A DNA stretch of 64,000 nt, from positions 4,108 to 68,107 of the forward strand of contig JABJOE010000009.1 in assembly GCA_018664485.1 (NCBI GenBank), read 5' to 3'. This stretch comes from Candidatus Uhrbacteria bacterium. Lineage in GTDB: Bacteria > Patescibacteriota > Patescibacteriia > UBA9934. Shown piece by piece: positions 1 to 64,000 of this stretch (within the stretch, counting starts at the first letter, position 1; each line of letters opens with the position of its first letter). The notes below the pieces were generated by a model that saw nothing but the letters and a program-made list of their open reading frames with translations, did not search any database and had not been told where the DNA came from. The position numbers and the translations under genes were made by a program.

Positions 1-189
1 TGTGTAGAGAGTTTCGTCAGCACACTTAACGATATAGACATACCAGGATTTCATACCAAAACTATAGCATGCTCGATGGGCTAATCTTAAGTTAAGAATA
101 GGTATATATATGTGGTTTCTTGGCTATTTTGAGCCAATTCTAATATAAATACTAATACATAAGTTGTCTACAGGTACTCGACATAGCTA

Positions 190-218
190 TTGACAAATCT
201 TGCGTTTTGGTGTAGTAT
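190..218 (+). promoter_or_regulatory. sigma70-like promoter: TTGACA (190-195), 17-nt spacer, TAGTAT (213-218), upstream of the cold-shock gene and leaving a ~90-nt leader
   Basis: Near-consensus -35 and -10 hexamers with 17-nt spacing read directly from the sequence. A long 5' UTR is typical of csp genes. Confidence 0.55.
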
Positions 219-305
219 AGTGCTGTGCAAACGTAGTCGAAGTGGAGATCCGCGGATTTTCCTACGTCAGGCGAAATTTGCGGCTAATTCACAAATCAAC
301 TACCT

Positions 306-503
306 ATGACTGGTTCAATTAAACGATTGACAGACAAGGGGTTCGGTTTCATCGCTATCGAAGGTGAAGAGAAGGACTTGTTCTTCCACTCATCATCACT
401 AATCGATGTTACATTTGACGAACTTCAGGAAGGTGACGAAGTTACATTTGAGACTGAGGATTCTGACAAGGGTCCACGTGCTACAAATGTGCAACGTGCC
501 TAA
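306..503 (+). CDS. cold-shock protein (CspA family, S1-like cold-shock domain)
   Basis: 65 aa. KGFGFI (RNP1-like) and FFH (RNP2-like) motifs, the size typical of the Csp family. Confidence 0.9.
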   Translation: MTGSIKRLTDKGFGFIAIEGEEKDLFFHSSSLIDVTFDELQEGDEVTFETEDSDKGPRATNVQRA

Positions 504-571
504 ACCTATTTTCAAAGGCCATCCCGTAAAACGGATGGTTTTTGGTTTTTATGTGATAGAGTGTCATCGAT

Positions 572-2386
572 ATGCCGCATCCATTAGTTGAGGGACACAA
601 GATTAAGAAGGCTTACGGTCTTCAGGTTGTGCTAGATGACCTTTCTTTTTTAATTACGGAGAAACAGAAAATAGCTTTGATAGGTCGAAACGGAGCGGGG
701 AAGTCAACACTTTTAAAAATATTGATGGATCAGGAAGAGTCTGATTTTGGAGACGTTAAGTTTTATTCCCAGGCAAGAGTAGGGGTAGTGAAACAGCATG
801 AAGTACTGCCAGACGATATATCTACGCTTGAATACCTTGAAACAAGTAGCCAAAAGCCTGAATGGAAAATCAGAAAGCAAGCGTCTCAGTTTGGGCTTCA
901 AAAAGATCATCTTGATCTGGCTCCGAATCTTCTTTCGGGCGGATATCAGATGCGCGTAAAGCTTGTGTCGATGTTGCTACTTGAACCGAATCTCTTACTA
1001 CTCGATGAGCCGGTAAACTATCTAGACCTACAAACGTTGATCCTGCTTGAAAAGTTCCTACAGAAATATAGCGGTTCTTTTGTTCTGGCGGCACATGACA
1101 GAACTTTTTTGCAGAATACATGTACTCATACTTTCGAGATCGAGCGCGGTAAACTTACAAGCTACAAGGGTACAGTACAGGACTATCTCGCTTTTAAAGC
1201 CGAACAGCTGCAATTTGAGCTGCGTAATAACAAGCGACTTTCACGCGAGATTGCGCATCAGCAGAAGTTCGTAGATCGCTTCCGTTACAAGGCCAGTCTC
1301 GCTTCACGTGCACAAAATAAAATCAAACACATCAGCAAGCTTCGATCCAAGATCTCACATATCGACTCATCCCTTGCAACAACAAAAATCACTATCCCGT
1401 CTCCTCAATTCGTCGCTGGTATTGCGATCCAGGTTGAAGAACTGTCAATTGGTTATGGCGATCATGTAGTTGCTGATGGTATAGGTCTTGAAATTATCAG
1501 AGGTGAGAAGGTGGTTATTGCCGGTGAAAATGGACGAGGCAAATCAACACTACTAAAAACACTAGCTGGTCACATTGAACCGTTATCGGGAAAGCTTAAA
1601 TGGTGGCATAAGGCTGACATTGGATATTACGACCAACACACAGCGGCAACTCTGAAAAGATCTGAATCAGTTTTGGAATACCTTACTCGAATGGCGCCAG
1701 CAAACGCATCGAGTGAGCGCCTGTTGATGATGGCTGGAAATTTTCTGTTCAGAGATGATGATTTAGACAAAAAGACGAGTGTATTAAGTGGAGGAGAACG
1801 TGCAAGACTTTGTCTGGCCGGTGTTTTATTACATGAACATAACGTACTCCTCTTGGACGAACCCACCAACCACCTTGATGTTGAGACAACTGAAGCGCTC
1901 GCGCTCGCGCTAAAAGAGTACAGTGGAACGGTAATTGTTATCTCTCACGCCCGAACATTTATCAATAGTTTGGTTGATAAGGTATTCGAAATCCGAGGCG
2001 GGTCCCTCAGGCGCTATATGGGGCCTTACGAGGAATATGTGGATGATTTGGCGTCATTGATGGAAGAATCGACTATGGATGAGCCTGATGATGCTGACAA
2101 CAGTAAAAAAGGACCATCGTCACAACAAAAGGCAGAAATTCACCGACGGATCAAAGAACATCAAAGACCCCAAGAAAGAGCTGATAAAGCTATAAAATTG
2201 ATAGATAAAGAGAAAAGTGAGATTCATGCCTATTTCTTTGAAAATCCTACTGATTATTCTCCTGTAAAGTCCAGAAGACTCATTGAACTGAACACATTAA
2301 TGGAGGATCATGAGAAAACATGGCTAACTGCGCAGGAAGAAATTGAGGTTCTAAGGTGCCAATCCGAAGGAGAAACCTTGACATAA
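572..2386 (+). CDS. ABC-F family ATPase (two tandem ABC cassettes, no transmembrane domain); translation-factor / ribosome-protection type
   Basis: Two Walker A motifs (GRNGAGKST, GENGRGKST), two LSGG signature motifs, and an inter-domain linker. The C-terminal part is a charged coiled-coil-like extension. Confidence 0.85.
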   Translation: MPHPLVEGHKIKKAYGLQVVLDDLSFLITEKQKIALIGRNGAGKSTLLKILMDQEESDFGDVKFYSQARVGVVKQHEVLPDDISTLEYLETSSQKPEWKIRKQASQFGLQKDHLDLAPNLLSGGYQMRVKLVSMLLLEPNLLLLDEPVNYLDLQTLILLEKFLQKYSGSFVLAAHDRTFLQNTCTHTFEIERGKLTSYKGTVQDYLAFKAEQLQFELRNNKRLSREIAHQQKFVDRFRYKASLASRAQNKIKHISKLRSKISHIDSSLATTKITIPSPQFVAGIAIQVEELSIGYGDHVVADGIGLEIIRGEKVVIAGENGRGKSTLLKTLAGHIEPLSGKLKWWHKADIGYYDQHTAATLKRSESVLEYLTRMAPANASSERLLMMAGNFLFRDDDLDKKTSVLSGGERARLCLAGVLLHEHNVLLLDEPTNHLDVETTEALALALKEYSGTVIVISHARTFINSLVDKVFEIRGGSLRRYMGPYEEYVDDLASLMEESTMDEPDDADNSKKGPSSQQKAEIHRRIKEHQRPQERADKAIKLIDKEKSEIHAYFFENPTDYSPVKSRRLIELNTLMEDHEKTWLTAQEEIEVLRCQSEGETLT

Positions 2387-2424
2387 ATGCTTTTTCACTG
2401 TAGTATTCCGCTCTATTACAGTGA

Positions 2425-2883
2425 ATGAAAAATATGAGCAAATTTGACAGAGATCCAAGAAAAACAAAGAGCCGACCAAAAACATCTTTCAGCGACTACT
2501 CCAATGGTAAAGCTGGACGTTTCGGTGCTGGTAAAAAGACTAGTTACCGATCAAAATGTAGCGGATGTGGAAACGGATGTACCGTTCCATTCAAGCCAAC
2601 AGGACGAAAACCTGTATTGTGTGGTAGCTGTTTCGGAGGAAATAGAGGTCGCGAAAAGCGTGGAGGATTTGATAATAAACGATCATTTGGAGGGTCTCAC
2701 GATAAGCGATCATCTAGCTCAACTTTAAAGTCTGATATTAGTTCGATCAACAGAAAGCTAGACCGGATCATGGAGCTACTTGGTGAAAAGCCTTCTGCAC
2801 CATCAAGACACTCTACACCTTCAAGAACTTCAAGACCATCACGACCGGCAAAATCATCAGACGATTTTAGCTTCGACAACTAA
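2425..2883 (+). CDS. small basic zinc-ribbon protein (CxxC-x17-CxxC) with a Ser/Pro/Arg-rich tail; function unknown
   Basis: Very basic N-terminus, C-S-G-C-G ... C-G-S-C four-Cys ribbon, low-complexity C-terminus. The start could be 2425 or 2434. Confidence 0.5.
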   Translation: MKNMSKFDRDPRKTKSRPKTSFSDYSNGKAGRFGAGKKTSYRSKCSGCGNGCTVPFKPTGRKPVLCGSCFGGNRGREKRGGFDNKRSFGGSHDKRSSSSTLKSDISSINRKLDRIMELLGEKPSAPSRHSTPSRTSRPSRPAKSSDDFSFDN

Positions 2884-2886
2884 AGT

Positions 2887-2919
2887 AAAAAAAGAGGCAC
2901 CCGATTGGGCGCTTCTTTT
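2887..2919. terminator. bidirectional rho-independent terminator shared by convergent genes
   Basis: GC hairpin (gaggcaccc gatt gggcgcttc) flanked by an A-run on one side and a T-run on the other, between the stops at 2883 (+) and 2920 (-). Confidence 0.5.
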
Positions 2920-4377
2920 TTATTTCAGCAATGTTCCTAGGTTGAGCCGACTATCAAATCTGATCTGTTCGACGAACTCTTCCGAGTGACTCACCATAAT
3001 GAGACATCCTTCGTAATCATTCAGCGCTTTTGCAATGATAGGAAGGTGGCGGAAGTTAATATGGTTTGTAGGCTCATCACAAATGAGCAGGTCTGGCTTT
3101 TGAAGAACGAATCTAGCAAAGCTCAGCAATCCTTTCTGACCTTCTGACAATGCTCCAACCGGAGTCTGTAATGCGTCTCCACTTAGAAGGAAACGGCCGG
3201 CAGCGTGTCGGATTGCCTGGTCATCAGCTTCATACATGACAGAACCAAGTGACTTGTATGTAGTTTCTGAAAAGTCTAGTCCCGAGAAATCCTGTTTGTA
3301 ATATCCAACTGTCACACCTTTTGAAATTGCGGCACCTGGATCTTCATTATTTGCTAAATTACGTAGTAAAGTACTTTTACCGATACCGTTTGGTCCAGTA
3401 ACAAGTAAGTGATGCTTTCGGCGAAGTAGGTGTTCAACGTCAACTTCATGAGCCTCATTGTCCTTTATTACCTTAACCTTAGTCAGGCTCACTACAACCT
3501 CTTTAAATGGTGGGGCATCGATTGTAAACGGTGCAATAGTCTTGTCATCACGACGAACACCAACCATATTCTTTTCAGCTTCAGCAATTTCATCCTTCAG
3601 CTTACTCGCAAGCTTACGCATCTTTCCACCCTTGTGGGCGAAGAAGTTTACTTTGTCTTTACGATCTTGAATGGTTTTTAGGAGCTGTGCATTTTTCGCA
3701 CGGTCACGCTCAACCTTTGCAGCGATCTCCTCTACAACGTCAGTATAGTTTCCTTTATATTTCTCGATCTTTCCAGTAAATACGTCCAGGTGCAAAACAC
3801 CTTCCGTAAAGCTATTTAAGAAATCTGCATCATGCGAAATCACCAAAACAGTCTTTGGATACATGATTAGGAACACAGTTAGATGATCAATCCCTTCACG
3901 ATCCAAGTTATTAGTTGGCTCATCAAGTAAAAGAATGTCTGGCTGCTGGATTACAGCATATGCAAGAAGAAGCCGAGCTTGCTGACCACCGGATAGTTCT
4001 CCAACGATTTTATCGTAATCAACTTTGAAGTTTACGACCTCCAGAGCGTCTGCAATGAGTTTGTCTATGTTTCGCGGTACTTCCTCGAAAGCATGCTCAA
4101 AGTACTCACGTACGGTCTGTGTGAGATGCTCACGGGCCATTACCTGCTTTGAAGTAGCGATTGTTGCGCCCTTTGCGAAGTGGATGTTTCCGCGGTCAGG
4201 CTCAAGTTCTCCTGTGATCAATTTAAAAAGGGTACTTTTACCAGCACCATTCTGCCCCATGAGGGTAAACTTGGCATCCTGACGAACAGAAAAATTCGCC
4301 TCATCCATGATGCGATTTTCCTGGGTATATCCGAAAACAACGTCTTCGAACCTGAGAACTACATTTGATTGTGACAT
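2920..4377 (-). CDS. ABC-F family ATPase, second copy (two ABC cassettes, 485 aa)
   Basis: Walker A GQNGAGKST and GPNGIGKST, LSGGQ and LSEGQ signatures, no TM segments. Convergent with the zinc-ribbon gene. Confidence 0.8.
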   Translation of the reverse strand: MSQSNVVLRFEDVVFGYTQENRIMDEANFSVRQDAKFTLMGQNGAGKSTLFKLITGELEPDRGNIHFAKGATIATSKQVMAREHLTQTVREYFEHAFEEVPRNIDKLIADALEVVNFKVDYDKIVGELSGGQQARLLLAYAVIQQPDILLLDEPTNNLDREGIDHLTVFLIMYPKTVLVISHDADFLNSFTEGVLHLDVFTGKIEKYKGNYTDVVEEIAAKVERDRAKNAQLLKTIQDRKDKVNFFAHKGGKMRKLASKLKDEIAEAEKNMVGVRRDDKTIAPFTIDAPPFKEVVVSLTKVKVIKDNEAHEVDVEHLLRRKHHLLVTGPNGIGKSTLLRNLANNEDPGAAISKGVTVGYYKQDFSGLDFSETTYKSLGSVMYEADDQAIRHAAGRFLLSGDALQTPVGALSEGQKGLLSFARFVLQKPDLLICDEPTNHINFRHLPIIAKALNDYEGCLIMVSHSEEFVEQIRFDSRLNLGTLLK

Positions 4378-4457
4378 AAGGCAAGTTTATACCATGATCA
4401 TACAAATAAAGCTAGTATACTGGTATAATGTTGATGATTATACAGTTAAACTGATAC

Positions 4458-5060
4458 ATGATTAAAAGAGGTGAAAAACCTAACGTTGAAATGGGGGCAG
4501 AGGTAGAAGAGGTCGAGGTAATTGATGCGGATCACATTCGCAGCATCATTGAGCAGTTGTCCATATGTACAGTTGGTCAAAACGCGGCAAAGGACCTTGC
4601 TTATGAAGAGTATGATGAGACTGATAAAACAGATGAAGATCATGACAGGCTAAGTGAACGTATACAGGAACTTGGCGGGGAATATTGGACTCTTGCAAAG
4701 AATTTGCGCGAAGAATTGGATAAAGCATTTGCGGCGTTCAAAGAAAGAGAAAAAAGTGACAGCACCCAAGCTCCACAGGGTGACTACCGGGTATGGGTAA
4801 CATATCCTCACAAAACAAAGGGTTCTACAGAGAAAAAAATTGGTATTGGATCAGTAAAAGTATCGGAGAATCAACCTGCCACAATTGGCGAGCTGAAAGC
4901 TAGATCGAGAGGAGCTATCTCTATGGAAGGACTTCATAACAGTTATGCAGAGTTTAATGACGAGGGTTTGGCAGAGGTACAGTATAGGATGGTGGATGGT
5001 GATGAGTCTGAGCTTTTCGACTCTACAACGTGGATTACACGAGGCGGTCAAATAAGATAA
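4458..5060 (+). CDS. hypothetical acidic protein
   Basis: 200-aa ORF with a TATAAT-like -10 upstream. No recognisable motif. Confidence 0.45.
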   Translation: MIKRGEKPNVEMGAEVEEVEVIDADHIRSIIEQLSICTVGQNAAKDLAYEEYDETDKTDEDHDRLSERIQELGGEYWTLAKNLREELDKAFAAFKEREKSDSTQAPQGDYRVWVTYPHKTKGSTEKKIGIGSVKVSENQPATIGELKARSRGAISMEGLHNSYAEFNDEGLAEVQYRMVDGDESELFDSTTWITRGGQIR

Positions 5061-5140
5061 TTTGGTGACTAAAAGAACTCGTATTTTGCGAGTTCTTTTA
5101 TATCCTTGAAATCAAAAAACCCTGCGACTGCCGCAGAGTT

Positions 5141-6418
5141 TTATTTCTTCTTCTGTCGTGGTGAGAACTGTCTTCCACTTCGTCCGCCACCCCCGCTTCT
5201 ACGACCACCTCCACCTCGTCCACTTCGTCGTCCTCGACCGTATCTACTCTTTGACCGGCCTGAAGGAAGTGTTTTTGAGATTGAATCAAGATCTTCACCT
5301 GTGTGTGACTTGATTGGAAGAATCATGTCAATAAGCCGTTGGATAGTTGCGATATCACCTTTCTGATCAGATGTTGCAAACGAAATTGCTTTACCATGCT
5401 TTCCTGCACGACCAGTTCTACCGATACGGTGAACGTAATCATCAGCCTGTTCTGGAAGATCAAAGTTGATAACCAGTGGCAAGTCGTCAATATCAATCCC
5501 ACGCGCTGCGATGTCAGTTGCAACCATTACTCGGAACTTGCGTGTAGCAAATCCCTTCAAAGCCTTCTGTCGCTGTCCCTGCGAGCGGTTAGAGTGAAGT
5601 TCGTCAGCGGTATAACCCATCTTACGAACTCTCTCAGCGATCTTCTTAGCACCATGTTTAGTTCGACTGAATACTAGTACAGACCCCTTGTTCTCCTTCA
5701 AAATTCGCTCAAGTAGGTCAAGCTTTCCTGAACGAGGAACGATAATCATCTCCTGCTCAATAGTATCAACAGTTGTACCAGGGCGAGCAACCTCAACACG
5801 AAGAGGCTTTTTCATATACTGACGAGCGATCTCAGTAATTTCCTTAGGCATCGTTGCCGAGAAAAGCATTGTCTGACGATCGTCAGGAACGAATTCCAAA
5901 ATAGTACGCAGCTGAGGAGCAAATCCCATGTCGAGCATGCGGTCAGCCTCATCCAACACAAGAATACCAACGTTTCTCAAAGAAATAACCTTTGATTCAA
6001 CGTGGTCAATAAGTCGTCCAGGAGTTGCAACGATTACATGTGGTCGTGCTTTTAGCTTTCGAATCTGTGGTCGTGGGTTTGTTCCACCGATAACGAGTGC
6101 CGTACGAAGACCAACCGATCCACCAACCTTTCGAAGAGTCTCTTCAACCTGAACAGCGAGCTCACGAGTAGGCAGTAAAACCAATCCCATCTTCTTTTGC
6201 GTAGATACAATCTGAAGCATTGGGATAGAAAAGGCTAGAGTTTTTCCTGATCCGGTCTGCGCCACACCTACAACGTCCTCTCCGGAAGTTGCAATTGGAA
6301 TAGCTTGATGTTGGATCGGAGTAGGGTGCTTAAAACCAAGCGCAGCGATGCGCTTGAGCAGTCCTGGTGAGATACCAAGTCCCTCGAAACTCTTCTTTTC
6401 AAGTTCGTCTCTAGACAT
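5141..6418 (-). CDS. DEAD-box ATP-dependent RNA helicase with a C-terminal RGG/arginine-glycine-rich tail
   Basis: Q-motif, AQTGSGKT (Walker A), PTRELA, DEAD, SAT and HRIGRTGR motifs. The tail is RGRRSGRGGGGRRSGGGGRSGR. Start chosen at MSRDELEK (ATG at 6416-6418) rather than the longer ORF start at 6490. Confidence 0.9.
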   Translation of the reverse strand: MSRDELEKKSFEGLGISPGLLKRIAALGFKHPTPIQHQAIPIATSGEDVVGVAQTGSGKTLAFSIPMLQIVSTQKKMGLVLLPTRELAVQVEETLRKVGGSVGLRTALVIGGTNPRPQIRKLKARPHVIVATPGRLIDHVESKVISLRNVGILVLDEADRMLDMGFAPQLRTILEFVPDDRQTMLFSATMPKEITEIARQYMKKPLRVEVARPGTTVDTIEQEMIIVPRSGKLDLLERILKENKGSVLVFSRTKHGAKKIAERVRKMGYTADELHSNRSQGQRQKALKGFATRKFRVMVATDIAARGIDIDDLPLVINFDLPEQADDYVHRIGRTGRAGKHGKAISFATSDQKGDIATIQRLIDMILPIKSHTGEDLDSISKTLPSGRSKSRYGRGRRSGRGGGGRRSGGGGRSGRQFSPRQKKK

Positions 6419-6658
6419 GAAGGGGCAAGGATAGCTTAAATTATTCTTTTTGTCAATTATTATTAGTAAATAGAGATCATTTTTGGGCAATAAATATCAA
6501 TCCTGCAGGTCTTTTTGCAATAATTACCCATATTCGTATAGATACTGAAGCCACCACAACATCGGTACTTTTAATTGATTTCGGAATATAAAGTGCGTTT
6601 AGGATTAATTTATGTATGGTTACTTTTTTGTTTTAAAAGAAAGAAGTAAAATGTATGT

Positions 6659-7045
6659 ATGTTAAATATACAAACATCTACTAAACCAGTTAGGTTACTT
6701 TATTTCTGGATTGGAATACTTGCAGCCGTTGCATATCGGGCGATTATTGTGCTCAACTTTTTTGAGCCAATTTGGGTGAAGGTTGCCTGGTACGTTGGTA
6801 CAATTGGGTTCATTTTTTACTTCTGGAGTCGGTATCGCGTAGTAAAACAGTTTTCAAAACTTATACACGAACAAAAGTTGGTCAGTGCGGTAAAAAAGGC
6901 GGGGAACATAACAACAGACCAAAAGCAGGCCCTGTCACATATAATCGAAACTTTGCGAACGACCAAGGCTCAACTCAATTACGAGATCATATTCGTACTA
7001 TCTATTGTAGCGTTAGTGATTGGTGTAGTTTTAGATTTTCTGTAA
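6659..7045 (+). CDS. hypothetical small membrane protein (3 predicted TM helices)
   Basis: Hydrophobic segments. Divergent from the helicase gene. Confidence 0.45.
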   Translation: MLNIQTSTKPVRLLYFWIGILAAVAYRAIIVLNFFEPIWVKVAWYVGTIGFIFYFWSRYRVVKQFSKLIHEQKLVSAVKKAGNITTDQKQALSHIIETLRTTKAQLNYEIIFVLSIVALVIGVVLDFL

Positions 7046-7067
7046 AAGAAGACCATTTATTGTTCAT

Positions 7068-7862
7068 ATGAAATATTTAGCAATCGTGATCCTTATTGGA
7101 AGCGCCGGATGTAATATTCCGCACGAAACATATTTAGACGTAGCAAACGATGACATAGTGGAAAATAGCACCTTCGAGGTCATGGCCTCCGATTTACCTG
7201 ACGACTTCTATGAGATTACGTACGATGATATTGGTGCAATCGTACATTTGGATTCCGATTGTGTACTAAGTGCTGACGATGCAATTGAAACAGCACAGAT
7301 AAATGAAAATAATTTCATAGGTGTATCATCTTGGTTTGCATCCAGCTTCAAAACATTAAACGAGGATCAAATTTTTTATAAAGCTGATTTCATTCGGACT
7401 GATTCTGCATATCATGAAGAGAGCCTGGTGCGTAGATCTTTTATAAAATGTTCTTTTGCGGATATTGGGCAAGGTAGATCGGTTGATACATATCTAAATT
7501 ATTCCCGTGAAGTAGATAACGTCATGATCGGTACCCTTCATGATGATATTACGGTTCAAAATGTAAGGGTCCTCACCGAAATGATACAAGCTTATTTTGT
7601 AGCTGCAGATGGAGACAACCGAGAAGTACTAACGGAAAATGTATTCGAAGATGAATATTTCATAAGTATCAGCTTCAAAAAATATGACCTGGAAGACGTG
7701 AGGTCTGAAGAATGGGGGTCTGGAAACAAAGCCTGTTATTACCTAAGCTACATTAATTCAGAGTTCACAGTCGACAAGTATTCAGGTGCAGTATGGCTCA
7801 GTCAAGCATCGGACGAAGTAGTGGCGCTTGACTGCCTTAAAAACCCGACAACAACCAATTAG
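7068..7862 (+). CDS. hypothetical lipoprotein
   Basis: Signal peptide ending in the lipobox-like IGSAGC. Acidic mature region. Confidence 0.55.
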   Translation: MKYLAIVILIGSAGCNIPHETYLDVANDDIVENSTFEVMASDLPDDFYEITYDDIGAIVHLDSDCVLSADDAIETAQINENNFIGVSSWFASSFKTLNEDQIFYKADFIRTDSAYHEESLVRRSFIKCSFADIGQGRSVDTYLNYSREVDNVMIGTLHDDITVQNVRVLTEMIQAYFVAADGDNREVLTENVFEDEYFISISFKKYDLEDVRSEEWGSGNKACYYLSYINSEFTVDKYSGAVWLSQASDEVVALDCLKNPTTTN

Positions 7863-7894
7863 ACTTTCAACAATATTCTCTGTACGATCACGTC

Positions 7895-8401
7895 ATGAAA
7901 CTTATTATCATCAACGGCCCTTGTGGAGTTGGAAAAAGTACTTTGGCTGAACAAATTCATGCCGATATTCCGCTGTCTTTCCTGATGGATAGTTATGCGC
8001 AGATTCGATGCATTAGTAACTATCAAAATTTTGGCGAAGAACGGTGGGAGATGACTGTAGCTATTGCAAACTCTCTCATTGACTCAATGCTTGGACTTGG
8101 GCGCGACGTGGTTGTAGACATGATGGTCTACTCATCAGAGGTTCTGGACTTCTTCTACGAAATTGCAAAAAGGCATGGCGCGGAAGTTCATGAAATTCTA
8201 CTAACCGCACCTCGAGACATCGTTATTGGTCGTGCTGAAAAAAGAGGTTGGCATGGTGGACTTTTATCACGTGAAAAAGTTGGCTACATTTGGGATAGGC
8301 TAGAAGGTCTAAAAGAGCTGAGAGATAAAGCAAATCTAATTGATACAAACGACAGGGAGGTTTCTGAAATTTATACTGAAGTGAAAGATCTGATAAAATA
8401 G
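7895..8401 (+). CDS. P-loop NTPase / small-molecule or nucleoside kinase-like protein
   Basis: N-terminal IIINGPCGVGKST Walker A, 168 aa, adenylate/chloramphenicol-kinase-like size. Confidence 0.55.
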   Translation: MKLIIINGPCGVGKSTLAEQIHADIPLSFLMDSYAQIRCISNYQNFGEERWEMTVAIANSLIDSMLGLGRDVVVDMMVYSSEVLDFFYEIAKRHGAEVHEILLTAPRDIVIGRAEKRGWHGGLLSREKVGYIWDRLEGLKELRDKANLIDTNDREVSEIYTEVKDLIK

Positions 8402-8947
8402 ATGTATATGATAAAAGGACTTTTCAAGACCTGGAACACTGAACTTCGCTACGGATTGATAATGGTTGGAGCTACATTACTTTGGATGGTCGGCGAGAAC
8501 ATTATGGTATCCGTATTCAACCACCCAGAATGGGGAGAGATTACCGGTTCATTTTCCATCATCATTCCCGTCACGGCGTACTGGATGCTGCTAACGTACT
8601 TGCGTAAACGCGATAAAGCCCTTCAGTGGCAAACGGCAATTCGATCTTGTGCGGTAATGACCCTAGCATTCGCTGTCGTCGGTGCTATCGTTACATACTT
8701 TTACATTTTGTATATTCCACAGCCAATTGAAAGTTACCTTACATATCTACAATCAACCCTAGAGCTAAAAGGTCAAAGTGCTGAGCAGATTTCCTCAACT
8801 GTTTCTGAGATGAGAGAGCTCTTCGCCCCACACTTTCAAGCAACAATTCTATTTCTTAGCTCGTTTGTGACGGGTGCTATCCTTACGTTTGGACTAACTC
8901 TCATACAGCGAAAAAAAGTTACACAGAAAACATCCAGCGAAAAATAA
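8402..8947 (+). CDS. hypothetical membrane protein (about 4 TM helices)
   Basis: Hydrophobic profile. Start abuts the kinase stop. Confidence 0.45.
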   Translation: MYMIKGLFKTWNTELRYGLIMVGATLLWMVGENIMVSVFNHPEWGEITGSFSIIIPVTAYWMLLTYLRKRDKALQWQTAIRSCAVMTLAFAVVGAIVTYFYILYIPQPIESYLTYLQSTLELKGQSAEQISSTVSEMRELFAPHFQATILFLSSFVTGAILTFGLTLIQRKKVTQKTSSEK

Positions 8948-8951
8948 AGCT

Positions 8952-9383
8952 ATGACAAAAGAGCTTCCAATTATAGAAGTCGACGTTGCTGTAGCGTTTG
9001 CAAAACGAGATGGCAAAATTCTACTCATACAGCGAAAAGACACAGAAGGAATTTGGGACAAAAAATGGGAATTTCCAGGAGGGAAGATAGAGGAAGGTGA
9101 GAGTAAAGAGGCCGCCATGATTCGCGAATTGCGCGAAGAAACTGGATTGGAGGTAAAAGAACAAGTATTCCTAGGTAACCATGTTCACGACTGGGTACTG
9201 TCAGAAAAAATCATGCGCGTTGATCTACATATATTTAAATGTGATATGAAAGATGGGGATGTTGAACATGAACAGCATAGCGCCTACCAAACGCACTGGG
9301 TAACACCTAAAGAAGCGGCCACCTACGACTTACTTGAAGCAAACCAATACCTCATAAATAAATTCATGCACGAGCTCACTTAA
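8952..9383 (+). CDS. NUDIX hydrolase (MutT-like)
   Basis: Nudix box GGKIEEGESKEAAMIRELREETGLEV (GX5EX7REUXEEXGU). Confidence 0.8.
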   Translation: MTKELPIIEVDVAVAFAKRDGKILLIQRKDTEGIWDKKWEFPGGKIEEGESKEAAMIRELREETGLEVKEQVFLGNHVHDWVLSEKIMRVDLHIFKCDMKDGDVEHEQHSAYQTHWVTPKEAATYDLLEANQYLINKFMHELT

Positions 9384-9393
9384 TTGCAGACAT

Positions 9394-9594
9394 ATGGACA
9401 ATCTTTTCTTGGGAGAACTATTACAAACAATTGGTGAGCTAGCTCTTGCGTATACGGTTCTACGCGTACACCATGGTGTTATGACAGAGAAGCATATTGA
9501 TAAAAAAGTCATCCTAAGCATGAAAAGTGAACAGTTTATTGGGATGATGGGTGTAATTTTGATTATAATTGGTTTCCTAATTCGATGGATTTAA
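9394..9594 (+). CDS. hypothetical small membrane protein
   Basis: 66-aa ORF with a C-terminal hydrophobic helix. Weak. Confidence 0.3.
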   Translation: MDNLFLGELLQTIGELALAYTVLRVHHGVMTEKHIDKKVILSMKSEQFIGMMGVILIIIGFLIRWI

Positions 9595-9595
9595 T

Positions 9596-10609
9596 ATGAA
9601 GAGATATTTAGCACCATTTCTATTTTTTCTCACAGTATTTTTTGCAATAAATATTGCAGGTATAACTTGGTTTCTCTTGCAGCCAGATTCAGTTGAAATT
9701 TCAGAAAAACCCGAAGAAGTTATAGAGGTGATTGAAGATGTTAAAGAGGAGGCGATAACTCAAGACGACATAAATCAAAATCCTCTCTACACTCACGACA
9801 CATATATTGCGTTTAGCGAAGATGGTTTTGATTGGGAGTTGAGTGATGATCCAATTGCACCACACGCATCCGTTCCTGACATCATCGAACTTAAGGAAGA
9901 TATCGGGGACTTTCAATCAGGCACACTACTTGCATATTACGTTGATGGGCAGATAGGTGAAGATCAGTTGAAAGATACGCAACTAGGTCTCTCGTATTCG
10001 TCTGACAGTGGATCTACATGGACGAGGATTTCTGCTGAGGTTTCATTTGAACTTGAAGGGGGCGTTATCGCAGATCCGTCTTTAGTTGAACTTGAAGATG
10101 GTCGGTTACGATTGTACTTTTATAACTTCGGAGTGACGAAATCTGGTCATCAACCTGCAGAAGCTCACATATTCTACAGCGCAATATCAAACGATGGACT
10201 TACATTCGAAATTGAAGAAGAAGTATTCTATTCAGGAACTGTTGCAACTGACCCTGATGTTATCTTTTATAATGACAAGTGGTACTTGTCGTATGCGGAT
10301 CAAGAATCACAAAGCATGAAAATCGCCACAAGTGACGATCCATGGTCCTTTCAAGTTATAACTGACACACATGAGCTCGGAATTCCAACAATGATAGAAA
10401 TTGATGAGGAACTAGTTCTCTACGGATGTGATGGCGGAATAACTAAACACGTATCAACTGATAACGGTAACAAATTCAATCTTGCCGGAATTGTAGATGG
10501 ACTAGAGTACGAAGGACTGATGTGTGATCCGAGTATATTCGAGCTAAGTGATGGCGGGTATGTAATGGTTCTAAAAACAATTGATTACGAGTTTTTGACC
10601 ATTAAATAG
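9596..10609 (+). CDS. secreted/membrane-anchored beta-propeller-like protein with a BNR/Asp-box motif (possible glycoside hydrolase or sialidase-like fold)
   Basis: N-terminal TM/signal segment. SYSSDSGSTW matches the S-x-D-x-G-x-T-W Asp-box. Confidence 0.5.
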   Translation: MKRYLAPFLFFLTVFFAINIAGITWFLLQPDSVEISEKPEEVIEVIEDVKEEAITQDDINQNPLYTHDTYIAFSEDGFDWELSDDPIAPHASVPDIIELKEDIGDFQSGTLLAYYVDGQIGEDQLKDTQLGLSYSSDSGSTWTRISAEVSFELEGGVIADPSLVELEDGRLRLYFYNFGVTKSGHQPAEAHIFYSAISNDGLTFEIEEEVFYSGTVATDPDVIFYNDKWYLSYADQESQSMKIATSDDPWSFQVITDTHELGIPTMIEIDEELVLYGCDGGITKHVSTDNGNKFNLAGIVDGLEYEGLMCDPSIFELSDGGYVMVLKTIDYEFLTIK

Positions 10610-11270
10610 AGCGACGAGATGCCAACACAACCGTAACTGCCTGCGCAACATTTAAGGACTCCAGCTCCGCATCATGATCCACTTTAAGTGATGGAGCTTC
10701 AGTTGTAAGCTGGATTCCGCTACCTTCAGAGCCGACAATGAGAATTGCCGGTTTTGTTGTTTGTTCTGTGTGGAGAATTGCACCTTCTCGGTTTTCTACA
10801 CGGAAAATTTCGCGGTCTGCCTTTGAAAGGAAAGCGGCAGCTGCAGCGCGCTTCATCTCAATCCAAGGAACTGTAAAAATTGTACCAACACTTGACCGTA
10901 TGACTTTTGCATTGGTCGGGTCAGCACTTTCAATCAAAATCAACGATGCTCCAAATCCAAGACATGCCCGCATTATAGTTCCGACGTTTCCAGGATCCTG
11001 CACACCATCTAAAATGACAATGGTTTTCTTTTCTCGAATTTGTTCAAGAGTAAACGATGGAGATAGGGCAACTCCGGCAATTCCCTGAGGAGACTGCGTG
11101 GTGACCAACTTATCAAAATCGTTTGTATCAGTACGCGTAAAAATAAACTGAACACGATCGTCAGCTGCATCGATAAGATTTTTACCCTCAATCAAACACA
11201 GTCCACTTTCGCGACGACCCTTTTTGCGATGTAATGATCGAATTAGTTTCTCCTGAGCTTTTGTTAACAT
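10602..11270 (-). CDS. SpoU/TrmH-family RNA 2'-O-ribose methyltransferase
   Basis: SPOUT motifs: LDGVQDPGNVGTIMRA and IESADPTNAKVIRSSVG. Confidence 0.8.
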   Translation of the reverse strand: MLTKAQEKLIRSLHRKKGRRESGLCLIEGKNLIDAADDRVQFIFTRTDTNDFDKLVTTQSPQGIAGVALSPSFTLEQIREKKTIVILDGVQDPGNVGTIMRACLGFGASLILIESADPTNAKVIRSSVGTIFTVPWIEMKRAAAAAFLSKADREIFRVENREGAILHTEQTTKPAILIVGSEGSGIQLTTEAPSLKVDHDAELESLNVAQAVTVVLASRRSI

Positions 11271-11341
11271 GTGTTGATGGGAAATAATTATTGGAACTAC
11301 AAACAGTATAGCTACTTAAACCAGATGAAAAAAGCCGCCAT

Positions 11342-11482
11342 TTAGGCAGCCTTTTCCGCTAGTTTTTCTTGCTTTGACAATCGGATAGCCTTTGCTCTAC
11401 GACGTTTTCGTTTTGCAATAACTTCCTTTGCCGCTGCAATTGCGCGCGATTTCTTGCGCTTTTTCTTTGTTCGATGTGGCAT
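11342..11482 (-). CDS. very small, highly basic protein (possibly ribosome-associated, bS21-like?)
   Basis: 46 aa, more than 45% Lys/Arg. Start taken at MPHRTKKK. Confidence 0.35.
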   Translation of the reverse strand: MPHRTKKKRKKSRAIAAAKEVIAKRKRRRAKAIRLSKQEKLAEKAA

Positions 11483-11596
11483 AGTGCGAAAAATATACCT
11501 AAAATTGTTTACATTGTCAATCCTGGACAAGTTCGGCGCCTCGTTTTAAGGTAATCTTAATTAGATATTCGAAAATAAGCTTAATAGCACCGTTTT

Positions 11597-13102
11597 ATGG
11601 AAATTGCCGTAGTTAAAGGGGATATACTCAATACTTCAGCCGAGCTTATTGTAGTCGGCCTATATATGGAGGAGAACTGGGAAAATGACTTTGTTCTGTC
11701 ATTGAATGAATGTGTAGGTGGAAAACTGAAGAAAAAAGCTCAAGCAACAGATTTTAACGGAAAATTGGGAGAGTCTCTCTTTTTCGCTGCTGGACCTGAA
11801 ACGTCATCAGATTACGTGCTCGTAGTTGGTCTTGGAGCACAGAACGAGCTAAACGCATCTTCTATTAGACAGATTACCGGGTCTGTATTTTCAACAGCAT
11901 CAAGGCTCCGTGTAAAAACAGTAGCACTTGAACTTCTGGGAGAAGATAATGATGAGGTAGATGCAAAGATAAACGGTAGAGCAATTGCAGAGGCACTTCT
12001 ACTAGCACGCTACGAATTCAACGCTTACAAAGAAACGAAAAAAACAATCCAGGTTAATGCTGTCACTATCGTTGCAGAAGATGGTCGTGATGCACGAAAA
12101 GCTGAGCGAGGTGTCGAAGAGGCTGTAACTGTCATCGATGGAGTTACTGTTGCACGTGATTTAGTGAATACTCCAGCACAAGACATGAACCCCGAGCGAC
12201 TCGCAGAAAGCGCTGAGCAAATTGCAAAGCTTTCAAATGGTCGAGTGAAGACCCGTGTATACGACCGTGAATGGTGTGCTAAGAAAAAGATGGGTTCTTT
12301 CTTAGCTGTAGCTCAAGGTGCCGACACTGATCCAAAATTCATCCACCTTATTTACAAACCGACAGGTAAACCAAAAGGGAAAGTTGCCTTGGTTGGAAAG
12401 GGGGTTACATTCGATTCAGGAGGACTATCCCTCAAGCCTGGAAAATCAATGGAAACAATGAAGTGCGACATGGCAGGGGCCGCAGCGGTACTCGGAGTAT
12501 TCGCAACACTAGCGCGCACAACTCCGCGAGTCGAAGTTCACGGGATCATTCCTGCAACAGAAAACATGATCAACGGTAAAGCGATTCGTCCAGGAGATGT
12601 TGTTCGTGCGATGAATGGAAAAACAATTGAAATTTTAAACACGGATGCAGAAGGTCGTCTCATTTTGGCCGATGCACTTGGTTACGCGGCAAAGTTGGAC
12701 CCAGACTACACGATTGACCTTGCAACGCTCACAGGAGCTTGTGTGGTGGCTCTGGGGGAAGAAATTTCATCACTTACCGCAAATGACGACGAGTTTGCAC
12801 AGAGCCTTCTAGCAGCTTCATCCACAGCCGGTGAGGAGATGTGGCAAATGCCCCTATACGCACCGTATAGAAAGCTACTTGAGTCAGACATTGCAGACGT
12901 TCGTAACATATCAACCTCTCGTTACGGAGGGTCTATGACAGCAGCACTATTCCTAAATGAATTCGTTGAAGATGGGATGGTGTGGGCGCACATGGACATC
13001 GCAGGACCAGCCTTTGCAGAGCGTCCGATTGGTTCGTTCCTTGGTAAGGGAGGTACGGGTTATGGAGTTCGAACATTGACCGCATGGCTCGCAACGTTAT
13101 AA
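11597..13102 (+). CDS. pepA: leucyl aminopeptidase (M17 family)
   Basis: NTDAEGRL signature and VGKGVTFDSGG motif. 501 aa. Confidence 0.9.
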   Translation: MEIAVVKGDILNTSAELIVVGLYMEENWENDFVLSLNECVGGKLKKKAQATDFNGKLGESLFFAAGPETSSDYVLVVGLGAQNELNASSIRQITGSVFSTASRLRVKTVALELLGEDNDEVDAKINGRAIAEALLLARYEFNAYKETKKTIQVNAVTIVAEDGRDARKAERGVEEAVTVIDGVTVARDLVNTPAQDMNPERLAESAEQIAKLSNGRVKTRVYDREWCAKKKMGSFLAVAQGADTDPKFIHLIYKPTGKPKGKVALVGKGVTFDSGGLSLKPGKSMETMKCDMAGAAAVLGVFATLARTTPRVEVHGIIPATENMINGKAIRPGDVVRAMNGKTIEILNTDAEGRLILADALGYAAKLDPDYTIDLATLTGACVVALGEEISSLTANDDEFAQSLLAASSTAGEEMWQMPLYAPYRKLLESDIADVRNISTSRYGGSMTAALFLNEFVEDGMVWAHMDIAGPAFAERPIGSFLGKGGTGYGVRTLTAWLATL

Positions 13103-13111
13103 TGCAGTCAT

Positions 13112-13348
13112 ATGAAAATTACTGTCTACTCCACACCAACATGTCCGTTCTGCAAACAAGTGAAGGCATTTCTTGATTCACGCAACGTGTCTTATACCGA
13201 TATCGATGTATCAGCGGATCAGGCAAAAGCTCAAGAGATGATTGAGAAATCAAGTCAGATGGGTGTGCCGGTTACAGAGATAGATGGGGAATTAGTTATA
13301 GGTTTCGACAAAAAGAAAATAGAGGAGCTACTTGATAAAGCAAAATAG
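13112..13348 (+). CDS. glutaredoxin-like / NrdH-like small thioredoxin-fold protein
   Basis: CPFC active site. 78 aa. Confidence 0.75.
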   Translation: MKITVYSTPTCPFCKQVKAFLDSRNVSYTDIDVSADQAKAQEMIEKSSQMGVPVTEIDGELVIGFDKKKIEELLDKAK

Positions 13349-13352
13349 ACAT

Positions 13353-13388
13353 AAAAACACCGCGGATTTTCTCAGCGGTGTTTTTATT
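13353..13388. terminator. bidirectional rho-independent terminator
   Basis: aaaacaccgc-ggattttctca-gcggtgtttt perfect hairpin flanked by A and T runs, between convergent genes. Confidence 0.7.
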
Positions 13389-13405
13389 ATGTTCAATTGA
13401 AGTTA

Positions 13406-13930
13406 CTACGCCTTTCCAAGTGTGTCTGACCCTGGAGCCCATTCAACAGGACAAAGCTCCCCAGACTGAAGTGCTGTTATCACTCTCAATGTCTCTTTTA
13501 CTGATCGCCCAACTGATCCGGCAGATACAAGTGCGTAACGAACGACACCTTCATCATCGATAACGAACAGTCCACGTTCTGCGAGTCCTTCTTCTTCGTT
13601 ATATACCTGATACTCCTTTGCTAACTGATGAGTCGTGTCAGCTAGAACCGGGTACTTAACTTCTGGAAGGTCCTTTTCAAACCAAGCCTTGTGAGACCAC
13701 TCTGAATCCGTAGATGCGGCAACGATTTCACATCCAAGTTTTGCGAAGTCTTCCTGATGCTTTGCAAATTCGCGAAGCTCAGTAGGACAAATAAAAGTAA
13801 AGTCGCGTGGATAGAAAAATAATACTGTCCATTTAGACTTATAGTCAGATAAGCTAACCTTAGTGAAGTCTCCACTCTGGTATGCGACGATGTCGCTGAA
13901 ATCTGGTGCTTCTTTTCCGATTGTAATCAT
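13406..13930 (-). CDS. peroxiredoxin (AhpC/TSA/Prx family)
   Basis: FTFICPTE peroxidatic-Cys motif. A second Cys lies near the C-terminus. Confidence 0.85.
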   Translation of the reverse strand: MITIGKEAPDFSDIVAYQSGDFTKVSLSDYKSKWTVLFFYPRDFTFICPTELREFAKHQEDFAKLGCEIVAASTDSEWSHKAWFEKDLPEVKYPVLADTTHQLAKEYQVYNEEEGLAERGLFVIDDEGVVRYALVSAGSVGRSVKETLRVITALQSGELCPVEWAPGSDTLGKA

Positions 13931-14108
13931 ATATAGTAGTGGTTAGTGAGATGCTATTGTATACTATAGCTATCTAAAAATAAATTCGTAGAGTTTAGAT
14001 ATACACTTGCAAACAGGAATCTTCTGTAAAATGCAGGATTTCACTTAATTATATCGATACAACTCAACACTTGTGCAAACAACTTTTTTGCAGTAAACAG
14101 TAAGCAAT

Positions 14109-15230
14109 ATGAATAAAAACAAAACACTTTGGGCAGTAGTTGCAGTTATCATAATCATTGGAGGACTAGTATTTGTTCGGCAATGGAAGATGGATAACAT
14201 AGTAAGCGGACTAGACAATGAGCTTGTTAACGGATTATTGGAGGAACCAGAAACAGTCGGAGGGACGACTTACCTTGTACCTTCTAATTACGTATTTGAT
14301 TCAGGCGCGGATCTACCAGCCTTGACTGATCCAAACTATACAAACGTAACAGACGCAGATAGCTACCTTTCAGATGAGGTGTACGGAATCGATTTGGAAA
14401 TTGAAGGACAACGCCACTTTTACTCCTACCAAATTTTAAATTGGCATGAGGTAGTCAACGAAACGGTAGGTGACTCAGTGATCGCAGTTACACACTGTAC
14501 TTTGTGTGGAGTATCAAGCGTTTTCCAGTCAGAAGATACTTTCGCTCATGCTGGAAAAATTTATAACAACAACGAGCTCCTCGCCGATTCCTCAACCGAT
14601 TCTTACTGGAACCAGATGACGGGAATGGCAATCGTTGGTGAACGAGCCGGTGAAACCCTTGAAAAGGTCGACTACACAATAATGACATGGGGAGACTGGA
14701 AAGACCTTTACCCTCGCGGATCAGTACTATCAAATGAAACGGGGTATGACAGAGACTACGGACGTCATCCATTTGAAAGCTACGACATTGCAGAAATTGT
14801 CTACTTCCCATTGAACCAAATTGAAGAACAGATGAGTGCCAAGTGGGTTGTTGACGGACTTACGTTCAACGATTCAGAGGTTGCATTCGCGCAAGATATC
14901 ATGAAAGGAACGTGGATACTGAACTTCGAAATAGACGAGGTTGCTCTAGTTGCATTCTATGACGTGGAAGAAGAAATCACTCGCATCTTTGAAGCTGGGG
15001 ACTATATCTTCGACTACGACCCAGATTTAGACGTATTTATAGATCAAGATGGAACTTCCTGGTCAGCTGAAGGACTTGCGGCATCGGGCGTTCAAATGAG
15101 CCAAGTAAGCGCCCAACGATCATTCGCTATGTGCTGGTTTGCAAACCACAGCAACTCCGCTATTGCTTTGATCGATCTTCAAGATAAAACAACAGAAACA
15201 CCAGAAGATGAGGAAGGATCAGGAGAATAG
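14109..15230 (+). CDS. hypothetical membrane-anchored extracytoplasmic protein (DUF3179-like, HCTLCG motif)
   Basis: N-terminal TM helix, conserved THCTLCG, acidic C-terminus. Confidence 0.5.
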   Translation: MNKNKTLWAVVAVIIIIGGLVFVRQWKMDNIVSGLDNELVNGLLEEPETVGGTTYLVPSNYVFDSGADLPALTDPNYTNVTDADSYLSDEVYGIDLEIEGQRHFYSYQILNWHEVVNETVGDSVIAVTHCTLCGVSSVFQSEDTFAHAGKIYNNNELLADSSTDSYWNQMTGMAIVGERAGETLEKVDYTIMTWGDWKDLYPRGSVLSNETGYDRDYGRHPFESYDIAEIVYFPLNQIEEQMSAKWVVDGLTFNDSEVAFAQDIMKGTWILNFEIDEVALVAFYDVEEEITRIFEAGDYIFDYDPDLDVFIDQDGTSWSAEGLAASGVQMSQVSAQRSFAMCWFANHSNSAIALIDLQDKTTETPEDEEGSGE

Positions 15231-15903
15231 TTCAGGCGTTCTATACGTAGTAGCTACACCGATCGGAAACTTATCGGATGTTTCGAAGCGCGCGTTAACG
15301 ACTCTAGCTGAAGTAGATTTAATAGCTGCAGAGGACACTCGCGTCACCCGCAAACTTCTAACTGCGTTTTCAATTGAAACACCTACAACATCCCTCCATC
15401 AACACACTTCAAACGCAAAGGAACGGACACTTGTGAAAGACCTGGTAGCCGGCAAGTCTATTGCCGTTGTGAGTGATGCAGGGACCCCGGGAATTTCCGA
15501 CCCAGGGCAACATTTTATTTCCATGGCTATCAATGCTGGAATAGAGATAATTCCGATACCAGGTGCGAGTGCAGTTATAGCTGCGTTGAGCGCATCTGGA
15601 TTCCCTTCAAATAGATACACTTTCGTTGGATTTCCACCCGCAAAGAAGGGAAGAGCTAAATTCTTCACCGAAATAAATGAGTTAAGCCACGCAGTCGTCT
15701 TGTACGAGTCAAAACATAGAATTCTAAAGACGTTAGATGCACTACCACAAGATCGTACTGCAATGATCGGCCGTGAGCTCACAAAAATGCACGAGACCAT
15801 TTACCGTGGCACAATCGCTGAGTTGAAAGAACAAATCGCCGAAAAACTGAAGGGAGAATTTGTTATCGTTCTTGCACCAGACAACTTTAAACTGTTGAAA
15901 TAA
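15208..15903 (+). CDS. rsmI: 16S rRNA (cytidine1402-2'-O)-methyltransferase RsmI (tetrapyrrole-methylase fold)
   Basis: LYVVATPIGNLSD...AAEDTRVTRKLL N-terminal signature. Confidence 0.85.
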   Translation: MRKDQENSSGVLYVVATPIGNLSDVSKRALTTLAEVDLIAAEDTRVTRKLLTAFSIETPTTSLHQHTSNAKERTLVKDLVAGKSIAVVSDAGTPGISDPGQHFISMAINAGIEIIPIPGASAVIAALSASGFPSNRYTFVGFPPAKKGRAKFFTEINELSHAVVLYESKHRILKTLDALPQDRTAMIGRELTKMHETIYRGTIAELKEQIAEKLKGEFVIVLAPDNFKLLK

Positions 15904-15904
15904 T

Positions 15905-17353
15905 ATGAACCGGATTTACATCACAACTTCTATTCCTTACGTAAATGCAGATCCACACATTGGATTTGGTCTTGAGTATGTACAGGTTGATGCTGCAGGT
16001 CGTTACTGGCGCGATAAGTACGGTAACGATAACGTTCGGACTCAAACTGGCTCAGACGAAAATAGTTTGAAGAATGTTCGGGCTGCAGAAGATGCCGGGG
16101 AAGAAGTTGGATCTTTTGTAGAGCGACATGCGGACGAATTCGTAAAACTAGAAAAGACGCTAAACGCAAAGTACGACGGCTTCATTCGAACGCGCGAGGA
16201 CCGACATATTCGCGGCGCCCAGAAACTTTGGTCTATGTGCCGGCCAGAAGATATCTACAAAAAGCCCTACACGGGGCTCTATTGCGTCGGCTGTGAAGCA
16301 TTCTATTTAGAAAAAGACGTTGAAGATAATACTTGTCCAGTTCACAAAAAAGAGTTGGAAACTATTGAAGAAGAGAATTACTTTTTCAAACTATCAAATT
16401 ATCAGGATCAACTACTCGAATTGATAGAGTCAGATAAGCTCCGTATTTTTCCAGAAAATAGAAAGAATGAAATAGTTTCTTTCGTAAAATCTGGTTTGGA
16501 AGATTTTTCTATCTCTCGCTCACAAGAACGTGCGAAGCACTGGGGAGTCAATGTTCCCGGAGACGACAGTCAGGTTATGTACGTATGGTTTGATGCCTTA
16601 AGCAGTTATATAAATGCCCTAGGCTTTGCAGACGATGAGCAGGGATATACTGATTTCTGGGCAGAGAACCAACGACGTGTGCATGTTATCGGAAAAGACA
16701 TTATTCGTTTTCACGCAGTTTACTGGCCTGCAATGTTGATGTCCGCTGGAGTTCCACTACCTACTGAATTATTCGTTCACGGATTCTTCACCATTGAAGG
16801 TGAGAAAATGTCCAAGTCGATCGGAAACGTAATTCAGCCAAAAGAATTGGTTGAGGATTTCGGAGTTGATGCCGTGCGATACTTCTTGCTTCGCGAAATG
16901 CCTTATGCAGACGATGGTGATATATCAAAAGACCGTCTAGAAATCCGTTACGCAGAACTTGCAAACCAACTCGGAAACCTGGTGAGCCGTGTAGCTGCCA
17001 TGACTAATAAGTATTTTGATGGAAAGATCGAGTTGCCAAAAGTAGATTGGCTAAAGCAGGATGCTGATCTGGAAGACTTCATGAGCCACTTCAACTTCAA
17101 GGCATATTTGGATTACACCTTTGAAGCTGTTGCTCGGGCAAATGAACTTATTGAAAAAGAACAACCTTTCAAAACCGTTAAAACAGACCCAGAAGCCGCA
17201 AAGAAGACACTAGCTGACGCATGCGAGATCATCAGATGGGTTGGAACAGCTCTTTTGCCGATAATGCCGGATTCTGCAGCAGAGATTCTTCGTCGATATT
17301 CAAATGATGGTATTCTAGTTGGAGATCCGCTATTCCCTCGACGAGATGTATGA
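15905..17353 (+). CDS. metG: methionyl-tRNA synthetase (class I, short form)
   Basis: HIGH-type motif PHIGF, KMSKS, CxxC...CPVH zinc knuckle. Confidence 0.9.
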   Translation: MNRIYITTSIPYVNADPHIGFGLEYVQVDAAGRYWRDKYGNDNVRTQTGSDENSLKNVRAAEDAGEEVGSFVERHADEFVKLEKTLNAKYDGFIRTREDRHIRGAQKLWSMCRPEDIYKKPYTGLYCVGCEAFYLEKDVEDNTCPVHKKELETIEEENYFFKLSNYQDQLLELIESDKLRIFPENRKNEIVSFVKSGLEDFSISRSQERAKHWGVNVPGDDSQVMYVWFDALSSYINALGFADDEQGYTDFWAENQRRVHVIGKDIIRFHAVYWPAMLMSAGVPLPTELFVHGFFTIEGEKMSKSIGNVIQPKELVEDFGVDAVRYFLLREMPYADDGDISKDRLEIRYAELANQLGNLVSRVAAMTNKYFDGKIELPKVDWLKQDADLEDFMSHFNFKAYLDYTFEAVARANELIEKEQPFKTVKTDPEAAKKTLADACEIIRWVGTALLPIMPDSAAEILRRYSNDGILVGDPLFPRRDV

Positions 17354-17838
17354 CATTCACTATAGCTGATTTATTTCTACTGGCTGTCGCAGCATTCTTT
17401 ATTTTGTCTGGCTTGTACCAGGGATTCATAAAGACTGCAGGCTCACTCGTAGGACTTGTCGGTGGAGTCGTAATAGCGTCACTTGCAATCGACTGGTTGT
17501 CCGGAATAATCAACCTCGCAAATCACTCCGGTTGGACGATAGTTATTTTTATAATAATCATGGGTATCTGCTCCCAGCTAATAGCTTGGGTTTTTGTGTT
17601 AGCGGACAGGGTATGGAAAATAATGTCCATCATCCCATTCGTTGCAGGTATCAACAAACTGGCCGGAGGTATCCTGGGATTCATTGAAGCTGTAGCCGTT
17701 ATCGCAGCCATCGGATACGCTGCTACTACATATCTTTCAGAAGGCGGAGTTCAAGAAGCGATCCTAGGGTCACAAGTAATCGACTGGCTCTCAATTGCAA
17801 TCTCTACTATCACATGGGTTGTTGGGATCTTTCTATGA
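17350..17838 (+). CDS. CvpA-family membrane protein
   Basis: 4 TM helices with CvpA-like N-terminal pattern. Overlaps the metG stop. Confidence 0.55.
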   Translation: MTFTIADLFLLAVAAFFILSGLYQGFIKTAGSLVGLVGGVVIASLAIDWLSGIINLANHSGWTIVIFIIIMGICSQLIAWVFVLADRVWKIMSIIPFVAGINKLAGGILGFIEAVAVIAAIGYAATTYLSEGGVQEAILGSQVIDWLSIAISTITWVVGIFL

Positions 17839-18686
17839 AGTTAATTGACTCACACTGTCACGTTCATTTTCAGGCTTACAAAGACGACATGGATGAGGTC
17901 GTTAAGCGCAGTTTAGACGCCGGCGTTGGGATGATTACGGTAGGTACACAGTCATCTACTAGTAAGACAGCTATTGAACTTGCTGAGAAATACGAGAATG
18001 TCTGGGCTACTATTGGACTACACCCAAACCACCTACATAAGCAGGAATTTTTTGATGAAGACGAACTTCCGCCGGAAGAGAAAGCAACAGGAAAAATTAA
18101 AACACGAGCAGAGGCTTTTGACCCGGAGTATTACAGAACGCTCATTGACCACCCTAAGGTTGTTGCAATCGGTGAATTTGGACTGGATTATTATCGGGTA
18201 CCCGATCATCTTGATCGCGATCAAGTTATTGCAGACCAAGAGGCAAGTTGCGCACAGCAGCTCTCTTTTGCTAGTGAGTTTGATAAACCAGTCGTCATAC
18301 ATTGCCGTGATGCACACGAGGCGCAGTACGAACTACTAAAGGCTGAGATAGAAAAGGGGGGACTCACAAAAAGAGGGGTGATACATTCGTTCACCGGGTC
18401 AGTTGAGGATGCTCGCCGGTACGAAGAGCTTGGCTTTATTTTGGGACTAAACGGTATTTTAACCTTTTCAAAAGAACTTCAGGCTGTTGTAAAAGATATT
18501 CCGCTTGAGCAAATTGTCGTTGAGACCGACGCACCATATCTCACACCTCCACCTTACCGGGGTAAAAGAAATGAACCGGCGTATGTTAAGTTTATCGCAA
18601 AGCTTATTGCAGAACTTCACCATGTCTCTTTTGACGAGGTTGCAGACCTCACAACAAACACAACAAAAACTCTTTTTTCTATATAA
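17835..18686 (+). CDS. tatD: TatD-family metal-dependent hydrolase/DNase
   Basis: LIDSHCHV N-terminal metal-binding motif. GLHP, EIGLD and DAP motifs. Start taken at MKLIDSH. Confidence 0.8.
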   Translation: MKLIDSHCHVHFQAYKDDMDEVVKRSLDAGVGMITVGTQSSTSKTAIELAEKYENVWATIGLHPNHLHKQEFFDEDELPPEEKATGKIKTRAEAFDPEYYRTLIDHPKVVAIGEFGLDYYRVPDHLDRDQVIADQEASCAQQLSFASEFDKPVVIHCRDAHEAQYELLKAEIEKGGLTKRGVIHSFTGSVEDARRYEELGFILGLNGILTFSKELQAVVKDIPLEQIVVETDAPYLTPPPYRGKRNEPAYVKFIAKLIAELHHVSFDEVADLTTNTTKTLFSI

Positions 18687-18706
18687 AACAGAAAGGGGTA
18701 TAACCC

Positions 18707-18735
18707 TTGACTTTTCCTACCAATCTTGATATTTT
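18707..18735 (+). promoter_or_regulatory. strong sigma70-like promoter, copy 1 (TTGACT-17-TATTTT), preceded by the near-palindrome GGGGTATAACCC
   Basis: One of three near-identical promoter modules (18707, 18963, 19257). Confidence 0.5.
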
Positions 18736-18741
18736 TCCGCC

Positions 18742-18950
18742 ATGCAGGTTTCTGGCGGTGCTCTTCGGCCTGAACAGCCGAAGGTTACTCGTTAGAGGGC
18801 ATTGTGTTGAGTGCGCCGTAGTCGTTACGGTTTTGCTCGACTTTAGCTTGATCCTGGAGGGTTTCTCGCTAAAGCAATGTGTCGGGCTTCCGGCCCAACC
18901 TGTAGACCTCCGCCGTCGTTCCTCTCGGGATCGGCGGTGTTTACCTTTAG
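18742..18950 (+). ncRNA. candidate structured ncRNA 1 (~210 nt, identity unknown)
   Basis: No plausible ORF. G+C elevated. At least 6 consecutive hairpins (ccgcca/tggcgg, cttcggc/gccgaag, ccgta/tacgg, ctttagc/gctaaag, gggc/gccc, ccgccg/cggcgg). Ends in a hairpin plus a U-rich tail. Own promoter. Confidence 0.3.
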
Positions 18951-18962
18951 GGCGTATACCCT

Positions 18963-18991
18963 TGACTTCTTCCGGAAGCATTGCTATCTTT
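18963..18991 (+). promoter_or_regulatory. strong sigma70-like promoter, copy 2 (TTGACT-17-TATCTT), preceded by GGGCGTATACCC
   Basis: Near-identical to the promoter at 18707. Confidence 0.5.
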
Positions 18992-18997
18992 TTGTCG

Positions 18998-19205
18998 GAG
19001 CAGATTTTTGATAGTGTCACATAATGACGTCTAGTGTCATTAGAAGCACTACTCGAAGGATATGCAGGCACCCAGTCTTGTCACAGGGTGCGAGCCGCGA
19101 TTGAGGTCAGGGATCTCGAATGCAGCTCATATGCCGGGTAACTCCCATCTGTCTCAGCTTCACCGTCGCTCCTTCTTGGGGCGGCGGTGTACACTTTTCT
19201 ATAAA
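18998..19205 (+). ncRNA. candidate structured ncRNA 2 (~200 nt, identity unknown; contains GAGGUCAGG...GCAGC, faintly reminiscent of SRP RNA domain IV)
   Basis: No ORF. Multiple hairpins. 3' hairpin caccgtcgc/gcggcggtg followed by cacttttct, similar to the 3' end of candidate RNA 1. Confidence 0.3.
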
Positions 19206-19256
19206 ATCTTGTACAACCTCAGCCACCTTTACAATTTCGTATAAAATCTACGCCCA

Positions 19257-19285
19257 TTGACTTTTATGCATATTCAACATATGAT
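19257..19285 (+). promoter_or_regulatory. atp operon promoter (TTGACT-17-TATGAT), third copy of the same promoter module
   Basis: Located 30 nt upstream of the first atp operon gene. Confidence 0.55.
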
Positions 19286-19315
19286 TTTTTCGCATTTTCA
19301 AGGGTTATTCTACCT

Positions 19316-19576
19316 ATGAACAATCAAAATCAAACAGAAAAAAAGAATGACCGAGCTCAATATGGGCTAGCCATCCGAATTGCTGGTGATTTTGGTGTAA
19401 GTATTGCAGTCCCAGCTCTAATCGCGGCTTATCTTGGCCAAAAATTAGATGAGAGACTAGGGACCCAACCTATAGCAATGATCATATTGCTAATACTAGC
19501 GATGGCTTTAACAGCCGTGATCATAGTCCGAAAGGCAGAAACTTATGCAAAAGAATACAACGAACTCAATAACTGA
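19316..19576 (+). CDS. ATP synthase protein I-like small membrane protein (AtpI/AtpZ/AtpR type)
   Basis: 86 aa, two TM helices, immediately upstream of atpB. Confidence 0.55.
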   Translation: MNNQNQTEKKNDRAQYGLAIRIAGDFGVSIAVPALIAAYLGQKLDERLGTQPIAMIILLILAMALTAVIIVRKAETYAKEYNELNN

Positions 19577-20438
19577 ACGAATTGGCCTAGCCTTTTCTGG
19601 AATTCCTCTCGCTGCAGAGCCGTTATTTGAGATCGCTGGACTGACAATCACCAACGCAATGATTAACGCATACATAGCTGTTGCGTTTTTTGTTTTGGTG
19701 GCACTGGTGTCGAGCAGACGTAAAGGGATAGTTCCAAAAGGTATTCACAATGTTATTGAAGCGCTTGTAGAGTTTGCAATGTCAGAGATCCAGAAGGTAA
19801 CAGAAGATAAAAAGAAAACGCGCGTATTCTTGCCGCTCGTTGCAACCATCTTCTTCTTTGTTTTATTTTCAAACTGGCTCGGGCTCATCCCGGGGACTGG
19901 ATCGATCGGTATTTGGGAAATGGTTCACGGACAACTAGAACTCGTACCACTTCTACGCCCTGCAACAAGTGATTTGAACCTAACGCTCGCTATAGCGGTC
20001 ACTGCAATTATCACAACGCATATCGCGGGAGTCGCATACAAAGGTGGATTTATGCACTTCAGTCAGTTCGTAAATATCAGAGGAATCGTTCTAGCTTTCA
20101 AAAAAGGACCAATGGCTGTAGTTATCGCCTTGGTTGAGTTCTTCATCGGGCTAATCGAGATCATCGGAGAATTTGCAAAGACACTTTCGCTTTCACTACG
20201 ACTTTTCGGAAACGTATTTGCTGGTGAAATCCTTCTACATGTGATGTTGAGCTTGCTCGCATACGTACTCCCAGTACCATTCATTTTCATGGAACTCCTT
20301 GTTGGAATAATTCAGGCGACCGTATTTGCAATGTTAACCCTTGCATTCCTTGTTGTTGCCACAATGAGCCATGATCACGGCGATGACCACGAGGAAGATC
20401 ACGCAAAAGACAAAAAATTAGAACCAGAACACGCTTAA
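19545..20438 (+). CDS. atpB: F0F1 ATP synthase subunit a
   Basis: LSLRLFGNVFAGE motif with the essential Arg. Polytopic membrane protein. Confidence 0.9.
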   Translation: MQKNTTNSITERIGLAFSGIPLAAEPLFEIAGLTITNAMINAYIAVAFFVLVALVSSRRKGIVPKGIHNVIEALVEFAMSEIQKVTEDKKKTRVFLPLVATIFFFVLFSNWLGLIPGTGSIGIWEMVHGQLELVPLLRPATSDLNLTLAIAVTAIITTHIAGVAYKGGFMHFSQFVNIRGIVLAFKKGPMAVVIALVEFFIGLIEIIGEFAKTLSLSLRLFGNVFAGEILLHVMLSLLAYVLPVPFIFMELLVGIIQATVFAMLTLAFLVVATMSHDHGDDHEEDHAKDKKLEPEHA

Positions 20439-20524
20439 ACGTCGATGGTTCAGAGCTGTCTGTTTGTCACCATGGCAAGCGCGCAGCTACCAACTATTGA
20501 TTAATAAACTGCTAACTATCTCGT

Positions 20525-20743
20525 ATGGATGCAGAAACAATGACACTTCTTGCCAAGGCTCTTGCCATCGGTGTTGGAAGTATTGCACCAGCGTTTTCAA
20601 TCGGATTCATCGGTATGAAAGCTATGGATGCTATCGGACGCAACCCTGAGGCGGCTGGAAAGCTTTTCGTTCCAATGCTTCTTGGAATGGCTTTTGCTGA
20701 GGCTATTGCGATTTACGCATTGATCATCGCTTTCACACTCTAG
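20525..20743 (+). CDS. atpE: F0F1 ATP synthase subunit c
   Basis: 72-aa hairpin proteolipid with the conserved carboxylate in AFAEAIAIYAL. Confidence 0.9.
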   Translation: MDAETMTLLAKALAIGVGSIAPAFSIGFIGMKAMDAIGRNPEAAGKLFVPMLLGMAFAEAIAIYALIIAFTL

Positions 20744-20843
20744 TCACTTCTGTATTGGCAGCTGCCGGATTACAGGCCTGTTACTTGTGTACCGATATAT
20801 CATCTAACACAATTCACATCTTACCAAGGCGACCGCTAGTATA

Positions 20844-21530
20844 ATGACTCTGAAGATCACTCGGCTCTGTTTCCAAACATACTTTGGAGATAGTTCCGAC
20901 CAACGGTCTTCAGGACTCAATATATTAGATATGAGCGAACCAATTGAAGACATTATCGAACATGACGAAACAGCTGAGGACTCTGACGCATCAGAGACTC
21001 ACGAGGAGATTGCTGTTGACGGAGATAACCCGATTGCCGCTGTAGTGGGACAGTTCGGTTTGAATGTTCAAACTTTTGCAGCACAGCTGATCAACTTCTT
21101 GATCGTGCTGGTAATTTTATGGCGCTTCGTTTACAAGCCTGTCGTAAAACTTCTCGATGAACGACAAGAGAAGATCGAAAAAAGCGTAAAGACTGCTGAG
21201 GAAATTGAAGAGCGCATGACAAAACTCTCAATTGAGCGTGAAGAAATTTTAAATGAAGCTCGAAAGGAAGCTCAAGCTATAGCCGAAAAAGCTCACGAGG
21301 ATTCAAATGGACGGCGTGACGAGATGGTCGCGAGTGCTAAGCGTGAAGTTGAGCGTGTTATTTCAAAAGGTAAAGATCAGCTCGCAACAGAAAAGGCCTC
21401 AATGCTTCGCGAACTTCGCAAGGACGTTGTAGATATCGCTGTAAAAGCAGTCGCGCGTGTTTTGGATGATCAAGTAGATGAAAAGCGTTCAAAGTCGTTA
21501 GCGGAAGAAGTTGTTCGAAAGATGAGTTAA
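20844..21530 (+). CDS. atpF: F0F1 ATP synthase subunit b (with an unusual ~70-aa acidic N-terminal extension; alternative start at 20931)
   Basis: Single TM helix (LINFLIVLVILWRF) followed by a long charged coiled coil. Position in the operon. Confidence 0.75.
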   Translation: MTLKITRLCFQTYFGDSSDQRSSGLNILDMSEPIEDIIEHDETAEDSDASETHEEIAVDGDNPIAAVVGQFGLNVQTFAAQLINFLIVLVILWRFVYKPVVKLLDERQEKIEKSVKTAEEIEERMTKLSIEREEILNEARKEAQAIAEKAHEDSNGRRDEMVASAKREVERVISKGKDQLATEKASMLRELRKDVVDIAVKAVARVLDDQVDEKRSKSLAEEVVRKMS

Positions 21531-21532
21531 CT

Positions 21533-21916
21533 ATGAAGATTGAAGCAATACAACTTGCGCGTATACTCGTGAAAGCAACGGCACATCAAGTGGAAGTACG
21601 TGATGATGTGAAAGCATTTGTTGCATTCCTCGCCGAAAATGACATGCTCGATAAATGGCGCGAGATTGAACTGGCAATTGGCAAGGTATGGAAAGAGGAG
21701 TTCGGTGCCTCATCAATTAAAGTACTAAGTGCACATCCATTGACTCAAGAGGCCCGCAAAATAATCGGAGAGATAGCGCCGGGCGCTGAGCTATCAACCG
21801 CCGTTGACGAAAGACTAATTGGTGGAGCTATCATCCGCATTGACGACAAGCGCATCGACGGATCAATAACCGGTCAGTTGCGCGCACTACGAAAGTCTCT
21901 ACTGGCATCCGTCTAA
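21533..21916 (+). CDS. atpH: F0F1 ATP synthase subunit delta (OSCP), short form (127 aa)
   Basis: C-terminal GGAIIRIDDKRIDGSITGQL delta signature. Position between atpF and atpA. Confidence 0.75.
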   Translation: MKIEAIQLARILVKATAHQVEVRDDVKAFVAFLAENDMLDKWREIELAIGKVWKEEFGASSIKVLSAHPLTQEARKIIGEIAPGAELSTAVDERLIGGAIIRIDDKRIDGSITGQLRALRKSLLASV

Positions 21917-21946
21917 GAGCGCTTAAACTGAAAATGAAAAAACTAT

Positions 21947-23446
21947 ATGGCTAACAAAACAGACATTATATCCGAGCTGCGAAAGCAAGTTGAGGATTTC
22001 AAAACACAAGCAAACGTCGAATCTGTTGGAACTGTTCTGTCAGTTGCAGACGGTGTTGTGCGAATGAGCGGTCTTGCTGATGCAAAATCAATGGAGCTTT
22101 TGGAATTCCCTGGAGGAGTTCTAGGTGTTGCGCTAAATATCGAAGAAGAATCCATCGGAGCTATCATTCTTGGATCATCAGACAAGATTCGGGAAGGAGA
22201 TACAGTTAAGTCAACCGAACGAATCCTTTCAGTTCCTGTGAGTGAGGGAATTATCGGTCGTGTTGTGGATCCACTTGGAGTTGCGATTGATGGAAAGGGA
22301 GCTCTGTCAGCTGACCAGTATCAACCAATCGAGAAAGTAGCACCTGGTGTTATCACACGTGAGCCCGTGTCCGTTCCACTTCATACCGGAATCAAAGCAA
22401 TCGATTCCTTGATCCCAGTTGGACGTGGTCAGCGTGAGTTGATCATTGGAGATCGGCAGACCGGTAAAACAGCTATCGCAATTGATACTATCATCAACCA
22501 GAAAGGTGAGGGTGTTAAATGTATTTATGTTGCTGTCGGTCAGAAAGAGTCAAAAATTGCAACCATCAAGGCGAAACTGGAAGAAGCTGGTGCAATGGAA
22601 TACACAACTATCGTGTTGGCTGGTGCGTCTGATCCAGCATCACTTTCATATATCGCTCCGTACACCGGATGTGCAATCGCTGAGTACTTCATGGACAAAG
22701 GAGAGGATGCGTTAGTTATCTATGATGACCTTTCGAAGCACGCATGGGCGTATCGAGAAATCTCACTACTACTTCGGCGACCACCGGGACGAGAGGCGTA
22801 CCCAGGTGACGTTTTCTACCTTCACTCACGTCTACTTGAGCGCGCTGCACGTTTGAACGACGATAACGGTGGAGGATCAATCACGGCTCTACCGATTATT
22901 GAAACTCAAGGTGGGGACGTATCGGCCTACATCCCAACAAACGTTATTTCAATTACTGACGGTCAGATCTACTTGGAGAGTGACCTCTTCTATAAAGGAC
23001 AGCGACCAGCTCTTAATGTTGGACTATCTGTGTCACGTGTTGGATCAGCTGCCCAGACAAAAGCAATGAAGTCTGTCTCAAAAACTTTGAAAGTTGACCT
23101 GGCTCAGTTCCGAGAGCTCGAGGCATTCGCACAGTTCGCAACCGACCTTGATGAATCTACAAAGAAACAGCTAGATCGCGGAGCGCGAGCGATGCAACTC
23201 ATGAAGCAAAAGCAGTACGCACCTATTTCATTTGATCAGCAGTCAGTTATCATATACGCGCTCAACTCAGGGCTATTGGATGATGTCGACGTTGATCGTA
23301 TCCTTGAATTCGAAGAAAAGTTCCTATACTTCATGCAATCAAGCGGGGCGTCTGTACTTAAAGCAATTCAGGAATCAAAGAAAGTAGAAGAAGCGACTGA
23401 AGAAGAACTTAAGAACTTTATCGCTGAGTTCAAAAAGACGTTTTAA
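21947..23446 (+). CDS. atpA: F0F1 ATP synthase subunit alpha
   Basis: GDRQTGKT Walker A plus alpha-specific motifs. 499 aa. Confidence 0.95.
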
Positions 23447-23465
23447 TAAGTTTGTCTAGAACGGT

Positions 23466-23568
23466 CTCATTTGAGAATAGTTCTAGGCGCAGGGAAGATG
23501 TTGAGAAGCCGTACCAATATGTACGGTGACGAATCATAGGGGCCCTGCAACACCGAAATAATCCAAAT
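23466..23568 (+). repeat. atp-operon intergenic conserved element, copy 1 (atpA-atpG spacer)
   Basis: About 80% identical over ~100 nt to the copy at 24506-24608. Shared blocks AGTTCTAGGCGC, cGTAC..GTACg hairpin with a changed loop, GGGCCC palindrome, GCAAC, CGAAAT, ATCCAAAT. Confidence 0.6.
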
Positions 23569-23584
23569 GAGACTGTTATAGCTT

Positions 23585-24484
23585 ATGGCTGCTAATGCTA
23601 AAGTTGTTAAGCGAAGGATCAAATCTATCGCCAATACGATGAAAATCACAAAGGCGATGGAGCTTGTTGCTGCGTCAAAAATGCGACGCGCGATACAATC
23701 CGTTCTAGGAACGCGCCCATATGCGCAACTTGCATGGCAAACGGTCAACGCTATATCTCGCGCTACAGGCGAAACAACACACCCATTACTTGAAGAGAAA
23801 CCTGATGCCACAAAAACACTTCTAATCCTCTTTACAGCAGACCGCGGTTTAGCCGGAGGGTATAACGTCAACATGATCAAAACTGCGATAAAAGCAGTAA
23901 AAGCGATCGATGACTCAGAAGTAGAAGCGATCTCAGTTGGTAAACGTGGAACAGCGGCACTCGCCAGAAACGAAGTTCCCGTCATCGCAACATTCGAAGA
24001 TCTTTCCAAAAAACCGGTCTTTGAAGACATACTTCCAATCGGAAACATGGTCATCGAAGCATTCATCCGAGGTGACTACAAAAGAGTTGTAGTCGGATAC
24101 ACAGACTTCATCTCCGGCCTCACTCAAAAGCCTCGCACCTTTGAACTTCTGCCACTTGGACAACCAGACGACGCTCTCGGAGACGTTAGCCGCGGAAAGG
24201 ATGAAGCAATTGAGGTTAAAGAGGCAAGTGAATATAAGTTTGAGCCTAATCCGCAAGAAGTACTCAACAGAATACTCGGAAGACTTGTCGAGACAATGCT
24301 ATACCAAGCGTTACTGGAGTCAACAGCATCTGAGCACTCAGCGCGAATGATGGCAATGCGAAATGCAACGGATTCTGCGAAGGACATGCTAGGCGAGCTC
24401 AAGTTTGCCTACAACCGACTGCGACAGGCCAGTATTACACAGGAAATTGCTGAAATTTCAAGCGGTAAGGCCGCACTAGAATAA
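23585..24484 (+). CDS. atpG: F0F1 ATP synthase subunit gamma
   Basis: N-terminal IKRRIKSI-NT-KITKAMELVAASKMRRA signature. Confidence 0.9.
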   Translation: MAANAKVVKRRIKSIANTMKITKAMELVAASKMRRAIQSVLGTRPYAQLAWQTVNAISRATGETTHPLLEEKPDATKTLLILFTADRGLAGGYNVNMIKTAIKAVKAIDDSEVEAISVGKRGTAALARNEVPVIATFEDLSKKPVFEDILPIGNMVIEAFIRGDYKRVVVGYTDFISGLTQKPRTFELLPLGQPDDALGDVSRGKDEAIEVKEASEYKFEPNPQEVLNRILGRLVETMLYQALLESTASEHSARMMAMRNATDSAKDMLGELKFAYNRLRQASITQEIAEISSGKAALE

Positions 24485-24505
24485 TTTACAGAAGAACAGG
24501 ACTGA

Positions 24506-25996
<1,491 letters not shown>

Positions 25997-26097
25997 ACAG
26001 AGTCGCAGCATCTGCGGCCTCCCGACTGCGGTGCTTCCGGCGAAGCCGGACCAGGCTCCGCCTGGCAACTACAACCATTTCTCAACCTATTACATTT

Positions 26098-26544
26098 ATG
26101 TCAAAAATCTCACTAAAAATTGTCACACCAGAACGAATCGTTTTCGAAGATTCGGTTGATTCGATTTCTGCAATGACAGAAAAGGGTGAGATTACAATCC
26201 TTAAAAATCATATTCCTCTAGTGGCACTGCTAAAAGCAGGGGAGATGAGGCTCAAAGATGGCTCTACAAGCTCTCTCCTTGCAGTCTCAACCGGTTTGAT
26301 CGAAGTTCGGCCCGATAACACCGTCATCATCCTTGCAGACACTGCAGAGCGTTCTGACGAGTTGGCTATCGAGGAGATTGAAAAAGCAAAAGAACTTGCA
26401 CAGAAACGACTCGAAGAGGCTCGAGACAAGGGTGACGTCGCCTACGCTGACGCAGTAGCTAACATGGAACGCGAGTTGGCACGTCACAAGGTGGCGCGCA
26501 AAGGAAAGTACCGGGATGTCGGAGGACCTTCACCAATAAAATAA
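26098..26544 (+). CDS. atpC: F0F1 ATP synthase subunit epsilon
   Basis: N-terminal beta-sandwich signature LKIVTPER. C-terminal helical region. Confidence 0.85.
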   Translation: MSKISLKIVTPERIVFEDSVDSISAMTEKGEITILKNHIPLVALLKAGEMRLKDGSTSSLLAVSTGLIEVRPDNTVIILADTAERSDELAIEEIEKAKELAQKRLEEARDKGDVAYADAVANMERELARHKVARKGKYRDVGGPSPIK

Positions 26545-26651
26545 GACAAAAAAACAGTCCGTTTCTCTCCCAAACCCCTCATGAGGCTTGGTTGACAGAT
26601 GGGCTGTTTTTGATTAGCATTTTGTCGTTACGAACACCATGCCGGTAAGTA

Positions 26652-27353
26652 GTGACGAGGAATACGGAAATGTGTACACCAGACCAAGAGGAGGGACCTG
26701 GCCATGGCCGTCATGCTCCAAAGGCCGCAGGAGTAGTTCTTGTTCGGTGCGGAGACTATCGCACGAATGGACCGCATAGTGCGTTCGCTATAAACGAACT
26801 GCTCAAAAATGCAGTTGATGCATTTACGGTCAATCAGACTGGAAGGTCACATACTGCTGGAAGAATCAAACATGACCTACAGGTCATCCCTGGTCCAGCG
26901 CATGTCCTTGCAACTCGCTTTGGCATTCGACGCTACCTGCGTGCACAGCTATGGCTACATGCACAGATGCTGGGACTCCACAGCGTCGGCGATGGGCGGT
27001 GGATCGAAAAGCTGACGTCCTTGTGGCAGATCAAGGCCTACGTCGAGCTTCACGGCCAAGAGACAATAGTACTCGCTACCCACTGGGACTGCGGACGTGA
27101 GGGTGAACACGGACAGGATATGGACACCCACATTGCACATGCCTGGGGCAGCCTGCAAACACTCCGCCGAGCGCTTCCAGAACACAACCTCGCGCTGATG
27201 ATGCTGCACGTTGACGAAGGAAAGATCGTACTTGAAGAAAGTCGTGTATACACTTTCGTACAGGTCGCAGCGTTGATGGACAGAGTACACAGTCGCCACG
27301 CAACAGCGCAACGTCCCAAGACCGAGCAAAGCCGCGCAGAAGCTGCCAAGTAG
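26652..27353 (+). CDS. beta-carbonic-anhydrase-like zinc-binding protein, G+C-rich paralog (CxDxR ... HxxCG); exact start uncertain
   Basis: VLVRCGDYR and IVLATHWDCG align with ALVRCMDFR and IVLMNHTDCG of the next gene. G+C visibly higher than flanks. Long antisense ORFs here are treated as GC artefacts. Confidence 0.4.
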   Translation: MTRNTEMCTPDQEEGPGHGRHAPKAAGVVLVRCGDYRTNGPHSAFAINELLKNAVDAFTVNQTGRSHTAGRIKHDLQVIPGPAHVLATRFGIRRYLRAQLWLHAQMLGLHSVGDGRWIEKLTSLWQIKAYVELHGQETIVLATHWDCGREGEHGQDMDTHIAHAWGSLQTLRRALPEHNLALMMLHVDEGKIVLEESRVYTFVQVAALMDRVHSRHATAQRPKTEQSRAEAAK

Positions 27354-27463
27354 CGGCACTGAGCACAACTCCGACGACCGCCGCCCCAAGTCTTGGGTAG
27401 CGGTCGTTTTGCATCTGTACAAAAAATGATATTTTCTCTAGAATCTTTATAAATACTCAATAT

Positions 27464-27590
27464 CTACAACCTACTAGCTACAAGCTATTTTCTACAACCT
27501 AGTACCTAACACCTAAGACCTACCAGCTATTTACTACAAGCTACAACCTAGTACCTAATCCCTACCAGCTAATTTCTATAACCTAACACC
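27464..27590 (+). repeat. degenerate tandem repeat / minisatellite built from CTACAA(C/G)CTA, GTACCTAA, CCTACCAGCTAWTT units
   Basis: Read directly. Low-complexity CT/A-rich repeats immediately upstream of 27592. A 17-mer, cctagtacctaacacct, recurs with 1 mismatch at 38577-38593. Confidence 0.6.
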
Positions 27591-27591
27591 T

Positions 27592-28005
27592 ATGTCACAT
27601 ACCTGCTCCGCAGCGCTTGTTCGTTGCATGGATTTCCGACTCGAGTCTGCCATTGAGGAATACATGGCAAATAACAAACTCACAAACGACACAGACGTCA
27701 TATCAATTGCCGGTGCTGCAAAAGATGTAAACGATCAGAGCATGGGTGGAGCAGTCGCAGGTCAGCTCGCACTTTCAAAGAAATTGCACGACATCAACAC
27801 CATAGTTCTAATGAACCACACAGACTGCGGAGGCTACGGTGGACGATCAGCATTTGAAAGTCGAGAAGCCGAATGGCAGAACCATGTAGACGCTCTAAAC
27901 GGAGCAGCGGCTATACTAAAGGCAACATATCCAGACGTCACAATAAAAAAAACAATAGCTGATATTAACGACGACGGATCAATAGAAATCAAAGAAGTGG
28001 CTTAA
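27592..28005 (+). CDS. beta-carbonic-anhydrase-like zinc-binding protein (short, 137 aa)
   Basis: RCMDFR (CxDxR), VISIAGAA, HTDCGG (HxxCG) with beta-CA-like spacing. Identification tentative. Confidence 0.45.
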   Translation: MSHTCSAALVRCMDFRLESAIEEYMANNKLTNDTDVISIAGAAKDVNDQSMGGAVAGQLALSKKLHDINTIVLMNHTDCGGYGGRSAFESREAEWQNHVDALNGAAAILKATYPDVTIKKTIADINDDGSIEIKEVA

Positions 28006-28067
28006 AGTAAAAAGTTAGAAAAGCGGGCAAATGTCCGTTTTTCTATTTGTGCTAAAATAGCGTAACT

Positions 28068-31001
28068 ATGCCAGACAAACTTCTATTTGGATTAAACGAA
28101 GAGCAACTCGAAGCCGTCACATACGACGGTGGGCCGTTGATGATTATCGCAGGTGCCGGTACCGGAAAAACAACCGTAATCACTCAGAGAATCTCTTGGC
28201 TTATTGAACAGGGAAGAGCGAAGCCAGACGAAGTATTGGCACTAACCTTTACAGAGAAGGCGGCAACCGAAATGGAAGAGCGTGTTGATCAGCTACTGCC
28301 AATTGGATATGTAGATCTTTGGATTTCAACATTCCATGCTTTTTGCGAACGGGTCCTTCGACAACATGCACTTGAGATCGGACTACCAGATCAATTCCTT
28401 CTTCTCGATGAGATTAGTGCGTATCTGATGATTCGTCGTGAACTTGAACGGTTCGAACTCGACTACTATCAACCACGCGGAAACCCAACACGATTCCTTC
28501 GCTCAATGCTTAAGCACATCTCTCGCCTAAAGGACGAGCTCATTACTCCAGACGATTACGCCGCACTCGCAGCAGAAAAGCTCGCAAATAAAAAACCGGA
28601 CAAAGATGCTACCGACAAAGAAAACGAAGAGCAGTTAGCCGAGATTGCAAAGCTCGGTGAACTTGCAAATGCATACCGCGTATACCAAGACATTCTCCTT
28701 GAGCAGAATGCTTTGGACTTTTCTGACCTTATTTCATACACAATCGAGCTTTTCCGAAAACGACCAGATATTCTCAAGCAATATCAGGAACAGTTCAAAT
28801 ATATTCTGGTTGATGAGTTTCAAGATACAAACATGGCGCAATACGCGCTCGTAAAGCTACTCATTTCATCACCTGACAACATCACAGTGGTTGGAGACGA
28901 TGATCAATCAATCTATAAATTCCGAGGGGCGTCACTTTCAAATATCATGCAGTTCCGCGCTGACTTTCCGGATTCAAAGCGCGTAGTGCTTACAAAAAAC
29001 TATCGTAGTGGAAAGAATATTCTCGATGCTGCGTACAAGATGATTCAGCAAAACAATCCAAACCGGCTTGAGGATCGCGAAGGGCTAAACAAGGAGCTTA
29101 CAGCGCATCAGGAACACGAAGGGTACGTTGAACACATTCATTGTGATACTCATCACGACGAAGTACAGGGCGTCATGGAAAAAATCGTTTCACTCAAAAA
29201 AGACGACGACACGCGATGGTCCGACTTTGTTATCTTAGTTCGTGCCAATGACAACGCAACACCGTTTTTAACGTCCCTTGAACACGCCGGCATTCCATAC
29301 CGTTTCATGGCAATGTCAGGGCTCTACACAAAGCCAATTATCATCGACGGTCTTGCATTCCTGCGTATTATCGACCAGCACCACGATGGACCATCCATGT
29401 TTAGGATTTTGAGCCACCCAACTCTTGGTGTTGGGGAGAACGACCTTGCAAATATCACAATGCACGCTCGCAAAAAGGGAATTTCGTTGTTTCAGGCTTT
29501 GGTTTCCACTCCAGACATTTCAGATGAAGGAAAGAAACGAATTGATGAATTACTAGAATCACTTGGAAGCCTGGAGACAGAGGCACGCCGACGACCCGCA
29601 AGCGAACTATTCGTAAGTGTGATGAAGCAAACTGGCCTCCTTGCAGGAATTCGTGAACTGCCAGAGCCTGCACAGGTCGAGCAGTTTGAGTTCCTACAGC
29701 AGTTCTTCGCTCGAATTAAAGCATTTGAAAAGACTGCAACAGACCCTCATGTACACCATTTCTTGGAAATTTTCGACCATGAATCTCAGGCGGGGGAAGC
29801 TGGAAAATTATCAACTGATATTGAAGCCGGCCCTGACGTTGTAAACATCATGACCGTTCATGCTTCAAAGGGATTAGAGTTCCGCTTTGTTTTCCTCGTA
29901 AACCTGGTAGAGCAACGATTCCCGTCACAACGACGCGCTGACCCAATCAAAATCCCTGAAGAACTTGTAAAAGAAATTCAAAATGAAGAAGGGAATCCAC
30001 ACATTGAAGAAGAGCGACGACTTTTCTACGTTGCCATGACCCGTGCGAAAGAAGGTCTTTTCATGTTCAGTGCAGAAGATTACGGAGGTGTACGTAAGCG
30101 AAAACCATCACGATTCATTCAGGACGCTAATCTAGAACCACAAAGACGAACAGGAAATGTGCAAAGGCTTGGTGAGGAGATGGATGTAGAGGTGAAAGCT
30201 GGAAACAATATTCCATCATTCAAACCAGGGACGATGTCGTTCACTCAACTAGCGGCATTTTCAAGCTGTCCACTGCAGTACAAATTTGCTCATATCCTTC
30301 ACGTTCCAGTATTTGGTCGTTACCAGATGAGTTTTGGAAAAACGATGCACAACTCACTACAGCATTTCATGGAGCGCGTAGTTGCAGCCCAGCAGAAATC
30401 AGAGGAGACTTCAGGTGCAGACACAGAAACACCAATCGAATTTCCAAGCCTCAACATTCTAAAAGAGATATACGAAGCCAACTGGATTGACGAATGGTAC
30501 CCAGATGACGATATTCGCGAAGAGTACCGACAGAATGGACTTGATTCGCTTACAGCATTTCACACAGATCTCAACGCTCGCAAACCCAAGGTCTCAATGA
30601 TTGAAAAAGGCTTTACATTGAAAATTGGAGAAGTGACAGTAAAAGGACGTATAGACCGTATCGACGAAATTGAAGATGGCTTTGAAATCGTTGACTATAA
30701 AACTGGGTCACCAAAGGCTTTGGAGAAGATTGGTTGGCAAGAAAAACGTCAGCTGGTTCTCTATGCACTAGCTGCAGAGCGATGTTTCGATCCGCCACTA
30801 AAAATCACAAAACTTACGTACCATTATCTCGAGGACAACTCACTCGTGACATTCGAACCAAAACAAAAAGATATTGAAAAGCTTCAACAGGAAGTATTAG
30901 GTACGGTTGCTCGCATGAAAGAGTCTGATTTTAAGGCAACGCCGGGATGGAATTGTAAATTCTGTGACTTCCGAGATATTTGTGAATTTAGAGCTGGTTA
31001 A
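28068..31001 (+). CDS. UvrD/PcrA/AddA-type SF1 helicase fused to a C-terminal PD-(D/E)xK RecB/Cas4-like nuclease domain with a Cys cluster
   Basis: N-terminal AGAGTGKTTVIT Walker A, UvrD motifs (TFH, VDEFQDTN). C-terminal DxK-like region and NCKFCDF..IC Cys motif. Confidence 0.85.
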   Translation: MPDKLLFGLNEEQLEAVTYDGGPLMIIAGAGTGKTTVITQRISWLIEQGRAKPDEVLALTFTEKAATEMEERVDQLLPIGYVDLWISTFHAFCERVLRQHALEIGLPDQFLLLDEISAYLMIRRELERFELDYYQPRGNPTRFLRSMLKHISRLKDELITPDDYAALAAEKLANKKPDKDATDKENEEQLAEIAKLGELANAYRVYQDILLEQNALDFSDLISYTIELFRKRPDILKQYQEQFKYILVDEFQDTNMAQYALVKLLISSPDNITVVGDDDQSIYKFRGASLSNIMQFRADFPDSKRVVLTKNYRSGKNILDAAYKMIQQNNPNRLEDREGLNKELTAHQEHEGYVEHIHCDTHHDEVQGVMEKIVSLKKDDDTRWSDFVILVRANDNATPFLTSLEHAGIPYRFMAMSGLYTKPIIIDGLAFLRIIDQHHDGPSMFRILSHPTLGVGENDLANITMHARKKGISLFQALVSTPDISDEGKKRIDELLESLGSLETEARRRPASELFVSVMKQTGLLAGIRELPEPAQVEQFEFLQQFFARIKAFEKTATDPHVHHFLEIFDHESQAGEAGKLSTDIEAGPDVVNIMTVHASKGLEFRFVFLVNLVEQRFPSQRRADPIKIPEELVKEIQNEEGNPHIEEERRLFYVAMTRAKEGLFMFSAEDYGGVRKRKPSRFIQDANLEPQRRTGNVQRLGEEMDVEVKAGNNIPSFKPGTMSFTQLAAFSSCPLQYKFAHILHVPVFGRYQMSFGKTMHNSLQHFMERVVAAQQKSEETSGADTETPIEFPSLNILKEIYEANWIDEWYPDDDIREEYRQNGLDSLTAFHTDLNARKPKVSMIEKGFTLKIGEVTVKGRIDRIDEIEDGFEIVDYKTGSPKALEKIGWQEKRQLVLYALAAERCFDPPLKITKLTYHYLEDNSLVTFEPKQKDIEKLQQEVLGTVARMKESDFKATPGWNCKFCDFRDICEFRAG

Positions 31002-31002
31002 C

Positions 31003-31404
31003 ATGAATGATTTCGGCAAAAACAAATGGCAAAAGTGGAAACGCCCAAAAAAAGCTAATCGACCGTTTAAAAAACGACCGGATAGCATCAACTTTTTGGT
31101 TGGTGGAGCTTTGAAGCGGCATGGAATAGGGCCTCAGGTTCAAGCTGCGATGATTGTAAAGCGTGCAAACGAGGTCTTAGACAGAATTATCGAAGAACGA
31201 TTTCGATCCGATGTTCGCGTAATATCGTTTCAGCGCACCGAACTTCACGTTGCCTGCCGTCACGCACCAGCACGCCACGTAATCGACAGCGTAAGGGTGC
31301 AAATTAGCGAGGAGATGACAGTTCATTTTCCATCAATTACAATCAATAGAATCTTCTGCAAGGTAGACCCACACATGCTCGACAGCAAAAGTGAAATTTC
31401 ATAA
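31003..31404 (+). CDS. DUF721-like protein (DciA-like fold?)
   Basis: Start ATG 1 nt after the helicase stop. Pattern VKRANEVLDRII...RVISFQRTELHVACRHAPARHVI resembles DUF721. Confidence 0.45.
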   Translation: MNDFGKNKWQKWKRPKKANRPFKKRPDSINFLVGGALKRHGIGPQVQAAMIVKRANEVLDRIIEERFRSDVRVISFQRTELHVACRHAPARHVIDSVRVQISEEMTVHFPSITINRIFCKVDPHMLDSKSEIS

Positions 31405-31458
31405 ACAGAAACCTGCACTTACAAGATTCAAATCCATTTCTCGTGATACAATATCACT

Positions 31459-31842
31459 ATGAGCGTACGACATTACATCCTATTTCTTCTTTACGGAACA
31501 GCTATCTCTTGGTGCGCTTGGTTGATTACGCTTTTCAGCATCGATCCGGCAACAGCGAGTACGATAGGGCAGGCCGCTTTTCACCTCACACTATTTACGG
31601 CAATCACCGGAACTGTGAGCTCGGTAAGTACAATGGTGCGTGTACGTCGAAAAACTCAATACAAACTTGAAGATCTCGTAAAAATCTCCCTACGACAAGG
31701 GCTCTTTATTGCCATTTTGCTCGAACTTACACTACTTTTAATGCACAATAGCTGGCTTACTTGGTGGTCAGCGATACTTATCATTTTACTTATTGGCTTA
31801 CTTGAGTCGATTTTCCTAAGTTTATCGCACAAACCGGCTTGA
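31459..31842 (+). CDS. hypothetical membrane protein (4 TM)
   Basis: Hydrophobic profile. Confidence 0.45.
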   Translation: MSVRHYILFLLYGTAISWCAWLITLFSIDPATASTIGQAAFHLTLFTAITGTVSSVSTMVRVRRKTQYKLEDLVKISLRQGLFIAILLELTLLLMHNSWLTWWSAILIILLIGLLESIFLSLSHKPA

Positions 31843-31990
31843 TACTACGATCAACATAAACTAAGATAAGGTCTCCGGGATATAAAGTAACCGAAGGCCC
31901 TTATATTTTGTGGGCATTCAGATAAAGTGGTGCGAGGCATTAGAGTTTGAGATATTTAGACAGTGAATACATGAAAGTTTACGGCAGATT

Positions 31991-33043
31991 ATGTTGAACA
32001 AATTTTTTGGTCGGTTCTCAGAAGATATCGGTATTGATCTAGGTACGGCCAATACATTGCTTTTTGTTAAAGGAAAAGGTGTGGTCGTGAATGAACCTTC
32101 GATCGTAGCTATCAACACACGGTCAAATCAGATCGTAGCTGTAGGACATAGCGCGAAGGACATGCTTGGAAAAACACCTCCTCACATCATTACAACAAAG
32201 CCTCTCACAAAAGGTGTCATCTCTGACTTTGAGGTGACAGAAAAGATGCTTAAATTCTTCTTCGACAAAATTCACGAAGATGCATTCACGGTGGTGCCCC
32301 GTCCACGAGTTGTGATCGGTGTACCGCTCGATGTCACGGAAGTAGAACGAAAAGCTGTCGAGGATGCCGCAATCAGTTCGGGTGCGAGAGAAGTTTTTCT
32401 TATCGAGGAACCAATGGCCGCAGCAATCGGTGCGCGCCTTCCAATTTCTGAATCTGTAGGATCAATGGTCGTAGACATCGGAGGTGGAACAACGGAAATT
32501 GCCGTCATCTCACTCAACGGTGTTGTTACATGGAAGTCACTTACAGTTGCCGGTGAAGAAATGACCAAAAACATCATCCAATATACTCGAGACGTTTTCA
32601 ATCTTCTGATTGGAGAAAAGGTTGCAGAGGCAGTAAAGTGCCGTATTGGTAGTGCAATTGAGATGGATGAGGTAATGGATTTCCAAATGCGTGGACGAGA
32701 TCTTCTCACAGGACTTCCAAAACAGGTCCTTATAAACGACGGTCAGGTTCGTGAAGCTCTACTAAAATCTATCCGCAATATTACAGAAAACATCAAGCTG
32801 ACACTCGAGGTTACGCCACCGGAACTTGTGGCAGATATCTACGAACGTGGAATCGTTCTATGCGGCGGAGGATCTCTCCTAAAGGGTATCGCTCGCTTGA
32901 TCGAAAAGCAGACCGGTGTTCCCGTTAGACTTGCAGAGGATCCGCTTACAACTGTAGTGCGTGGAACCGGTGTGCTTCTAGAAGATCCTGAGTTACTAAA
33001 GGAAATTACCCTACCATCTACGTCTGATGAAGGCTACTCATAG
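31991..33043 (+). CDS. mreB: rod shape-determining protein MreB (actin homolog)
   Basis: DIGIDLGTANTL phosphate-1 motif, DIGGGTTE phosphate-2, LCGGGS adenosine motif. Confidence 0.9.
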   Translation: MLNKFFGRFSEDIGIDLGTANTLLFVKGKGVVVNEPSIVAINTRSNQIVAVGHSAKDMLGKTPPHIITTKPLTKGVISDFEVTEKMLKFFFDKIHEDAFTVVPRPRVVIGVPLDVTEVERKAVEDAAISSGAREVFLIEEPMAAAIGARLPISESVGSMVVDIGGGTTEIAVISLNGVVTWKSLTVAGEEMTKNIIQYTRDVFNLLIGEKVAEAVKCRIGSAIEMDEVMDFQMRGRDLLTGLPKQVLINDGQVREALLKSIRNITENIKLTLEVTPPELVADIYERGIVLCGGGSLLKGIARLIEKQTGVPVRLAEDPLTTVVRGTGVLLEDPELLKEITLPSTSDEGYS

Positions 33044-33067
33044 GGCACAAAACTAAACACAAAAACC

Positions 33068-33880
33068 ATGGCACTCTCACTCAAAAATCTTTCTAAAAAT
33101 TCCCAAGCCGCCCTCCAAGCGATTGGCCTATTTCTCCTGATCACCATCGGCATCTTGCTGATCATTTTTTTTACACCAGCGGTTGAAGGAACTCAGAAAG
33201 TACAGTCAGGATTCTATTCGTTCAGCCAAACAATATCGAGCTGGACTGCGGATACATTTTTTGACCGAGAGACTCTTCGAGGTGAACACAAATATTATCA
33301 AGACCTAGCATCGCTTCACACACATGAGGAGGCATACATAAACGAGCTGGAGCAAAGTGTGGCCCAATTAGAAGCGGCACTCAAGTACGAAGAGACAATT
33401 GGATACACAACAACTATCGCTCGCGTCCTGTCCCGCTCCATAAATAAGGAAAGAGAGCTGCTTATCGACAAGGGAATTTTGGACGGAATCATTGTTGGTC
33501 AAGCGGTTGTCGTAGGTGACGGGCATCTAGTTGGAGAAATCATCGATCTCAACGATCGCACTGCAACTGTCAGACTTCTTCAAGACAAAGATAGCTCAAT
33601 CGCCGCAGCCATACTCGGATCCGACAAGACTATTGGACTAATCGAGGGGCGGGAAGGGTATCTTCTTTCAATGCAGTTCATACCTCAAGATGAGCGAATC
33701 GACGTACACGATGTAGCAGTAACGTCAGGTCTTGATGAGCTTATTCCAAGTGGACTTGTAATCGGGGTTGTAAGCGAATTAATCACAAACGACGCCGCGG
33801 CATTCCAGGAGGCTCGTATTGAGCAGATTATCCAAGAAAACGACTTCTCATACGTGACAGTCATGCAGATACCGCTATGA
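33068..33880 (+). CDS. mreC: rod shape-determining protein MreC
   Basis: N-terminal TM, coiled coil, C-terminal beta domain. Position after mreB. Confidence 0.65.
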   Translation: MALSLKNLSKNSQAALQAIGLFLLITIGILLIIFFTPAVEGTQKVQSGFYSFSQTISSWTADTFFDRETLRGEHKYYQDLASLHTHEEAYINELEQSVAQLEAALKYEETIGYTTTIARVLSRSINKERELLIDKGILDGIIVGQAVVVGDGHLVGEIIDLNDRTATVRLLQDKDSSIAAAILGSDKTIGLIEGREGYLLSMQFIPQDERIDVHDVAVTSGLDELIPSGLVIGVVSELITNDAAAFQEARIEQIIQENDFSYVTVMQIPL

Positions 33881-34362
33881 ACGTAGTCTCAACTGTAATT
33901 GTAGCTCTGTTGTTTTTAGTAAGTTTGTTTTTCCAAACTACAATAGTTCAGGCTTTTGACATCCCGCTTGGGGCAACACCGATTCATCTCGCAATCGGGT
34001 TTTTACTACTTCACCGTGGTCGGATAGAGCTTGGAAGTGCATGGATTGCAATCACTCCCATTATCGCTATATGGGTTGGACACATTCCAGGAGCCTGGTG
34101 GGCATACATTTTAATTGCAATAACAGGTCCGATACTAGTTAAACGAATCTTTGCTAAACGATCGCTACTTGCATTGATGGGCCTCAGCTGGTCACTCTAT
34201 TTAATATTCATGATAGCGAGCTACTCGACATTCGCCGAGCCCGTAACCATGACCTGGATCGGATTTATAATGTTAACCATTTCCTTGATATTTATCGCAT
34301 ATTTGGAACGCTACGTGCAACGCTTCAGCAAACGTTTCATTCTAGTTCGCCGCAAGCACTAA
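33877..34362 (+). CDS. mreD: MreD-like polytopic membrane protein
   Basis: 5 TM helices. Overlaps the mreC stop and precedes PBP2. Confidence 0.5.
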   Translation: MNVVSTVIVALLFLVSLFFQTTIVQAFDIPLGATPIHLAIGFLLLHRGRIELGSAWIAITPIIAIWVGHIPGAWWAYILIAITGPILVKRIFAKRSLLALMGLSWSLYLIFMIASYSTFAEPVTMTWIGFIMLTISLIFIAYLERYVQRFSKRFILVRRKH

Positions 34363-34407
34363 TATCGTTTGCAGACCAAATAACGCCAGAAATTACGAAA
34401 GAATAAT

Positions 34408-36330
34408 ATGGTTCTGAAGTCTAACAACCCATTCCCGGAGCTCGACGGAAGCGAGACTCCTTTTGCGGTTGATAGACGTGATGATATTTTCTTTGAAGAA
34501 GTAATGGCAGAATACCCAGAAGCATCAACACAGTCAGCTCGGTCATTCGTAGGCTCTGTAATTGATGCAAAACGATTTAAAATAGCGATGGGAATACTCA
34601 TCGCTCTAGCCTTTATGTTCCTTGGTAAAACCGGGATGATGCAAATAGTGCACGGGGAAGAATACCGTACTCTAGCTGAAGAAAATCGAATCTACCGGCA
34701 AGTTCTCCCTACAAAGCGTGGTGTTATATATGATCGAAATGGTGTCATTCTTGCTGAAAATATTCCAACTTTCCAAATTATCACAGCACTCTCAGCACTT
34801 CCTGCAGATGCATATGAACGTCAGCAGGCCTTAGGAGCGCTTGCAACGCTGATCGAGGAAGATCAACGTGAATGGATGGTAGCTCTCGACAGTATCACCG
34901 ATGAAGATGAACCAATTCTCCTTGCAAAAGACGTCGGGTACGAAATGGCAATGTATCTTGCAACACATAAAGAGAACTTTCCATGGATGCAGCTTGAAAT
35001 CGGATCCAAACGTGAATACATCACAGACGGTATTCCATCTCTGTCACATATTATTGGATACACAGGAATCATCAACGAAGACGAGTACGACGTAATCTCG
35101 CACGATGAATACCGACAATTCGACCATATAGGTAAGCTTGGCCTTGAATCTGAATATGAAACGATGTTACGCGGAACATATGGTGAGTCTTATCTAGAAG
35201 TTGATGCCTTCGGTGGAATCGAGCGCATTATTTCAAAAGAGGATCCAGTTGATGGGGAAGCGCTTCACCTTACGATTGACGCAGCACTTCAGGCCCAGAT
35301 TGAGCAAGTTCTCAAAGCAAGGCTCGACGGTACAGTAGCGTCACGAGCATCAGTCGTTGTAATGGATCCAAACAACGGTGACATTTTGTCTCTTGTATCG
35401 TGGCCAGCATTCGACTCAAATGAATTTACAGACGGAATTAATGAGGAAACTTATGAGTCATATATAACCGATGAAGATCGACCGCTGTTTTCGCGTGCAA
35501 CAGCTGGAGATTATCCATCTGGATCAACTATAAAAATGGCACATGCAGCTGCCGCACTCATGGAGGGAGTTATAAACGACTCAACATCATTTATATCGAC
35601 CGGTGGAATTAGTATTGGCATATGGTTCTTTCCAGACTGGCGAGCTGGCGGTCACGGAGTTACAAATATCTACCATGCCATTGCAGATTCTGTTAATACA
35701 TTCTTCTACATGATCGGTGGAGGTGATGAAACATTCAAAGGGTTAGGGATCGATAAAATGATGGAGTACGATGCGAGGATGGGATTCGGCTCCAAAACAG
35801 GAATCGACCTTCCAACAGAGGCAGACGGATTCTTGCCGTCACGTGAATGGAAATGGGAAGCGAAGGGTGAGCAGTGGTATATCGGTGACACATACCACGT
35901 AGCAATCGGGCAGGGTGACTTTTTAGCAACGCCACTACAGGTAAACGGAGCGACAGCAATGTTTGCAAACGGTGGGGAATTAGTGCGCCCGCGACTATGG
36001 GAAGATCGTGAAATAGAAAAAGAACGTGCTGTCGGGCTCGATATAGCTATAATCATTCAAAATGCAATGCGGCAAACCGTAACAGAGGGATCGGCGCAAA
36101 TGCTTGGATCAGCCCCGGTAACTGTCGCCGGAAAAACTGGTACGGCTCAATGGTCTTCCATTAACCCGCCACATTCTTGGTTCACCGGCTTTGCACCTTT
36201 TGATGAACCGGAACTTGCGATCACTGTGCTTATTGAGGAAGGAGGAGACGACTATTTAGCAGTTCCAATTACGTACGATATTTTAAACTGGTACTTCGCA
36301 GACCGTTTCCCAGATACTACAGATCAATAG
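34408..36330 (+). CDS. mrdA: penicillin-binding protein 2 (class B transpeptidase)
   Basis: SGSTIK (SxxK), SxN-like motif and KTGTAQ (KTG) motifs. N-terminal TM and dimerisation domain. Confidence 0.85.
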   Translation: MVLKSNNPFPELDGSETPFAVDRRDDIFFEEVMAEYPEASTQSARSFVGSVIDAKRFKIAMGILIALAFMFLGKTGMMQIVHGEEYRTLAEENRIYRQVLPTKRGVIYDRNGVILAENIPTFQIITALSALPADAYERQQALGALATLIEEDQREWMVALDSITDEDEPILLAKDVGYEMAMYLATHKENFPWMQLEIGSKREYITDGIPSLSHIIGYTGIINEDEYDVISHDEYRQFDHIGKLGLESEYETMLRGTYGESYLEVDAFGGIERIISKEDPVDGEALHLTIDAALQAQIEQVLKARLDGTVASRASVVVMDPNNGDILSLVSWPAFDSNEFTDGINEETYESYITDEDRPLFSRATAGDYPSGSTIKMAHAAAALMEGVINDSTSFISTGGISIGIWFFPDWRAGGHGVTNIYHAIADSVNTFFYMIGGGDETFKGLGIDKMMEYDARMGFGSKTGIDLPTEADGFLPSREWKWEAKGEQWYIGDTYHVAIGQGDFLATPLQVNGATAMFANGGELVRPRLWEDREIEKERAVGLDIAIIIQNAMRQTVTEGSAQMLGSAPVTVAGKTGTAQWSSINPPHSWFTGFAPFDEPELAITVLIEEGGDDYLAVPITYDILNWYFADRFPDTTDQ

Positions 36331-36466
36331 AATACTGTTGACCATAACGTTGACATAATGCAAATACTGCAGTATGCTACTTCTATTGTCGCAGAAAAGC
36401 GGGAATAATTTTTTCTGCAAAAATTTAAGCTTTATTGGCTGAAATAGCCAAAATTTACGACTTACT

Positions 36467-36928
36467 ATGAACGACCTTCAGTATATCTCTCCACAAGGAC
36501 TCGCCGACTTAAAAGTAGAAGTTCAAGAGAGAAAGACAAAAACTCGACGAGAAATCGCTGATAAGATTGGTCAGGCAAAAGAGCTTGGTGATCTTTCAGA
36601 GAATTTTGAATATCACGACGCAAAGCAATTGCAGGCTGATAACGAATCACGCATTATTGTTATTGAAAATCTTTTACGCAACGTTGTCGTTGTTGAAAAG
36701 AAAACTGGTGCAACGTGCGTTGCTATCGGAACAGGTTTTACAGTTTCAATTGGTGACGCCGAAAAAACATTTGAAATTGTTGGTGCGTCCGAAGCTGATC
36801 CACTAAGTGGAAAGATCAGTAATGAATCACCACTTGGAAACAAATTCCTTGGATCATGTATTGGAGACAAGGTAGAAATGGAAACTCCCGGTGGAGTTAT
36901 GACCTACGAGGTAAAAGCAATTGACTAA
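36467..36928 (+). CDS. greA: transcription elongation factor GreA
   Basis: N-terminal coiled coil with GDLSENFEYHDAK. C-terminal FKBP-like domain. Confidence 0.85.
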   Translation: MNDLQYISPQGLADLKVEVQERKTKTRREIADKIGQAKELGDLSENFEYHDAKQLQADNESRIIVIENLLRNVVVVEKKTGATCVAIGTGFTVSIGDAEKTFEIVGASEADPLSGKISNESPLGNKFLGSCIGDKVEMETPGGVMTYEVKAID

Positions 36929-36952
36929 GTTTTCTACATTTTAAAAGCACAT

Positions 36953-36985
36953 CACCCCCGACCTGGCGTTTTCCAGGCGGGGGTG
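36953..36985. terminator. GC-rich hairpin terminator (cacccccgacctggcg tttt ccaggcgggggtg), bidirectional for greA (+) and the minus-strand islet gene
   Basis: Perfect long inverted repeat. On the minus strand it is followed by TGCTTTTAAAA. Confidence 0.65.
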
Positions 36986-37001
36986 TTGACGTTTGTAGTC
37001 C

Positions 37002-37667
37002 TCAGCTCTCACTGGGCTTGTAAGGGATGAACGATTCGCCGGTAATAGCAGGTGCTACTCCCGATGGCACGCTGAACGTATATCTAAATACATCACCAGG
37101 TTTGCAGATCGCGGGCGCTGCGCCCTTGAATGGAAAACCAATGAACGGTGCCATACCGACTCCAATTACGTGGCGGTCGCCCGTGGGAAAATCTCTAGAC
37201 AGAACTTTGAATTTGTATTTTCCTACAGGACCAAGGAGTACATCATGCATCCAGACAAGTAGTTGGAGTTGGTAGAATGTAGAATTTCGCCACACCTTCC
37301 CCCAAACCTGCATTCCCGGATCCTGCATAGATGCAACAGCCTTCATTGCCTCATCGAAACTCTTGCGCCCGCTCGGCCACCACGACTCATGGTGGTATCC
37401 AAGTGCTGCAACTTCGCGTGGAACAACCCTCACGCCAAGCTCATCATTCGCCAGCTCTGCAAGTAGACCAGTAGCATTGAGAGCAGACTCATCATGAGTC
37501 ACGAAGAGCCGACCGTCCCATGGGTCTCCACTCACTTTGATCAGAGGAAGTACTTCATTTAGAGACGCATCGCGCACCGCGCTTGCGCTCAAGCCAGCGT
37601 CGTTATCCATGCCGCAGCAAATCAGATGAAAGTTGACTTCCAGGCGCCTCTCATTCGGATCAATCAT
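37002..37667 (-). CDS. hypothetical protein, tandem paralog A (unknown family; FHLIxC, GDxWDGRL, HHVIGxG, C-terminal PYKPSES)
   Basis: 221 aa, G+C-rich. GGGAGGT SD 7 nt before the ATG. About 35-40% identical to the upstream paralog. Confidence 0.5.
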   Translation of the reverse strand: MIDPNERRLEVNFHLICCGMDNDAGLSASAVRDASLNEVLPLIKVSGDPWDGRLFVTHDESALNATGLLAELANDELGVRVVPREVAALGYHHESWWPSGRKSFDEAMKAVASMQDPGMQVWGKVWRNSTFYQLQLLVWMHDVLLGPVGKYKFKVLSRDFPTGDRHVIGVGMAPFIGFPFKGAAPAICKPGDVFRYTFSVPSGVAPAITGESFIPYKPSES

Positions 37668-37746
37668 TTAGACCTCCCGGCCTTGCTATGGGGAATCTAA
37701 ACTTACCTAATACACGCTTCTATCGTCAAATCACTTTAACGCACAT

Positions 37747-37777
37747 CACCCCCGACCTGGCGTTCCAGGCGGGGGTG
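37747..37777 (-). terminator. duplicated copy of the GC-rich hairpin terminator, 3' of paralog B
   Basis: Near-identical at nucleotide level to 36953-36985, including the last 6 codons of the preceding gene. Confidence 0.6.
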
Positions 37778-37794
37778 TTTGACGTTTGCAGGCC

Positions 37795-38439
37795 TCAGCT
37801 CTCACTGGGCACGTAGGGCGTGAATGTGCAGCTAACCAGTTTTGGCGGACCTTCTTTTGGTACATGGAAGAAGTAGCTGAACATAGATCCAGGCTCAACA
37901 ATGGCGGGCACATCAGAAGGGCTGCCATACGGCATGCCAATCATAGGGGAGTGGCCAAGACCAATCACATGATGATTTCTTGTACGATCAGCGAACCGCA
38001 TACCAACCATCACGGAATGCATCCAGGTCAAGACACGATGTCGGTAGAAACTGGCAGCCATCCACGACTGATGCCATGCCATAAAGGACTGTGGCGTTAC
38101 CATGAATTCTCTGACAAGCCCAATGTAGTCAGGGCCAGCATTACCATCCCAAATTGTGGGGTGGTAAAATCCGATCGCTCCAGTGGAGACCTGCTCACAG
38201 AACTGATCACGATCTCCGTCAACAACTGCCGCAATACTATCCGCAGCAGCGACAGGTGAACTGTCAACGTTCACATGGAGACGTCCATCCCATGCATCTC
38301 CAGGCCTCCTTATCAGAGGAAGAATCTTATCGCTGAACATGCAGCTCGCCCTAAGGGCGCCATTTTCACCACCAGGGCCCTCCGCACAAACAATGAGGTG
38401 AAAAGAAACCTTCAGGCACCCGCCTTTCTTACAAGCCAT
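37795..38439 (-). CDS. hypothetical protein, tandem paralog B (same unknown family; C-terminal PYVPSES)
   Basis: Start taken at MACKKGG (ATG at 38437-38439) with a GGAGGT SD. This aligns with the start of paralog A. The ORF as listed extends to 38499. Confidence 0.5.
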   Translation of the reverse strand: MACKKGGCLKVSFHLIVCAEGPGGENGALRASCMFSDKILPLIRRPGDAWDGRLHVNVDSSPVAAADSIAAVVDGDRDQFCEQVSTGAIGFYHPTIWDGNAGPDYIGLVREFMVTPQSFMAWHQSWMAASFYRHRVLTWMHSVMVGMRFADRTRNHHVIGLGHSPMIGMPYGSPSDVPAIVEPGSMFSYFFHVPKEGPPKLVSCTFTPYVPSES

Positions 38440-38576
38440 TCTAGACCTCCAGGTTTTGAGAATGGATCTGAATTTACCCAAAAAAACCTTGATTGTCAAG
38501 CAAAACTGGTGTAGACTTTGTCTATCAACCTTACAAGGTTGCAGGTTTTAAGTACTAGGTTTTAGCGCCAATACCT

Positions 38577-38593
38577 AACCCCTAGTACCTGAC
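38577..38593 (+). repeat. 17-mer cctagtacctgacacct, second occurrence of the motif found in the 27464-27590 repeat
   Basis: 1 mismatch to 27504-27520. Lies between the G+C-rich islet and lysS. Confidence 0.5.
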
Positions 38594-38668
38594 ACCTTTT
38601 ATATATTTTGAGTAAGTCTGGCAAAATCCGACCAGAATCCACCTAGGAAAAGTACAATAAAACCAACT

Positions 38669-40174
38669 ATGATTGATGAAGAACGAGTTCGTCGCGATCG
38701 CCTGCAAGCAATCCGCGACACCAAAGTAAATCCATACCCAGCCCAATCTCACCGCACTCATCTCGCAGAAGAGGTGCTGTCAACGTTTGAGGACCTTGAA
38801 GCATCCCAAAATGAGGTTACACTTGCTGGACGTATTCGTGCTCTTCGAAAGCATGGAGGAATTGCTTTTGTTGTTCTTCAAGATGCATCTTCTGAAATTC
38901 AGGTCGTTCTACACAAAGACACGATGGGTGAGGATGCCTACAATACTTTTCACACACAGGCAGACCTAGGTGACTTTTATGAGTTCAGCGGCCCTGTAAT
39001 GGTCACAAAGAAAGGTCAGCAGTCACTCAGTGCTAAAACAACTCGTATTCTCACAAAGGCGCTACTTCCACTTCCTGAAAAATTCCACGGTCTCAACGAC
39101 ATTGAAACTCGATACAGACAACGTTATCTCGACCTTCTTGCAAATCCAGAGGTAATTGCATCTGCAAAATCTCGCGCAAAAATGGTTGCGGCAATGCGTG
39201 GACTTCTAGAACAAGAATCTTTCCTTGAAGTTGAAACTCCAATTTTACAACCAATCCCAGGTGGAGCTAATGCAAAACCTTTCATTACACACCACGAAGC
39301 TCTACACGCAGATTTCTACCTTCGTATCGCACCCGAGCTTTACCTTAAGCGTTTGGTCGTTGGTGGATTTGAAAAAGTATACGAGTTCGCACGATGTTTC
39401 CGTAACGAAGGAATCAGCCCGCAGCACAACCCAGAATTCACACAGATCGAAGCTTATTGGGCTTACGCAACAATTGAGATGCTCATGGATCACCTTGAGC
39501 GACTGCTGCGCGCAGCCTGCAAAGCAGTAACTGGTGGAAAAGAATCTGTAGAACTTGAAGGACACACACTTTCCTTCGTAGATATTCCACGACAAACATT
39601 CCAAAGTATTATTCTAGAACACAGTGGAATCGATTTGGATGAAGTTACAGAAGAGGACGATTTACGAAAAATAATGGACGACAAAGGTATTCAAACTAAA
39701 GGAGTAGTCGGATACGGGGAACTGGTTGACTATCTATATAAACACGGAGCCCGACCGAAAATCATTGGTCCAGTTTTTGTTACCGACTATCCAGCTGCAA
39801 TGAAACCGCTTGCGAAACGTCGCGACAACAATCCTCACTACAGCGCCTCCGCTCAGATGGTTATTCTTGGGATGGAAATGTTCAACTCGTTTAATGAGTT
39901 AAACGATCCAATCGAACAGGAAGATCGTTTCCGTGAGCAAGAAGGTTTGCGAGAGCGGGGAAGTGAAGACGGAATGCGTATTGATGACGACTACGTTACT
40001 GCTCTTAAACACGGAATGCCACCAACTGCCGGATACGGAATTGGAATCGATCGGTTGGCAGCGCTTTTGACACAATCTACAAATATTAAAGAAGTTATTT
40101 TGTTCCCAACTCTAAAACCACGTAGCAACGATGCCGGTGGAGAGTCGGAATCTGAGAGCCCATCTGGGGAATAG
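38669..40174 (+). CDS. lysS: lysyl-tRNA synthetase (class II)
   Basis: N-terminal OB anticodon-binding domain. Class II motifs 1-3 (e.g. FRNEG, GIGIDRL). Confidence 0.9.
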   Translation: MIDEERVRRDRLQAIRDTKVNPYPAQSHRTHLAEEVLSTFEDLEASQNEVTLAGRIRALRKHGGIAFVVLQDASSEIQVVLHKDTMGEDAYNTFHTQADLGDFYEFSGPVMVTKKGQQSLSAKTTRILTKALLPLPEKFHGLNDIETRYRQRYLDLLANPEVIASAKSRAKMVAAMRGLLEQESFLEVETPILQPIPGGANAKPFITHHEALHADFYLRIAPELYLKRLVVGGFEKVYEFARCFRNEGISPQHNPEFTQIEAYWAYATIEMLMDHLERLLRAACKAVTGGKESVELEGHTLSFVDIPRQTFQSIILEHSGIDLDEVTEEDDLRKIMDDKGIQTKGVVGYGELVDYLYKHGARPKIIGPVFVTDYPAAMKPLAKRRDNNPHYSASAQMVILGMEMFNSFNELNDPIEQEDRFREQEGLRERGSEDGMRIDDDYVTALKHGMPPTAGYGIGIDRLAALLTQSTNIKEVILFPTLKPRSNDAGGESESESPSGE

Positions 40175-40341
40175 GTATATTATTCTTAAGATGGGCTAAC
40201 ACCAAGCATATGCCCTGAAGTGAATGTTTGATAGAAATTTTCTAAAACTCATTTCCTCAGGCCAAAAAATACTTCTATGAATATGAAATCCATTTACAAA
40301 AATATCTGTCTGAAAGATAGATCGAACATCTACTTCAGGGT

Positions 40342-40752
40342 ATGAAATCAGTAGCTGTATTTGGAGCATTTGACATTCTACACCCTGGTCACAAAGCCTT
40401 TCTTAATCAGGCAGCGGCGCTCGGAGATAAATTAACCGTCTACCTTGCGCTTGATGAGATAATTGTCGAGCTTAAGGGCCGCGAACCAGTCCAAGAGTTC
40501 AAAGTGCGTAAGGCAGCACTTGAGGCGCTTACAGACGTTGATGAAGTTCAAAAAGGGGACCATGTACTTGGTAATTATCGAGGCATTTCAATTTCGCAGC
40601 CAGATGCCATCGTTCTCGGATACGATCAGGGAGAACTCGAGAAAGATCTCAAGCGATGGATGAAAAAGTTTCGTATTGAAATTCCAATTATACACACAGA
40701 ATCTTTTCACCCTGAAACATATAAAACCAGCAAACTCAGAGAAAATATATGA
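40342..40752 (+). CDS. cytidylyltransferase-like nucleotidyltransferase (HxGH family; RibL/TagD/PPAT-like)
   Basis: AVFGAFDILHPGH nucleotidyltransferase signature. 136 aa. Confidence 0.6.
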   Translation: MKSVAVFGAFDILHPGHKAFLNQAAALGDKLTVYLALDEIIVELKGREPVQEFKVRKAALEALTDVDEVQKGDHVLGNYRGISISQPDAIVLGYDQGELEKDLKRWMKKFRIEIPIIHTESFHPETYKTSKLRENI

Positions 40753-42011
40753 TTGACATCAAACAACTCCGAGAAAATCCAAAACATTTCTTGGAATCTG
40801 CAAAAAACAAAAACGTAGAAATTAACATTGATCGCATTTTAGAGCTTGATCAAACAGTTCGAGCCCTAAAACAATCATTCGAACAGATCGCAGCACAGAA
40901 AAACGATGCTTCAAAAAAGATTCCTCAAGCAAGCGAAGATGAACGCAAGGAATTAATTGAAGACATGCGTCGCATCGATAGAAAAGCTGATGACCTTAAA
41001 ACTGAATTGACACCACAGGCAGAAGAATTAGATGAGTTACTTCACAAAATTCCGAACCCAGCGCTTGAAGGCGTAAAAATCTCACCAACTGAAGATGACA
41101 ATGAAGTCATTAAAACCGTCGGAGAAAAACCAGAATTTGATTTCCAAGTAAAAGATCACGTAGAACTTGGTGAAGCGCTCGGAATCATTGACATGGAACG
41201 TGCTGCAAAGGCGTCAGGTGCTAGATTTGCGTATCTAAAAGGGGACGCGGCTCTACTTCACTTCGCGCTAATCCAGTATGCACTACAAACACTCAGCAAG
41301 CATGGATTCATACCTGTAGTGCCGCCGACCTTAGTTGGAGCCCGCGCAATGCGTGCAATGGGGTATTTGGAGCATGGTGGACATGACGAAATCTACTACC
41401 TGGCAAAGGACAACCAATACCTTACGGGTACATCTGAGCAGTCAATCGGTGCTATGCACATGGATGAAGTGCTAAAAAATGAAGAGCTACCACTGCGCTA
41501 TGCCGGTATCTCAACATGCTACCGACGTGAAGCTGGATCTTACGGAAAAGATACAAAAGGATTAATACGCGTTCACCAGTTCGATAAAGTTGAAATGTTT
41601 AGTTTCAGCACTCCGGAGACCTCTCAAGCAGAACATGAGTTGATTCTGACTATCGAAGAAGAGCTCATGCAAGGGCTCGGACTTCATTATCAGGTAATCC
41701 AAATGGTTACGGGAGATCTAGGACTGCCGGCTGCAAAGAAATACGATATAGAAACCTGGATTCCATCACAAGACACATTCCGAGAAACCCACTCAACAAG
41801 TACATGTACAGACTTCCAGGCTAGACGTTTGAACACCCGATTCAAAGATGGTGAAGGTTCAATGCAATTCGTTCACACTGTAAACGGAACAGCATTTGCT
41901 ATTGGCCGAACCATGGTTGCAATTATTGAAAACTATCAGCAAGAAGACGGATCTGTTGCCGTTCCTGAGGTTCTTCGACCATGGGTTGGTAAAGATGTAA
42001 TTACCGCCTAA
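40749..42011 (+). CDS. serS: seryl-tRNA synthetase
   Basis: N-terminal coiled-coil arm. Class II motifs, including FRREAGS-like and GSGLA(V/I)GRT. Confidence 0.9.
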   Translation: MIDIKQLRENPKHFLESAKNKNVEINIDRILELDQTVRALKQSFEQIAAQKNDASKKIPQASEDERKELIEDMRRIDRKADDLKTELTPQAEELDELLHKIPNPALEGVKISPTEDDNEVIKTVGEKPEFDFQVKDHVELGEALGIIDMERAAKASGARFAYLKGDAALLHFALIQYALQTLSKHGFIPVVPPTLVGARAMRAMGYLEHGGHDEIYYLAKDNQYLTGTSEQSIGAMHMDEVLKNEELPLRYAGISTCYRREAGSYGKDTKGLIRVHQFDKVEMFSFSTPETSQAEHELILTIEEELMQGLGLHYQVIQMVTGDLGLPAAKKYDIETWIPSQDTFRETHSTSTCTDFQARRLNTRFKDGEGSMQFVHTVNGTAFAIGRTMVAIIENYQQEDGSVAVPEVLRPWVGKDVITA

Positions 42012-42012
42012 T

Positions 42013-43149
42013 ATGCATCCCGCGAAATCGTGGATACAAATTGATGCACGTGCATACGCGCAAAATCTGCGCACCATTGAGTCACGCCTGAAGCCAGGTG
42101 TGACTCTTTGCGCTATCGTAAAAGCTAACGCTTATGGACACGATATCGCAACAATGGTTCGGCTCGCGAAAGCTAGCGGGGTAGATCACTTCGGAGTTGA
42201 CTCAATTGACGAGGCAATAATAGTGCGTAATACCGCGCCCGATGCAACAATATTCGTTCTTGGCTACACGGTCGCAGAGCGGATGCCAGATATCATCACA
42301 CATAATCTCATCCAAACAATTTACGATGAGCAAACTGTAAAGAATCTCGCAGATGCAGCGCTGGCACAACAGTCAACAGCACAACTGAATATTAAAATTG
42401 AAACTGGAACTCAACGACAAGGAGTGGGGGACAGGAATCTAAAATCACTACTCGCAGAAATTGAAAGACAAACCTCTGCAGTTAATCTGGTTAGCGTCTC
42501 ATCTCACTTCTCAAGTTCGGAAGATCTATCAAAGGAACAAGTAGTTGAAGATCAAAATGCCATTTTCAGCAAAGCGCTAGAAGAAATTCAACGTTTCGGC
42601 TTCACACCAAAATACAAACACATATCTTGCTCCGCATCCACACTCTTGTATCCAAGCGCACACCACAACCTGGTGCGCATTGGGATCGCTCAGTACGGTC
42701 TCTGGCCGTCTGTGGAGCTTCGTCGTGAGCTTTTATCAAGCACCGAGCTTACGCCGGTCCTGTCATGGAAAGCACGTATAGCACAGGTGAAAGACATAAA
42801 ATCCGGAACTCCTGTCGGGTATGGCCAGTCATTCGTCAGTGACCGTCCGCTTCGTATTGCAGTGATCCCAGTTGGTTACTACGACGGCTACCCGCGATCC
42901 TTAAAAAATAAAGCCTACATGCTCGTCAAAGGTCAAAAGTGCAATGTTATTGGAAACATCTGCATGAATATGTGTATGATTGATGTGTCTGCAGTCGCTG
43001 ACGTTAAACGTGACGACATAGCTACATTAGTTGGTCGAGATGGACTTAATCAGATAACCTTAGATGACCTAGCCACCTTTACTTCAACAATCAATTACGA
43101 ATCAGTAACCACCATAAAATCACATCTACCACGTATAGTCGTGAACTAA
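42013..43149 (+). CDS. alr: alanine racemase
   Basis: AIVKANAYGHD PLP-lysine motif. 378 aa. Confidence 0.85.
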   Translation: MHPAKSWIQIDARAYAQNLRTIESRLKPGVTLCAIVKANAYGHDIATMVRLAKASGVDHFGVDSIDEAIIVRNTAPDATIFVLGYTVAERMPDIITHNLIQTIYDEQTVKNLADAALAQQSTAQLNIKIETGTQRQGVGDRNLKSLLAEIERQTSAVNLVSVSSHFSSSEDLSKEQVVEDQNAIFSKALEEIQRFGFTPKYKHISCSASTLLYPSAHHNLVRIGIAQYGLWPSVELRRELLSSTELTPVLSWKARIAQVKDIKSGTPVGYGQSFVSDRPLRIAVIPVGYYDGYPRSLKNKAYMLVKGQKCNVIGNICMNMCMIDVSAVADVKRDDIATLVGRDGLNQITLDDLATFTSTINYESVTTIKSHLPRIVVN

Positions 43150-43155
43150 TACCGC

Positions 43156-44040
43156 ATGAAACGACGTAATTTCCTCAAAAAGCACCATGCACGCCGATAC
43201 ACATCGGACCGTTTTCGCAATCCATATTTTTCAGGTAAAAAAATAGTTCCGTGGACAAAACGCGTACTTCGTTTACTTGTCGTGCTCGCCGTTATAATCG
43301 GAATTCCTTGGCTTACCGTGATATTGCCATGGTTCTATATTGACTCCGTAGCAGTTGAAGGGTCTATAACATTGCAGCCAAATCAAATTGAATCGTTTGC
43401 GTGGGATCATCTCAACGAAAAGAGATGGGACGTTGTGCCACAACATCATATCTGGCTTCTCAACGAAGACGCACTTCGCAACGATATACTTAGCCAATTT
43501 GCATTAGATGACGCTACAGTCACGCGTGACGGCCGGTCCTTAAGCATTGTGGTAAACGAGCGTATTACTTCTCTTATTTGGGCACATGGGGAAGAACTCT
43601 ATTTCGTTGATCAAAGTGGGTTTATAGTCCGTGCGCTTAACGAAGAAGAAATTAACGATGTACGAGCACTGCTTTATGGCGAAGGTGAGCGGATAAACAT
43701 CATTCAGACGGATGAAATCTTCGTGGTCTTTGAGCAGGGTGGGGAAGTAGTGTCGCAAAACCAACAAGTACTCACAGAGAACGCTGTTGAAGTACTTTCT
43801 GTGGTGAATCAAGACATTGGTAACTATTTAATTACAATTGAAAGTATCAGTATCGATACAGCTTTGACCGACTGGGTAGCGCTTAACACACGTGGTGGTC
43901 CAGATATTTACGTAGACTTAAATGGTGACGGTAATGATCAGCTACATAACCTGGAGGTCATCTTGGACGAATATAAAAGCAACCTAGAGGGAATTGAGTA
44001 CATCGATCTGCGCTTTGGGAACCGTGTTTTTGTTAAATAG
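43156..44040 (+). CDS. FtsQ/DivIB-like cell-division protein (cytoplasmic basic N-terminus, single TM, POTRA-like region)
   Basis: Topology, and the POTRA-like pattern SIVVNERITSLIWAHGEELYFVDQSGFIV. Confidence 0.5.
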   Translation: MKRRNFLKKHHARRYTSDRFRNPYFSGKKIVPWTKRVLRLLVVLAVIIGIPWLTVILPWFYIDSVAVEGSITLQPNQIESFAWDHLNEKRWDVVPQHHIWLLNEDALRNDILSQFALDDATVTRDGRSLSIVVNERITSLIWAHGEELYFVDQSGFIVRALNEEEINDVRALLYGEGERINIIQTDEIFVVFEQGGEVVSQNQQVLTENAVEVLSVVNQDIGNYLITIESISIDTALTDWVALNTRGGPDIYVDLNGDGNDQLHNLEVILDEYKSNLEGIEYIDLRFGNRVFVK

Positions 44041-44404
44041 AATAGGTAGGTATATATAGTTATTATTTGAATATCTAAGTGTCGTACAATATATCTTATA
44101 CGACACCACAGTATATTTCACCATGAGGGGTAGGTCATCTACAACCTTTAAACAGTCGAATACTTGGCTAAAGTTAGTCAAAAAAAGACCCTTATAGGAT
44201 CTGCTAACTCCTTATAATAGTTTTTAAAAGTTGTCATGAGCCTAGCTGTATCTGTACCTATATATGAGCCTGCGCCTATCCATCTATATCTCTCTGCAAC
44301 CACGCAGATCTCCGCCCCTTCTCTTTCACACCCCCTCTCACACATGTGTCGTAAAACGAAAAAGATCCAACCCACCTTCTAGCGATCAGATCTCTTAATT
44401 ACTT

Positions 44405-45583
44405 TTACTGAAGATATAGAAGCGGATCAACAGGAATACCGTTCTTACGGAGCTCCATATGAAGATGTGGACCCGTTGATAACCCCGTATTACCCGAATA
44501 CCCTATTATCTGTCCACGTGAGACAAACTGGTCGGTTGTAACGTTAATGCTTGAGAGATGGGCGTACAGCGTTGCGTAACCGTCAGCATGGATCACCATC
44601 ACATAGTTACCATAAGACCGTCCGGTACGCGCCCAGGCAACATAACCAGGTGCAGCTGACTCAATCGGAGTACCTGAAGGAACTGCAATGTCCAAACCGC
44701 CGTGTTCAAACAGGTGACGGAATGGATACGATGGGTCGTGGAAGATTGCAGTGATAATTCCATTCACTGGCCAGGTGAAAATAGTAGCGTCTCCAAGCTC
44801 ATCCAAGCTTGAGATCTTCCCTTCCAAGTCAGTATGCAACTGAGCTAACTGAGAACTGATATAAGCCTGCTCCTGACGAAGTTCGCTCATTAGCACCCGA
44901 TACTGTGACTCAGAAGCCTCAGTACTCGCAATTAGCACCTCTTTAGCCTCAGCGCTATGTTCAAGTTGAATCAACTGCATTTCCATTTCATCTTGTAGTA
45001 CAAGCAGCTCATCTAGGTTTTCTTCTTGATCAAGCTTATTGTCGGAAAGTCGTTGCTTAGTAGCGTGGGTTTCACCGAGCGTTGTGTTCATCTCGGCGTT
45101 AACACTCTCCAAACGTTCTACAACGGAAAACAACTCGTTGAAATCCTCAGAGCCGAACAAGACTTCGATGAAACCGATTCCGTCGTTTTTGTTTAGCTCA
45201 AAGATCATCTCCTCTAAAATCTCGCGCTGGTACGCAACATTCGCCTCCTGTTCCCGTATAGCTTCTTCTAAAATCGCTATTTCTAATTGCTTTGTTTCTG
45301 CCTGAGCTTCCGTTGACTGAATGTCTAAATCAAGAAGAGCTGTTTCGTTCTCGATTAGTGCAATGTCGGCAGACAATGATGCAGACTGATTGGAATAGTA
45401 ATTAATCTTATCCCGAATTTCATCAATCTTACTATTTATTGCATCCACCTGAGCTTCACGTGCATCGATCTCACCCTGCAACTCATTTACATCGCTTAAT
45501 GCAGCATCTTCTGCAATTACAAAACCTGAGAATGTAAATATTCCCACAAATGCAATTAGCGTTAAGTAAAATCCCCTCTTCAC
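44405..45583 (-). CDS. M23/LytM-family metallopeptidase with a long N-terminal coiled coil (EnvC-like)
   Basis: Signal/TM N-terminus, heptad-rich region. C-terminal HxxxD...GNTGxSTGPHLH M23 motifs. Confidence 0.8.
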   Translation of the reverse strand: MKRGFYLTLIAFVGIFTFSGFVIAEDAALSDVNELQGEIDAREAQVDAINSKIDEIRDKINYYSNQSASLSADIALIENETALLDLDIQSTEAQAETKQLEIAILEEAIREQEANVAYQREILEEMIFELNKNDGIGFIEVLFGSEDFNELFSVVERLESVNAEMNTTLGETHATKQRLSDNKLDQEENLDELLVLQDEMEMQLIQLEHSAEAKEVLIASTEASESQYRVLMSELRQEQAYISSQLAQLHTDLEGKISSLDELGDATIFTWPVNGIITAIFHDPSYPFRHLFEHGGLDIAVPSGTPIESAAPGYVAWARTGRSYGNYVMVIHADGYATLYAHLSSINVTTDQFVSRGQIIGYSGNTGLSTGPHLHMELRKNGIPVDPLLYLQ

Positions 45584-45623
45584 TCAATCAGTATACCAAA
45601 CTTAAAGTTAGACGTCAGGACTA

Positions 45624-45839
45624 TTGCAATTAGCCTTTTTATATGATAAAAACTCTGCGAATTCCAACTACGGAGACATCTTGGAACTCATCACGTACAC
45701 TGATTCACATGTCCAATTCTGGACGCTGATAGTGCTTGCGGCCTTCTTTATCCTCGGGCTCACAGCCTTTGGTGCACTATGGCCTGACATTGTCAGAGGA
45801 TTCAACGAGCGAAACCGCTCGCCCACCAACCCCGAGTAA
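45624..45839 (+). CDS. hypothetical small membrane protein (in a G+C-enriched islet)
   Basis: 71-aa ORF with one TM helix. Weak. Confidence 0.3.
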   Translation: MQLAFLYDKNSANSNYGDILELITYTDSHVQFWTLIVLAAFFILGLTAFGALWPDIVRGFNERNRSPTNPE

Positions 45840-45841
45840 CG

Positions 45842-46084
45842 ATGACCGTACTGATTGTGAAAGTTTGTATCGGGCTCGCCGTACTTCTCGCCATCGCTCT
45901 TGTGACCGGTGTGGCAGACATACCTTTCGAGTACTATGACAGATGGATGGAAGAGCGAAAAAAGGAAAAGCCTGCGGTCAAGCGAGCGCCCGGCACATTC
46001 CTACCGCTGTTGCTGGTAATTGGTACCGGCGCAACCCTGTTCTTCATCTGCTTGCTCCTGATGAGCTCTCTCTCCACCCCTTGA
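45842..46084 (+). CDS. hypothetical small membrane protein (2 TM; G+C-enriched islet)
   Basis: 80-aa ORF starting 2 nt after the previous stop. A hairpin plus T-run terminator lies at about 46205-46245. Confidence 0.35.
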   Translation: MTVLIVKVCIGLAVLLAIALVTGVADIPFEYYDRWMEERKKEKPAVKRAPGTFLPLLLVIGTGATLFFICLLLMSSLSTP

Positions 46085-46239
46085 GGATGATGATCCCAGA
46101 CCCACTACTTCTACTTGTCACTATTTGGCTCGCAACCGAACTAGCGGCGGTAATCCAGAATAGTGCCCTCCGGTAAAACAACCTACAAGCGTACAACCAT
46201 GTACCGTCAGCGCCACCGCGGCCCTGGCGGTGTTGATTT

Positions 46240-47703
46240 TTATAAAACCGCTATCGCCTGATCTATTCTCTTTAAAGACTCTTCACGACCGAGTACCCAT
46301 AAAAACTCAAATGGACTCGCCGACTTTTGCAAACCAGAAAGTGCAATGCGCAACGGCCACAAAACATTACCGTTTGAAAGTTCATTCTTCTCAATATACG
46401 CCTTAATTCGATCTTCAACGTAAGATAGATTTTCATAAATATCATCCGGAGCGCCAGCGATCTCCGCGCGCACACCCTCAAGCTGCACCTTGGCATCAGC
46501 GGCGTCGGACTTCTTCCATGTAATTGTCTCAGCGTCCGGAGCGTCATAACCGGTGTACGGAACGATGGCCTCTGCAAACTCAGTTAGTCGGTGAATACGT
46601 TCACGCTCAACAAACAAAGCCCGCATGATCATAGGATCGTCAACATCAACCTCTACGAATGGTCGCGCAGCCTCAGCGACCTCGTCCAATCCAAGCTCCT
46701 TCAAATACTGCTGATTCATCCAATCCAACTTTTCAATATTCATCACAGCCCCACTCTTTTTAACCTTTGACAGATCAAACATATCGATGAGTTCTTGCAA
46801 TGTGTACACTTCCCTGTCGCCAGTCGGATTAAACCCGAGAGTTCCAACAAAGTTAATTAGTGCAGCCGGCAGATAACCTTTTTCTAGATAATCCTCAACA
46901 GCAACATCACCCTGACGTTTTGAAAGTTTTGTTTTGTCAGCATTCAAGAGCAAAGGAACGTGTGCAAAGGTTGGCACATCAAATCCAAGCATATTCATCA
47001 AAATCACATGTTTCGGCGTAGACGGAATCCACTCCTCACCGCGAAGCACATGCGAGATTGCCATCAAATTATCATCAACCACTACAGCCATGTGATAAGT
47101 AGGAAATCCGTCAGACTTCATCAAAACCTGATCATCAAGATCACTATTATTCACACTCACAGTTCCACGGACAACATCCTCAAATACTGTCTGCCCTTCC
47201 GGAACCTTCATTCGGATCACATGAGCCTCACCGTCAGCCAAACGCTTCGTAACCTCATCCTGCCCAAGCGCCAAGCAAGCACGATCGTACTTCGGTGTTT
47301 GTTTCGTTGCTCGCTGCTCTTCACGCATCTCAGTCAACCGTTCCCGACTACAAAAACACGGATACGCATCACCCTGACCTAAAAGAGTCTCTACATAAGG
47401 TCGATAAATATCTAAACGCTCCGACTGAATATAAGGCCCGACATCACCCTTTTGCGTAAGCGAACCATCATCCTGCAAAAACGGTCCTTCATCGTGGAGA
47501 ATTCCGAGTTTTGAAAATGTTGCAAGAAGGCTCTCTGTTGCACCTTCAACCAATCGCTCCTGATCTGTGTCTTCGATTCGAATAATGAACTTCCCACCAG
47601 TCTGCTTGGACAAAAAATAATCGAACAAAGATGTACGAAGTGTTCCAATGTGCATGTAACCAGTTGGGCTTGGTGCGATGCGTGTTCGGGCAGGTGTAGT
47701 CAT
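46240..47703 (-). CDS. gltX: glutamyl-tRNA synthetase
   Basis: PSPTGYMHIG (HIGH) and KLSKR motifs. Confidence 0.9.
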   Translation of the reverse strand: MTTPARTRIAPSPTGYMHIGTLRTSLFDYFLSKQTGGKFIIRIEDTDQERLVEGATESLLATFSKLGILHDEGPFLQDDGSLTQKGDVGPYIQSERLDIYRPYVETLLGQGDAYPCFCSRERLTEMREEQRATKQTPKYDRACLALGQDEVTKRLADGEAHVIRMKVPEGQTVFEDVVRGTVSVNNSDLDDQVLMKSDGFPTYHMAVVVDDNLMAISHVLRGEEWIPSTPKHVILMNMLGFDVPTFAHVPLLLNADKTKLSKRQGDVAVEDYLEKGYLPAALINFVGTLGFNPTGDREVYTLQELIDMFDLSKVKKSGAVMNIEKLDWMNQQYLKELGLDEVAEAARPFVEVDVDDPMIMRALFVERERIHRLTEFAEAIVPYTGYDAPDAETITWKKSDAADAKVQLEGVRAEIAGAPDDIYENLSYVEDRIKAYIEKNELSNGNVLWPLRIALSGLQKSASPFEFLWVLGREESLKRIDQAIAVL

Positions 47704-47706
47704 ATT

Positions 47707-48522
47707 CTATTTATTGATCAACTGACGAATTACTTCTGGAAAAACATTTTTTATTGCTTTTTTGAGTCTCTTTCCCCGATACGCCGTGACCGCTACAACC
47801 ACCGGAAAGATAATGCTTGCACGGATGATCCTACCAGCTCTGCGTGGTTCAATCAACATGCGCCAAATGAACTCTAACCCCACTTTACGCATCCACTTAG
47901 GGCCACGTATCTTCTTACCGGAGATCATTTCAAATGCACCTCCAACACCTATTGCAATCTTTACAGTTGAAAATTGTGACAGGTACCGCTCTATAAATGC
48001 ATCCTGTTTTCGCTGACCAAAAGCTACAGCGATAACGTCTGGTTCAAGGCGTTCAATCACAGTTTCGATTGCCCTTTCGATTGTTACACGTCCATTTTCA
48101 AACTCAACCTTACCTGGATCGATTCCGTGAACGTCCAAACCCTCATACTTGCCGGCCAACTTTTTAGCGGCGACATCTGCTGACCCTGGATCTCCACCGA
48201 GTAGAAGAAGTCGTTTACCATTCTCTTTACACAGTCTCGCAAGCAACTCAACGCTATCAACACCCGTGTGGCGATGTGCAAGATGTCCATCCGTTAAAGC
48301 CGCCGTTGCATAACGTAATCCAACTCCATCAGGCAATGAAAGATCCGCTCCGTTTATTCTTCCTCGAAAAACCGAATCGTTCATCGACAATAGAAGCATC
48401 TCCGGATTTGGAGTGACAACAATTTTACTCTTTCCTGTCTCAAGCCAATCTGAAAATGTTTCCACCAATTCTGTGGTGGCAAGATCATCAATACGAACAT
48501 TTAGAATTGAGTGACTTTGCAT
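47707..48522 (-). CDS. WecB/TagA/CpsF-family glycosyltransferase
   Basis: VVTPNPEM...DGVGL family signature. Confidence 0.8.
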   Translation of the reverse strand: MQSHSILNVRIDDLATTELVETFSDWLETGKSKIVVTPNPEMLLLSMNDSVFRGRINGADLSLPDGVGLRYATAALTDGHLAHRHTGVDSVELLARLCKENGKRLLLLGGDPGSADVAAKKLAGKYEGLDVHGIDPGKVEFENGRVTIERAIETVIERLEPDVIAVAFGQRKQDAFIERYLSQFSTVKIAIGVGGAFEMISGKKIRGPKWMRKVGLEFIWRMLIEPRRAGRIIRASIIFPVVVAVTAYRGKRLKKAIKNVFPEVIRQLINK

Positions 48523-48936
48523 CTACTTTTTACGCCAAATAAATATTGCAGCAGCAGCACCTACAAGATCGTTTACAAAATCCATCATAGTGTCTGGAAG
48601 ATCTGGCTGTCGAAGGGCGTCTGATGGCAAAACGAGATCAAGCAACCATTCATGAAGTTCCCAAACGATTCCAATTAATGAAACGAACCCGAGCACCATC
48701 GCGGGAACTAGCCACCACTTCAAATGTCGCTCAAGGGCACCTTTGAAAGTAACGTCTTCTATCCCCTCATGCCATATAGCGAGTGCCAAGGCACCCATAG
48801 CAAACCCCCCACCTACATGCATCGGAATGTCATACCAACTAATCAGATCGTATAGTCCAAAAAACAGACCAACAGCATGAGCTAGCAGAACAATTCCTAT
48901 AATTAACCAGGCTTTTTTCATTGTCATATGGCTCAA
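48523..48936 (-). CDS. hypothetical membrane protein (4 TM)
   Basis: Hydrophobic profile. Start of the membrane-protein / tagA / gltX operon. Confidence 0.45.
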   Translation of the reverse strand: MSHMTMKKAWLIIGIVLLAHAVGLFFGLYDLISWYDIPMHVGGGFAMGALALAIWHEGIEDVTFKGALERHLKWWLVPAMVLGFVSLIGIVWELHEWLLDLVLPSDALRQPDLPDTMMDFVNDLVGAAAAIFIWRKK

Positions 48937-49015
48937 GTCTACGTCAAAATACCAGCACTTACAATCCTTGTTTACTCTCCAATACTTGACAATTGCGCTA
49001 ATTTATGATAAAAAG

Positions 49016-49528
49016 ATGCGCACCCCAGGAGACAAAATGACCCCGACCTTACCACAAGTGTTCACCGGGATTGGATTCGCCCTTTTGCTGATGGGATGTT
49101 TCGGCATCATCGCCACCATCCTGATTGACGGGATCTTTCTGGTACCTGAGCGGAATAAGATCCTCAGCAGAGTGCGCCGACAAGTAATCGAATCGTCGAA
49201 AGCAAGCGACATGAGCTACGCTATATCAAGACTGCAAGCAGCTCTTGGTTGGATGTCTGACAATGACTTCGATGAGGCGTTCCCCGGCTACTACAGACAT
49301 CTGAAGAAGTGTCACGACTACCTCTCTCCGCGTATCAAGGACGTACCCATCAAGCAGAAGGTCCACCTGATGCACAACCAGCGAGAGCTTGAAAACAACT
49401 GCAACTGGGTGGTGCCGCAGAAGATGTACACCCATCGCGTGAAGTACGCGGACATCCTACACAGTATCGTTTTCTGGTCATCGCTTATCGTGTCCGCGCT
49501 TGGTCTTTTCGTTCTGATCGTGACCTGA
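49016..49528 (+). CDS. hypothetical membrane protein, tandem paralog 1 (MRTPGD... family)
   Basis: Start at the conserved ATGCGCACCCCAGGAGA. N-terminal TM and a C-terminal TM. Own TTGACA promoter at 48986. Confidence 0.5.
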   Translation: MRTPGDKMTPTLPQVFTGIGFALLLMGCFGIIATILIDGIFLVPERNKILSRVRRQVIESSKASDMSYAISRLQAALGWMSDNDFDEAFPGYYRHLKKCHDYLSPRIKDVPIKQKVHLMHNQRELENNCNWVVPQKMYTHRVKYADILHSIVFWSSLIVSALGLFVLIVT

Positions 49529-49660
49529 CCCTCTGAGCACAATGTATCTGCTCCTCGCCCTCCTCTCGCCTCGTCGAGCTGGAGGGTTGACTGCATCATA
49601 TTTTAATCGATTATTTAACGCATCCATTGCTTGACAATTCAGCTAATGAGTGCTAAAAAG

Positions 49661-50176
49661 ATGCGCACCCCAGGAGATATCATCACCCACGACGCAGAAC
49701 TTCTTTTGCTTACCGGAACCATCCTCAGCCTCATTGGAGTAATCGCATTCTTGATCTGCATCATTTTGCACATCTTGTATCTTGATCCCGAACTCAAGCT
49801 TATTGACAGAGAGGTCCTTAAGCCGATCCAGGAAGCGGCTGATGCGAGTGACATCCGCTTTGCCATTGAAAGCCTCGATGCAGTACGTGAGTGGATGACG
49901 CTCAACGGGTTCAGCGAGAGTTTTGGAGGCCTCTTCAAGCACCTTAATGGTCGGAGAGACTTCCTTGCCCATAAGACGATGGCTCAACCGCTTTATCCAC
50001 TCAAGATTCTGGCTGTCAACAAAAGCTCAATCGAGAGCCACATGAACTGGCTGCTCGTTGTAAGAATCTCTCTACATCGCGTGCGTGTACCTGGCTTCAT
50101 CTGCCTATTCAATTTGATCATACTTGGCCTCACTACGTTCCCAGGCATCTTCTTCATTGTTGAAGCCTTGCGATAA
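49661..50176 (+). CDS. hypothetical membrane protein, tandem paralog 2 (MRTPGD... family)
   Basis: Same conserved start context, promoter (TTGACA 49631-49636) and 3' hairpin (ccctcc..ctcgcctcgtcgagctggaggg) as paralog 1. Confidence 0.5.
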   Translation: MRTPGDIITHDAELLLLTGTILSLIGVIAFLICIILHILYLDPELKLIDREVLKPIQEAADASDIRFAIESLDAVREWMTLNGFSESFGGLFKHLNGRRDFLAHKTMAQPLYPLKILAVNKSSIESHMNWLLVVRISLHRVRVPGFICLFNLIILGLTTFPGIFFIVEALR

Positions 50177-50270
50177 AGATGGGCCGATTCGCCAAACAGA
50201 CGTCCAGACACACCTCGCCCTCCACCTCGCCTCGTCGAGCTGGAGGGTTGACTGCATCTGGACAAGTTTC

Positions 50271-50312
50271 TTGACAAACCACTAATTAGCACTCTACAAT
50301 GGAGACTGCTAA
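50271..50312 (+). promoter_or_regulatory. clpB promoter (TTGACA-17-TACAAT) overlapped by a CIRCE-type inverted repeat TTAGCACTC-N9-GACTGCTAA (HrcA operator)
   Basis: CIRCE consensus TTAGCACTC-N9-GAGTGCTAA matched with 1 mismatch at 50286-50312. Confidence 0.65.
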
Positions 50313-50564
50313 GTGGCGCATCTCAACTCTGAAGCTAAGATATTCTACGAATCCATGACAGAGATGTCTTGCGAATCTACGGCATAGGTGTCCTGAAGAA
50401 CAATTTACCTTACAAAATCATACAGCTCACTAAAATGAGCGTAGGAATTTGGATGAGATATCGTTGAAAACTGAGTACTGAAATGAGGCGTACTAAAAAG
50501 TACGGCGAATAAGGCACAGAAGTTTGAAACGATAGATCGCCAAATAGCAAACGAACTGCATATT

Positions 50565-53198
50565 ATGTTGCCAAATAACTTTACTTCCAAGTCCCAAGAA
50601 GCAATTCAAATTGCACAAATGCTAGCCAACGAAAATGGTCAGCAAGCAGTTGAACCAATCCATCTTCTTGCAGCACTCGCCCATCAAGAGGATGGAATCG
50701 TTGTTACAATTTTTAAAAAGATGGGTACGCCAATTGCTGAGATGCGTACCAATATCAACCATATAATCGAATCACTTCCTAAAAACTTTGGCTTTGGGCA
50801 GTCTGGTATGGGACAGGTTCTACTAAGTCCGATGCTTGCAAAGGTCCTTCAAGTGGCATCAAACACTGCAAAGGATTTTGGCGACGATTACATTTCAACA
50901 GAACACCTCCTGCTTGGACTAATTTCAAACAGGCAAATCAAAAAGTTCCTGGAAACAAACAATGTAAACGAAGAACGAACATTGGAAACCCTAAAAGAAG
51001 TTCGTGGAAACCAAAAAGTAGACTCAGCGGACCCTGAAGCAAAATTCCAAGCGCTTGAAAAATATTCCATAAACCTTACAGACTTTGCTCGTGAAGGAAA
51101 GATGGATCCAATCATCGGTCGTGATGAAGAGATCCGCCGCATCATGCAAGTCCTTGTCCGTCGTACCAAAAACAACCCAGTACTAGTTGGAGAAGCTGGA
51201 GTTGGAAAAACTGCTATTGCTGAAGGCCTCGCACAGCGAATCGTCGCAGGTGACGTGCCTGAGATGCTAAAAGATACAGAGATCATTTCACTCGACCTCG
51301 GAGCGCTCGTTGCCGGTACTAAATTCCGTGGTGAATTCGAAGAACGGCTAAAGGCTGTTATCAAAGAAATTGAACGAGCTAACGGTCGGATGATTTTATT
51401 TATTGATGAGCTACATACTTTAGTGGGAGCCGGAAAAGGTGATGAGTCCCCTATGGATGCGTCTAACATGCTCAAACCTGCCCTTGCGCGTGGAGAGCTC
51501 CGCGTCGTAGGTGCGACAACTCTAAAGGAATACCAAAAATATATTGAAAAAGACGCAGCTCTGGAACGTCGCTTCCAGCCTGTAATGGTTCAGGAACCAA
51601 CCCGAGACGACACTGTGGCGATTCTGCGTGGTATTAAGGAGAAGTACGAAATCCACCATGGTGTTCGTATTACTGATGCCGCAATTATCGCATCCGTTGA
51701 CTTATCAACTCGCTATATCACTGAGCGTAACTTGCCAGACAAAGCGATTGATCTTATTGATGAATCAGCCGCTGCCCTTCGAATGCAGATTGATTCTATG
51801 CCAGAAGATCTCGACCGCATGAAGCGCGAAGAGATTCGCTTGGAGGTTGAGCGTCAGTCCCTGCTAAAGGAAAAAGATAAGAAGTCTAAAACTCGTCTTA
51901 AAGAGATCGAAAAATCTATTGCTGATATTAAGGAAGAATCTGTAGGTCTTGAATTACGATGGAAGAACGAAAAAGGTCTTATTGGAAAGATCCGTGTTCT
52001 AAAAGATGAAATAGATAAGCTTACGAACGAGTCTGAAATTGAAGAACGTAAAGGTGATCTTGAAAAGGTTGCTGAGATTCGTTATTCGGTTATTCCAAAG
52101 AAACGTGATGATTTACTTAAGGCCCAGACTGAACTTCGAGAATTCCAAGAAGATCGTGGTCTACTTACAGAAGAAATCGGTGAGGAGGAAGTAGCTGCCG
52201 CAGTTGCACGATGGACACAGATCCCGGTATCCAAAATGCTGAAGAGTGAAATGGAAAAGCTCGCACAAATGGAAGAGAATTTGAAAACTCAAGTCATAGG
52301 CCAGGGTGAAGCGATCACGGCGGTAAGTAATGCCCTTCGGCGTTCACGTGCCGGTATCTCTGAGGAAAAACGACCGATCGGTTCATTTATATTCCTAGGG
52401 CCAACCGGTGTTGGAAAGACTGAACTTGCAAAGGCTCTTGCCGGATTCCTGTTCGATGATGAAGACGCTCTCGTTCGTGTCGACATGTCTGAGTACATGG
52501 AGAAGCATAGTGTGAGCAAAATGATCGGATCTCCTCCAGGATATGTTGGTCATGACGAATCAGGACAGCTTACAGAGAAAATCCGCCGCCGCCCCTACTC
52601 TGTTGTTCTATTTGATGAGATTGAAAAGGGTCACCCTGATGTGTTCAATATGTTACTGCAGGTTCTTGACGACGGTCATCTCACAGATGCGAAAGGACGC
52701 AAGGTAAACTTCAAGAACACAATTATTATCATGACTTCAAACGTTGGATCAGACATGATTCTAAACTCCGGTAAACATGGTGACATCGGATTTGGAGGTG
52801 ATGAAGAGATTAAAGAGCATGACGGTATTAAGAATAAGGTGATGGGGCAATTGCGCGAGCAGTTCCGACCGGAGTTCCTTAACCGTATTGATGACATTAT
52901 CTTCTTCCACGCGCTTACGAAGGAAAATATATCTGAGATTGTTCAGTTGCAGATCGACATCGTTGCAAAGCGATTGCAGGAGCAGCGCCACATTCAATTA
53001 AAGGTTAATGCTAAGACGCGACGATTCTTGGCTGAACGTGGGTTTGACCCGCAGTACGGTGCACGTCCGCTAAAGCGTATTATCCAGTCTGAAATCCTCG
53101 ACCCTCTTGCGATGAAGATTGTGAAGAATGAGGTGCCAGACGAAGCGAATGTCACAATCGATGTCGTGAAAGACAAGGTAAACGTGACAGTGAAATAG
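50565..53198 (+). CDS. clpB: ClpB disaggregase chaperone (AAA+, two NBDs and a middle coiled-coil domain)
   Basis: Clp N-domain. GEAGVGKT and GPTGVGKT Walker A motifs, long M-domain. 877 aa. Confidence 0.95.
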
Positions 53199-53199
53199 T

Positions 53200-53514
53200 A
53201 TGATGAAGAAATTACTTGATACAGATGGAGATGGAGACGTTGATATAGACGATTTAAAAGGTAGCTCATCTAAAGTAGCAGACGACGTACGCGAGCGAAC
53301 CATAGGCTACTTAACTGCTGCGTTTGGGCTTGTAGCCGGGCTTGCTTGGAATGATGCTATAAAGGGTTTTATCGAAGTCTACTACCCTCTTGCGCAAGAT
53401 TCGGTACTCGCAAAGTTCATATATGCTATAGCAATTACGCTTATAGTAGTTGGAATGACTACTGTGCTCATAAAGCTCTCGAAGAAACCCGAAAGCTCCG
53501 AGAAAGATAAGTAA
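53200..53514 (+). CDS. hypothetical small membrane protein with an acidic DTDGDGDVDIDD N-terminus
   Basis: 104 aa, two TM helices. Start 1 nt after the clpB stop. Confidence 0.45.
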   Translation: MMKKLLDTDGDGDVDIDDLKGSSSKVADDVRERTIGYLTAAFGLVAGLAWNDAIKGFIEVYYPLAQDSVLAKFIYAIAITLIVVGMTTVLIKLSKKPESSEKDK

Positions 53515-53697
53515 TCAATATATAAAAGAAACAATGCGTCCCAGCGGGCGTATTGTTTTTATTCAGAACGAGAAATATGCAACCCGGTTGCGTATTTATT
53601 ATTTACTTCAGAAAAGCTAAAAGTGGCTAGATAGCGAAACGCGTCCGACCCAGAGGATCAGACGCGTAGAAGCTGTTGTAGGTTGTAGCGGTGAAGC

Positions 53698-54255
53698 TCA
53701 GTCGTTGTCGATCCGGAGCTCACCATTCCGCTCCTTCCAGTCACCATCATCGATAACCTCGTCTTCCCACATCACCATGGTGGTTTCCGCCACGGCGTTG
53801 TCATCCACGAACAGGCTGGAAGCCGGTCCACCACCAATGGTGATGCTTCCGGTGCATTCTGCGTCAAAATGACTGGGAATGCTCGGAATGTAGACGATCG
53901 CCGAAAGGCCATCGGTGTAGATGTAGGGAGCAGCGGGAACGATGTCGCCATCGCTGTCCTCAACGAGGCAGCTCAGGTTCATCTGTGTGATCTCGTAGTT
54001 CGGATCCGTCATCGCTTCCTCGGCGTAGACGTTCATGATCTCGATCATGAGACCATCCTCCTGTATGGGAGCGCCGACCATGTTGCCGTTGCCGATCTCA
54101 GCGCAGATGTTGATGTTCGTGCCGCCGTTGCCGATCTCGATGAAGTCACCGAGACAGACCTTGGCGCCGAAGCTCGCATCCGACAAGTCGCATCCGCTGA
54201 GGGACAAGAACGAGACGATGGCGGCACCGGACATGAGGATCTTCTGAATGTTCAT
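53698..54255 (-). CDS. hypothetical secreted lipoprotein (G+C-rich islet)
   Basis: Start at MNIQK with an AAGGAGA SD. Signal peptide with LSLSGC lipobox. Gly/Asn-rich. Confidence 0.5.
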   Translation of the reverse strand: MNIQKILMSGAAIVSFLSLSGCDLSDASFGAKVCLGDFIEIGNGGTNINICAEIGNGNMVGAPIQEDGLMIEIMNVYAEEAMTDPNYEITQMNLSCLVEDSDGDIVPAAPYIYTDGLSAIVYIPSIPSHFDAECTGSITIGGGPASSLFVDDNAVAETTMVMWEDEVIDDGDWKERNGELRIDND

Positions 54256-54330
54256 GGGGTCTCCTTGCCTCAAATGAGGACTTAGTTTGGGGTAGGTTTC
54301 AGCGGCGCTGAATCACGTCGGATCTTTCAA

Positions 54331-54373
54331 TCACGCCGCTATGAGAATCATTCCACTCTCATAACCTCGCGAT
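54331..54373 (-). promoter_or_regulatory. conserved 43-nt 5' element containing the palindrome TATGAGA-N10-TCTCATA, copy 1
   Basis: Identical to 55015-55057. Lies about 75 nt upstream of the lipoprotein gene start. Confidence 0.55.
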
Positions 54374-54479
54374 GTTGTAAATCCGGTAAGAGGACCATCA
54401 ATGATCCGCTTGCAGGATCCCCTCGAAGCTATAAGCGCCAAGGGTCGGTGAATAGTATTCTTAGGGCCCTATACGGCCA

Positions 54480-54971
54480 CTAGTCCATCTCGATACCTTC
54501 GTAGATGGCAAAGTAGTCTCGGTCCTCGAGGTCGCACGTCTTGATGTATCCGTGGTATTTCTTGCGGATCTCTTTACACCTTGACCTAGTCACGTCCACC
54601 AAGTGATCGATAACGTCGTCGACGTCATCTTCGAGCTGATCATATCCGCCCGTGCTAGGGACGAAAATCGGCTCAACCGGTCCATTAGGATGATGTCCGT
54701 CAGGAATCTGTATGTAGGCGCCGTCGCGATAGTCGAAGTATTCCCGATCGTATGCGTCGTATCGGTACTCAGAATAGTCCCGATCGTACGTATCATAATC
54801 TACCACGAGATAGAAGCCTCTCTCTTGCTCAAACGCGATACCAATGCCGTATTCCGTGACTCCGCAAGCGGATTCGGACTCGTTCTTGAGTTGAAGTTGG
54901 GAGATATATGCACCTGCGCCTGCGATAATGAGGGCGAGAAGTGCGAGGATATTTGTAATGGTCTTGAGCAT
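54480..54971 (-). CDS. hypothetical secreted protein with a Tyr/Asp/Arg-rich repeat (YDTYDRDYSEYRYDAYDREYFDYRDGAY)
   Basis: Cleavable signal peptide. Low-complexity YD(R)(D/E)Y repeats. G+C-rich. Confidence 0.5.
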   Translation of the reverse strand: MLKTITNILALLALIIAGAGAYISQLQLKNESESACGVTEYGIGIAFEQERGFYLVVDYDTYDRDYSEYRYDAYDREYFDYRDGAYIQIPDGHHPNGPVEPIFVPSTGGYDQLEDDVDDVIDHLVDVTRSRCKEIRKKYHGYIKTCDLEDRDYFAIYEGIEMD

Positions 54972-55014
54972 GGTCTATCCGTATGCTGGGGGTGTGGGAA
55001 GAAGCGTACGTTTT

Positions 55015-55057
55015 CACGCCGCTATGAGAATCATTCCACTCTCATAACCTCGCGATA
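55015..55057 (-). promoter_or_regulatory. conserved 43-nt palindrome-containing 5' element, copy 2
   Basis: Exact duplicate of 54331-54373. About 40 nt upstream of the 54971 start. Confidence 0.55.
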
Positions 55058-55375
55058 TACAGAAAATTCGATCCTGTATAGAGAGATCGAACATATACAG
55101 GGCATGCCCTGGGACCATTTCGTTAGTCCAGAAGTTTCTTTCTCACATTCAGATCTATGTAGATTGAATCTGTGAATGAATCTCCTTACGTCTCTCTCTT
55201 CACTTGTATCTTACACGAGTCATAATAGCACAAAAATGACGTCTTGTCAAGCCCAAACCGTAGTTTATTAGCCAATCTTAGCCACTTATTTTGTTCATTT
55301 TAATCTTACAAAACATCCAAAAACACCTCTGGAAAACCTCATTTCAGCTATAGAAAATATGTTATACTTCCCACT

Positions 55376-56725
55376 ATGAAACCTCTACTTATAGCTTTAT
55401 TATTCCTTTTGCCAGTCCCCGCCCTGGCTTTCAACCCAGATTACCTTATTTCCGATTGGGAATTGGAAGATCCTTTCGCATTGGACTTCAATCAAATCCA
55501 ACATTACCTCAATCGAGGTTATTTGGGGGACTACAAAACTACAGACTGGGAAGGCGACGTCGCATACGCTACCGACATCGTATGGACGGCAGCACAAACC
55601 TATTCGTTGAACCCAAAATTTATCCTCGTACTTCTTCAAAAGGAACAGAGCCTGGTTGAAGACGACGACCCAACTCAGAACCAACTAGACTGGGCTACAG
55701 GGTACGCCGTGTGTGACAGCTGCAGTAAAGATGACCCGGCAATCCAGAGATGGAAGGGATTTGGAAAACAAGTGAACTCTGCCTCCGCACAATTCCGCGA
55801 AGGATATCTTGCCGACATTGAAAACGTAGGATCAACCCAAGGTAAATACGGACCAGACATCGAAGTAGAGATCGATGGAACTACAGTCACGCCATCGAAT
55901 GCCGCAACGGCAGCACTCTACGCATATACCCCTCACCTGCACGGAAACGAAAACTTTGTAAAAATCTGGGACCGCTGGTTCTCACAACAGTACCCAAGTG
56001 GAAGTCTCCTCCAAGGTGATGGCGAAAGCGGCGTGTACTACATCGAGTTTGGCTACAAGCGAGCAATACATAGCTGGAGCGCTTTGCAGTCTCGATTCGA
56101 CGCAGACCTTATCATCACAGTGAACCCAAACATCCTTGAAAACTATCCAGACGGTGCCCCGATTGATTTCCCGAACTATTCCCTTCTCCAAGATGAGGAC
56201 GGAACAATCTACCTTCTTGTAGACGACACTCTTCGGCCAGTCGATAGCTTGGACACATTCCACTCATTCGGATTCGTTGAGGATGAACTTACTGATATTG
56301 ATAACGACGACCTTGTTTATTTCGAGATTGGTGAAACGATTACTGAAGCTTCAAAGAGTCCTGAAGGTGAAATCCTACAGCTCTCAACAAACGGTGCCCT
56401 GTTTTTCATCCAAGACGGACAAAGACATATCCTACTTGATGAAGCGTTGATTGATATGCGATTCTCAGGAACAAGCGTTCGTGAAGTATTACCAATGGAA
56501 GTTGAGCAATATACTGAAGGTGACGCAGTTATCATTCCTGAAGGTCATCTTGTAAAGTCCATCGAGGATCCAACTGTATACGTGATTTCTGAAACAGAAC
56601 GACTTCCGATTGGTTCTGAATCAGCTTTCACTACCTATGGTTGGTCATGGGATGATATCGAAACTGTAAACGCATCATTACTCAAACAGCATCGAATTGG
56701 TGATGCTATCGAAGTCTCAGAATAG
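55376..56725 (+). CDS. hypothetical secreted protein (signal peptide; acidic)
   Basis: MKPLLIALLFLLPVPALA signal peptide. 449 aa. No recognised motif. Confidence 0.5.
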   Translation: MKPLLIALLFLLPVPALAFNPDYLISDWELEDPFALDFNQIQHYLNRGYLGDYKTTDWEGDVAYATDIVWTAAQTYSLNPKFILVLLQKEQSLVEDDDPTQNQLDWATGYAVCDSCSKDDPAIQRWKGFGKQVNSASAQFREGYLADIENVGSTQGKYGPDIEVEIDGTTVTPSNAATAALYAYTPHLHGNENFVKIWDRWFSQQYPSGSLLQGDGESGVYYIEFGYKRAIHSWSALQSRFDADLIITVNPNILENYPDGAPIDFPNYSLLQDEDGTIYLLVDDTLRPVDSLDTFHSFGFVEDELTDIDNDDLVYFEIGETITEASKSPEGEILQLSTNGALFFIQDGQRHILLDEALIDMRFSGTSVREVLPMEVEQYTEGDAVIIPEGHLVKSIEDPTVYVISETERLPIGSESAFTTYGWSWDDIETVNASLLKQHRIGDAIEVSE

Positions 56726-56739
56726 ATCAGACATTACTT

Positions 56740-57531
56740 ATGCTTGTCTTCTCAGCCCTTGTACCAAATTCCCCTCTCCTGCTGCCATCAATCAGCAAGG
56801 AAGGTTCAGCGACCACTGCAAAAACCGGTGAAGCACTGGATACTCTCGCAGATGAACTCTATGCAACGCATCCGGAGGTTATCGTTCTTATAAGCGAACA
56901 TCCAACAATCTACAAAAACTCTTTTTCTATCAACGTTGCTGACCCTTATACATTTAATCTAAATGAATTTGGGAACCTAGGTTTTGAGATGAAGCTACAT
57001 CCAAACATTGAATTGATCGATCGACTGCAAAGATCTCTACGTGGTAGCGACTTCTCATTCACACTTACTACTGACGAATCGCTCAACTACGCAGCTGCAG
57101 TCCCACTTCAGCGACTTACAAAGAACCTTCCAAACGTTCAACTGGTTCCAATATGTTTCAGTGAACTTGAAGCTAAAGACCACTTTCAATTTGGTCAGGC
57201 AATCAAGGACTCGATAATGAATAGTTCAAAACGTATTGCTGTGATCGCAGCTGGAGATATGTCGCATGCACTTTCGTCAGATGCGCCTGCCGGGCTCACA
57301 AAAGAAGGTGAGCAATTTGACGCAACGGTACAGGAACTACTTTCTCAAAAAAATACATCAGGGCTCATTAGCCTATCACCCGAACTCGTCGCAAAAGCGC
57401 ACGAACGTTCATACCGACCACTCCTGATATTGATGGGAATGCTCGATAGAATTTCATACACGCCGGACATCCTAAGCTACGAATCGCCAGTCGGAGTCGG
57501 ATATTTAACAGCAGAATTCAGACTAACTTAA
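56740..57531 (+). CDS. LigB/Memo-like (class III extradiol dioxygenase fold / AmmeMemoRadiSam protein B-like) protein
   Basis: Pattern VIVLISEHPT ... RIAVIAAGDMSHAL ... resembles LigB-family metal-site segments. Tentative. Confidence 0.35.
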   Translation: MLVFSALVPNSPLLLPSISKEGSATTAKTGEALDTLADELYATHPEVIVLISEHPTIYKNSFSINVADPYTFNLNEFGNLGFEMKLHPNIELIDRLQRSLRGSDFSFTLTTDESLNYAAAVPLQRLTKNLPNVQLVPICFSELEAKDHFQFGQAIKDSIMNSSKRIAVIAAGDMSHALSSDAPAGLTKEGEQFDATVQELLSQKNTSGLISLSPELVAKAHERSYRPLLILMGMLDRISYTPDILSYESPVGVGYLTAEFRLT

Positions 57532-57549
57532 AGGGGGCCAGAATTTCGA

Positions 57550-59295
57550 ATGTTTGCAGAGGTTTATCCCGTAACAAGAATGCCACGTAGGTTTGGTGTT
57601 TTTGATTATACTTGTGACGCCAGCGTTCAAGCTGGTGATTTGGTTTGGATACCCCTCCGCGGACGTAGTGTACTTGGAGTCGTGCGCGTTGTAAAATCAA
57701 CCGCTGGAACCACAAAACGACTGTCGGCCATTGAACGCGTAATGCTGAACAAGTTTTTTACACCTGACGATATCACTCGAATAGAATCCATCGCCACAGA
57801 CATAGTTCAGTCTCCGTCAACACTGTTTTTCCAGGCCCTAATGGGTATAAGTAAGGAACCATCGAAGTACATTACTCCAACGACAACACAGAAAGCATCT
57901 ATCTCAAAAGACATCGTTGAACAAATCAAAACATTCACAGAAGAGAAAGCTTCTTTTATACAAGGTTCAATTGAAACATGTATAGCCCTCGCTTATCAGT
58001 ACGCATCCAAATTAGATGGGCAGATGATCATAGTTGCTCCGCATGAAAAGGATGCTCACTCTATAGCGTCGCTTCTGCCAAAGAATAAACGAGTTGCAAC
58101 ATTGCACGGAAAGATCCCGCATAATCAAAGATCCTCAATTATTCGCTCATGGAGAAATGGAGAGATAGATATTCTAGTTGGAACAAAGCAAGCGACACTT
58201 TTGCCGGCCAATAATCTATCTGTCGGAATTCTGTACAACCCAACACACCATGACCACGTATCATACGATCGTAACCCTCGTTTTGATGCAAAAGTAGCCC
58301 TGACACTTCTCTGCGTGCAACATAAAGCCGAACAGATCTCCTGCGGGCCAACACCACAGATACAAATCGAACCAACACCGGCGGTATACGCAAAGACAGA
58401 TATCAAAGTAATCGATTTATCAGCACAGGATGAAAAAACAGGTATTCCCTTTTTGTCAGAGACATTAAAGCAAGCAATAGACGGCGCACACAACGACAAC
58501 AAGCAAGCTATCGTTTTATATAACCGCAAAGGTTACGCCGCCAGACTCCGATGTAAAGATTGTGGTCATGTTCCATTTTGTGGGTCTTGTGGTGGGATTC
58601 CAAAAATGCGCAAAGACGATCTTGCATGCCCCGTTTGCCACACCGAAATGTGGATTCCAGAGAAGTGCCCGTCTTGCAATGGTGCGAATCTAAAACCTCG
58701 TGGAATCGGAAACAATCGACTTCGCGAAAAATGGCAAGAAGCATTCCCCGGCAAAACAATTGCTACGGTCGACAAAAAGGATCATGCAATTCTTAATGCT
58801 GATATCTTACTTGTTACAGAATATTTCTTCTCGACCATTCACAGTGCTTTTATGCGTTATAATGTTGGAGTTGTAGCAGACGCTTGCTCCGACCTTCACA
58901 TGGACAATACTGCAGATGCCGGCTTGCAAATGGCGTCTCGAATTCACCGGCTCTCCATGTTCGCCAAAATGCAAAAAGTAAATCCTATAGTTCAAACATG
59001 GACTCCGACACTCATCAAGCCAATGGTCAACCTTCAGCGCTTCTACACACAAGAAAGGGATACAAGGCAGACATACAACCTACCCCCCTTCAAAAAACAC
59101 ATCAAAATAACCTGCAAAAAGGAAATTCCGGAAGAATTAGTAGCCCTTCGAACATACGCAGAAGCTGATGAAGAAATCGATCTTTATGAAATCAACAGTG
59201 GCCTCGAGCTCTTGACATCGGTGGAAAAATACGGCAAACTACTACCTTACTTGCAACAACTGCCAGACCATTGCATACTTCAAATTACATTATGA
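57550..59295 (+). CDS. priA: primosomal protein N' (PriA) homolog with a conserved 3'-DNA-binding N-domain and Cys4-Cys4 zinc region but degenerate Walker A/B
   Basis: N-terminal FAEVYPVTRMPRRFGVFDY...GDLVWIPLRGRSVLGVV. CKDCGHVPFCGSCGG...CPVCH...CPSC zinc module. Walker A position reads QGSIETC and Walker B reads NPTHHD. Confidence 0.65.
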   Translation: MFAEVYPVTRMPRRFGVFDYTCDASVQAGDLVWIPLRGRSVLGVVRVVKSTAGTTKRLSAIERVMLNKFFTPDDITRIESIATDIVQSPSTLFFQALMGISKEPSKYITPTTTQKASISKDIVEQIKTFTEEKASFIQGSIETCIALAYQYASKLDGQMIIVAPHEKDAHSIASLLPKNKRVATLHGKIPHNQRSSIIRSWRNGEIDILVGTKQATLLPANNLSVGILYNPTHHDHVSYDRNPRFDAKVALTLLCVQHKAEQISCGPTPQIQIEPTPAVYAKTDIKVIDLSAQDEKTGIPFLSETLKQAIDGAHNDNKQAIVLYNRKGYAARLRCKDCGHVPFCGSCGGIPKMRKDDLACPVCHTEMWIPEKCPSCNGANLKPRGIGNNRLREKWQEAFPGKTIATVDKKDHAILNADILLVTEYFFSTIHSAFMRYNVGVVADACSDLHMDNTADAGLQMASRIHRLSMFAKMQKVNPIVQTWTPTLIKPMVNLQRFYTQERDTRQTYNLPPFKKHIKITCKKEIPEELVALRTYAEADEEIDLYEINSGLELLTSVEKYGKLLPYLQQLPDHCILQITL

Positions 59296-59777
59296 GCAGC
59301 CTTCCATTAGTACAAGTCCCTGCAGATTCACTGCGAACAAAATCACGCGAAATCACGCGTGAGGAATTGACGTCTGCAAAAATCCAGACCCTGATTGATG
59401 ATATGGCTGAAACTATGGATGTCGAGGGTGGAGTTGGACTTGCAGCGCCACAGATCGGTGAGCATCTACGAATAATTGTTGTGGCTCGAAAGACAGGTAC
59501 CGAGGCATATATCAATCCTGAAATCACACAGCGATCTTTACGTAAGATGAAAAGTGAAGAAGCTTGCCTTTCGATTCCAGGAGTTGTCGGGATTGTTCAG
59601 CGACACAAAGTGGTCAGCATAAAGGCGCTCGACAGAAACGGAGCCGAAGTGCTAATTCCAGACCTCGGCGGATTTATGTCTGTCGTTTTCCAACACGAGA
59701 TTGATCACTTGGACGGAATACTTTTCATTGATCGAGCGAAAAAGATTTCTCACGCAAAAGGTGACGTACTCGTATGA
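59292..59777 (+). CDS. def: peptide deformylase
   Basis: GVGLAAPQIG, EACLSIPG and QHEIDHLDG motifs. ATG overlaps the priA stop (ATGA). Confidence 0.85.
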   Translation: MSSLPLVQVPADSLRTKSREITREELTSAKIQTLIDDMAETMDVEGGVGLAAPQIGEHLRIIVVARKTGTEAYINPEITQRSLRKMKSEEACLSIPGVVGIVQRHKVVSIKALDRNGAEVLIPDLGGFMSVVFQHEIDHLDGILFIDRAKKISHAKGDVLV

Positions 59778-60655
59778 AGATAGCATTTTTCGGTACTCCA
59801 GAATTTTCAGTTCCATTTCTTACGGCCCTCGATAACGACGAGGATCTTATTGTATCTACGGTCATTTGCCAGCCAGACAAACCCGTTGGACGAAAGAAAG
59901 TTCTTACAGCTCCAGCTACAAAACAATACGCGCTTGAACACAATATAAAAGTTTTGCAGCCAGCAAGCTTGAAGAAAGATCCAATTGAACTGGATGCCGA
60001 TCTGTTTATTGTGGTCGCTTACGGAAAAATCATTCCACAAAATATTCTAGACATTCCAAAGCACGGGACTGTTAACGTTCATCCATCTCTATTACCAAAG
60101 TACCGAGGGCCATCACCAATGCAGGCCGCAATTGCTAACCTCGATCGTGAAACCGGGGTAAGTATTATGCTACTGGATGCAAAGATGGATCATGGACCAC
60201 TGCTAGCGCAAGAAACGATCAAGCTCGATGGCACTGAGACATATCCTGATTTACAGCATAAAGTTCATGCCCTTGCACCAGGGTTACTCGTTGATACAGT
60301 TAAAGCGCATACCTCAGGGTCGATCACCCCGAAAGAGCAAGATCATGATGCAGCGACAATCTGTAAATTATTGAGTCGCGATGACGGAAAGGTTGACTGG
60401 AACGATTCTGCAGAAGTGATTGATGCCAAGCGCCGCGCGTACACACCATGGCCAGGCGTATCAATGACATGGGACGAAAAAACTTTCAAAATTCACAACA
60501 CATCTATTTCTGATAAAAAACTTCCGGTCGGTGGACACTTGACTGAAGAAAATCGATTGTTTTTTGGTACTTCAACAACAGCTTTAGAGATTTTAGAAAT
60601 TCAACCAGAAGGAAAACAACGGATGAAAACAGAAGATTTTTTGCGAGGAAAATAG
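59774..60655 (+). CDS. fmt: methionyl-tRNA formyltransferase
   Basis: N-terminal formyltransferase fold with HPSLLP(K)YRG motif. Overlaps the def stop. Confidence 0.9.
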   Translation: MKIAFFGTPEFSVPFLTALDNDEDLIVSTVICQPDKPVGRKKVLTAPATKQYALEHNIKVLQPASLKKDPIELDADLFIVVAYGKIIPQNILDIPKHGTVNVHPSLLPKYRGPSPMQAAIANLDRETGVSIMLLDAKMDHGPLLAQETIKLDGTETYPDLQHKVHALAPGLLVDTVKAHTSGSITPKEQDHDAATICKLLSRDDGKVDWNDSAEVIDAKRRAYTPWPGVSMTWDEKTFKIHNTSISDKKLPVGGHLTEENRLFFGTSTTALEILEIQPEGKQRMKTEDFLRGK

Positions 60656-60841
60656 GTTTGACGCGCTAAACCAGCCTACAAGTCAACCTGCTCGGCTTGG
60701 ACCTCGCCTGCTCTGGCGGGGTCTTGCTGCATCTAGATATTATTTATTACTATATTGGCGCAGCTATGCTTGACAATAAGGTTAAAATGACCTATATTAT
60801 CGGGTCCTCTAAACCTTTCAACTCACAAATAAAGGAGGAAC

Positions 60842-61120
60842 TTGCTCGATAAGCATGAATACGAATCAATGAGAATAGCGAGAGACACCATGATTCTTGG
60901 TGGATCTATCGCAATCGACGGCGTACTAGCGGGCAAACTCGTTACATACACTTTCGAACGCTGTAACGACCTAGCTCTCATTCGTCTCACCTACAAACCT
61001 ACAACAGGAGAAAACAAATTCATCGAAGTGCATGACCCAAGAGTCACAAGTCACTGCACCATCAGAAGCCACGGCGTGGGAGTCACCATCGAGTTCCTCG
61101 CCTCGCTACCGCGGACCTAA
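60842..61120 (+). CDS. hypothetical small protein (TTG start 5 nt after AAAGGAGG)
   Basis: 92-aa ORF with a strong SD and a promoter-like TTGACA...TATATT upstream. No recognisable motif. Confidence 0.35.
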   Translation: MLDKHEYESMRIARDTMILGGSIAIDGVLAGKLVTYTFERCNDLALIRLTYKPTTGENKFIEVHDPRVTSHCTIRSHGVGVTIEFLASLPRT

Positions 61121-61275
61121 GCGCCGCCGTCTATGACCTCACCTTAACCGGGTGGGGTCGTATCATTTTATGCTTATGACAAAATGTCGCTTCTTGAAGT
61201 TGAAAATATTTGTGGCGATCGTACCAAAAATTTACAAGCACAACGACCACCCAGAGTATGGATGGTCGTTTACGA

Positions 61276-63159
61276 TTAGCTAGACAAGTCGATCCCCTGC
61301 TTAACTGCAATACTTCTGAAAGTTGCAGAGATAGGCCAAAGATCCTCAAACTTGTCAGCAATAGCCTCAACCTGCGATTCACCTGCACCCAGGCCCTTAA
61401 CAGGCCTAAGTACAACGAATTTGTCGCAGCGTTTCCGAACGGTCGAGAAGTCATGGGCGATAAAGACCGCACTCATCAACGTCGTCAATTCCTTGTCGAG
61501 GCCGACGTACAATTCTTCTTCCGTATGACTATCGAGATGACATGTGGCCTCATCGGCAATGAAGACTGTTGGAGACTTCATTACAGCCGCAGCGATCATC
61601 ACACGTTGTTGCTGACCGCCAGAAAGCTTAATGCCCCCTTCCCCAACTTCCGTTTTCAGACCATCACGTGCGAAGTCAATCTGAAGATTCTCCATCAAGG
61701 CATGAATCCTCGCATCATCCGTCTGCTCAGCTACTTTTGCCGGCAATCCGTAAGTGAGGTTGTAGCGTAGAGTTCCGTCAAAAACTGCAGGCTCCTGCGG
61801 CACATGGCCAAGTCGGTTAAGCCATGAAGAAAGCTGAATATCGCGAAGGTCATGGCCGTTCACACGAATCACACCACTACTTGGGTCCATCTCACGGAGT
61901 AACAGCTTAGTAAGGGTAGACTTTCCAGACCCTGACTTTCCAAGCAATGCAACCTTTCTACCAGGTTCAATAGTGAAGCTGACATCTCGAAGGACTTCGA
62001 CGTCTCCGTAGGAATACGAAACCGAATCAAAATCAATATGAATCGGTTCGTCGTCACTAAGCACTACCGGACTATCGACGTCCTTTATGTCTGACTCGAT
62101 CTCCAGTGCCGCTTGCAGAGATGCAATTGATGGAAAGTTCCAGTTCAGTTGATGTTCAACCTCACTAAGCCTCCATAGATAGTCACGAATAAGTCCAGAC
62201 CACGTGAAGATCGGATACAGAATACCGATTTCCCAATGACCGTTGTAGACCATCCATGCACCATATATTAGAACTATCACAACAAAGATCGTTGTGATGA
62301 ATCCACGAGCGACTCCATGAGTCCCGTAACGAACCCAGAATGGGAAGTCGATACCGAGAATATCCGTGAACCACTGTGACATCTTTGCCAATTCTTCATC
62401 TTCTTTCGCGCTTGCCTTAACTCGGCGAATCTGTTTCCACCTTTCACGCATGTAGCGATTGAAGGCACGGAATTTGGCATCAAGAGGCGTACAGACCTCA
62501 ATGATTATCCGGTTCAGATACAATGACCAAATCATGTGTATCACCACCGACACCGTCATCACCGCTCCGGCAACGGGACTGATAATCCAGAGGAAGACCA
62601 TGCTGAGAACGAATCCCAGAACAACCTCGACTCCGTTGTACATGAGGATCGATTGAGACTCAGATACTTTTCCGAGTCCTTTCTCCATGTTCGATGAGCT
62701 GAGCAAATCATGATGTTCGGCATGTTGACCAAGTGATTTCGAGAAGAATAGCTCCGTCACACGATGTTGGCGACGAGACATATTGAATCCGAAAACACGC
62801 TCTCGGCACACTACACGAAGTACGGAAACTCCGCGTCTCGCAATCTCCGCCATGACATAGGCTGCGATACCCGTGACAATAAGTCTCAAGTCATGCCCCA
62901 CCAATCCGTCAAACACATACCTGATGAACCAGTCCATGCTGAACTGGAAGGTCATAATGATGACGAGTGCCACCACTAGGCGCTTCACCCACTTGCGGGC
63001 AGGTGCATCGATGAGCTCATCCCACACCCAGCGGTACACACCGATGCTTTCACCGATGGTACTGAAGTACTCACGCCAGTTTTTTGCGATCTTACGATCT
63101 GCTTCCGGGTCGTAGATAGGCATATCTGCTCCTTTCTTGTTGAAGTAGTTTTCTGACAA
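61276..63159 (-). CDS. ABC exporter, fused permease-ATPase (MsbA/ABCB type)
   Basis: 6 TM helices followed by GKSGSGKST Walker A, LSGGQQQR signature and a Walker B. Confidence 0.85.
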   Translation of the reverse strand: MSENYFNKKGADMPIYDPEADRKIAKNWREYFSTIGESIGVYRWVWDELIDAPARKWVKRLVVALVIIMTFQFSMDWFIRYVFDGLVGHDLRLIVTGIAAYVMAEIARRGVSVLRVVCRERVFGFNMSRRQHRVTELFFSKSLGQHAEHHDLLSSSNMEKGLGKVSESQSILMYNGVEVVLGFVLSMVFLWIISPVAGAVMTVSVVIHMIWSLYLNRIIIEVCTPLDAKFRAFNRYMRERWKQIRRVKASAKEDEELAKMSQWFTDILGIDFPFWVRYGTHGVARGFITTIFVVIVLIYGAWMVYNGHWEIGILYPIFTWSGLIRDYLWRLSEVEHQLNWNFPSIASLQAALEIESDIKDVDSPVVLSDDEPIHIDFDSVSYSYGDVEVLRDVSFTIEPGRKVALLGKSGSGKSTLTKLLLREMDPSSGVIRVNGHDLRDIQLSSWLNRLGHVPQEPAVFDGTLRYNLTYGLPAKVAEQTDDARIHALMENLQIDFARDGLKTEVGEGGIKLSGGQQQRVMIAAAVMKSPTVFIADEATCHLDSHTEEELYVGLDKELTTLMSAVFIAHDFSTVRKRCDKFVVLRPVKGLGAGESQVEAIADKFEDLWPISATFRSIAVKQGIDLSS

Positions 63160-63246
63160 CTGTTAGCTGTATTTGATGAGATGTTGGTTCATCGCGAACC
63201 CCACAGATCACTAATACAGCAGCAGAGTTGAAAACTGGTGAATTAA

Positions 63247-63276
63247 GAGACCTCCCGCTTATTAGCGGGAGGTCTC
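63247..63276 (-). terminator. perfect 12-bp hairpin gagacctcccgc-ttatta-gcgggaggtctc, terminator of the upstream minus-strand gene
   Basis: Inverted repeat read directly, followed on the minus strand by a T-containing tract. Confidence 0.55.
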
Positions 63277-63455
63277 AACCGTCAAATGTTGTTAGCATTT
63301 AAAAATTATTCATCTCACGCTTATGCGAAAAAAGGTTAGCCTGTGCATCGCCGTCAAAAACATTGGCAACACAAAGAACTGGTACGGCGTTTACCGCTCC
63401 GAAGTTAGGTTTTTTGTCCTGCCTAATGATAATCATAGAAATAATTCGGTCGCAA

Positions 63456-64000
63456 TTATTTTGCGAGATCAGAAGTTACCACAGCTTTAATTTGCCTGTC
63501 AAGTATTCGACTTCCACGCAGTCTTCCTTCAATAACCTTTCCCCAACCCCGCGTGTCTAGAAACGGCAAAACGAACAACATCCACATAACTCCAATTGGA
63601 TGGTTCAAGTAAGGAGAAAATGTATGAGCTACAAACAAAGCAAATACACTACTTGCGAGTCCAATTACAAGCCATGATTGACTGTGTTTTGAAGCGTGAT
63701 AACGAGCGGATAGTACTAAAATGGCAAAATATACTGCAAAGGCAATAATTCCCAAGAGTCCCATCTTTAACCAAATATCATGCCAACCCCATTCAAATCG
63801 GTATGTTGTGTATTCCCCACCGGTCTCATCAATAATACGTGGATCTGAAGATTCATACGTAATAGTAGCCCCGAACCCTTGCCCAACCAGAGGACTTTGC
63901 GAGATAGACTGCATCAAAGGGTCCAAAAGCGCCCAACGACTTACTACAGCCTCACCACGGCCTGTCTGTGAAGATGTCTCGTAAAAAGATGCATCTGTTA
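63456..64000 (-). CDS. O-antigen ligase/polymerase-like membrane protein, C-terminal part (5' end beyond the window)
   Basis: Reading frame stays open to the window edge. GQGFG ... HDIWLKMGLLG resembles the Wzy_C/WaaL conserved loop. Confidence 0.45.
   Translation of the reverse strand, partial: TDASFYETSSQTGRGEAVVSRWALLDPLMQSISQSPLVGQGFGATITYESSDPRIIDETGGEYTTYRFEWGWHDIWLKMGLLGIIAFAVYFAILVLSARYHASKHSQSWLVIGLASSVFALFVAHTFSPYLNHPIGVMWMLFVLPFLDTRGWGKVIEGRLRGSRILDRQIKAVVTSDLAK

What the first reader, a model, noticed from the sequence alone, without database searches (positions are those of the whole stretch)
36950..38520. Tandemly duplicated unknown-family genes with duplicated SD and hairpin terminator, inserted between greA and lysS
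Two minus-strand paralogs (221 and about 214 aa) share conserved blocks: FHLIxC near the N-terminus, LPLIxxxGDxWDGRL, W..FY..L.WMH.V, HHVIGxGxxPxIGxP, and a conserved C-terminus FTPY(K/V)PSES. Their flanking non-coding DNA is nearly identical at the nucleotide level (tctagacctcc SD context; 31-nt perfect hairpin terminator cacccccgacctggcgttccaggcgggggtg plus the last 6 codons). Non-coding flanks being more conserved than coding sequence suggests recent gene conversion, or that flank plus C-terminal tail is a functional module. The family is not one I can name. The several conserved His, Cys and Asp residues hint at a metal-dependent enzyme. The islet is G+C-rich relative to its surroundings.
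Basis: seen in the sequence. Interest (0 to 1): 0.65.

Follow-up and report, generated by a model that had tools for sequence, protein, structure and literature searches.

The report
Duplicated, catalytically degenerate histidine-phosphatase-like genes
Two neighbouring genes of a Candidatus Uhrbacteria genome that looked like an unknown family are very diverged copies of a histidine-phosphatase (phosphoglycerate-mutase-like) gene that have lost the usual catalytic residues, a lineage-specific curiosity and not a new kind of system.

Summary
Two minus-strand paralogs (221 and 214 aa, 33% identical, E 7e-36) lie between greA and lysS. Each has its own promoter-like site, GGAGG Shine-Dalgarno and G+C-rich hairpin, and the islet is G+C-rich. 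Two independent metagenome contigs are 100% identical across it, so it is not an assembly artefact.

Both window proteins have lost the catalytic set. RHG is VCA or CCG, both phosphate-binding Arg and the Glu donor are gone, and the second His survives only in A. They are probably non-catalytic binders, or use other chemistry.

The islet is lineage-specific: 23 of 30 other species have greA directly beside lysS, and none has a family member. The protein evolves 4-10 times faster than its neighbours, while promoter and hairpin stay conserved. The near-identical 3' 92 nt fits gene conversion.

This is a new variant of a known superfamily, of moderate-to-low interest.

The parts
37795..38439 (-). 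Paralog A CDS, 214 aa. Histidine-phosphatase fold; RHG position reads VCA; second catalytic His retained (GHSP).
37002..37667 (-). Paralog B CDS, 221 aa. Same fold by homology; RHG position reads CCG; second catalytic His replaced by Met (GMAP).
   Evidence: hhalign of A+B against P0010 gives probability 97%, E 4.5e-11. A full-length 221-aa gene call, P0019, exists.
38471..38499 (-). Promoter-like site of A (TTGACA, 17 nt, TAAATT), conserved in the orthologous locus.
   Evidence: 10 of 12 matches. The 5' flank is 74% identical to L001 over 76 nt, although CDS nucleotide identity is 40% and synonymous sites are saturated.
38446..38450 (-). Shine-Dalgarno GGAGG of A, 6 nt before the ATG.
37700..37729 (-). 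Weaker copy of the promoter-like site before B (TTGACG, 18 nt, TAAGTT).
   Evidence: Sequence and alignments (65% identity to the A flank). It did not pass the scan, so B may depend partly on read-through.
37673..37677 (-). Shine-Dalgarno GGAGG of B, 5 nt before the ATG.
37747..37777 (.). Hairpin copy 2 between A and B: 13 bp, 1-nt bulge, 4-nt loop.
   Evidence: (z -3.4).
36953..36985 (.). Hairpin copy 1 between B and the convergent greA: same stem, 6-nt loop.
   Evidence: z -5.0. It is conserved in L001 and L003, with 4 of 13 pairs changed on both sides.
36941..37031 (-). 3' tract of B (last ~9 codons, stop, spacer, hairpin), 87% identical to 37735-37824. Probable gene-conversion tract.
37735..37824 (-). 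3' tract of A, the partner of 36941-37031.

Best explanation
The islet is a lineage-specific insertion, in opposite orientation, into the otherwise conserved PBP2-greA-lysS-serS block of an Uhrbacteria sublineage. It carries a cytoplasmic protein with the histidine phosphatase (phosphoglycerate-mutase-like, branch 1) fold.

In the sister species the gene is single-copy and keeps the catalytic RHG, Arg and second His. In the window's species the whole transcription unit (promoter, SD, CDS, hairpin) was duplicated in tandem long ago. Both copies have since lost the phospho-histidine machinery:
- RHG reads VCA in A and CCG in B.
- Both phosphate-binding Arg and the Glu proton donor are gone.
- The second His is kept only in A.

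I infer that they no longer work as canonical phosphatases or mutases. They most likely act as non-catalytic ligand- or protein-binding proteins built on the old active-site cleft (pseudoenzymes), possibly as a pair. The ~92-nt 3' ends, including the hairpin, have been homogenised by gene conversion. The hairpin itself is under selection, probably as a transcript-end or stability element shared with the convergent greA.

Shown: paralogy, synteny and insertion, fold, loss of catalytic residues, fast protein evolution with conserved regulatory flanks.
Inferred: lack of activity, a binding role, gene conversion, hairpin function.
For: - Paralogy: E 7e-36.
- Family size: an exhaustive HMMER search of 1.84 billion representatives finds only the window pair, P0010 and the fragment P0007 as real relatives.
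- Synteny: P0010 lies at the same place and in the same orientation between greA and lysS in L001.
- Family of P0010: it passes Pfam His_Phos_1 (32.2 bits against a cut-off of 21.7) and matches an E. coli GpmA/YtjC/CobC/SixA profile across the RHG and S.L.RA..TA region (probability 77%, E 2e-5).
- Link to the window pair: hhalign of A+B against P0010 gives probability 97%, E 4.5e-11 over 178 columns.
- Catalytic positions were mapped.
- Rate: neighbouring proteins are 68-86% identical between the window and L001, against 24-26% for this protein (dN ~0.99 against 0.10-0.25).
- Conserved flanks: the promoter/5'UTR is 74% identical and the hairpin is kept with compensatory changes.
- Insertion: 23 of 30 other species have greA next to lysS and none has a family member.
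- Still coding: intact ORFs, and A-B dN of 0.68 is far below the saturated dS.
- Precedent: histidine-phosphatase-fold proteins without the catalytic His act as ligand binders after gene duplication (PMC10728186).
Against: - The window proteins give no Pfam or NCBIfam hit. Their profile does not match the E. coli His_Phos profile.
- The AF2 model is only moderately confident: pLDDT 58, and one of five models above 43. Its 4-row alignment contains P0010, which may bias it towards the fold.
- The N-terminal 30 residues, which hold the RHG-equivalent position, lie outside the statistically significant local alignments. That mapping rests on global alignment (an ungapped match of LEVNFHLICCG to LQVVLWLMRHG) and on the predicted strand 9-17.
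- Loss of activity is inferred only. The invariant Cys at the His position could be a replacement nucleophile.
- dS is saturated, so dN/dS is not reliable.
Confidence: 0.7

Rival explanations
1. The paralogs are active enzymes with a re-engineered site. The invariant Cys18, standing where the nucleophilic His should be, together with conserved His and Asp residues, performs thiol-based catalysis (phosphatase or other hydrolase/transferase) on the 2H-phosphatase scaffold.
For: Cys is the only residue kept at the RHG position in both copies despite 33% overall identity. Several His, Asp and Trp residues are invariant between A and B. The ORFs are under purifying selection.
Against: Both phosphate-binding Arg and the Glu donor are missing, and the second His differs between A and B. 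Only two sequences carry the Cys, so its invariance is weak evidence. Two literature searches turned up no such variant of this superfamily, though neither asked specifically about a Cys substitution.
Confidence: 0.12
2. The pair are decaying relics of a once-active acquired phosphatase gene, drifting under relaxed selection and without present function.
For: The catalytic residues are lost. Protein divergence is 4-10 times that of neighbouring genes. The family is tiny and patchy. A truncated copy exists in L003.
Against: Synonymous sites are saturated, yet both ORFs stay intact over more than 210 codons and share blocks that give E 7e-36. The SD and promoter are conserved across species. The sequence is identical in three or more independent samples.
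Confidence: 0.08
3. The unit is a mobile or exchangeable cassette. Its conserved flanks (the hairpin, and in L001 and L003 a further 34-nt element) are recombination sites. Divergent alleles are swapped in from a pool, which would explain flanks that are more conserved than the CDS.
For: The 3' flank is more conserved than the coding sequence in three lineages. L001 and L003 share 34 of 34 nt while their proteins are 29% identical. L003 shows the gene in a different neighbourhood. The composition is G+C-rich in all three hosts.
Against: No relative was found in phage, plasmid or viral collections. By inspection the hairpin has no attC-like core sites, and each unit has its own promoter. L003 is an 859-nt contig at 1x coverage and may be chimeric. 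No intermediate alleles appear among 15 billion proteins. Whether a recombinase lies nearby was not tested.
Confidence: 0.07
4. The G+C-rich islet is not protein-coding but a pair of structured RNAs.
For: It is G+C-rich relative to a lower-GC genome and has conserved hairpins.
Against: Rfam gives no match at E<=1. Conservation is at the amino-acid level (33% aa against ~49% nt). Both units have an SD and ATG, and the predicted fold matches a known protein superfamily.
Confidence: 0.01

Closest known systems
Histidine phosphatase superfamily, branch 1 (Pfam PF00300 His_Phos_1: dPGM, SixA, CobC, TIGAR, PGAM5, PhoE)
   Same: Predicted alpha/beta/alpha fold with the same strand and helix order. 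It is homologous, through the syntenic ortholog P0010, to proteins with RHG, LSxxG, S.L.RA..TA and the second His. The size (~215 aa) and cytoplasmic location also fit.
   Different: No direct profile match. The nucleophilic His is replaced by Cys, both Arg and the Glu are lost, and the second His is lost in B. The helix after the second-His strand is replaced by a Pro/Gly-rich HHVIGxGxxPxIGxP segment, and there are family-specific Trp-rich helices.
Flea salivary acid-phosphatase-like pseudoenzymes XcAP-1 to -3 (PDB 8gdl; PMC10728186)
   Same: They have the histidine-phosphatase fold with the catalytic His residues substituted, arose by gene duplication, lack phosphatase activity and bind small ligands near the former active site. 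8gdl is among the structural hits.
   Different: They are branch 2 (acid phosphatase), secreted, eukaryotic and ~350 aa, with no detectable sequence relation. A binding function for the window proteins is only an analogy.
P0010, uncharacterised 229-aa protein of a sister Uhrbacteria species (ENA ERZ930061 k127_38784; CAYFME010000007.1)
   Same: Orthologous position, orientation, promoter/SD and 3' hairpin. It aligns along its full length and is also G+C-rich relative to its genome (0.65 against 0.51).
   Different: It is single-copy, keeps the catalytic residues, and is only 24-26% identical.
Intrinsic (rho-independent) terminator hairpins between convergent genes
   Same: A G+C-rich 13-bp stem-loop directly after the stop codons, lying between convergent genes and conserved with compensatory changes.
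   Different: No U-run follows directly on either strand, and the consensus scan finds none. Termination has not been shown.

Membership tests
Histidine phosphatase superfamily (2H-phosphatase), branch 1 / PF00300 | Three-layer alpha/beta/alpha fold with a mixed six-stranded sheet (PMC5501728) | tested here: met
Histidine phosphatase superfamily (2H-phosphatase), branch 1 / PF00300 | Sequence-profile match to PF00300 above the gathering score | tested here: not met
   Neither window protein hits PF00300 at E<=1. hhalign against an E. coli GpmA/YtjC/CobC/SixA profile is not significant. The ortholog P0010 does meet this feature (32.2 bits against 21.7).
Histidine phosphatase superfamily (2H-phosphatase), branch 1 / PF00300 | RHG motif with the nucleophilic His at the end of strand 1 | tested here: not met
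   The position reads VCA in A and CCG in B, directly after predicted strand 9-17. P0010 has RHG.
Histidine phosphatase superfamily (2H-phosphatase), branch 1 / PF00300 | Second catalytic His after strand 4 (the VsHg position) | tested here: inconclusive
   A keeps it (GLGHSP) and B has Met (GVGMAP). P0010 and P0007 keep it.
Histidine phosphatase superfamily (2H-phosphatase), branch 1 / PF00300 | Two phosphate-binding Arg (the R of RHG and the R of S.L.RA..TA) and an acidic proton donor | tested here: not met
   No Arg stands at either position under either alignment. The ELN Glu of P0010 aligns to Gly in both paralogs.
Histidine phosphatase superfamily (2H-phosphatase), branch 1 / PF00300 | Phosphatase or mutase activity through a phospho-histidine intermediate | not testable with these tools
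   This needs recombinant protein and assays.
Intrinsic terminator | G+C-rich stem-loop followed at once by a U-run | tested here: not met
   The stem is present and stable. The scan finds no terminator-like site in 36300-38800. After copy 1 a UUUU run starts about 8 nt past the stem; copy 2 has none.

The most novel reading that the evidence does not exclude
The pair is not inert. One possibility is a thiol-based neo-enzyme on the 2H-phosphatase scaffold, with Cys replacing the nucleophilic His. Another is a rapidly evolving interaction factor of an episymbiotic CPR bacterium, with sequence turnover driven by conflict while its promoter and 3' hairpin are held constant. That would explain regulatory flanks that outlast the coding sequence in three lineages.
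Probability: 0.12. Interest if true: 0.6.

Novelty: new variant of a known kind. Interest (0 to 1): 0.33.

Why it matters
The finding turns two 'hypothetical proteins' of a Candidate Phyla Radiation genome into a datable case of an acquired enzyme gene. After acquisition the gene was duplicated, stripped of its catalytic residues, and allowed to diverge 4-10 times faster than its neighbours, while its expression signals were preserved. Such pseudoenzyme births are well documented in eukaryotes but rarely traced in bacteria, and here the ancestral-like state survives in a sister species. The practical value is modest. The NCBI start sites (202 and 181 aa) are too short and should be corrected. 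The family, four sequences among 15 billion proteins, is a small and tractable test of whether the histidine-phosphatase cleft can be repurposed.

Tried and rejected
- Pfam, NCBIfam, PHROGs and PADLOC on both proteins gave nothing meaningful.
- PDB sequence searches with B, with the 4-sequence profile and with P0010 gave nothing significant.
- The word-indexed homolog searches returned only self and, with the profile, P0010 and P0007.
- Giant DUF11/DUF7507/DUF7927 repeat proteins hit the C-terminal 45 residues at E down to 8.5e-20. I rejected these: every single stretch scores 8.4 bits or less, and the E-value is only the sum over up to 36 repeats.
- The first AF2 run, on the 2-sequence alignment, was useless (pLDDT 33).
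- hhalign of the window profile against an E. coli histidine-phosphatase profile was not significant, although the control with P0010 worked.
- Rfam gave no match.
- Phage, plasmid and viral collections hold no relatives.
With A+B it found only identical copies of the window.
- The afdb50 fold library was unavailable.
- I considered an integron-cassette/attC reading and dropped it. By inspection the hairpin has no RYYYAAC / GTTRRRY cores, and each unit has its own promoter.
- dN/dS analysis is limited because synonymous sites are saturated in every comparison.

Full report
**What is there.** The minus strand carries two ORFs, B (37002-37667, 221 aa) and A (37795-38439, 214 aa from the ATG that follows GGAGGTCTAGA).
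- They are clear paralogs: 33% identity over the full length, E 7e-36.
- They are the only minus-strand genes in a run of plus-strand genes from about 19.5 kb to 44 kb.
- Each copy has a GGAGG 5-6 nt before its ATG and a promoter-like site upstream. For A this is TTGACA-17-TAAATT at 38499-38471. For B it is a weaker TTGACG-18-TAAGTT at 37729-37700.
- Each copy is followed by a G+C-rich hairpin of 13 bp with one bulged base. The hairpin is not perfect, the two copies differ by 2 nt in the loop, and no U-run follows, so the consensus scan reports no terminator.
- The last ~9 codons, the stop, the spacer and the hairpin are 87% identical over 92 nt between the copies. The rest of the unit is 40-60% identical.
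- G+C is 0.518 in both genes against 0.448 for the window. GC3 is 0.50 against 0.30-0.41 in the neighbours.
- Two JGI metagenome contigs are 100% identical to window 35943-37865 and 36670-39104. The second spans the whole islet, so the arrangement is not an assembly artefact.

**Source and gene models.** The proteins are MBT4857339.1 and MBT4857340.1 of a Candidatus Uhrbacteria MAG, annotated as 202 and 181 aa. The longer starts are better. The extra N-terminal residues are conserved between the paralogs and form strand 1 of the predicted fold. Other pipelines and 214 aa (P0019 and P0020).

**Family.** Direct searches name nothing.
- Pfam, NCBIfam, PHROGs, PADLOC and PDB sequences give no hit.
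- An exhaustive HMMER search with the A+B profile over 1.84 billion representatives gave 18 hits.
- Fourteen of them are giant DUF11/DUF7507/DUF7927 repeat proteins (Pfam-checked on three). In those examined, no single stretch exceeds 8.4 bits, so they are summation artefacts.
- The real relatives are P0010 (229 aa) and P0007 (151 aa, a C-terminal fragment on an 859-nt contig).
- P0010 passes Pfam His_Phos_1 at 32.2 bits against a gathering score of 21.7. It carries RHG, PLSDDG (the L[S/T]xxG motif described in PMC5501728), SGLVRARQSA and a late His.
- P0010 matches a profile I built from E. coli GpmA, YtjC, CobC and SixA with 77% probability, E 2e-5.
- The A+B profile aligns to P0010 over 178 columns with 97% probability, E 4.5e-11.
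- The A+B profile does not match the E. coli profile directly. The link to the superfamily is therefore transitive at the sequence level.

**Fold.** With four sequences, AlphaFold gave a usable model of A: pLDDT 58, pTM 0.64, and core blocks at 70-79.
- Foldseek agrees, with a best E of 2.7e-4.
- One caveat applies: the input alignment contains P0010, which may bias the model towards this fold.

**Active site.** In alignments anchored on P0010 and the E. coli enzymes, the catalytic positions read as follows.
- RHG is VCA in A and CCG in B.
- The Arg of S.L.RA..TA is absent under either alignment.
- The Glu of ELN aligns to Gly.
- The second His is kept in A (GLGHSP) and is Met in B (GVGMAP).

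The two His and two Arg are the signature of the 2H-phosphatase site (PMC5501728), so canonical catalysis is very unlikely. The only residue kept at the nucleophile position in both copies is Cys. The RHG mapping lies outside the significant local alignments. It rests on the ungapped match of LEVNFHLICCG to LQVVLWLMRHG and on predicted strand 9-17.

**History.** L001, a 133-kb contig of a sister species that is also the GTDB representative L004, has the same gene order: mreB-mreC-PBP2-greA-[P0010, opposite strand]-lysS-CTP transferase-serS.
- Neighbouring proteins are 68-86% identical to the window's. P0010 is 24-26% identical to A and B, with dN about 0.99 against 0.10-0.25 for the neighbours.
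- Third-codon-position identity in the neighbours is 0.37-0.45, so neutral sites are saturated.
- Against that background, the 76 nt upstream of A are 74% identical to L001. The hairpin is kept in the window (twice), in L001 and in L003, with 4 of 13 pairs changed on both sides. The expression signals are therefore under purifying selection while the protein changes fast.
- Among 30 other species-representative loci found through GreA, 23 have lysS 19-208 nt after greA. One (L007) has an unrelated 148-aa ORF there, and none has a family member. The gene was therefore inserted in the common ancestor of the two sister species.
- The duplication is old: A-B dN is 0.68 and dS is saturated.
- The 3' tract is nearly identical between the copies, yet its spacer is not conserved in L001. 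Gene conversion is the best explanation.
- The shared PSES tail aligns to untranslated flank in L001 and L003.
- No relatives occur in phage, plasmid or viral collections. The window holds no other histidine phosphatase gene.

**Mechanism, as far as it can be argued.** The islet makes one or two small cytoplasmic proteins with a histidine-phosphatase fold and a dismantled catalytic centre. By analogy with the flea acid-phosphatase-like proteins, I think the most likely role is non-catalytic binding in the former cleft. Those proteins lost the catalytic His residues after duplication, lack activity and bind amines and lipids near the old site (PMC10728186).

The rivals are thiol-based chemistry at Cys18, decay without function, and an exchangeable cassette. 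The last is suggested by flanks that are more conserved than the CDS, including 34 identical nt shared by L001 and L003, whose proteins are 29% identical. None of these rivals is excluded, and each has a stated test.

**Verdict.** The family is a new, tiny and catalytically degenerate offshoot of a well-known superfamily: a new variant of a known kind, of moderate-to-low interest.

Noticed in passing
window 26652-27353 (+) and 27592-28005 (+): A second G+C-rich ORF (233 aa, GC 0.547) lies beside a normal-GC gene that matches Pfam Pro_CA_2, a putative carbonic anhydrase (E 5.7e-14). The G+C-rich ORF is a weak relative of it (Pfam E 0.0018; BLASTP E 1e-4; shared RC.D.R and H.DCG motifs). This is the same pattern of a diverged, G+C-rich duplicate.
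   Followed up: partly
window 53698-54273 (-) and 54480-54971 (-): This is the most G+C-rich stretch of the window (0.557). It holds two minus-strand ORFans with GC3 of 0.76 and 0.60 and no Pfam match. The first has a lipoprotein-like N-terminus. They are probably acquired genes.
   Followed up: partly
window 38507-38612 (+), between paralog A and lysS: Three hairpins lie on the lysS strand. The last has 23-nt arms (38543-38597) and is followed by UUUUAUAUAUUUU, so it resembles a terminator or attenuator upstream of lysS. About 140 nt of this spacer have no counterpart in L001, and Rfam gives no match.
   Followed up: partly
L003 1-859: This is an 859-nt contig at 1x coverage. It holds only the C-terminal ~110 codons of the family (G+C 0.65-0.73). 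These lie between an MTAP-like fragment (minus strand, 1-150, G+C 0.36) and the C-terminus of a PEP-utilising enzyme (minus strand, 652-859). Its 3' flank shares 34 identical nt and the hairpin with L001. It is either a relocated, truncated copy or a chimeric contig.
   Followed up: partly
L007 4965-5411: Another Uhrbacteria-like genome has an unrelated 148-aa ORF with a hydrophobic N-terminus at the same greA-lysS junction. The junction may accept insertions repeatedly.
   Followed up: no
window 37002-37667 and 37795-38439: The NCBI gene models (MBT4857339.1, 202 aa; MBT4857340.1, 181 aa) start too far downstream. They cut off the conserved first strand and miss the SD-linked ATGs.
   Followed up: yes
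L004, L007, L012, L015, L017, L019 and others: Several GTDB records with the Uhrbacteria-type PBP2-greA-lysS-serS block are titled 'uncultured Gammaproteobacteria'. This is evidently a placeholder or a mislabel.
   Followed up: no

What the first reader, a model, noticed from the sequence alone, without database searches (positions are those of the whole stretch)
53600..55100. G+C-rich two-gene secreted-protein islet with an exactly duplicated 43-nt palindromic 5' element; one product has a YD-rich repeat
Downstream of clpB, two minus-strand genes encode a Gly/Asn-rich lipoprotein and a signal-peptide protein carrying a striking Tyr/Asp/Arg repeat (YDTYDRDYSEYRYDAYDREYFDYRDGAY). Each gene is preceded, 40-75 nt upstream of its start, by the identical 43-nt sequence TCACGCCGCTATGAGAATCATTCCACTCTCATAACCTCGCGAT (plus-strand reading). 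This contains the 7-bp-arm inverted repeat TATGAGA-N10-TCTCATA. Exact duplication of a palindromic site in front of two otherwise dissimilar genes implies a shared dimeric regulator operator or a shared RNA leader structure, and hence a small regulon of secreted proteins acquired as a unit. The YD-rich acidic repeat could bind cations or a surface, or be post-translationally modified.
Basis: seen in the sequence. Interest (0 to 1): 0.6.

Follow-up and report, generated by a model that had tools for sequence, protein, structure and literature searches.

The report
Duplicated 43-nt hairpin bracketing an inserted gene
Two exact copies of a 43-base stem-loop sit before two secreted-protein genes of a tiny uncultured bacterium (Candidatus Uhrbacteria); they most likely act in the messenger RNA of one operon, and they bracket a gene found only in this lineage, so this is a modest curiosity, not a new regulon or an imported gene island.

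Summary
The 43-mer occurs exactly twice (54331-54373, 55014-55056), 75 and 42 nt upstream of two minus-strand genes, and the flanks are unrelated.

The whole 43-mer is one hairpin: 16 pairs, three of them G-U, a 2x2 internal loop and a GGAAUG loop. It folds at -21.4 kcal/mol on the gene-sense strand and -8.8 on the other.

The "islet acquired as a unit" reading fails. The lipoprotein belongs to a small Patescibacteria family fixed at one syntenic locus (PriA-LigB-448 aa protein, divergent lipoprotein, ClpB nearby). Its GC3 is high in every genome, and it follows a conserved strong sigma-70 promoter. In relatives a pseudoknotted leader with a terminator lies in between; no Rfam family matches it.

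The Tyr/Asp-rich gene has no homologs. It is absent from this locus in all relatives and is bracketed by the two 43-mers. No third copy turned up in the 64-kb window, the relatives' loci or the public scans. No regulator or recombinase lies within 10 kb.

Best reading (0.4): a stem-loop acting in the mRNA before each cistron of one leader-controlled operon. Rivals: recombination-site footprint of a gene cassette, DNA operator, REP-like repeat. The function is inferred, not shown.

The parts
55014..55056 (-). 43-mer copy A. Sense-strand hairpin AUCGCGAGGUUAUGAGAGUGGAAUGAUUCUCAUAGCGGCGUGA. It starts 4 nt after the U-run of the leader terminator and ends 42 nt before the ATG of the Tyr/Asp-rich gene.
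   Evidence: Exact repeat. RNA fold -21.4 kcal/mol, z = -6.1 on the minus strand, against -8.8 on the plus strand. Covariance model R1 scores 72.7 bits.
54331..54373 (-). 43-mer copy B. Identical hairpin in the gap between the two genes, 106 nt after the stop of the Tyr/Asp-rich gene and 75 nt before the lipoprotein ATG.
   Evidence: It forms the same independent hairpin when the whole intergenic region is folded.
54480..54971 (-). Gene for a 163-aa protein with no homologs. It has an N-terminal signal or anchor helix and two 12-aa Tyr/Asp/Arg-rich repeat units (DNA 54714-54785). It is absent from this locus in all relatives.
   Evidence: ORF. Only self-hits among 5.8 billion proteins. No Pfam, NCBIfam or PHROGs family. 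A strain variant lacks exactly 36 nt, one repeat unit. Structure model unreliable, pLDDT 43.6.
53698..54255 (-). Gene for a 185-aa lipoprotein (lipobox LSLSGC). It belongs to a small family specific to Patescibacteria and has GC3 of 0.76.
   Evidence: Synteny. GC3.
55222..55250 (-). Sigma-70 promoter TTGACA-17-TATTAT with a TG extension (11 of 12 consensus positions). It is the only promoter-like site on the minus strand upstream of the two genes, and it is conserved in all relatives.
55061..55215 (-). Structured 5' leader, about 155 nt. It holds a GA run AGAGAGAGA (55191-55199) and a CU run UCUCUCU (55080-55086). The CU run lies in the loop of a weak terminator hairpin (stem 55085-55091 with 55067-55073) followed by UUUUCU (55061-55066). 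This is a reduced version of the pseudoknotted leader of the relatives.
   Evidence: Whole-leader fold z = -5.0. Terminator hairpin -9.3 kcal/mol. Comparison with relatives. The relatives' model R2 does not detect it. The transcription start near 55215 is inferred from the promoter.
53639..53667 (-). Strong hairpin (13-bp stem) 30 nt after the lipoprotein stop codon. It is the likely 3' end of the transcription unit.
   Evidence: -27.2 kcal/mol for the 71-nt stretch, z = -4.8.
54256..54330 (-). Proximal 5' UTR of the lipoprotein gene: small hairpin UUCAGCGCCGCUGAA, C/A-rich tract CCUACCCCAAAC, small hairpin CCUCAUUUGAGG, then the Shine-Dalgarno sequence AAGGAGA. The relatives show the same order of elements.
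   Evidence: Sequence. Folds.

Best explanation
The 43-mer is a self-contained stem-loop that forms in the sense-strand RNA. It has a 5-bp lower stem, a 2x2 internal loop, an 11-bp upper stem and a GGAAUG loop.

Both copies lie inside one transcription unit. A conserved strong sigma-70 promoter (55250-55222) drives a structured leader with a weak terminator (55215-55061). Copy A follows, then the Tyr/Asp-rich gene, then copy B, then the lipoprotein gene, then a strong 3' hairpin (53667-53639). Each cistron therefore starts with the same RNA hairpin.

I infer that the hairpin works after transcription. It could be a double-strand-specific cleavage site (RNase III type), a protective 5' or 3' end structure, or the docking site for one RNA-binding factor. 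Either way the two secreted proteins would be handled alike.

The duplication arose when the lineage-specific Tyr/Asp-rich gene was placed between the ancestral leader and the lipoprotein gene. Relatives carry a different long hairpin at the place where copy B sits.

Shown: exact duplication, hairpin geometry, strand bias, one conserved promoter, synteny, and that the Tyr/Asp-rich gene is an insert.
Inferred: co-transcription, action at the RNA level, and the processing or stability role.
For: - The hairpin spans the whole repeat. It folds at -21.4 kcal/mol on the minus strand (z = -6.1; 0 of 200 shuffles fold as well) and only -8.8 on the plus strand. All three non-Watson-Crick pairs are G-U on the gene-sense strand.
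- The same hairpin forms on its own when the whole leader and the whole intergenic region are folded.
- Identity ends within 1 nt of the base of the stem, and the flanks are unrelated. The hairpin itself is therefore the repeated unit.
- The only minus-strand promoter-like site in 53400-55500 is at 55250-55222 (11 of 12, TG extension). No terminator-like site lies between the two genes. This promoter is conserved in seven lineages.
- The relatives share the layout: promoter, leader with terminator, long hairpin, small hairpin, C-rich tract, small hairpin, Shine-Dalgarno sequence, lipoprotein gene. Copy B is 75 nt from the ATG, the position where the relatives' long hairpin ends (roughly 45-85 nt, by my count).
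- A second gene pair 4.5 kb away offers a precedent in this genome. The proteins at 49016-49528 and 49661-50176 are 31% identical, yet each gene keeps a 46-nt hairpin 95.6% identical to the other's.
Against: - Two identical copies give no covariation, so the RNA structure is a prediction only.
- The strand bias rests on three positions. If they are taken as three random transitions in a DNA palindrome, the chance that all favour the sense strand is about 0.125.
- The 43-mer has no counterpart in any relative and no Rfam match.
- The relatives' long hairpin shows no consistent strand preference and is more stable on the antisense strand in four of five lineages.
- Exact 43/43 identity with sharp edges, in direct orientation, bracketing the one lineage-specific gene is also what a recombination site would leave behind.
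- The spacing to the start codons differs (42 and 75 nt).
- There are no expression data.
Confidence: 0.4

Rival explanations
1. Recombination-site footprint. The two 43-mers are the attL/attR-like direct repeats left when a 683-bp single-gene cassette (the Tyr/Asp-rich gene plus one site) recombined into an identical site in the lipoprotein 5' UTR. The site has imperfect inverted arms around an asymmetric GGAAUG centre, as lox, FRT and dif core sites do. Any effect on RNA would be secondary.
For: - The repeats are direct, 100% identical and sharply bounded, with unrelated flanks.
- They bracket exactly the gene that is missing from this conserved locus in all relatives.
- Removing one repeat plus the segment between would leave 4 + 43 + 75 nt between terminator and ATG (sequence), much like L046.
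- The gene has no homologs and an atypical GC3 of 0.60.
Against: - No recombinase, integrase or transposase lies within about 10 kb, and none was found among ten further window ORFs.
- No contig with the deletion junction or a circle junction appears among 13 contigs from other samples.
- The site occurs nowhere else in GTDB genomes, JGI metagenomes or IMG/VR.
- Extra ORFs at the same place in relatives are not flanked by direct repeats.
- The arms match at only 13 of 18 positions.
- High GC3 is not a sign of foreign origin here, because the native lipoprotein gene is even higher.
Confidence: 0.22
2. DNA operator. A dimeric DNA-binding regulator encoded elsewhere recognises TATGAGA-N10-TCTCATA and represses both genes by blocking elongation.
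For: A perfect 7-bp inverted repeat sits in identical copies before both genes.
Against: - No minus-strand promoter-like site lies at either copy for an operator to overlap.
- The half-site centres are 17 bp apart, so they do not sit on one face of the helix as in most helix-turn-helix dimer sites (general knowledge).
- The identity covers 43 nt, far more than an operator needs, including an outer stem that is fully complementary only as RNA.
- No regulator gene was found nearby.
- Near-matches to the half-site pattern in the window are at chance level: 5 found including the two copies, 3.5 expected.
Confidence: 0.1
3. REP-like or miniature mobile palindrome, or a recent neutral duplicate. A small hairpin element, perhaps moved by a Y1/HUH-type transposase acting on single-stranded DNA, landed twice in neighbouring intergenic regions, with more copies elsewhere in the genome. 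It would have no specific role for these genes.
For: - The repeated unit is the hairpin itself.
- The strand-specific imperfect palindrome resembles REP and IS200/IS605 end hairpins (my recollection of those families).
- 100% identity suggests a recent copy.
Against: - Only two copies exist in 64 kb, which is 6.5% of the 986-kb contig. None scores better than E = 0.25 with the covariance model.
- The JGI sample that holds the locus (L027) gave no other hit.
- There is no GTAG-type 5' motif (sequence).
- No transposase is nearby.
- No relatives of the element were found in the other genomes scanned.
Confidence: 0.15

Closest known systems
Intercistronic and REP stem-loops that set differential mRNA stability within operons (for example malE-malF of E. 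coli)
   Same: A stable hairpin without a U-run, in the sense strand between cistrons of one operon, in repeated copies of near-identical sequence.
   Different: REP elements occur in tens to hundreds of copies per genome, have a characteristic 5' tetranucleotide and come with RAYT transposases. Here only two copies are known, none of those features is present, and one copy lies in the 5' leader instead of after a gene.
RNase III processing signals between genes of phage T7 early mRNA (R1.1 type)
   Same: Hairpins with upper and lower stems split by an internal loop. They recur before successive cistrons of one transcript and give each message a defined structured end.
   Different: There is no sequence similarity. 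The helix is shorter (16 pairs plus a 2x2 loop). Cleavage is untested, and the organism's RNase III was not examined.
Core sites of tyrosine recombinases (loxP, FRT, dif) and the direct repeats that flank integrated elements
   Same: Inverted arms around a short asymmetric centre. Two identical copies in direct orientation bracket a segment absent from related genomes. Identity stops sharply at the site edges.
   Different: The arms are imperfect (13 of 18). No recombinase gene is nearby, no excision product was seen, and there is no resemblance to the dif consensus.
Integron attC sites and gene cassettes
   Same: A single short promoterless ORF of unknown function with a signal peptide. It points the same way as its neighbour, is read from an upstream promoter and is bounded by a strand-specific hairpin site.
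   Different: An attC site is 57-141 nt with RYYYAAC and GTTRRRY boxes at its ends. The 43-mer matches these boxes at only 5 of 7 positions each and in the wrong order. No intI gene or attI site is present, and the neighbouring gene is a conserved chromosomal gene, not a cassette.
Riboswitch or attenuator leaders built on an H-type pseudoknot (preQ1-I, SAM-II, fluoride classes). This applies to the relatives' leader, not to the 43-mer.
   Same: A strong promoter, a compact pseudoknot with compensatory changes, and a terminator whose loop holds a strand that can instead pair with the 5' GA run.
   Different: No Rfam family matches. The ligand or factor is unknown. The window's own leader has lost the pseudoknot.

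Membership tests
Integron attC site | R'' box RYYYAAC at the 5' end and R' box GTTRRRY at the 3' end of the top strand | tested here: not met
   Read from the sequence. The best matches are GTTATGA and TCATAAC, 5 of 7 each. They lie in the order GTT...AGC/AAC, the reverse of an attC site.
Integron attC site | Length 57-141 nt, with an integron integrase gene and attI site beside the array | tested here: not met
   The unit is 43 nt. No integrase domain appears in the precomputed Pfam calls for about 10 kb on each side.
REP / BIME elements | Many dispersed copies per genome | tested here: inconclusive
   Only two copies in 64 kb. The next best covariance-model hit has E = 0.25. No other hit came from the JGI sample holding this locus. 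The remaining 93% of the 986-kb contig could not be searched.
REP / BIME elements | Conserved 5' GTAG-type tetranucleotide next to the stem, and a RAYT transposase in the genome | tested here: not met
   The sequence starts AUCGCG and has no GTAG. RAYT could be checked only within about 10 kb, where it is absent.
Intrinsic (Rho-independent) terminator | G+C-rich hairpin followed directly by a U-run | tested here: not met
   The hairpin is present, but it is followed by AAAACG (copy A) and UUGAAAG (copy B). The terminator scan does not call it.
Any Rfam 15 RNA family | Match to a curated covariance model | tested here: not met
   No hit covers either copy at E up to 10. The whole window has no hit at gathering threshold.
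Operator of a dimeric DNA-binding regulator | Inverted half-sites that overlap or adjoin a promoter, with a cognate regulator gene | tested here: inconclusive
   Half-sites are present. No minus-strand promoter-like site lies at either copy. No HTH gene lies within about 10 kb or among ten other ORFs. A regulator elsewhere in the genome cannot be excluded.
Tyrosine-recombinase core site pair | Inverted arms around a 6-8 bp asymmetric spacer, a recombinase gene, and excision or integration products | tested here: inconclusive
   The geometry fits loosely (arms 13 of 18, centre GGAAUG). No recombinase is nearby. No junction variants appear among 13 contigs from other samples.
RNase III substrate | Roughly two turns of double-stranded RNA, often with an internal loop, cleaved in vivo or in vitro | not testable with these tools
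   The helix of 16 pairs plus a 2x2 loop is compatible. Cleavage needs an experiment.
Riboswitch-like attenuator (relatives' leader) | Conserved structured core supported by covariation, plus a terminator with an alternative pairing | tested here: met
   Five different complementary versions of the pseudoknot helix. Strong terminators. Model R2 finds it at E of 1e-22 to 1e-26 in L041, L043, L048, L049 and L054, the last one not used to build the model. It is not met in the window itself. No ligand is known.

The most novel reading that the evidence does not exclude
The two 43-mers are the recombination sites of a gene-cassette system unrelated to integrons. In that case the Tyr/Asp-rich secreted-protein gene is a 'floxed' single-gene cassette that can be cut out of, and inserted into, the 5' UTR of a conserved and probably strongly expressed surface lipoprotein operon in an ultra-small CPR bacterium. 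This would be a way to swap surface proteins under one strong, leader-controlled promoter.
Probability: 0.15. Interest if true: 0.7.

Novelty: new member of a known kind. Interest (0 to 1): 0.38.

Why it matters
The 43-mer alone is a small matter. It is a repeated stem-loop of unknown role in front of two uncharacterised surface proteins of an uncultured Uhrbacterium. It does matter as a marker of how this locus is built.

Following it showed that a family of lipoproteins specific to Patescibacteria sits at a fixed chromosomal position. The family lies behind a near-consensus promoter and, in most lineages, a pseudoknotted leader with a terminator that matches no known RNA family. The genes under this control keep a far higher GC3 than the rest of their AT-rich genomes.

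If the leader is a real sensor, it would be a new regulatory RNA class in a group of bacteria whose regulation and cell-surface biology are almost unknown. If the 43-mers are recombination sites, they would show a way of exchanging surface-protein genes in very small genomes.

Tried and rejected
1. Wider copies of the element.
   - Scans with GCTATGAGA-N10-TCTCATAAC of GTDB genomes and JGI metagenomes, and a looser pattern on IMG/VR, returned only the same locus (L027) plus chance hits.
   - The chance hits include an unrelated NC10-type repeat and phage tRNA-linked repeats.
   - The 986-kb source contig is in none of the searchable collections.
2. Strain variation.
   - Thirteen other contigs differ from the window by at most one SNP or one 36-nt deletion, so nothing can be said about constraint.
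3. Diverged copies.
   - The single-sequence covariance model R1 found none in the window or in the relatives.
4. Promoter inside the 43-mer.
   - No sigma-70-like site was called on the minus strand at either copy. By eye I saw no convincing sigma-54 or ECF pattern.
5. Larger duplication with a conserved core.
   - Rejected, because flank similarity is at chance.
6. The two proteins as diverged paralogs.
   - No similarity.
7. Recent horizontal transfer of the whole islet.
   - Rejected for the lipoprotein.
   - No plasmid or phage DNA match and no PHROGs hit.
8. Integron attC, REP, intrinsic terminator, any Rfam family.
   - See the membership tests.
9. Homology between the 43-mer and the relatives' long hairpin.
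   - R1 found none. The two share only position.
10. Structure prediction.
    - Both models are too poor to use (pLDDT 49.3 and 43.6), so no fold search was run.
11. Direct repeats around the extra ORFs in relatives.
    - None.
12. Literature.
    - Three full-text searches found nothing on such elements in Patescibacteria.
Full report
**1. Observation**

The 43-mer occurs exactly twice, at 54331-54373 and 55014-55056. Chance expects none, and no near-match appears at up to 3 mismatches or 12 substitutions. The repeat is exactly 43 nt. The sequences on either side of the two copies are no more alike than shuffled sequence (p = 0.59 and 0.92).

Both copies precede minus-strand ORFs:
- Copy A ends 42 nt before the ATG of a 163-aa protein (54971..54480) that carries the Tyr/Asp/Arg repeat.
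- Copy B ends 75 nt before the ATG (54255) of a 185-aa lipoprotein.

Thirteen further contigs, from ENA and JGI metagenome assemblies of other samples, carry the same sequence. It is not an assembly artefact. Protein names given by NCBI place the organism in Candidatus Uhrbacteria, and the source contig is 986 kb long.

**2. Anatomy of the 43-mer**

In fact the entire unit is a hairpin on the minus strand, which is the sense strand of both genes:
- a 5-bp lower stem, a 2x2 internal loop (AG/GG), an 11-bp upper stem and a GGAAUG loop;
- 16 pairs in all, three of them G-U.

As RNA it folds at -21.4 kcal/mol (z = -6.1). The plus strand reaches only -8.8, because the G-U pairs become C-A mismatches there. 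As single-stranded DNA both strands fold weakly (-6.8 and -4.9). The hairpin also forms as an independent domain when the whole leader or the whole intergenic region is folded.

The edges of the repeat coincide with the base of the stem to within 1 nt. The hairpin itself is thus the unit that was copied or kept.

The strand bias is only suggestive. It rests on three positions. If they are treated as random transitions in a palindrome, the chance that all three favour the sense strand is about 1 in 8.

**3. Context in the window**

The only promoter-like site on the minus strand between 53400 and 55500 is TTGACA-17-TATTAT with a TG extension, at 55250-55222. It matches 11 of 12 consensus positions. 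Downstream of it, in order:
- a structured leader of about 155 nt (z = -5.0);
- within it, a GA run AGAGAGAGA (55191-55199) and a CU run UCUCUCU (55080-55086);
- a weak terminator hairpin that holds the CU run in its loop, followed by UUUUCU (55061-55091; -9.3 kcal/mol);
- copy A, starting 4 nt later.

No terminator-like site separates the two genes. A strong hairpin follows the lipoprotein stop codon (53639-53667).

The simplest reading is one operon: promoter, leader, copy A, Tyr/Asp-rich gene, copy B, lipoprotein gene. Co-transcription is inferred, not shown.

**4. Relatives**

The Tyr/Asp-rich protein has no homolog outside its own 90% cluster among 5.8 billion proteins.

The lipoprotein has a small family:
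- 7 hits (E up to 0.001) among 1.84 billion cluster representatives;
- 10 hits with a profile search;
- every source name given is Patescibacteria, Uhrbacteria or an unclassified bacterial MAG.

The locus is fixed in L040, L043-L045, L046 and L054-L056. The genes for PriA, a LigB-domain protein and a 448-468 aa protein point one way, and the lipoprotein gene points the other way, 450-970 nt away. DUF5654 or ClpB genes follow further on in L010, L040 and L054. The window has the same layout with the Tyr/Asp-rich gene added.

Lipoprotein GC3 is 0.63-0.88 in every lineage, against a G+C content of 0.39-0.51 in the surrounding DNA and a GC3 of 0.37-0.53 in the neighbouring 448-aa gene. In the window, most of the ORFs I tabulated have GC3 of 0.33-0.45, the ATP synthase genes included. 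High G+C is therefore a lasting trait of this gene family, not a mark of recent import. 'Acquired as a unit' is not supported. Only the Tyr/Asp-rich gene is lineage-specific, and the two 43-mers bracket it.

**5. The conserved upstream region**

Every relative has the same promoter. In L041, L043, L048, L049, L050 and L054 a conserved RNA follows:
- a GAGAGAG run;
- a CCC...GGG hairpin whose loop pairs with a segment just downstream, forming an H-type pseudoknot;
- a variable hairpin;
- a strong terminator whose loop holds UCUCUC.

The pseudoknot helix takes five different complementary forms: ACUUCU/AGAAGU, GCUUCU/AGAAGC, GUCU/AGAC, GUCC/GGAC and GCCC/GGGC. That is real covariation.

The UCUCUC segment can pair either inside the terminator or with the 5' GA run, as in a riboswitch expression platform. 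This alternative pairing is my reading of the sequences. The GA/CU helix itself does not covary.

A model built from four of these sequences (R2) performs as follows:
- It finds the element at E = 4e-25 in L054, which was not used to build it. The L054 protein is only 24% identical to the window's.
- It finds it only weakly in L046 (E = 0.044) and L040 (E = 0.24).
- It does not find it in the window.

No Rfam family matches. The window keeps the promoter, the GA run, the CU run and a weak terminator, but it has lost the pseudoknot.

After the terminator the relatives have, in order: a long inverted repeat of about 20 bp per arm with a conserved loop, a small hairpin, a C-rich tract, a small hairpin, and the Shine-Dalgarno sequence. 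The window has the last four elements after copy B. Copy B therefore stands where the relatives' long hairpin stands. Model R1 finds no sequence similarity between the two. The relatives' hairpin shows no consistent strand bias.

**6. What the 43-mer most likely is**

The element is discrete, hairpin-shaped and biased to the sense strand. It lies inside a transcription unit, not at a promoter, and it takes the place of another hairpin in a structured 5' UTR. I therefore favour an RNA-level cis element that precedes each cistron. It could be a processing site, a stability hairpin or a factor-binding site (confidence 0.4).

A nearby precedent exists. The proteins at 49016-49528 and 49661-50176 are 31% identical, yet each gene keeps a 46-nt hairpin 95.6% identical to the other's.

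The main rival (0.22) is that the direct repeats are the scars of a site-specific or homologous recombination that inserted a 683-bp cassette.
- For it: sharp edges, perfect identity, direct orientation, and the bracketing of the only lineage-specific gene.
- Against it: no recombinase within about 10 kb, no junction variants, no other copies anywhere, and no such repeats around the extra ORFs of relatives.

The two models are not exclusive. One concerns origin, the other present function.

A DNA operator (0.1) is weak. No minus-strand promoter-like site lies at either copy, the half-site spacing is awkward, 43 nt of identity is more than an operator needs, and no regulator is nearby.

A REP-like mobile palindrome or neutral duplicate (0.15) cannot be excluded until the whole genome is scanned. 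It is not a high-copy element in the 6.5% of the contig that I could see.

**7. The proteins**

The lipoprotein has a lipobox (LSLSGC) and a conserved C-terminal half (VPSHF..C.G...WEDE...ERN.EL.ID). It has no Pfam, NCBIfam or PHROGs family.

The Tyr/Asp-rich protein has an N-terminal hydrophobic helix, with a possible AGA cleavage site by my reading. It carries two 12-aa units (DRDYSEYRYDAY and DREYFDYRDGAY). One strain variant (L053) lacks exactly one unit, a 36-nt in-frame deletion. The repeat number therefore varies in the population.

Both structure models are unreliable (pLDDT 49.3 and 43.6). I make no claim about fold, metal binding or modification.

**8. Verdict**

The 43-mer is a new, family-less example of a known kind of thing. 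Its function is inferred, not shown. The more interesting by-products are the conserved pseudoknotted leader and the persistent GC3 anomaly of the genes behind it.

Noticed in passing
L041:578-710, L043:5628-5762, L048:94-240, L049:70-201, L054:3687-3822 (weak: L046:5746-5901, L040:5309-5450); window counterpart 55061-55215 (-): A conserved leader RNA lies behind a near-consensus promoter upstream of the lipoprotein family. It has a GAGAGAG run, an H-type pseudoknot with five compensating versions of one helix, and a strong terminator whose loop holds UCUCUC. No Rfam family matches. It is a candidate new attenuator or riboswitch-like motif of Uhrbacteria. The window's copy has lost the pseudoknot.
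   Followed up: partly
window 53698-54255 and 54480-54971; lipoprotein genes in L010, L040, L041, L043, L046, L048, L049, L050: The lipoprotein genes keep GC3 of 0.63-0.88 in AT-rich genomes, where the neighbouring 448-aa gene has GC3 of 0.37-0.53. The Tyr/Asp-rich gene (0.60) is raised too, and the small ORFs between leader and lipoprotein in L040 and L049 look G+C-rich by eye. ATP synthase genes in the window are not raised, so simple expression-linked codon bias does not explain it.
   Followed up: partly
window 54742-54777 (L053): A strain variant has an exact 36-nt in-frame deletion that removes one of the two 12-aa Tyr/Asp/Arg repeat units (151 aa instead of 163). The repeat number is polymorphic in the population.
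   Followed up: yes
window 48968-50260: Two tandem paralogous genes for small membrane proteins (GC3 0.65 and 0.58) are only 31% identical as proteins. Yet they keep an 82%-identical promoter and 5' region (48978-49047, 49623-49693) and a 95.6%-identical 46-nt hairpin after each stop codon (49553-49597, 50213-50258).
   Followed up: partly
L043:5840-5930, L054:3843-3916, L049:460-543, L050, L041; L048 about 330-560: A long inverted repeat (about 20-27 nt per arm) with a conserved loop sequence (CTTTACAA.TCTCTCA.TCCAC) lies between the terminator and the lipoprotein gene in relatives. It shows no consistent strand bias. The loop is complementary to the purine-rich Shine-Dalgarno region downstream. 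In L048 the loop carries an insertion of about 190 nt that seems to have its own terminal inverted repeats.
   Followed up: partly
L046:5465-5753: Between the promoter and the leader core, L046 has two 174-nt tandem repeats (96% identical) made of shorter units that each end in (A/G)ACGAAC.
   Followed up: no
window 55360-55378 (+): The divergent 449-aa gene has an extended -10 box (TGtTATACT, 55360-55368) that ends 7 nt before its ATG (55376), so its mRNA is probably leaderless. The relatives show a TATAAT-like box at the same distance from their start codons.
   Followed up: no
window 55098-55111: A perfect 14-nt palindrome, CAGGGCATGCCCTG, lies inside the leader. The scan called it a terminator-like site on the minus strand.
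   Followed up: no
window 55014-55034 and 54331-54351 (-): The 43-mer contains a six-codon mini-ORF (AUG AUU CUC AUA GCG GCG UGA). Its AUG lies in the hairpin loop and its stop codon is the last three bases of the repeat. This may well be coincidence.
   Followed up: no
L011, L023, L025, L031, L033, L035, L037, L038: The pattern scans hit, by chance, an unrelated repeat family with the core GGGGCTATGAGA(G/A)A.(T/C)C.C(C/A)GATCTCATAACC. The one genome record among them (L011) is an NC10 MAG; the others are metagenome contigs.
   Followed up: no
L019:12370-12518, L034:7578-7660: 41-nt tandem repeats (GAGCTATGAGAGCAAGTAGGCTCTCATAACACGCTTTCGCG) lie next to what look like tRNA genes (by eye) in a viral contig (L019) and a metagenome contig (L034). 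They are another chance hit of the pattern.
   Followed up: no

What the first reader, a model, noticed from the sequence alone, without database searches (positions are those of the whole stretch)
57550..59295. PriA homolog retaining DNA-binding and zinc modules but with naturally inactivated helicase motifs
The protein has a canonical PriA 3'-DNA-binding N-domain and the Cys4/Cys4 zinc-binding insertion (CKDCGH..CGSCGG / CPVCH..CPSC). Its gene sits in the usual priA-def-fmt arrangement. However, at the Walker A position it reads QGSIETC instead of GxTGSGKT, and at Walker B it reads NPTHHD instead of DEEHD. In this homolog the replication-restart factor therefore appears to have lost ATPase/helicase chemistry while keeping fork recognition. 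This would be a natural counterpart of the helicase-dead priA alleles that still load the replisome. It raises the question of which helicase or loader partners it uses; a DUF721/DciA-like gene lies at 31003.
Basis: partly seen in the sequence, partly recalled or inferred. Interest (0 to 1): 0.5.

Follow-up and report, generated by a model that had tools for sequence, protein, structure and literature searches.

The report
Motor-less PriA in Uhrbacteria (CPR)
This gene is the organism's own PriA replication-restart protein, which has kept its DNA-fork-binding and zinc modules but lost every ATP-motor motif; many related candidate-phyla-radiation bacteria share the loss, so it adds a new lineage to the one "pseudohelicase" PriA already shown experimentally, in Deinococcus.

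Summary
ORF 57550-59295 (+) encodes 581 aa, from a Candidatus Uhrbacteria (Patescibacteria/CPR) genome. It has a PriA 3'-end-binding domain, a PriA fold (AlphaFold2 pLDDT 93; Foldseek TM 0.70-0.75 to PriA crystal structures) and all eight zinc-ligand cysteines. It has no Walker A, Walker B, motif III, V or VI, and no winged-helix domain.

The loss is not an alignment shift or decay:
- It is specific to ATPase positions: 5 of 36 canonical-invariant positions are kept there, against 45 of 96 elsewhere.
- It is shared by at least 150 cluster representatives.
- The gene is an intact ORF in 19 genomes, with dN/dS of about 0.1.
- It sits in the ancestral priA-def-fmt slot, which intact CPR PriAs also occupy.

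Related CPR PriAs run from intact through partly degenerate to this fully degenerate clade. One subclade has lost the zinc module too.

A natural PriA pseudohelicase is already known in Deinococcus radiodurans (Lopper 2015), so this is a new lineage of a known kind, not a new principle.

The ORF at 31003-31404 is supported as DciA by fold. The likely mechanism is an ATP-independent fork-recognition scaffold for DnaB reloading. That mechanism is inferred, not shown. Absence of a second priA could not be checked genome-wide.

The parts
57550..59295 (+). priA-like gene (581 aa + TGA): orthologous PriA that has become a pseudohelicase
   Evidence: ORF; PriA relatives only; PriA fold. An AAGGGGG Shine-Dalgarno lies upstream of the ATG. 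The conserved N-terminus MxAEVYPxxRLPRRF supports the start at 57550; NCBI's call is 10 aa shorter.
57550..57849 (+). 3'-DNA-binding domain (aa 1-100), with the 3'-end pocket residues F18-D19-Y20 (nt 57601-57609) = E. coli F16-D17-Y18
   Evidence: Pfam PF17764, 26.7 bits, matched in 58/59 clade members. F/D/Y are kept in 126/131/142 of 150 sequences. The role of D17/Y18 is from PMC5778457 and PMC5175346.
57850..57906 (+). Short linker (aa 101-119) in place of the winged-helix domain of E. coli PriA (residues ~109-181)
   Evidence: ~80-column gap against WH-containing PriAs. One of the best structural matches is the WH-deletion E. coli PriA, 6dcr. Intact short CPR PriAs also lack WH.
57907..58419 (+). 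RecA-like lobe 1 (aa 120-290) without ATP-site residues
   Evidence: AF2 secondary structure and pLDDT >90; no PF00270/PF04851 hit.
57961..57984 (+). Walker A (motif I) remnant QGSIETCI (aa 138-145), aligned to E. coli G224-T231; K230->C144, T231->I145
   Evidence: In the model the strand at 136-138 is followed by only two residues before the helix at 141-153, so no P-loop remains.
58234..58254 (+). Walker B (motif II) remnant YNPTHHD (aa 229-235), aligned to E. coli DEEHD
58258..58293 (+). Retained aromatic-rich loop region (aa 237-248, ..RNPRFDAK): R244 = E. coli R334, F245 = Y335, K248 = R338
   Evidence: R241/N242/P243 are invariant or nearly so. P243 is kept in 149/150, R244 in 133/150 and Y/F245 in 122/150. 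Canonical Firmicute/CPR PriAs read NPRY(H/N)AR here. The ARL contacts fork DNA in E. coli (PMC5175346).
58420..58983 (+). RecA-like lobe 2 (aa 291-478) carrying the CRR insertion. Motif V remnant LVTEYFFST (aa 421-429, nt 58810-58836); motif VI remnant RLSMFAKM (aa 467-474, nt 58948-58971), with both arginine fingers lost (R584->F471, R587->M474)
58546..58683 (+). Cysteine-rich region (aa 333-378): four CxxC pairs, Cys335/338/344/347/360/363/373/376 = E. coli Cys436/439/445/448/463/466/476/479
   Evidence: All 8 Cys are invariant in 59 relatives and aligned to the E. coli zinc ligands. Pfam Zn_ribbon_PriA is not matched.
58984..59292 (+). C-terminal domain (aa 479-581), shortened; conserved blocks QTW..P and Y.LPPF
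   Evidence: Aligned to canonical iQT..P / YPPF. Q482 and P513 are invariant; R506, Y509 and P512 are >=90% conserved. 6/9 canonical-invariant CTD positions are kept.
56740..57531 (+). Upstream LigB/Memo-family gene, conserved neighbour in the clade
   Evidence: Pfam; synteny.
59292..59777 (+). def (peptide deformylase). Its ATG at 59292 overlaps the priA-like TGA (ATGA), suggesting translational coupling; the mechanical ORF starts at TTG 59271
   Evidence: Pfam 156.7 bits; sequence.
59774..60655 (+). fmt (methionyl-tRNA formyltransferase), 4-nt overlap with def
   Evidence: Pfam; coordinates.
31003..31404 (+). Probable DciA (DnaB loader/operator), 133 aa, starting 2 nt after a UvrD-like helicase-nuclease gene. 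Candidate partner, not part of the priA operon
   Evidence: Pfam DciA 17.4 bits, below the cut-off of 24. AF2 pLDDT 78 with alpha-alpha-beta-beta-alpha-beta topology. Best PDB fold hits are V. cholerae DciA in complex with DnaB (8a3v, E 1.9e-6, TM 0.60, rmsd 2.5 A) and the D. radiodurans DciA DUF721 domain (7ykm).

Best explanation
The gene is the Uhrbacterial ortholog of priA. In this CPR lineage it has evolved into a pseudohelicase. It keeps the PriA scaffold: the 3'-end-binding domain with its FDY pocket, two RecA-like lobes, the DNA-contacting aromatic-rich loop, a two-zinc cysteine-rich region and a trimmed C-terminal domain. It has no P-loop, no Walker B acidic pair and no arginine fingers, so it cannot bind or hydrolyse ATP in the canonical site and cannot translocate or unwind. 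It most likely still recognises abandoned forks and D-loops through the nascent leading-strand 3' end, and acts as an ATP-independent landing pad that recruits the replicative helicase DnaB. Recruitment could be direct, as reported for D. radiodurans PriA, and/or go through the DciA loader encoded at 31003 and through SSB. Any lagging-strand clearing would be left to other helicases or to SSB. Shown here: homology, fold, motif loss, clade-wide conservation, purifying selection, positional orthology and the presence of a DciA-fold gene. Inferred: lack of ATPase activity, fork binding, a role in restart and the partners.
For: PriA identity:
- Only PriA families and structures match.
- AF2 pLDDT 93.2, pTM 0.92.
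- Foldseek TM 0.70-0.75, E ~1e-33 to PriA 4nl4/8fak/6dcr; the next best hits are at E ~1e-9.

Motif loss:
-.
- Specific to ATPase positions: 5/36 kept against 45/96 elsewhere, p = 5e-4.

Not decay:
- 18 invariant columns, including 8 Cys, across 59 sequences with a mean column identity of 36%.
- 19 genomic copies are intact ORFs; pN 0.18-0.37 against saturated pS; dN/dS 0.08-0.14 where computable.
- At least 150 cluster representatives with E < 1e-99; 147/151 sequences (these plus the query) lack all catalytic residues tested.

Ortholog, not paralog:
- The order ClpB - unknown - LigB/Memo - priA* - def - fmt is conserved in genomes at 31-37% identity.
- Intact CPR PriAs (P0127, P0128) and a Firmicute priA sit in the same priA-(def)-fmt slot.
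- The NJ tree nests the clade inside CPR PriAs, with intermediates.

Not a sequencing or recoding artefact:
- An intact DEAD-box helicase (5141-6490) and a UvrD-like helicase with GAGTGKT lie in the same window.

Precedent for function without a motor:
- E. coli priA300 (K230R) supports restart (PMC5778457).
- D. radiodurans PriA lacks ATPase and helicase activity but binds forks and DnaB (PMC4504706).

DciA fold.
Against: - There is no biochemical or genetic evidence for this protein or any clade member.
- A second intact priA in the same genome is excluded only for the 64-kb window and the +-5-8 kb flanks of 20-odd related loci. The 986-kb contig of the same organism could not be read.
- K61 of the E. 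coli 3'-end pocket is Ser in this protein (Lys in only 85/150 of the clade), and G37 has no aligned equivalent, so 3'-end recognition may be altered.
- Pfam Zn_ribbon_PriA and PriA_C do not match, so the partner surfaces have diverged.
- In E. coli the helicase-dead allele needs PriB and DnaT, which are not known in CPR.
- No DnaB, SSB or primase gene is adjacent, so there is no contextual link to them.
Confidence: 0.7

Rival explanations
1. Neofunctionalised PriA descendant. The scaffold is kept for DNA-structure binding, but the protein no longer serves replication restart. It could be a fork or D-loop sensor in recombination or repair, or a structural DNA-binding factor, and the lineage-specific conserved motifs would form new partner surfaces.
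For: Clade-specific, strongly conserved blocks replace the helicase motifs: VTEYFF for motif V, QSPS, and E/D-H after motif II. Pfam PriA_C and Zn_ribbon_PriA models no longer match. A subclade has even lost the CRR. The NCBIfam priA score is far below cut-off, 133 against 230.
Against: The 3'-end pocket FDY, the ARL, the CRR and the overall PriA architecture are precisely the restart-relevant, non-catalytic parts, and they are what is preserved. The gene stays in the ancestral priA slot. The known pseudohelicase PriA of Deinococcus keeps fork and DnaB binding (PMC4504706).
Confidence: 0.15
2. Specialised or redundant copy. The genome also encodes an intact PriA elsewhere, and this gene is an accessory, helicase-dead paralog.
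For: This could not be excluded genome-wide. Only 64 kb of a genome of roughly 1 Mb (986-kb contig) was visible.
Against: The gene occupies the ancestral priA-def-fmt position. No canonical PriA named as Uhrbacteria appeared among the hits to the query or to the CPR intermediate. CPR genomes are small and rarely keep paralogs of replication genes (general knowledge). The clade shows purifying selection, not decay.
Confidence: 0.07
3. Non-canonical ATPase. The protein still binds or hydrolyses nucleotide with residues outside the classical motifs, or at the proposed second weak nucleotide site of PriA.
For: [quoted passage not shown] T423 (motif V Thr) and a conserved D/E-H after motif II persist.
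Against: No P-loop remains: the strand-to-helix connection is only two residues. There is no Lys/Thr, no Asp-Glu and no arginine finger in 147/151 sequences. Positions under the former motifs are variable within the clade, which is not expected for a catalytic site.
Confidence: 0.04
4. Decaying pseudogene, or misalignment with intact motifs at shifted positions.
For: The low NCBIfam score, and annotation as 'hypothetical protein' in the NCBI record.
Against: The ORF is intact in 19 genomes with dN/dS ~0.1. The model has pLDDT 93. Three independent alignments (HMMER, two MAFFT runs) and the structure agree on motif positions. The only GKT (aa 401-403) is in lobe 2 and is not conserved.
Confidence: 0.02

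Closest known systems
Deinococcus radiodurans PriA pseudohelicase (Deinococcus-Thermus PriAs; Lopper, Boone & Morrow 2015, PMC4504706)
   Same: It is a natural PriA ortholog with non-consensus Walker A/B. It was experimentally shown to lack ATPase and helicase activity yet to bind ssDNA, forks and DnaB. The host also has a DciA-type loader (D. radiodurans DciA structure 7ykm, seen).
   Different: In Deinococcus-Thermus the motifs are still recognisable (e.g. GKT -> GRT, per the paper). Here all of motifs I, Ia, II, III, V and VI are erased and the P-loop is structurally gone. This protein lacks the WH domain and, at 581 aa, is 151 aa shorter than the 732-aa E. coli PriA. The rough tree nests the clade inside CPR PriAs, so the loss looks independent. 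No Deinococcus sequence was available for a direct test of this.
E. coli PriA K230R/A/D (priA300) helicase-dead alleles
   Same: They lose ATPase, helicase and translocase activity while retaining primosome assembly and near-wild-type growth (PMC5778457).
   Different: They are laboratory point mutants in an otherwise intact 732-aa PriA that works with PriB and DnaT. The Uhrbacterial protein is a natural, clade-wide, multi-motif loss in a lineage where PriB, DnaT and PriC are not known.
Canonical PriA (TIGR00595 / PRK05580; structures 4nl4, 6dgd, 8fak)
   Same: 3'BD, two RecA-like lobes, an aromatic-rich loop, a CxxC x4 zinc region inserted in lobe 2, a CTD and priA-def-fmt synteny.
   Different: No ATPase motifs, no WH domain and a truncated CTD tail. 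The score is below the equivalog cut-off, 133 against 230 bits.
Other degenerate PriAs seen here: short CPR PriAs (e.g. Candidatus Buchananbacteria P0126, Portnoybacteria P0185, P0063 group) and a Nitrospirales PriA (P0065)
   Same: They have degenerate motifs I, II and VI with PriA architecture.
   Different: The CPR intermediates retain parts of the motifs (DEEN, GTQM). P0065 keeps the WH domain and is 771 aa. None of these has been characterised, and no paper on them was found.

Membership tests
PriA (replication restart protein / primosomal protein N') | N-terminal 3'-DNA-binding domain with the 3'-end pocket (E. coli D17, Y18) | tested here: met
   PF17764 26.7 bits, above the cut-off of 22.7. 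F18-D19-Y20 align with F16-D17-Y18 and are kept in 126-142 of 150 clade sequences. K61 is not kept in this protein (Ser59).
PriA (replication restart protein / primosomal protein N') | PriA-type overall fold: two RecA-like lobes, a CRR inserted in lobe 2, and a CTD packed on the 3'BD | tested here: met
   AF2 pLDDT 93.2. Foldseek TM 0.70-0.75, E ~1e-33, to PriA structures only; the next family is at E ~1e-9.
PriA (replication restart protein / primosomal protein N') | Cysteine-rich region CxxC-Xn-CxxC-Xn-CxxC-Xn-CxxC coordinating two zinc ions | tested here: met
   Eight Cys align to E. coli C436-C479 and are invariant in 59 relatives. Zinc binding itself is not testable here, and Pfam PF18319 is not matched.
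PriA (replication restart protein / primosomal protein N') | SF2 helicase motifs I (GxTGSGKT), II (DEEH) and VI (QxxGRxGR) giving DNA-dependent ATPase and 3'-5' helicase activity | tested here: not met
   The motifs read QGSIETCI, YNPT(HHD) and RLSMFAKM. No K/T, D/E or R fingers. No PF00270/PF04851 hit.
PriA (replication restart protein / primosomal protein N') | Score above the NCBIfam equivalog cut-off (TIGR00595, 230.35 bits) | tested here: not met
   133.3 bits.
PriA (replication restart protein / primosomal protein N') | Winged-helix DNA-binding domain between the 3'BD and lobe 1 (E. coli residues ~109-181) | tested here: not met
   Replaced by a ~19-aa linker. Intact short CPR-type PriAs also lack it, so it is not universal to the family.
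PriA (replication restart protein / primosomal protein N') | Orthologous genomic position (priA-def-fmt) | tested here: met
   The window, clade members, intact CPR PriAs and a Firmicute.
PriA pseudohelicase (as defined for D. radiodurans PriA) | Clear descent from PriA with catalytic residues of Walker A/B replaced | tested here: met
PriA pseudohelicase (as defined for D. radiodurans PriA) | No ATP hydrolysis and no duplex unwinding | not testable with these tools
   Inferred from the absence of the P-loop, the acidic pair and the arginine fingers. Needs purified protein.
PriA pseudohelicase (as defined for D. radiodurans PriA) | Retained ssDNA and fork binding, and physical interaction with the cognate DnaB | not testable with these tools
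   Only indirect: the 3'BD pocket and the ARL are retained. dnaB is not in the window.
PriA pseudohelicase (as defined for D. radiodurans PriA) | Common descent with the Deinococcus-Thermus clade (same loss event) | not tested
   No Deinococcus sequence could be fetched. The NJ tree nests the clade among CPR PriAs with graded intermediates, which suggests an independent loss.
DciA (DUF721) - for ORF 31003-31404 | Pfam PF05258 above the gathering score | tested here: not met
   17.4 bits against 24. Only 1 of 8 homologs has a precomputed PF05258 hit.
DciA (DUF721) - for ORF 31003-31404 | KH-like alpha-alpha-beta-beta-alpha-beta DUF721 fold resembling DnaA domain I | tested here: met
   AF2 topology. 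The top PDB hits are VcDciA in complex with DnaB (8a3v, E 1.9e-6, TM 0.60), DrDciA (7ykm) and DnaA domain I (4tps).

The most novel reading that the evidence does not exclude
A large part of the Candidate Phyla Radiation (the Uhrbacteria clade plus graded intermediates in other CPR groups such as Buchananbacteria and Portnoybacteria) runs replication restart with a PriA that has been stripped stepwise to a motor-less scaffold: first the ATPase motifs, then in one subclade the zinc module. This would define a minimal, ATP-independent PriA-DciA-DnaB restart pathway. It would show that PriA's conserved core function is structure-specific recruitment, not unwinding.
Probability: 0.3. Interest if true: 0.6.

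Novelty: new member of a known kind. Interest (0 to 1): 0.42.

Why it matters
[quoted passage not shown] This finding shows the exception is not unique. A whole CPR clade of at least 150 sequence clusters has erased every ATPase motif under purifying selection, related CPR lineages show intermediate states, and a Nitrospirales PriA has done the same. That supports the idea, long suggested by E. coli priA300, that PriA's essential job is fork recognition and helicase recruitment, not unwinding. It also offers a naturally minimal PriA (581 aa, no WH domain, no motor) for asking how PriA hands DnaB to a DciA-type loader, which is an open question (PMC9825169). On the practical side, these genes are inconsistently annotated as 'hypothetical', 'helicase-related' or 'primosomal protein N'', and they fall below the NCBIfam PriA cut-off.

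Tried and rejected
- The search for related loci with the 59-sequence alignment failed because no stretch was conserved enough. It was repeated with 19 closer sequences.
- The short intact PriAs P0067 and P0075, first taken as possible CPR references, turned out to lie in non-CPR-looking contexts (chemotaxis, Mla, gmk-priA), so they were not used for synteny. P0127 and P0128 were used instead.
- P0094, first used as an 'E. coli-like' reference, is not E. coli. Residue numbering was redone with the K-12 sequence from NC_000913.
- A regex search for GKT/DExH anywhere in the proteins gave scattered chance hits, for example LHGKT in lobe 1. It was replaced by position-aware scoring.
- dN/dS could not be estimated properly because synonymous sites are saturated. 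Only pN << pS and two finite ratios are reported.
- Literature searches for PriA in CPR/Patescibacteria, and for motif-less PriA in mycobacteria, gave nothing relevant. My recollection that actinobacterial PriAs are flagged in UniProt as lacking helicase domains could not be verified here and is not used as evidence.
- The afdb50 fold library was unavailable.
- A whole-genome check for a second priA was not possible.
- No tRNA or Rfam feature is present in the window.
Full report
**1. What is at the coordinates**

The ORF at 57550..59295 (+) exists exactly as reported and encodes 581 aa. An AAGGGGG Shine-Dalgarno precedes the ATG. The TGA stop overlaps an ATG of the next gene (ATGA at 59292-59295).

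Pfam gives PriA_3primeBD (aa 16-96, 26.7 bits, above the cut-off) and a Helicase_C-like hit on aa 152-215. It gives no DEAD/ResIII domain. NCBIfam's best model is priA TIGR00595, but at 133 bits against a cut-off of 230. The only significant PDB sequence matches are E. coli and K. pneumoniae PriA (E ~1e-19), and that alignment places NPTHHD against DEEHD.

The neighbours are a LigB/Memo-family gene (56740-57531), def and fmt. An identical protein is deposited as 'hypothetical protein HON52_04215 [Candidatus Uhrbacteria bacterium]'. Its start is called 10 codons too late, judged by the conserved N-terminus.

**2.

I aligned the protein with 62 relatives and 9 canonical PriAs. I then repeated this with the genuine E. 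coli K-12 PriA taken from NC_000913. The results are in the table.

| Feature | Canonical PriA | This protein |
|---|---|---|
| Walker A (motif I) | GVTGSGKT | QGSIETCI (K230->C144, T231->I145) |
| Motif Ia | PEIALT | PHEKDA |
| Walker B (motif II) | DEEH | YNPT (the HMMER register is one off: NPTH; acidic residues are absent either way) |
| Motif III | SAT | GPT |
| Motif V | GTQMxAKG | VTEYFFST |
| Motif VI | QVAGRAGR | RLSMFAKM (both arginine fingers lost) |
| Winged-helix domain | ~80 aa | 19-aa linker |
| CTD tail | full length | shortened |

The only GKT in the protein (aa 401-403) sits in lobe 2 after the invariant F399-P400 and is not conserved in relatives. It is not a displaced Walker A.

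The loss is specific to the motor. Among positions invariant in 10 canonical PriAs, 5 of 36 inside ATPase motifs are kept, and these are structural Pro, Thr and Leu residues. Outside the motifs 45 of 96 are kept: 3'BD 7/10, CRR 12/14, CTD 6/9 (Fisher p = 5e-4).

Other helicases in the same window have normal motifs. These are a DEAD-box protein at 5141-6490 and a UvrD-like protein with GAGTGKT at 28068-31001. Sequencing or recoding artefacts are therefore excluded.

**3. What is kept**

- The 3'-end pocket F18-D19-Y20 corresponds to E. coli F16-D17-Y18. D17 and Y18 contact the nascent leading-strand 3' end (PMC5778457, PMC5175346).
- The aromatic-rich loop region RNPRFDAK is kept (R334->R244, Y335->F245, R338->K248). 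P243, R244 and Y/F245 are kept in 149, 133 and 122 of 150 clade sequences. Canonical Firmicute and CPR PriAs read NPRY(H/N)AR here.
- All eight zinc-ligand cysteines are kept.
- The PriA-specific blocks NRKG, GIGN, FP, QTW and Y.LPPF are kept.

AlphaFold2 with the family alignment gives a very confident model (pLDDT 93.2, pTM 0.92). It has both RecA-like lobes, but only two residues lie between strand 136-138 and helix 141-153, so no P-loop remains. Foldseek against the PDB returns PriA structures alone at the top (4nl4, 8fak, 6dcr, 6dgd, 4nl8; TM 0.66-0.75, E 1e-27 to 1e-33). The WH-deletion E. coli PriA is among the best. The next hits (DbpA, Mfd, RecQ) are at E ~1e-9.

**4. A clade-wide, selected state of the orthologous gene**

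- The word-indexed search found about 62 relatives of 509-641 aa, named Uhrbacteria or Patescibacteria where a name is given. None has a PF00270 hit.
- The exhaustive profile search found at least 150 cluster representatives (50% identity level) with E < 1e-99.
- Scored at the aligned E. coli positions, 147 of 151 sequences (these representatives plus the query) lack K230/T231, D320/E321 and R584/R587 equivalents. The other four keep one remnant each. All eight Cys are kept in 125, seven keep four, and 17 (483-564 aa) have lost the zinc region altogether.
- In 19 genomic copies the ORF is intact (545-633 aa). Non-synonymous differences (pN 0.18-0.37) are far below the saturated synonymous ones (pS 0.74-0.84). 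dN/dS is 0.08-0.14 where it can be computed.
- The order ClpB - unknown ~450-aa protein - LigB/Memo - priA-like - def - fmt is conserved in genomes whose protein is only 31-37% identical.
- Intact or near-intact CPR PriAs (P0127, and P0128 from a Parcubacteria 557-kb contig) are also followed directly by def-fmt. A Firmicute priA is followed by fmt. The gene is therefore the positional ortholog of priA, not a stray paralog.
- No second priA-like sequence occurs in the window or in the flanks of the related loci.

**5. Evolutionary picture**

Short, WH-less PriAs from CPR and relatives form a graded series:

- intact: GxTGSGKT / DEEH / SATPS / GTQM / QVxGRxGR;
- near-intact: GPSGSGKT / DEEQ;
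- partly degenerate: the P0063 group with DEENN and GTQM kept, Candidatus Buchananbacteria P0126, and Portnoybacteria P0185;
- fully degenerate: the Uhrbacteria clade.

P0063 shares the unknown - LigB/Memo neighbourhood. A rough neighbour-joining tree places the Uhrbacteria clade, with its CRR-less members, as one group. That group sits at the end of a ladder of degenerate CPR PriAs, next to the near-intact and intact ones. Long-branch attraction cannot be excluded. A Nitrospirales PriA (P0065, 771 aa, WH present) has also lost motifs I, II and VI, so the loss appears to be recurrent.

**6. Comparison with what is known**

- Lopper et al. showed that Deinococcus-Thermus PriAs have non-consensus Walker A/B. 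[quoted passage not shown] - I found no paper describing this for CPR.

The present protein is thus another natural PriA pseudohelicase. It differs from the Deinococcus case in four ways. All motifs are erased, not subtly mutated. The P-loop is structurally gone. It lacks the WH domain. Its origin appears to be independent, inside the CPR.

**7. Partners**

It has only a sub-threshold Pfam DciA hit (17.4 bits against 24) and few homologs.

Its model (pLDDT 78) has the alpha-alpha-beta-beta-alpha-beta topology. Its best PDB matches are V. cholerae DciA bound to DnaB (8a3v, E 1.9e-6, TM 0.60, rmsd 2.5 A), the D. radiodurans DciA DUF721 domain (7ykm) and DnaA domain I. The organism therefore most likely uses a DciA-type DnaB loader. 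Whether DciA cooperates with PriA is an open question in the literature (PMC9825169). No dnaB, ssb or dnaG lies in the window.

**8. Mechanism proposed**

Shown:
- a PriA scaffold with a preserved 3'-end pocket, ARL and zinc module;
- no ATP site;
- strong purifying selection;
- the orthologous position.

Inferred:
- the protein binds abandoned forks and D-loops through the nascent leading-strand 3' end and the ARL/CRR surface;
- it cannot translocate;
- it serves as an ATP-independent platform that recruits DnaB, directly and/or through DciA and SSB;
- other helicases or SSB expose the lagging-strand template.

Rivals are neofunctionalisation away from restart, an undetected intact second PriA, a non-canonical nucleotide site, and decay or misalignment. 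The last of these is refuted by the data.

**9. Verdict**

The principle is already known from Deinococcus. What is new is the lineage, the extent of the erasure, the graded intermediates and the size of the clade. Interest is moderate.

Noticed in passing
window 28068-31001 (+) and 31003-31404 (+): A 977-aa UvrD/PcrA-type helicase is fused to a C-terminal PD-(D/E)XK nuclease with a Cys cluster (AddA/AddB-like). The probable dciA gene follows it after 2 nt. A repair helicase-nuclease/loader gene pair might be functionally linked.
   Followed up: partly
window 55376-56725 (+): A 449-aa protein with a signal-peptide-like N-terminus and no Pfam match lies two genes upstream of priA. A 447-474-aa protein with no Pfam hit occupies the same position (before LigB/Memo) in all related genomes examined (L001, L005, L007). 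It is a conserved unknown.
   Followed up: partly
proteins P0057, P0280, P0291, P0292, P0303, P0307, P0308, P0318, P0319, P0321, P0322, P0329, P0335, P0338, P0349, P0352, P0357: A subclade of the motor-less PriAs (483-564 aa) has also lost all eight zinc-ligand cysteines and the CRR segment. Seven further members keep only four Cys. The scaffold can apparently be reduced further.
   Followed up: partly
protein P0065 (Nitrospirales bacterium, 771 aa): A PriA annotated as 'primosomal protein N'' keeps the winged-helix domain but has degenerate motifs I (DASRSIRE), II (VEQEED) and VI (DAVGLLDE). This is apparently another independent pseudohelicase PriA outside CPR and Deinococcus.
   Followed up: partly
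proteins P0121-P0124, P0126, P0129, P0132, P0137, P0167, P0173, P0185: Other CPR lineages (e.g. Candidatus Buchananbacteria, Portnoybacteria) carry PriAs with partial motif loss: no Walker A Lys, but DEE(N/Q) and GTQM kept. They are intermediates between intact PriA and the Uhrbacteria state.
   Followed up: partly
window 57550-57579; NCBI protein P0001: The deposited annotation starts the protein at Met11 (571 aa). The family-wide conserved N-terminus MxAEVYPxxRLPRRF and the Shine-Dalgarno upstream of 57550 show that the true start is 10 codons earlier.
   Followed up: yes
loci L009, L012, L015, L023, L024, L025: Several MAG records carrying this Uhrbacteria-type gene and synteny are titled 'uncultured Gammaproteobacteria bacterium'. 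This is almost certainly a taxonomic mislabel in the TPA assemblies.
   Followed up: no
JGI sample 3300072015, 986,404-bp contig: A contig of ~0.99 Mb carries the same gene order as window ~20.8-41 kb, including an identical DciA-candidate protein. It is probably a near-complete genome of the same organism, but its DNA was not retrievable with the tools.
   Followed up: no
window 57550-59295, aa 152-215: The Pfam Helicase_C model, normally a lobe-2 domain, matches lobe 1 of this protein and of 46/59 relatives through the LHG..R..W..G...L(I/V)GT segment. No lobe-2 match remains.
   Followed up: no
window 44000-50000: GC skew turns strongly negative (-0.12 to -0.22) where the genes switch to the minus strand (44405-48522). 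No origin or terminus analysis was attempted.
   Followed up: no
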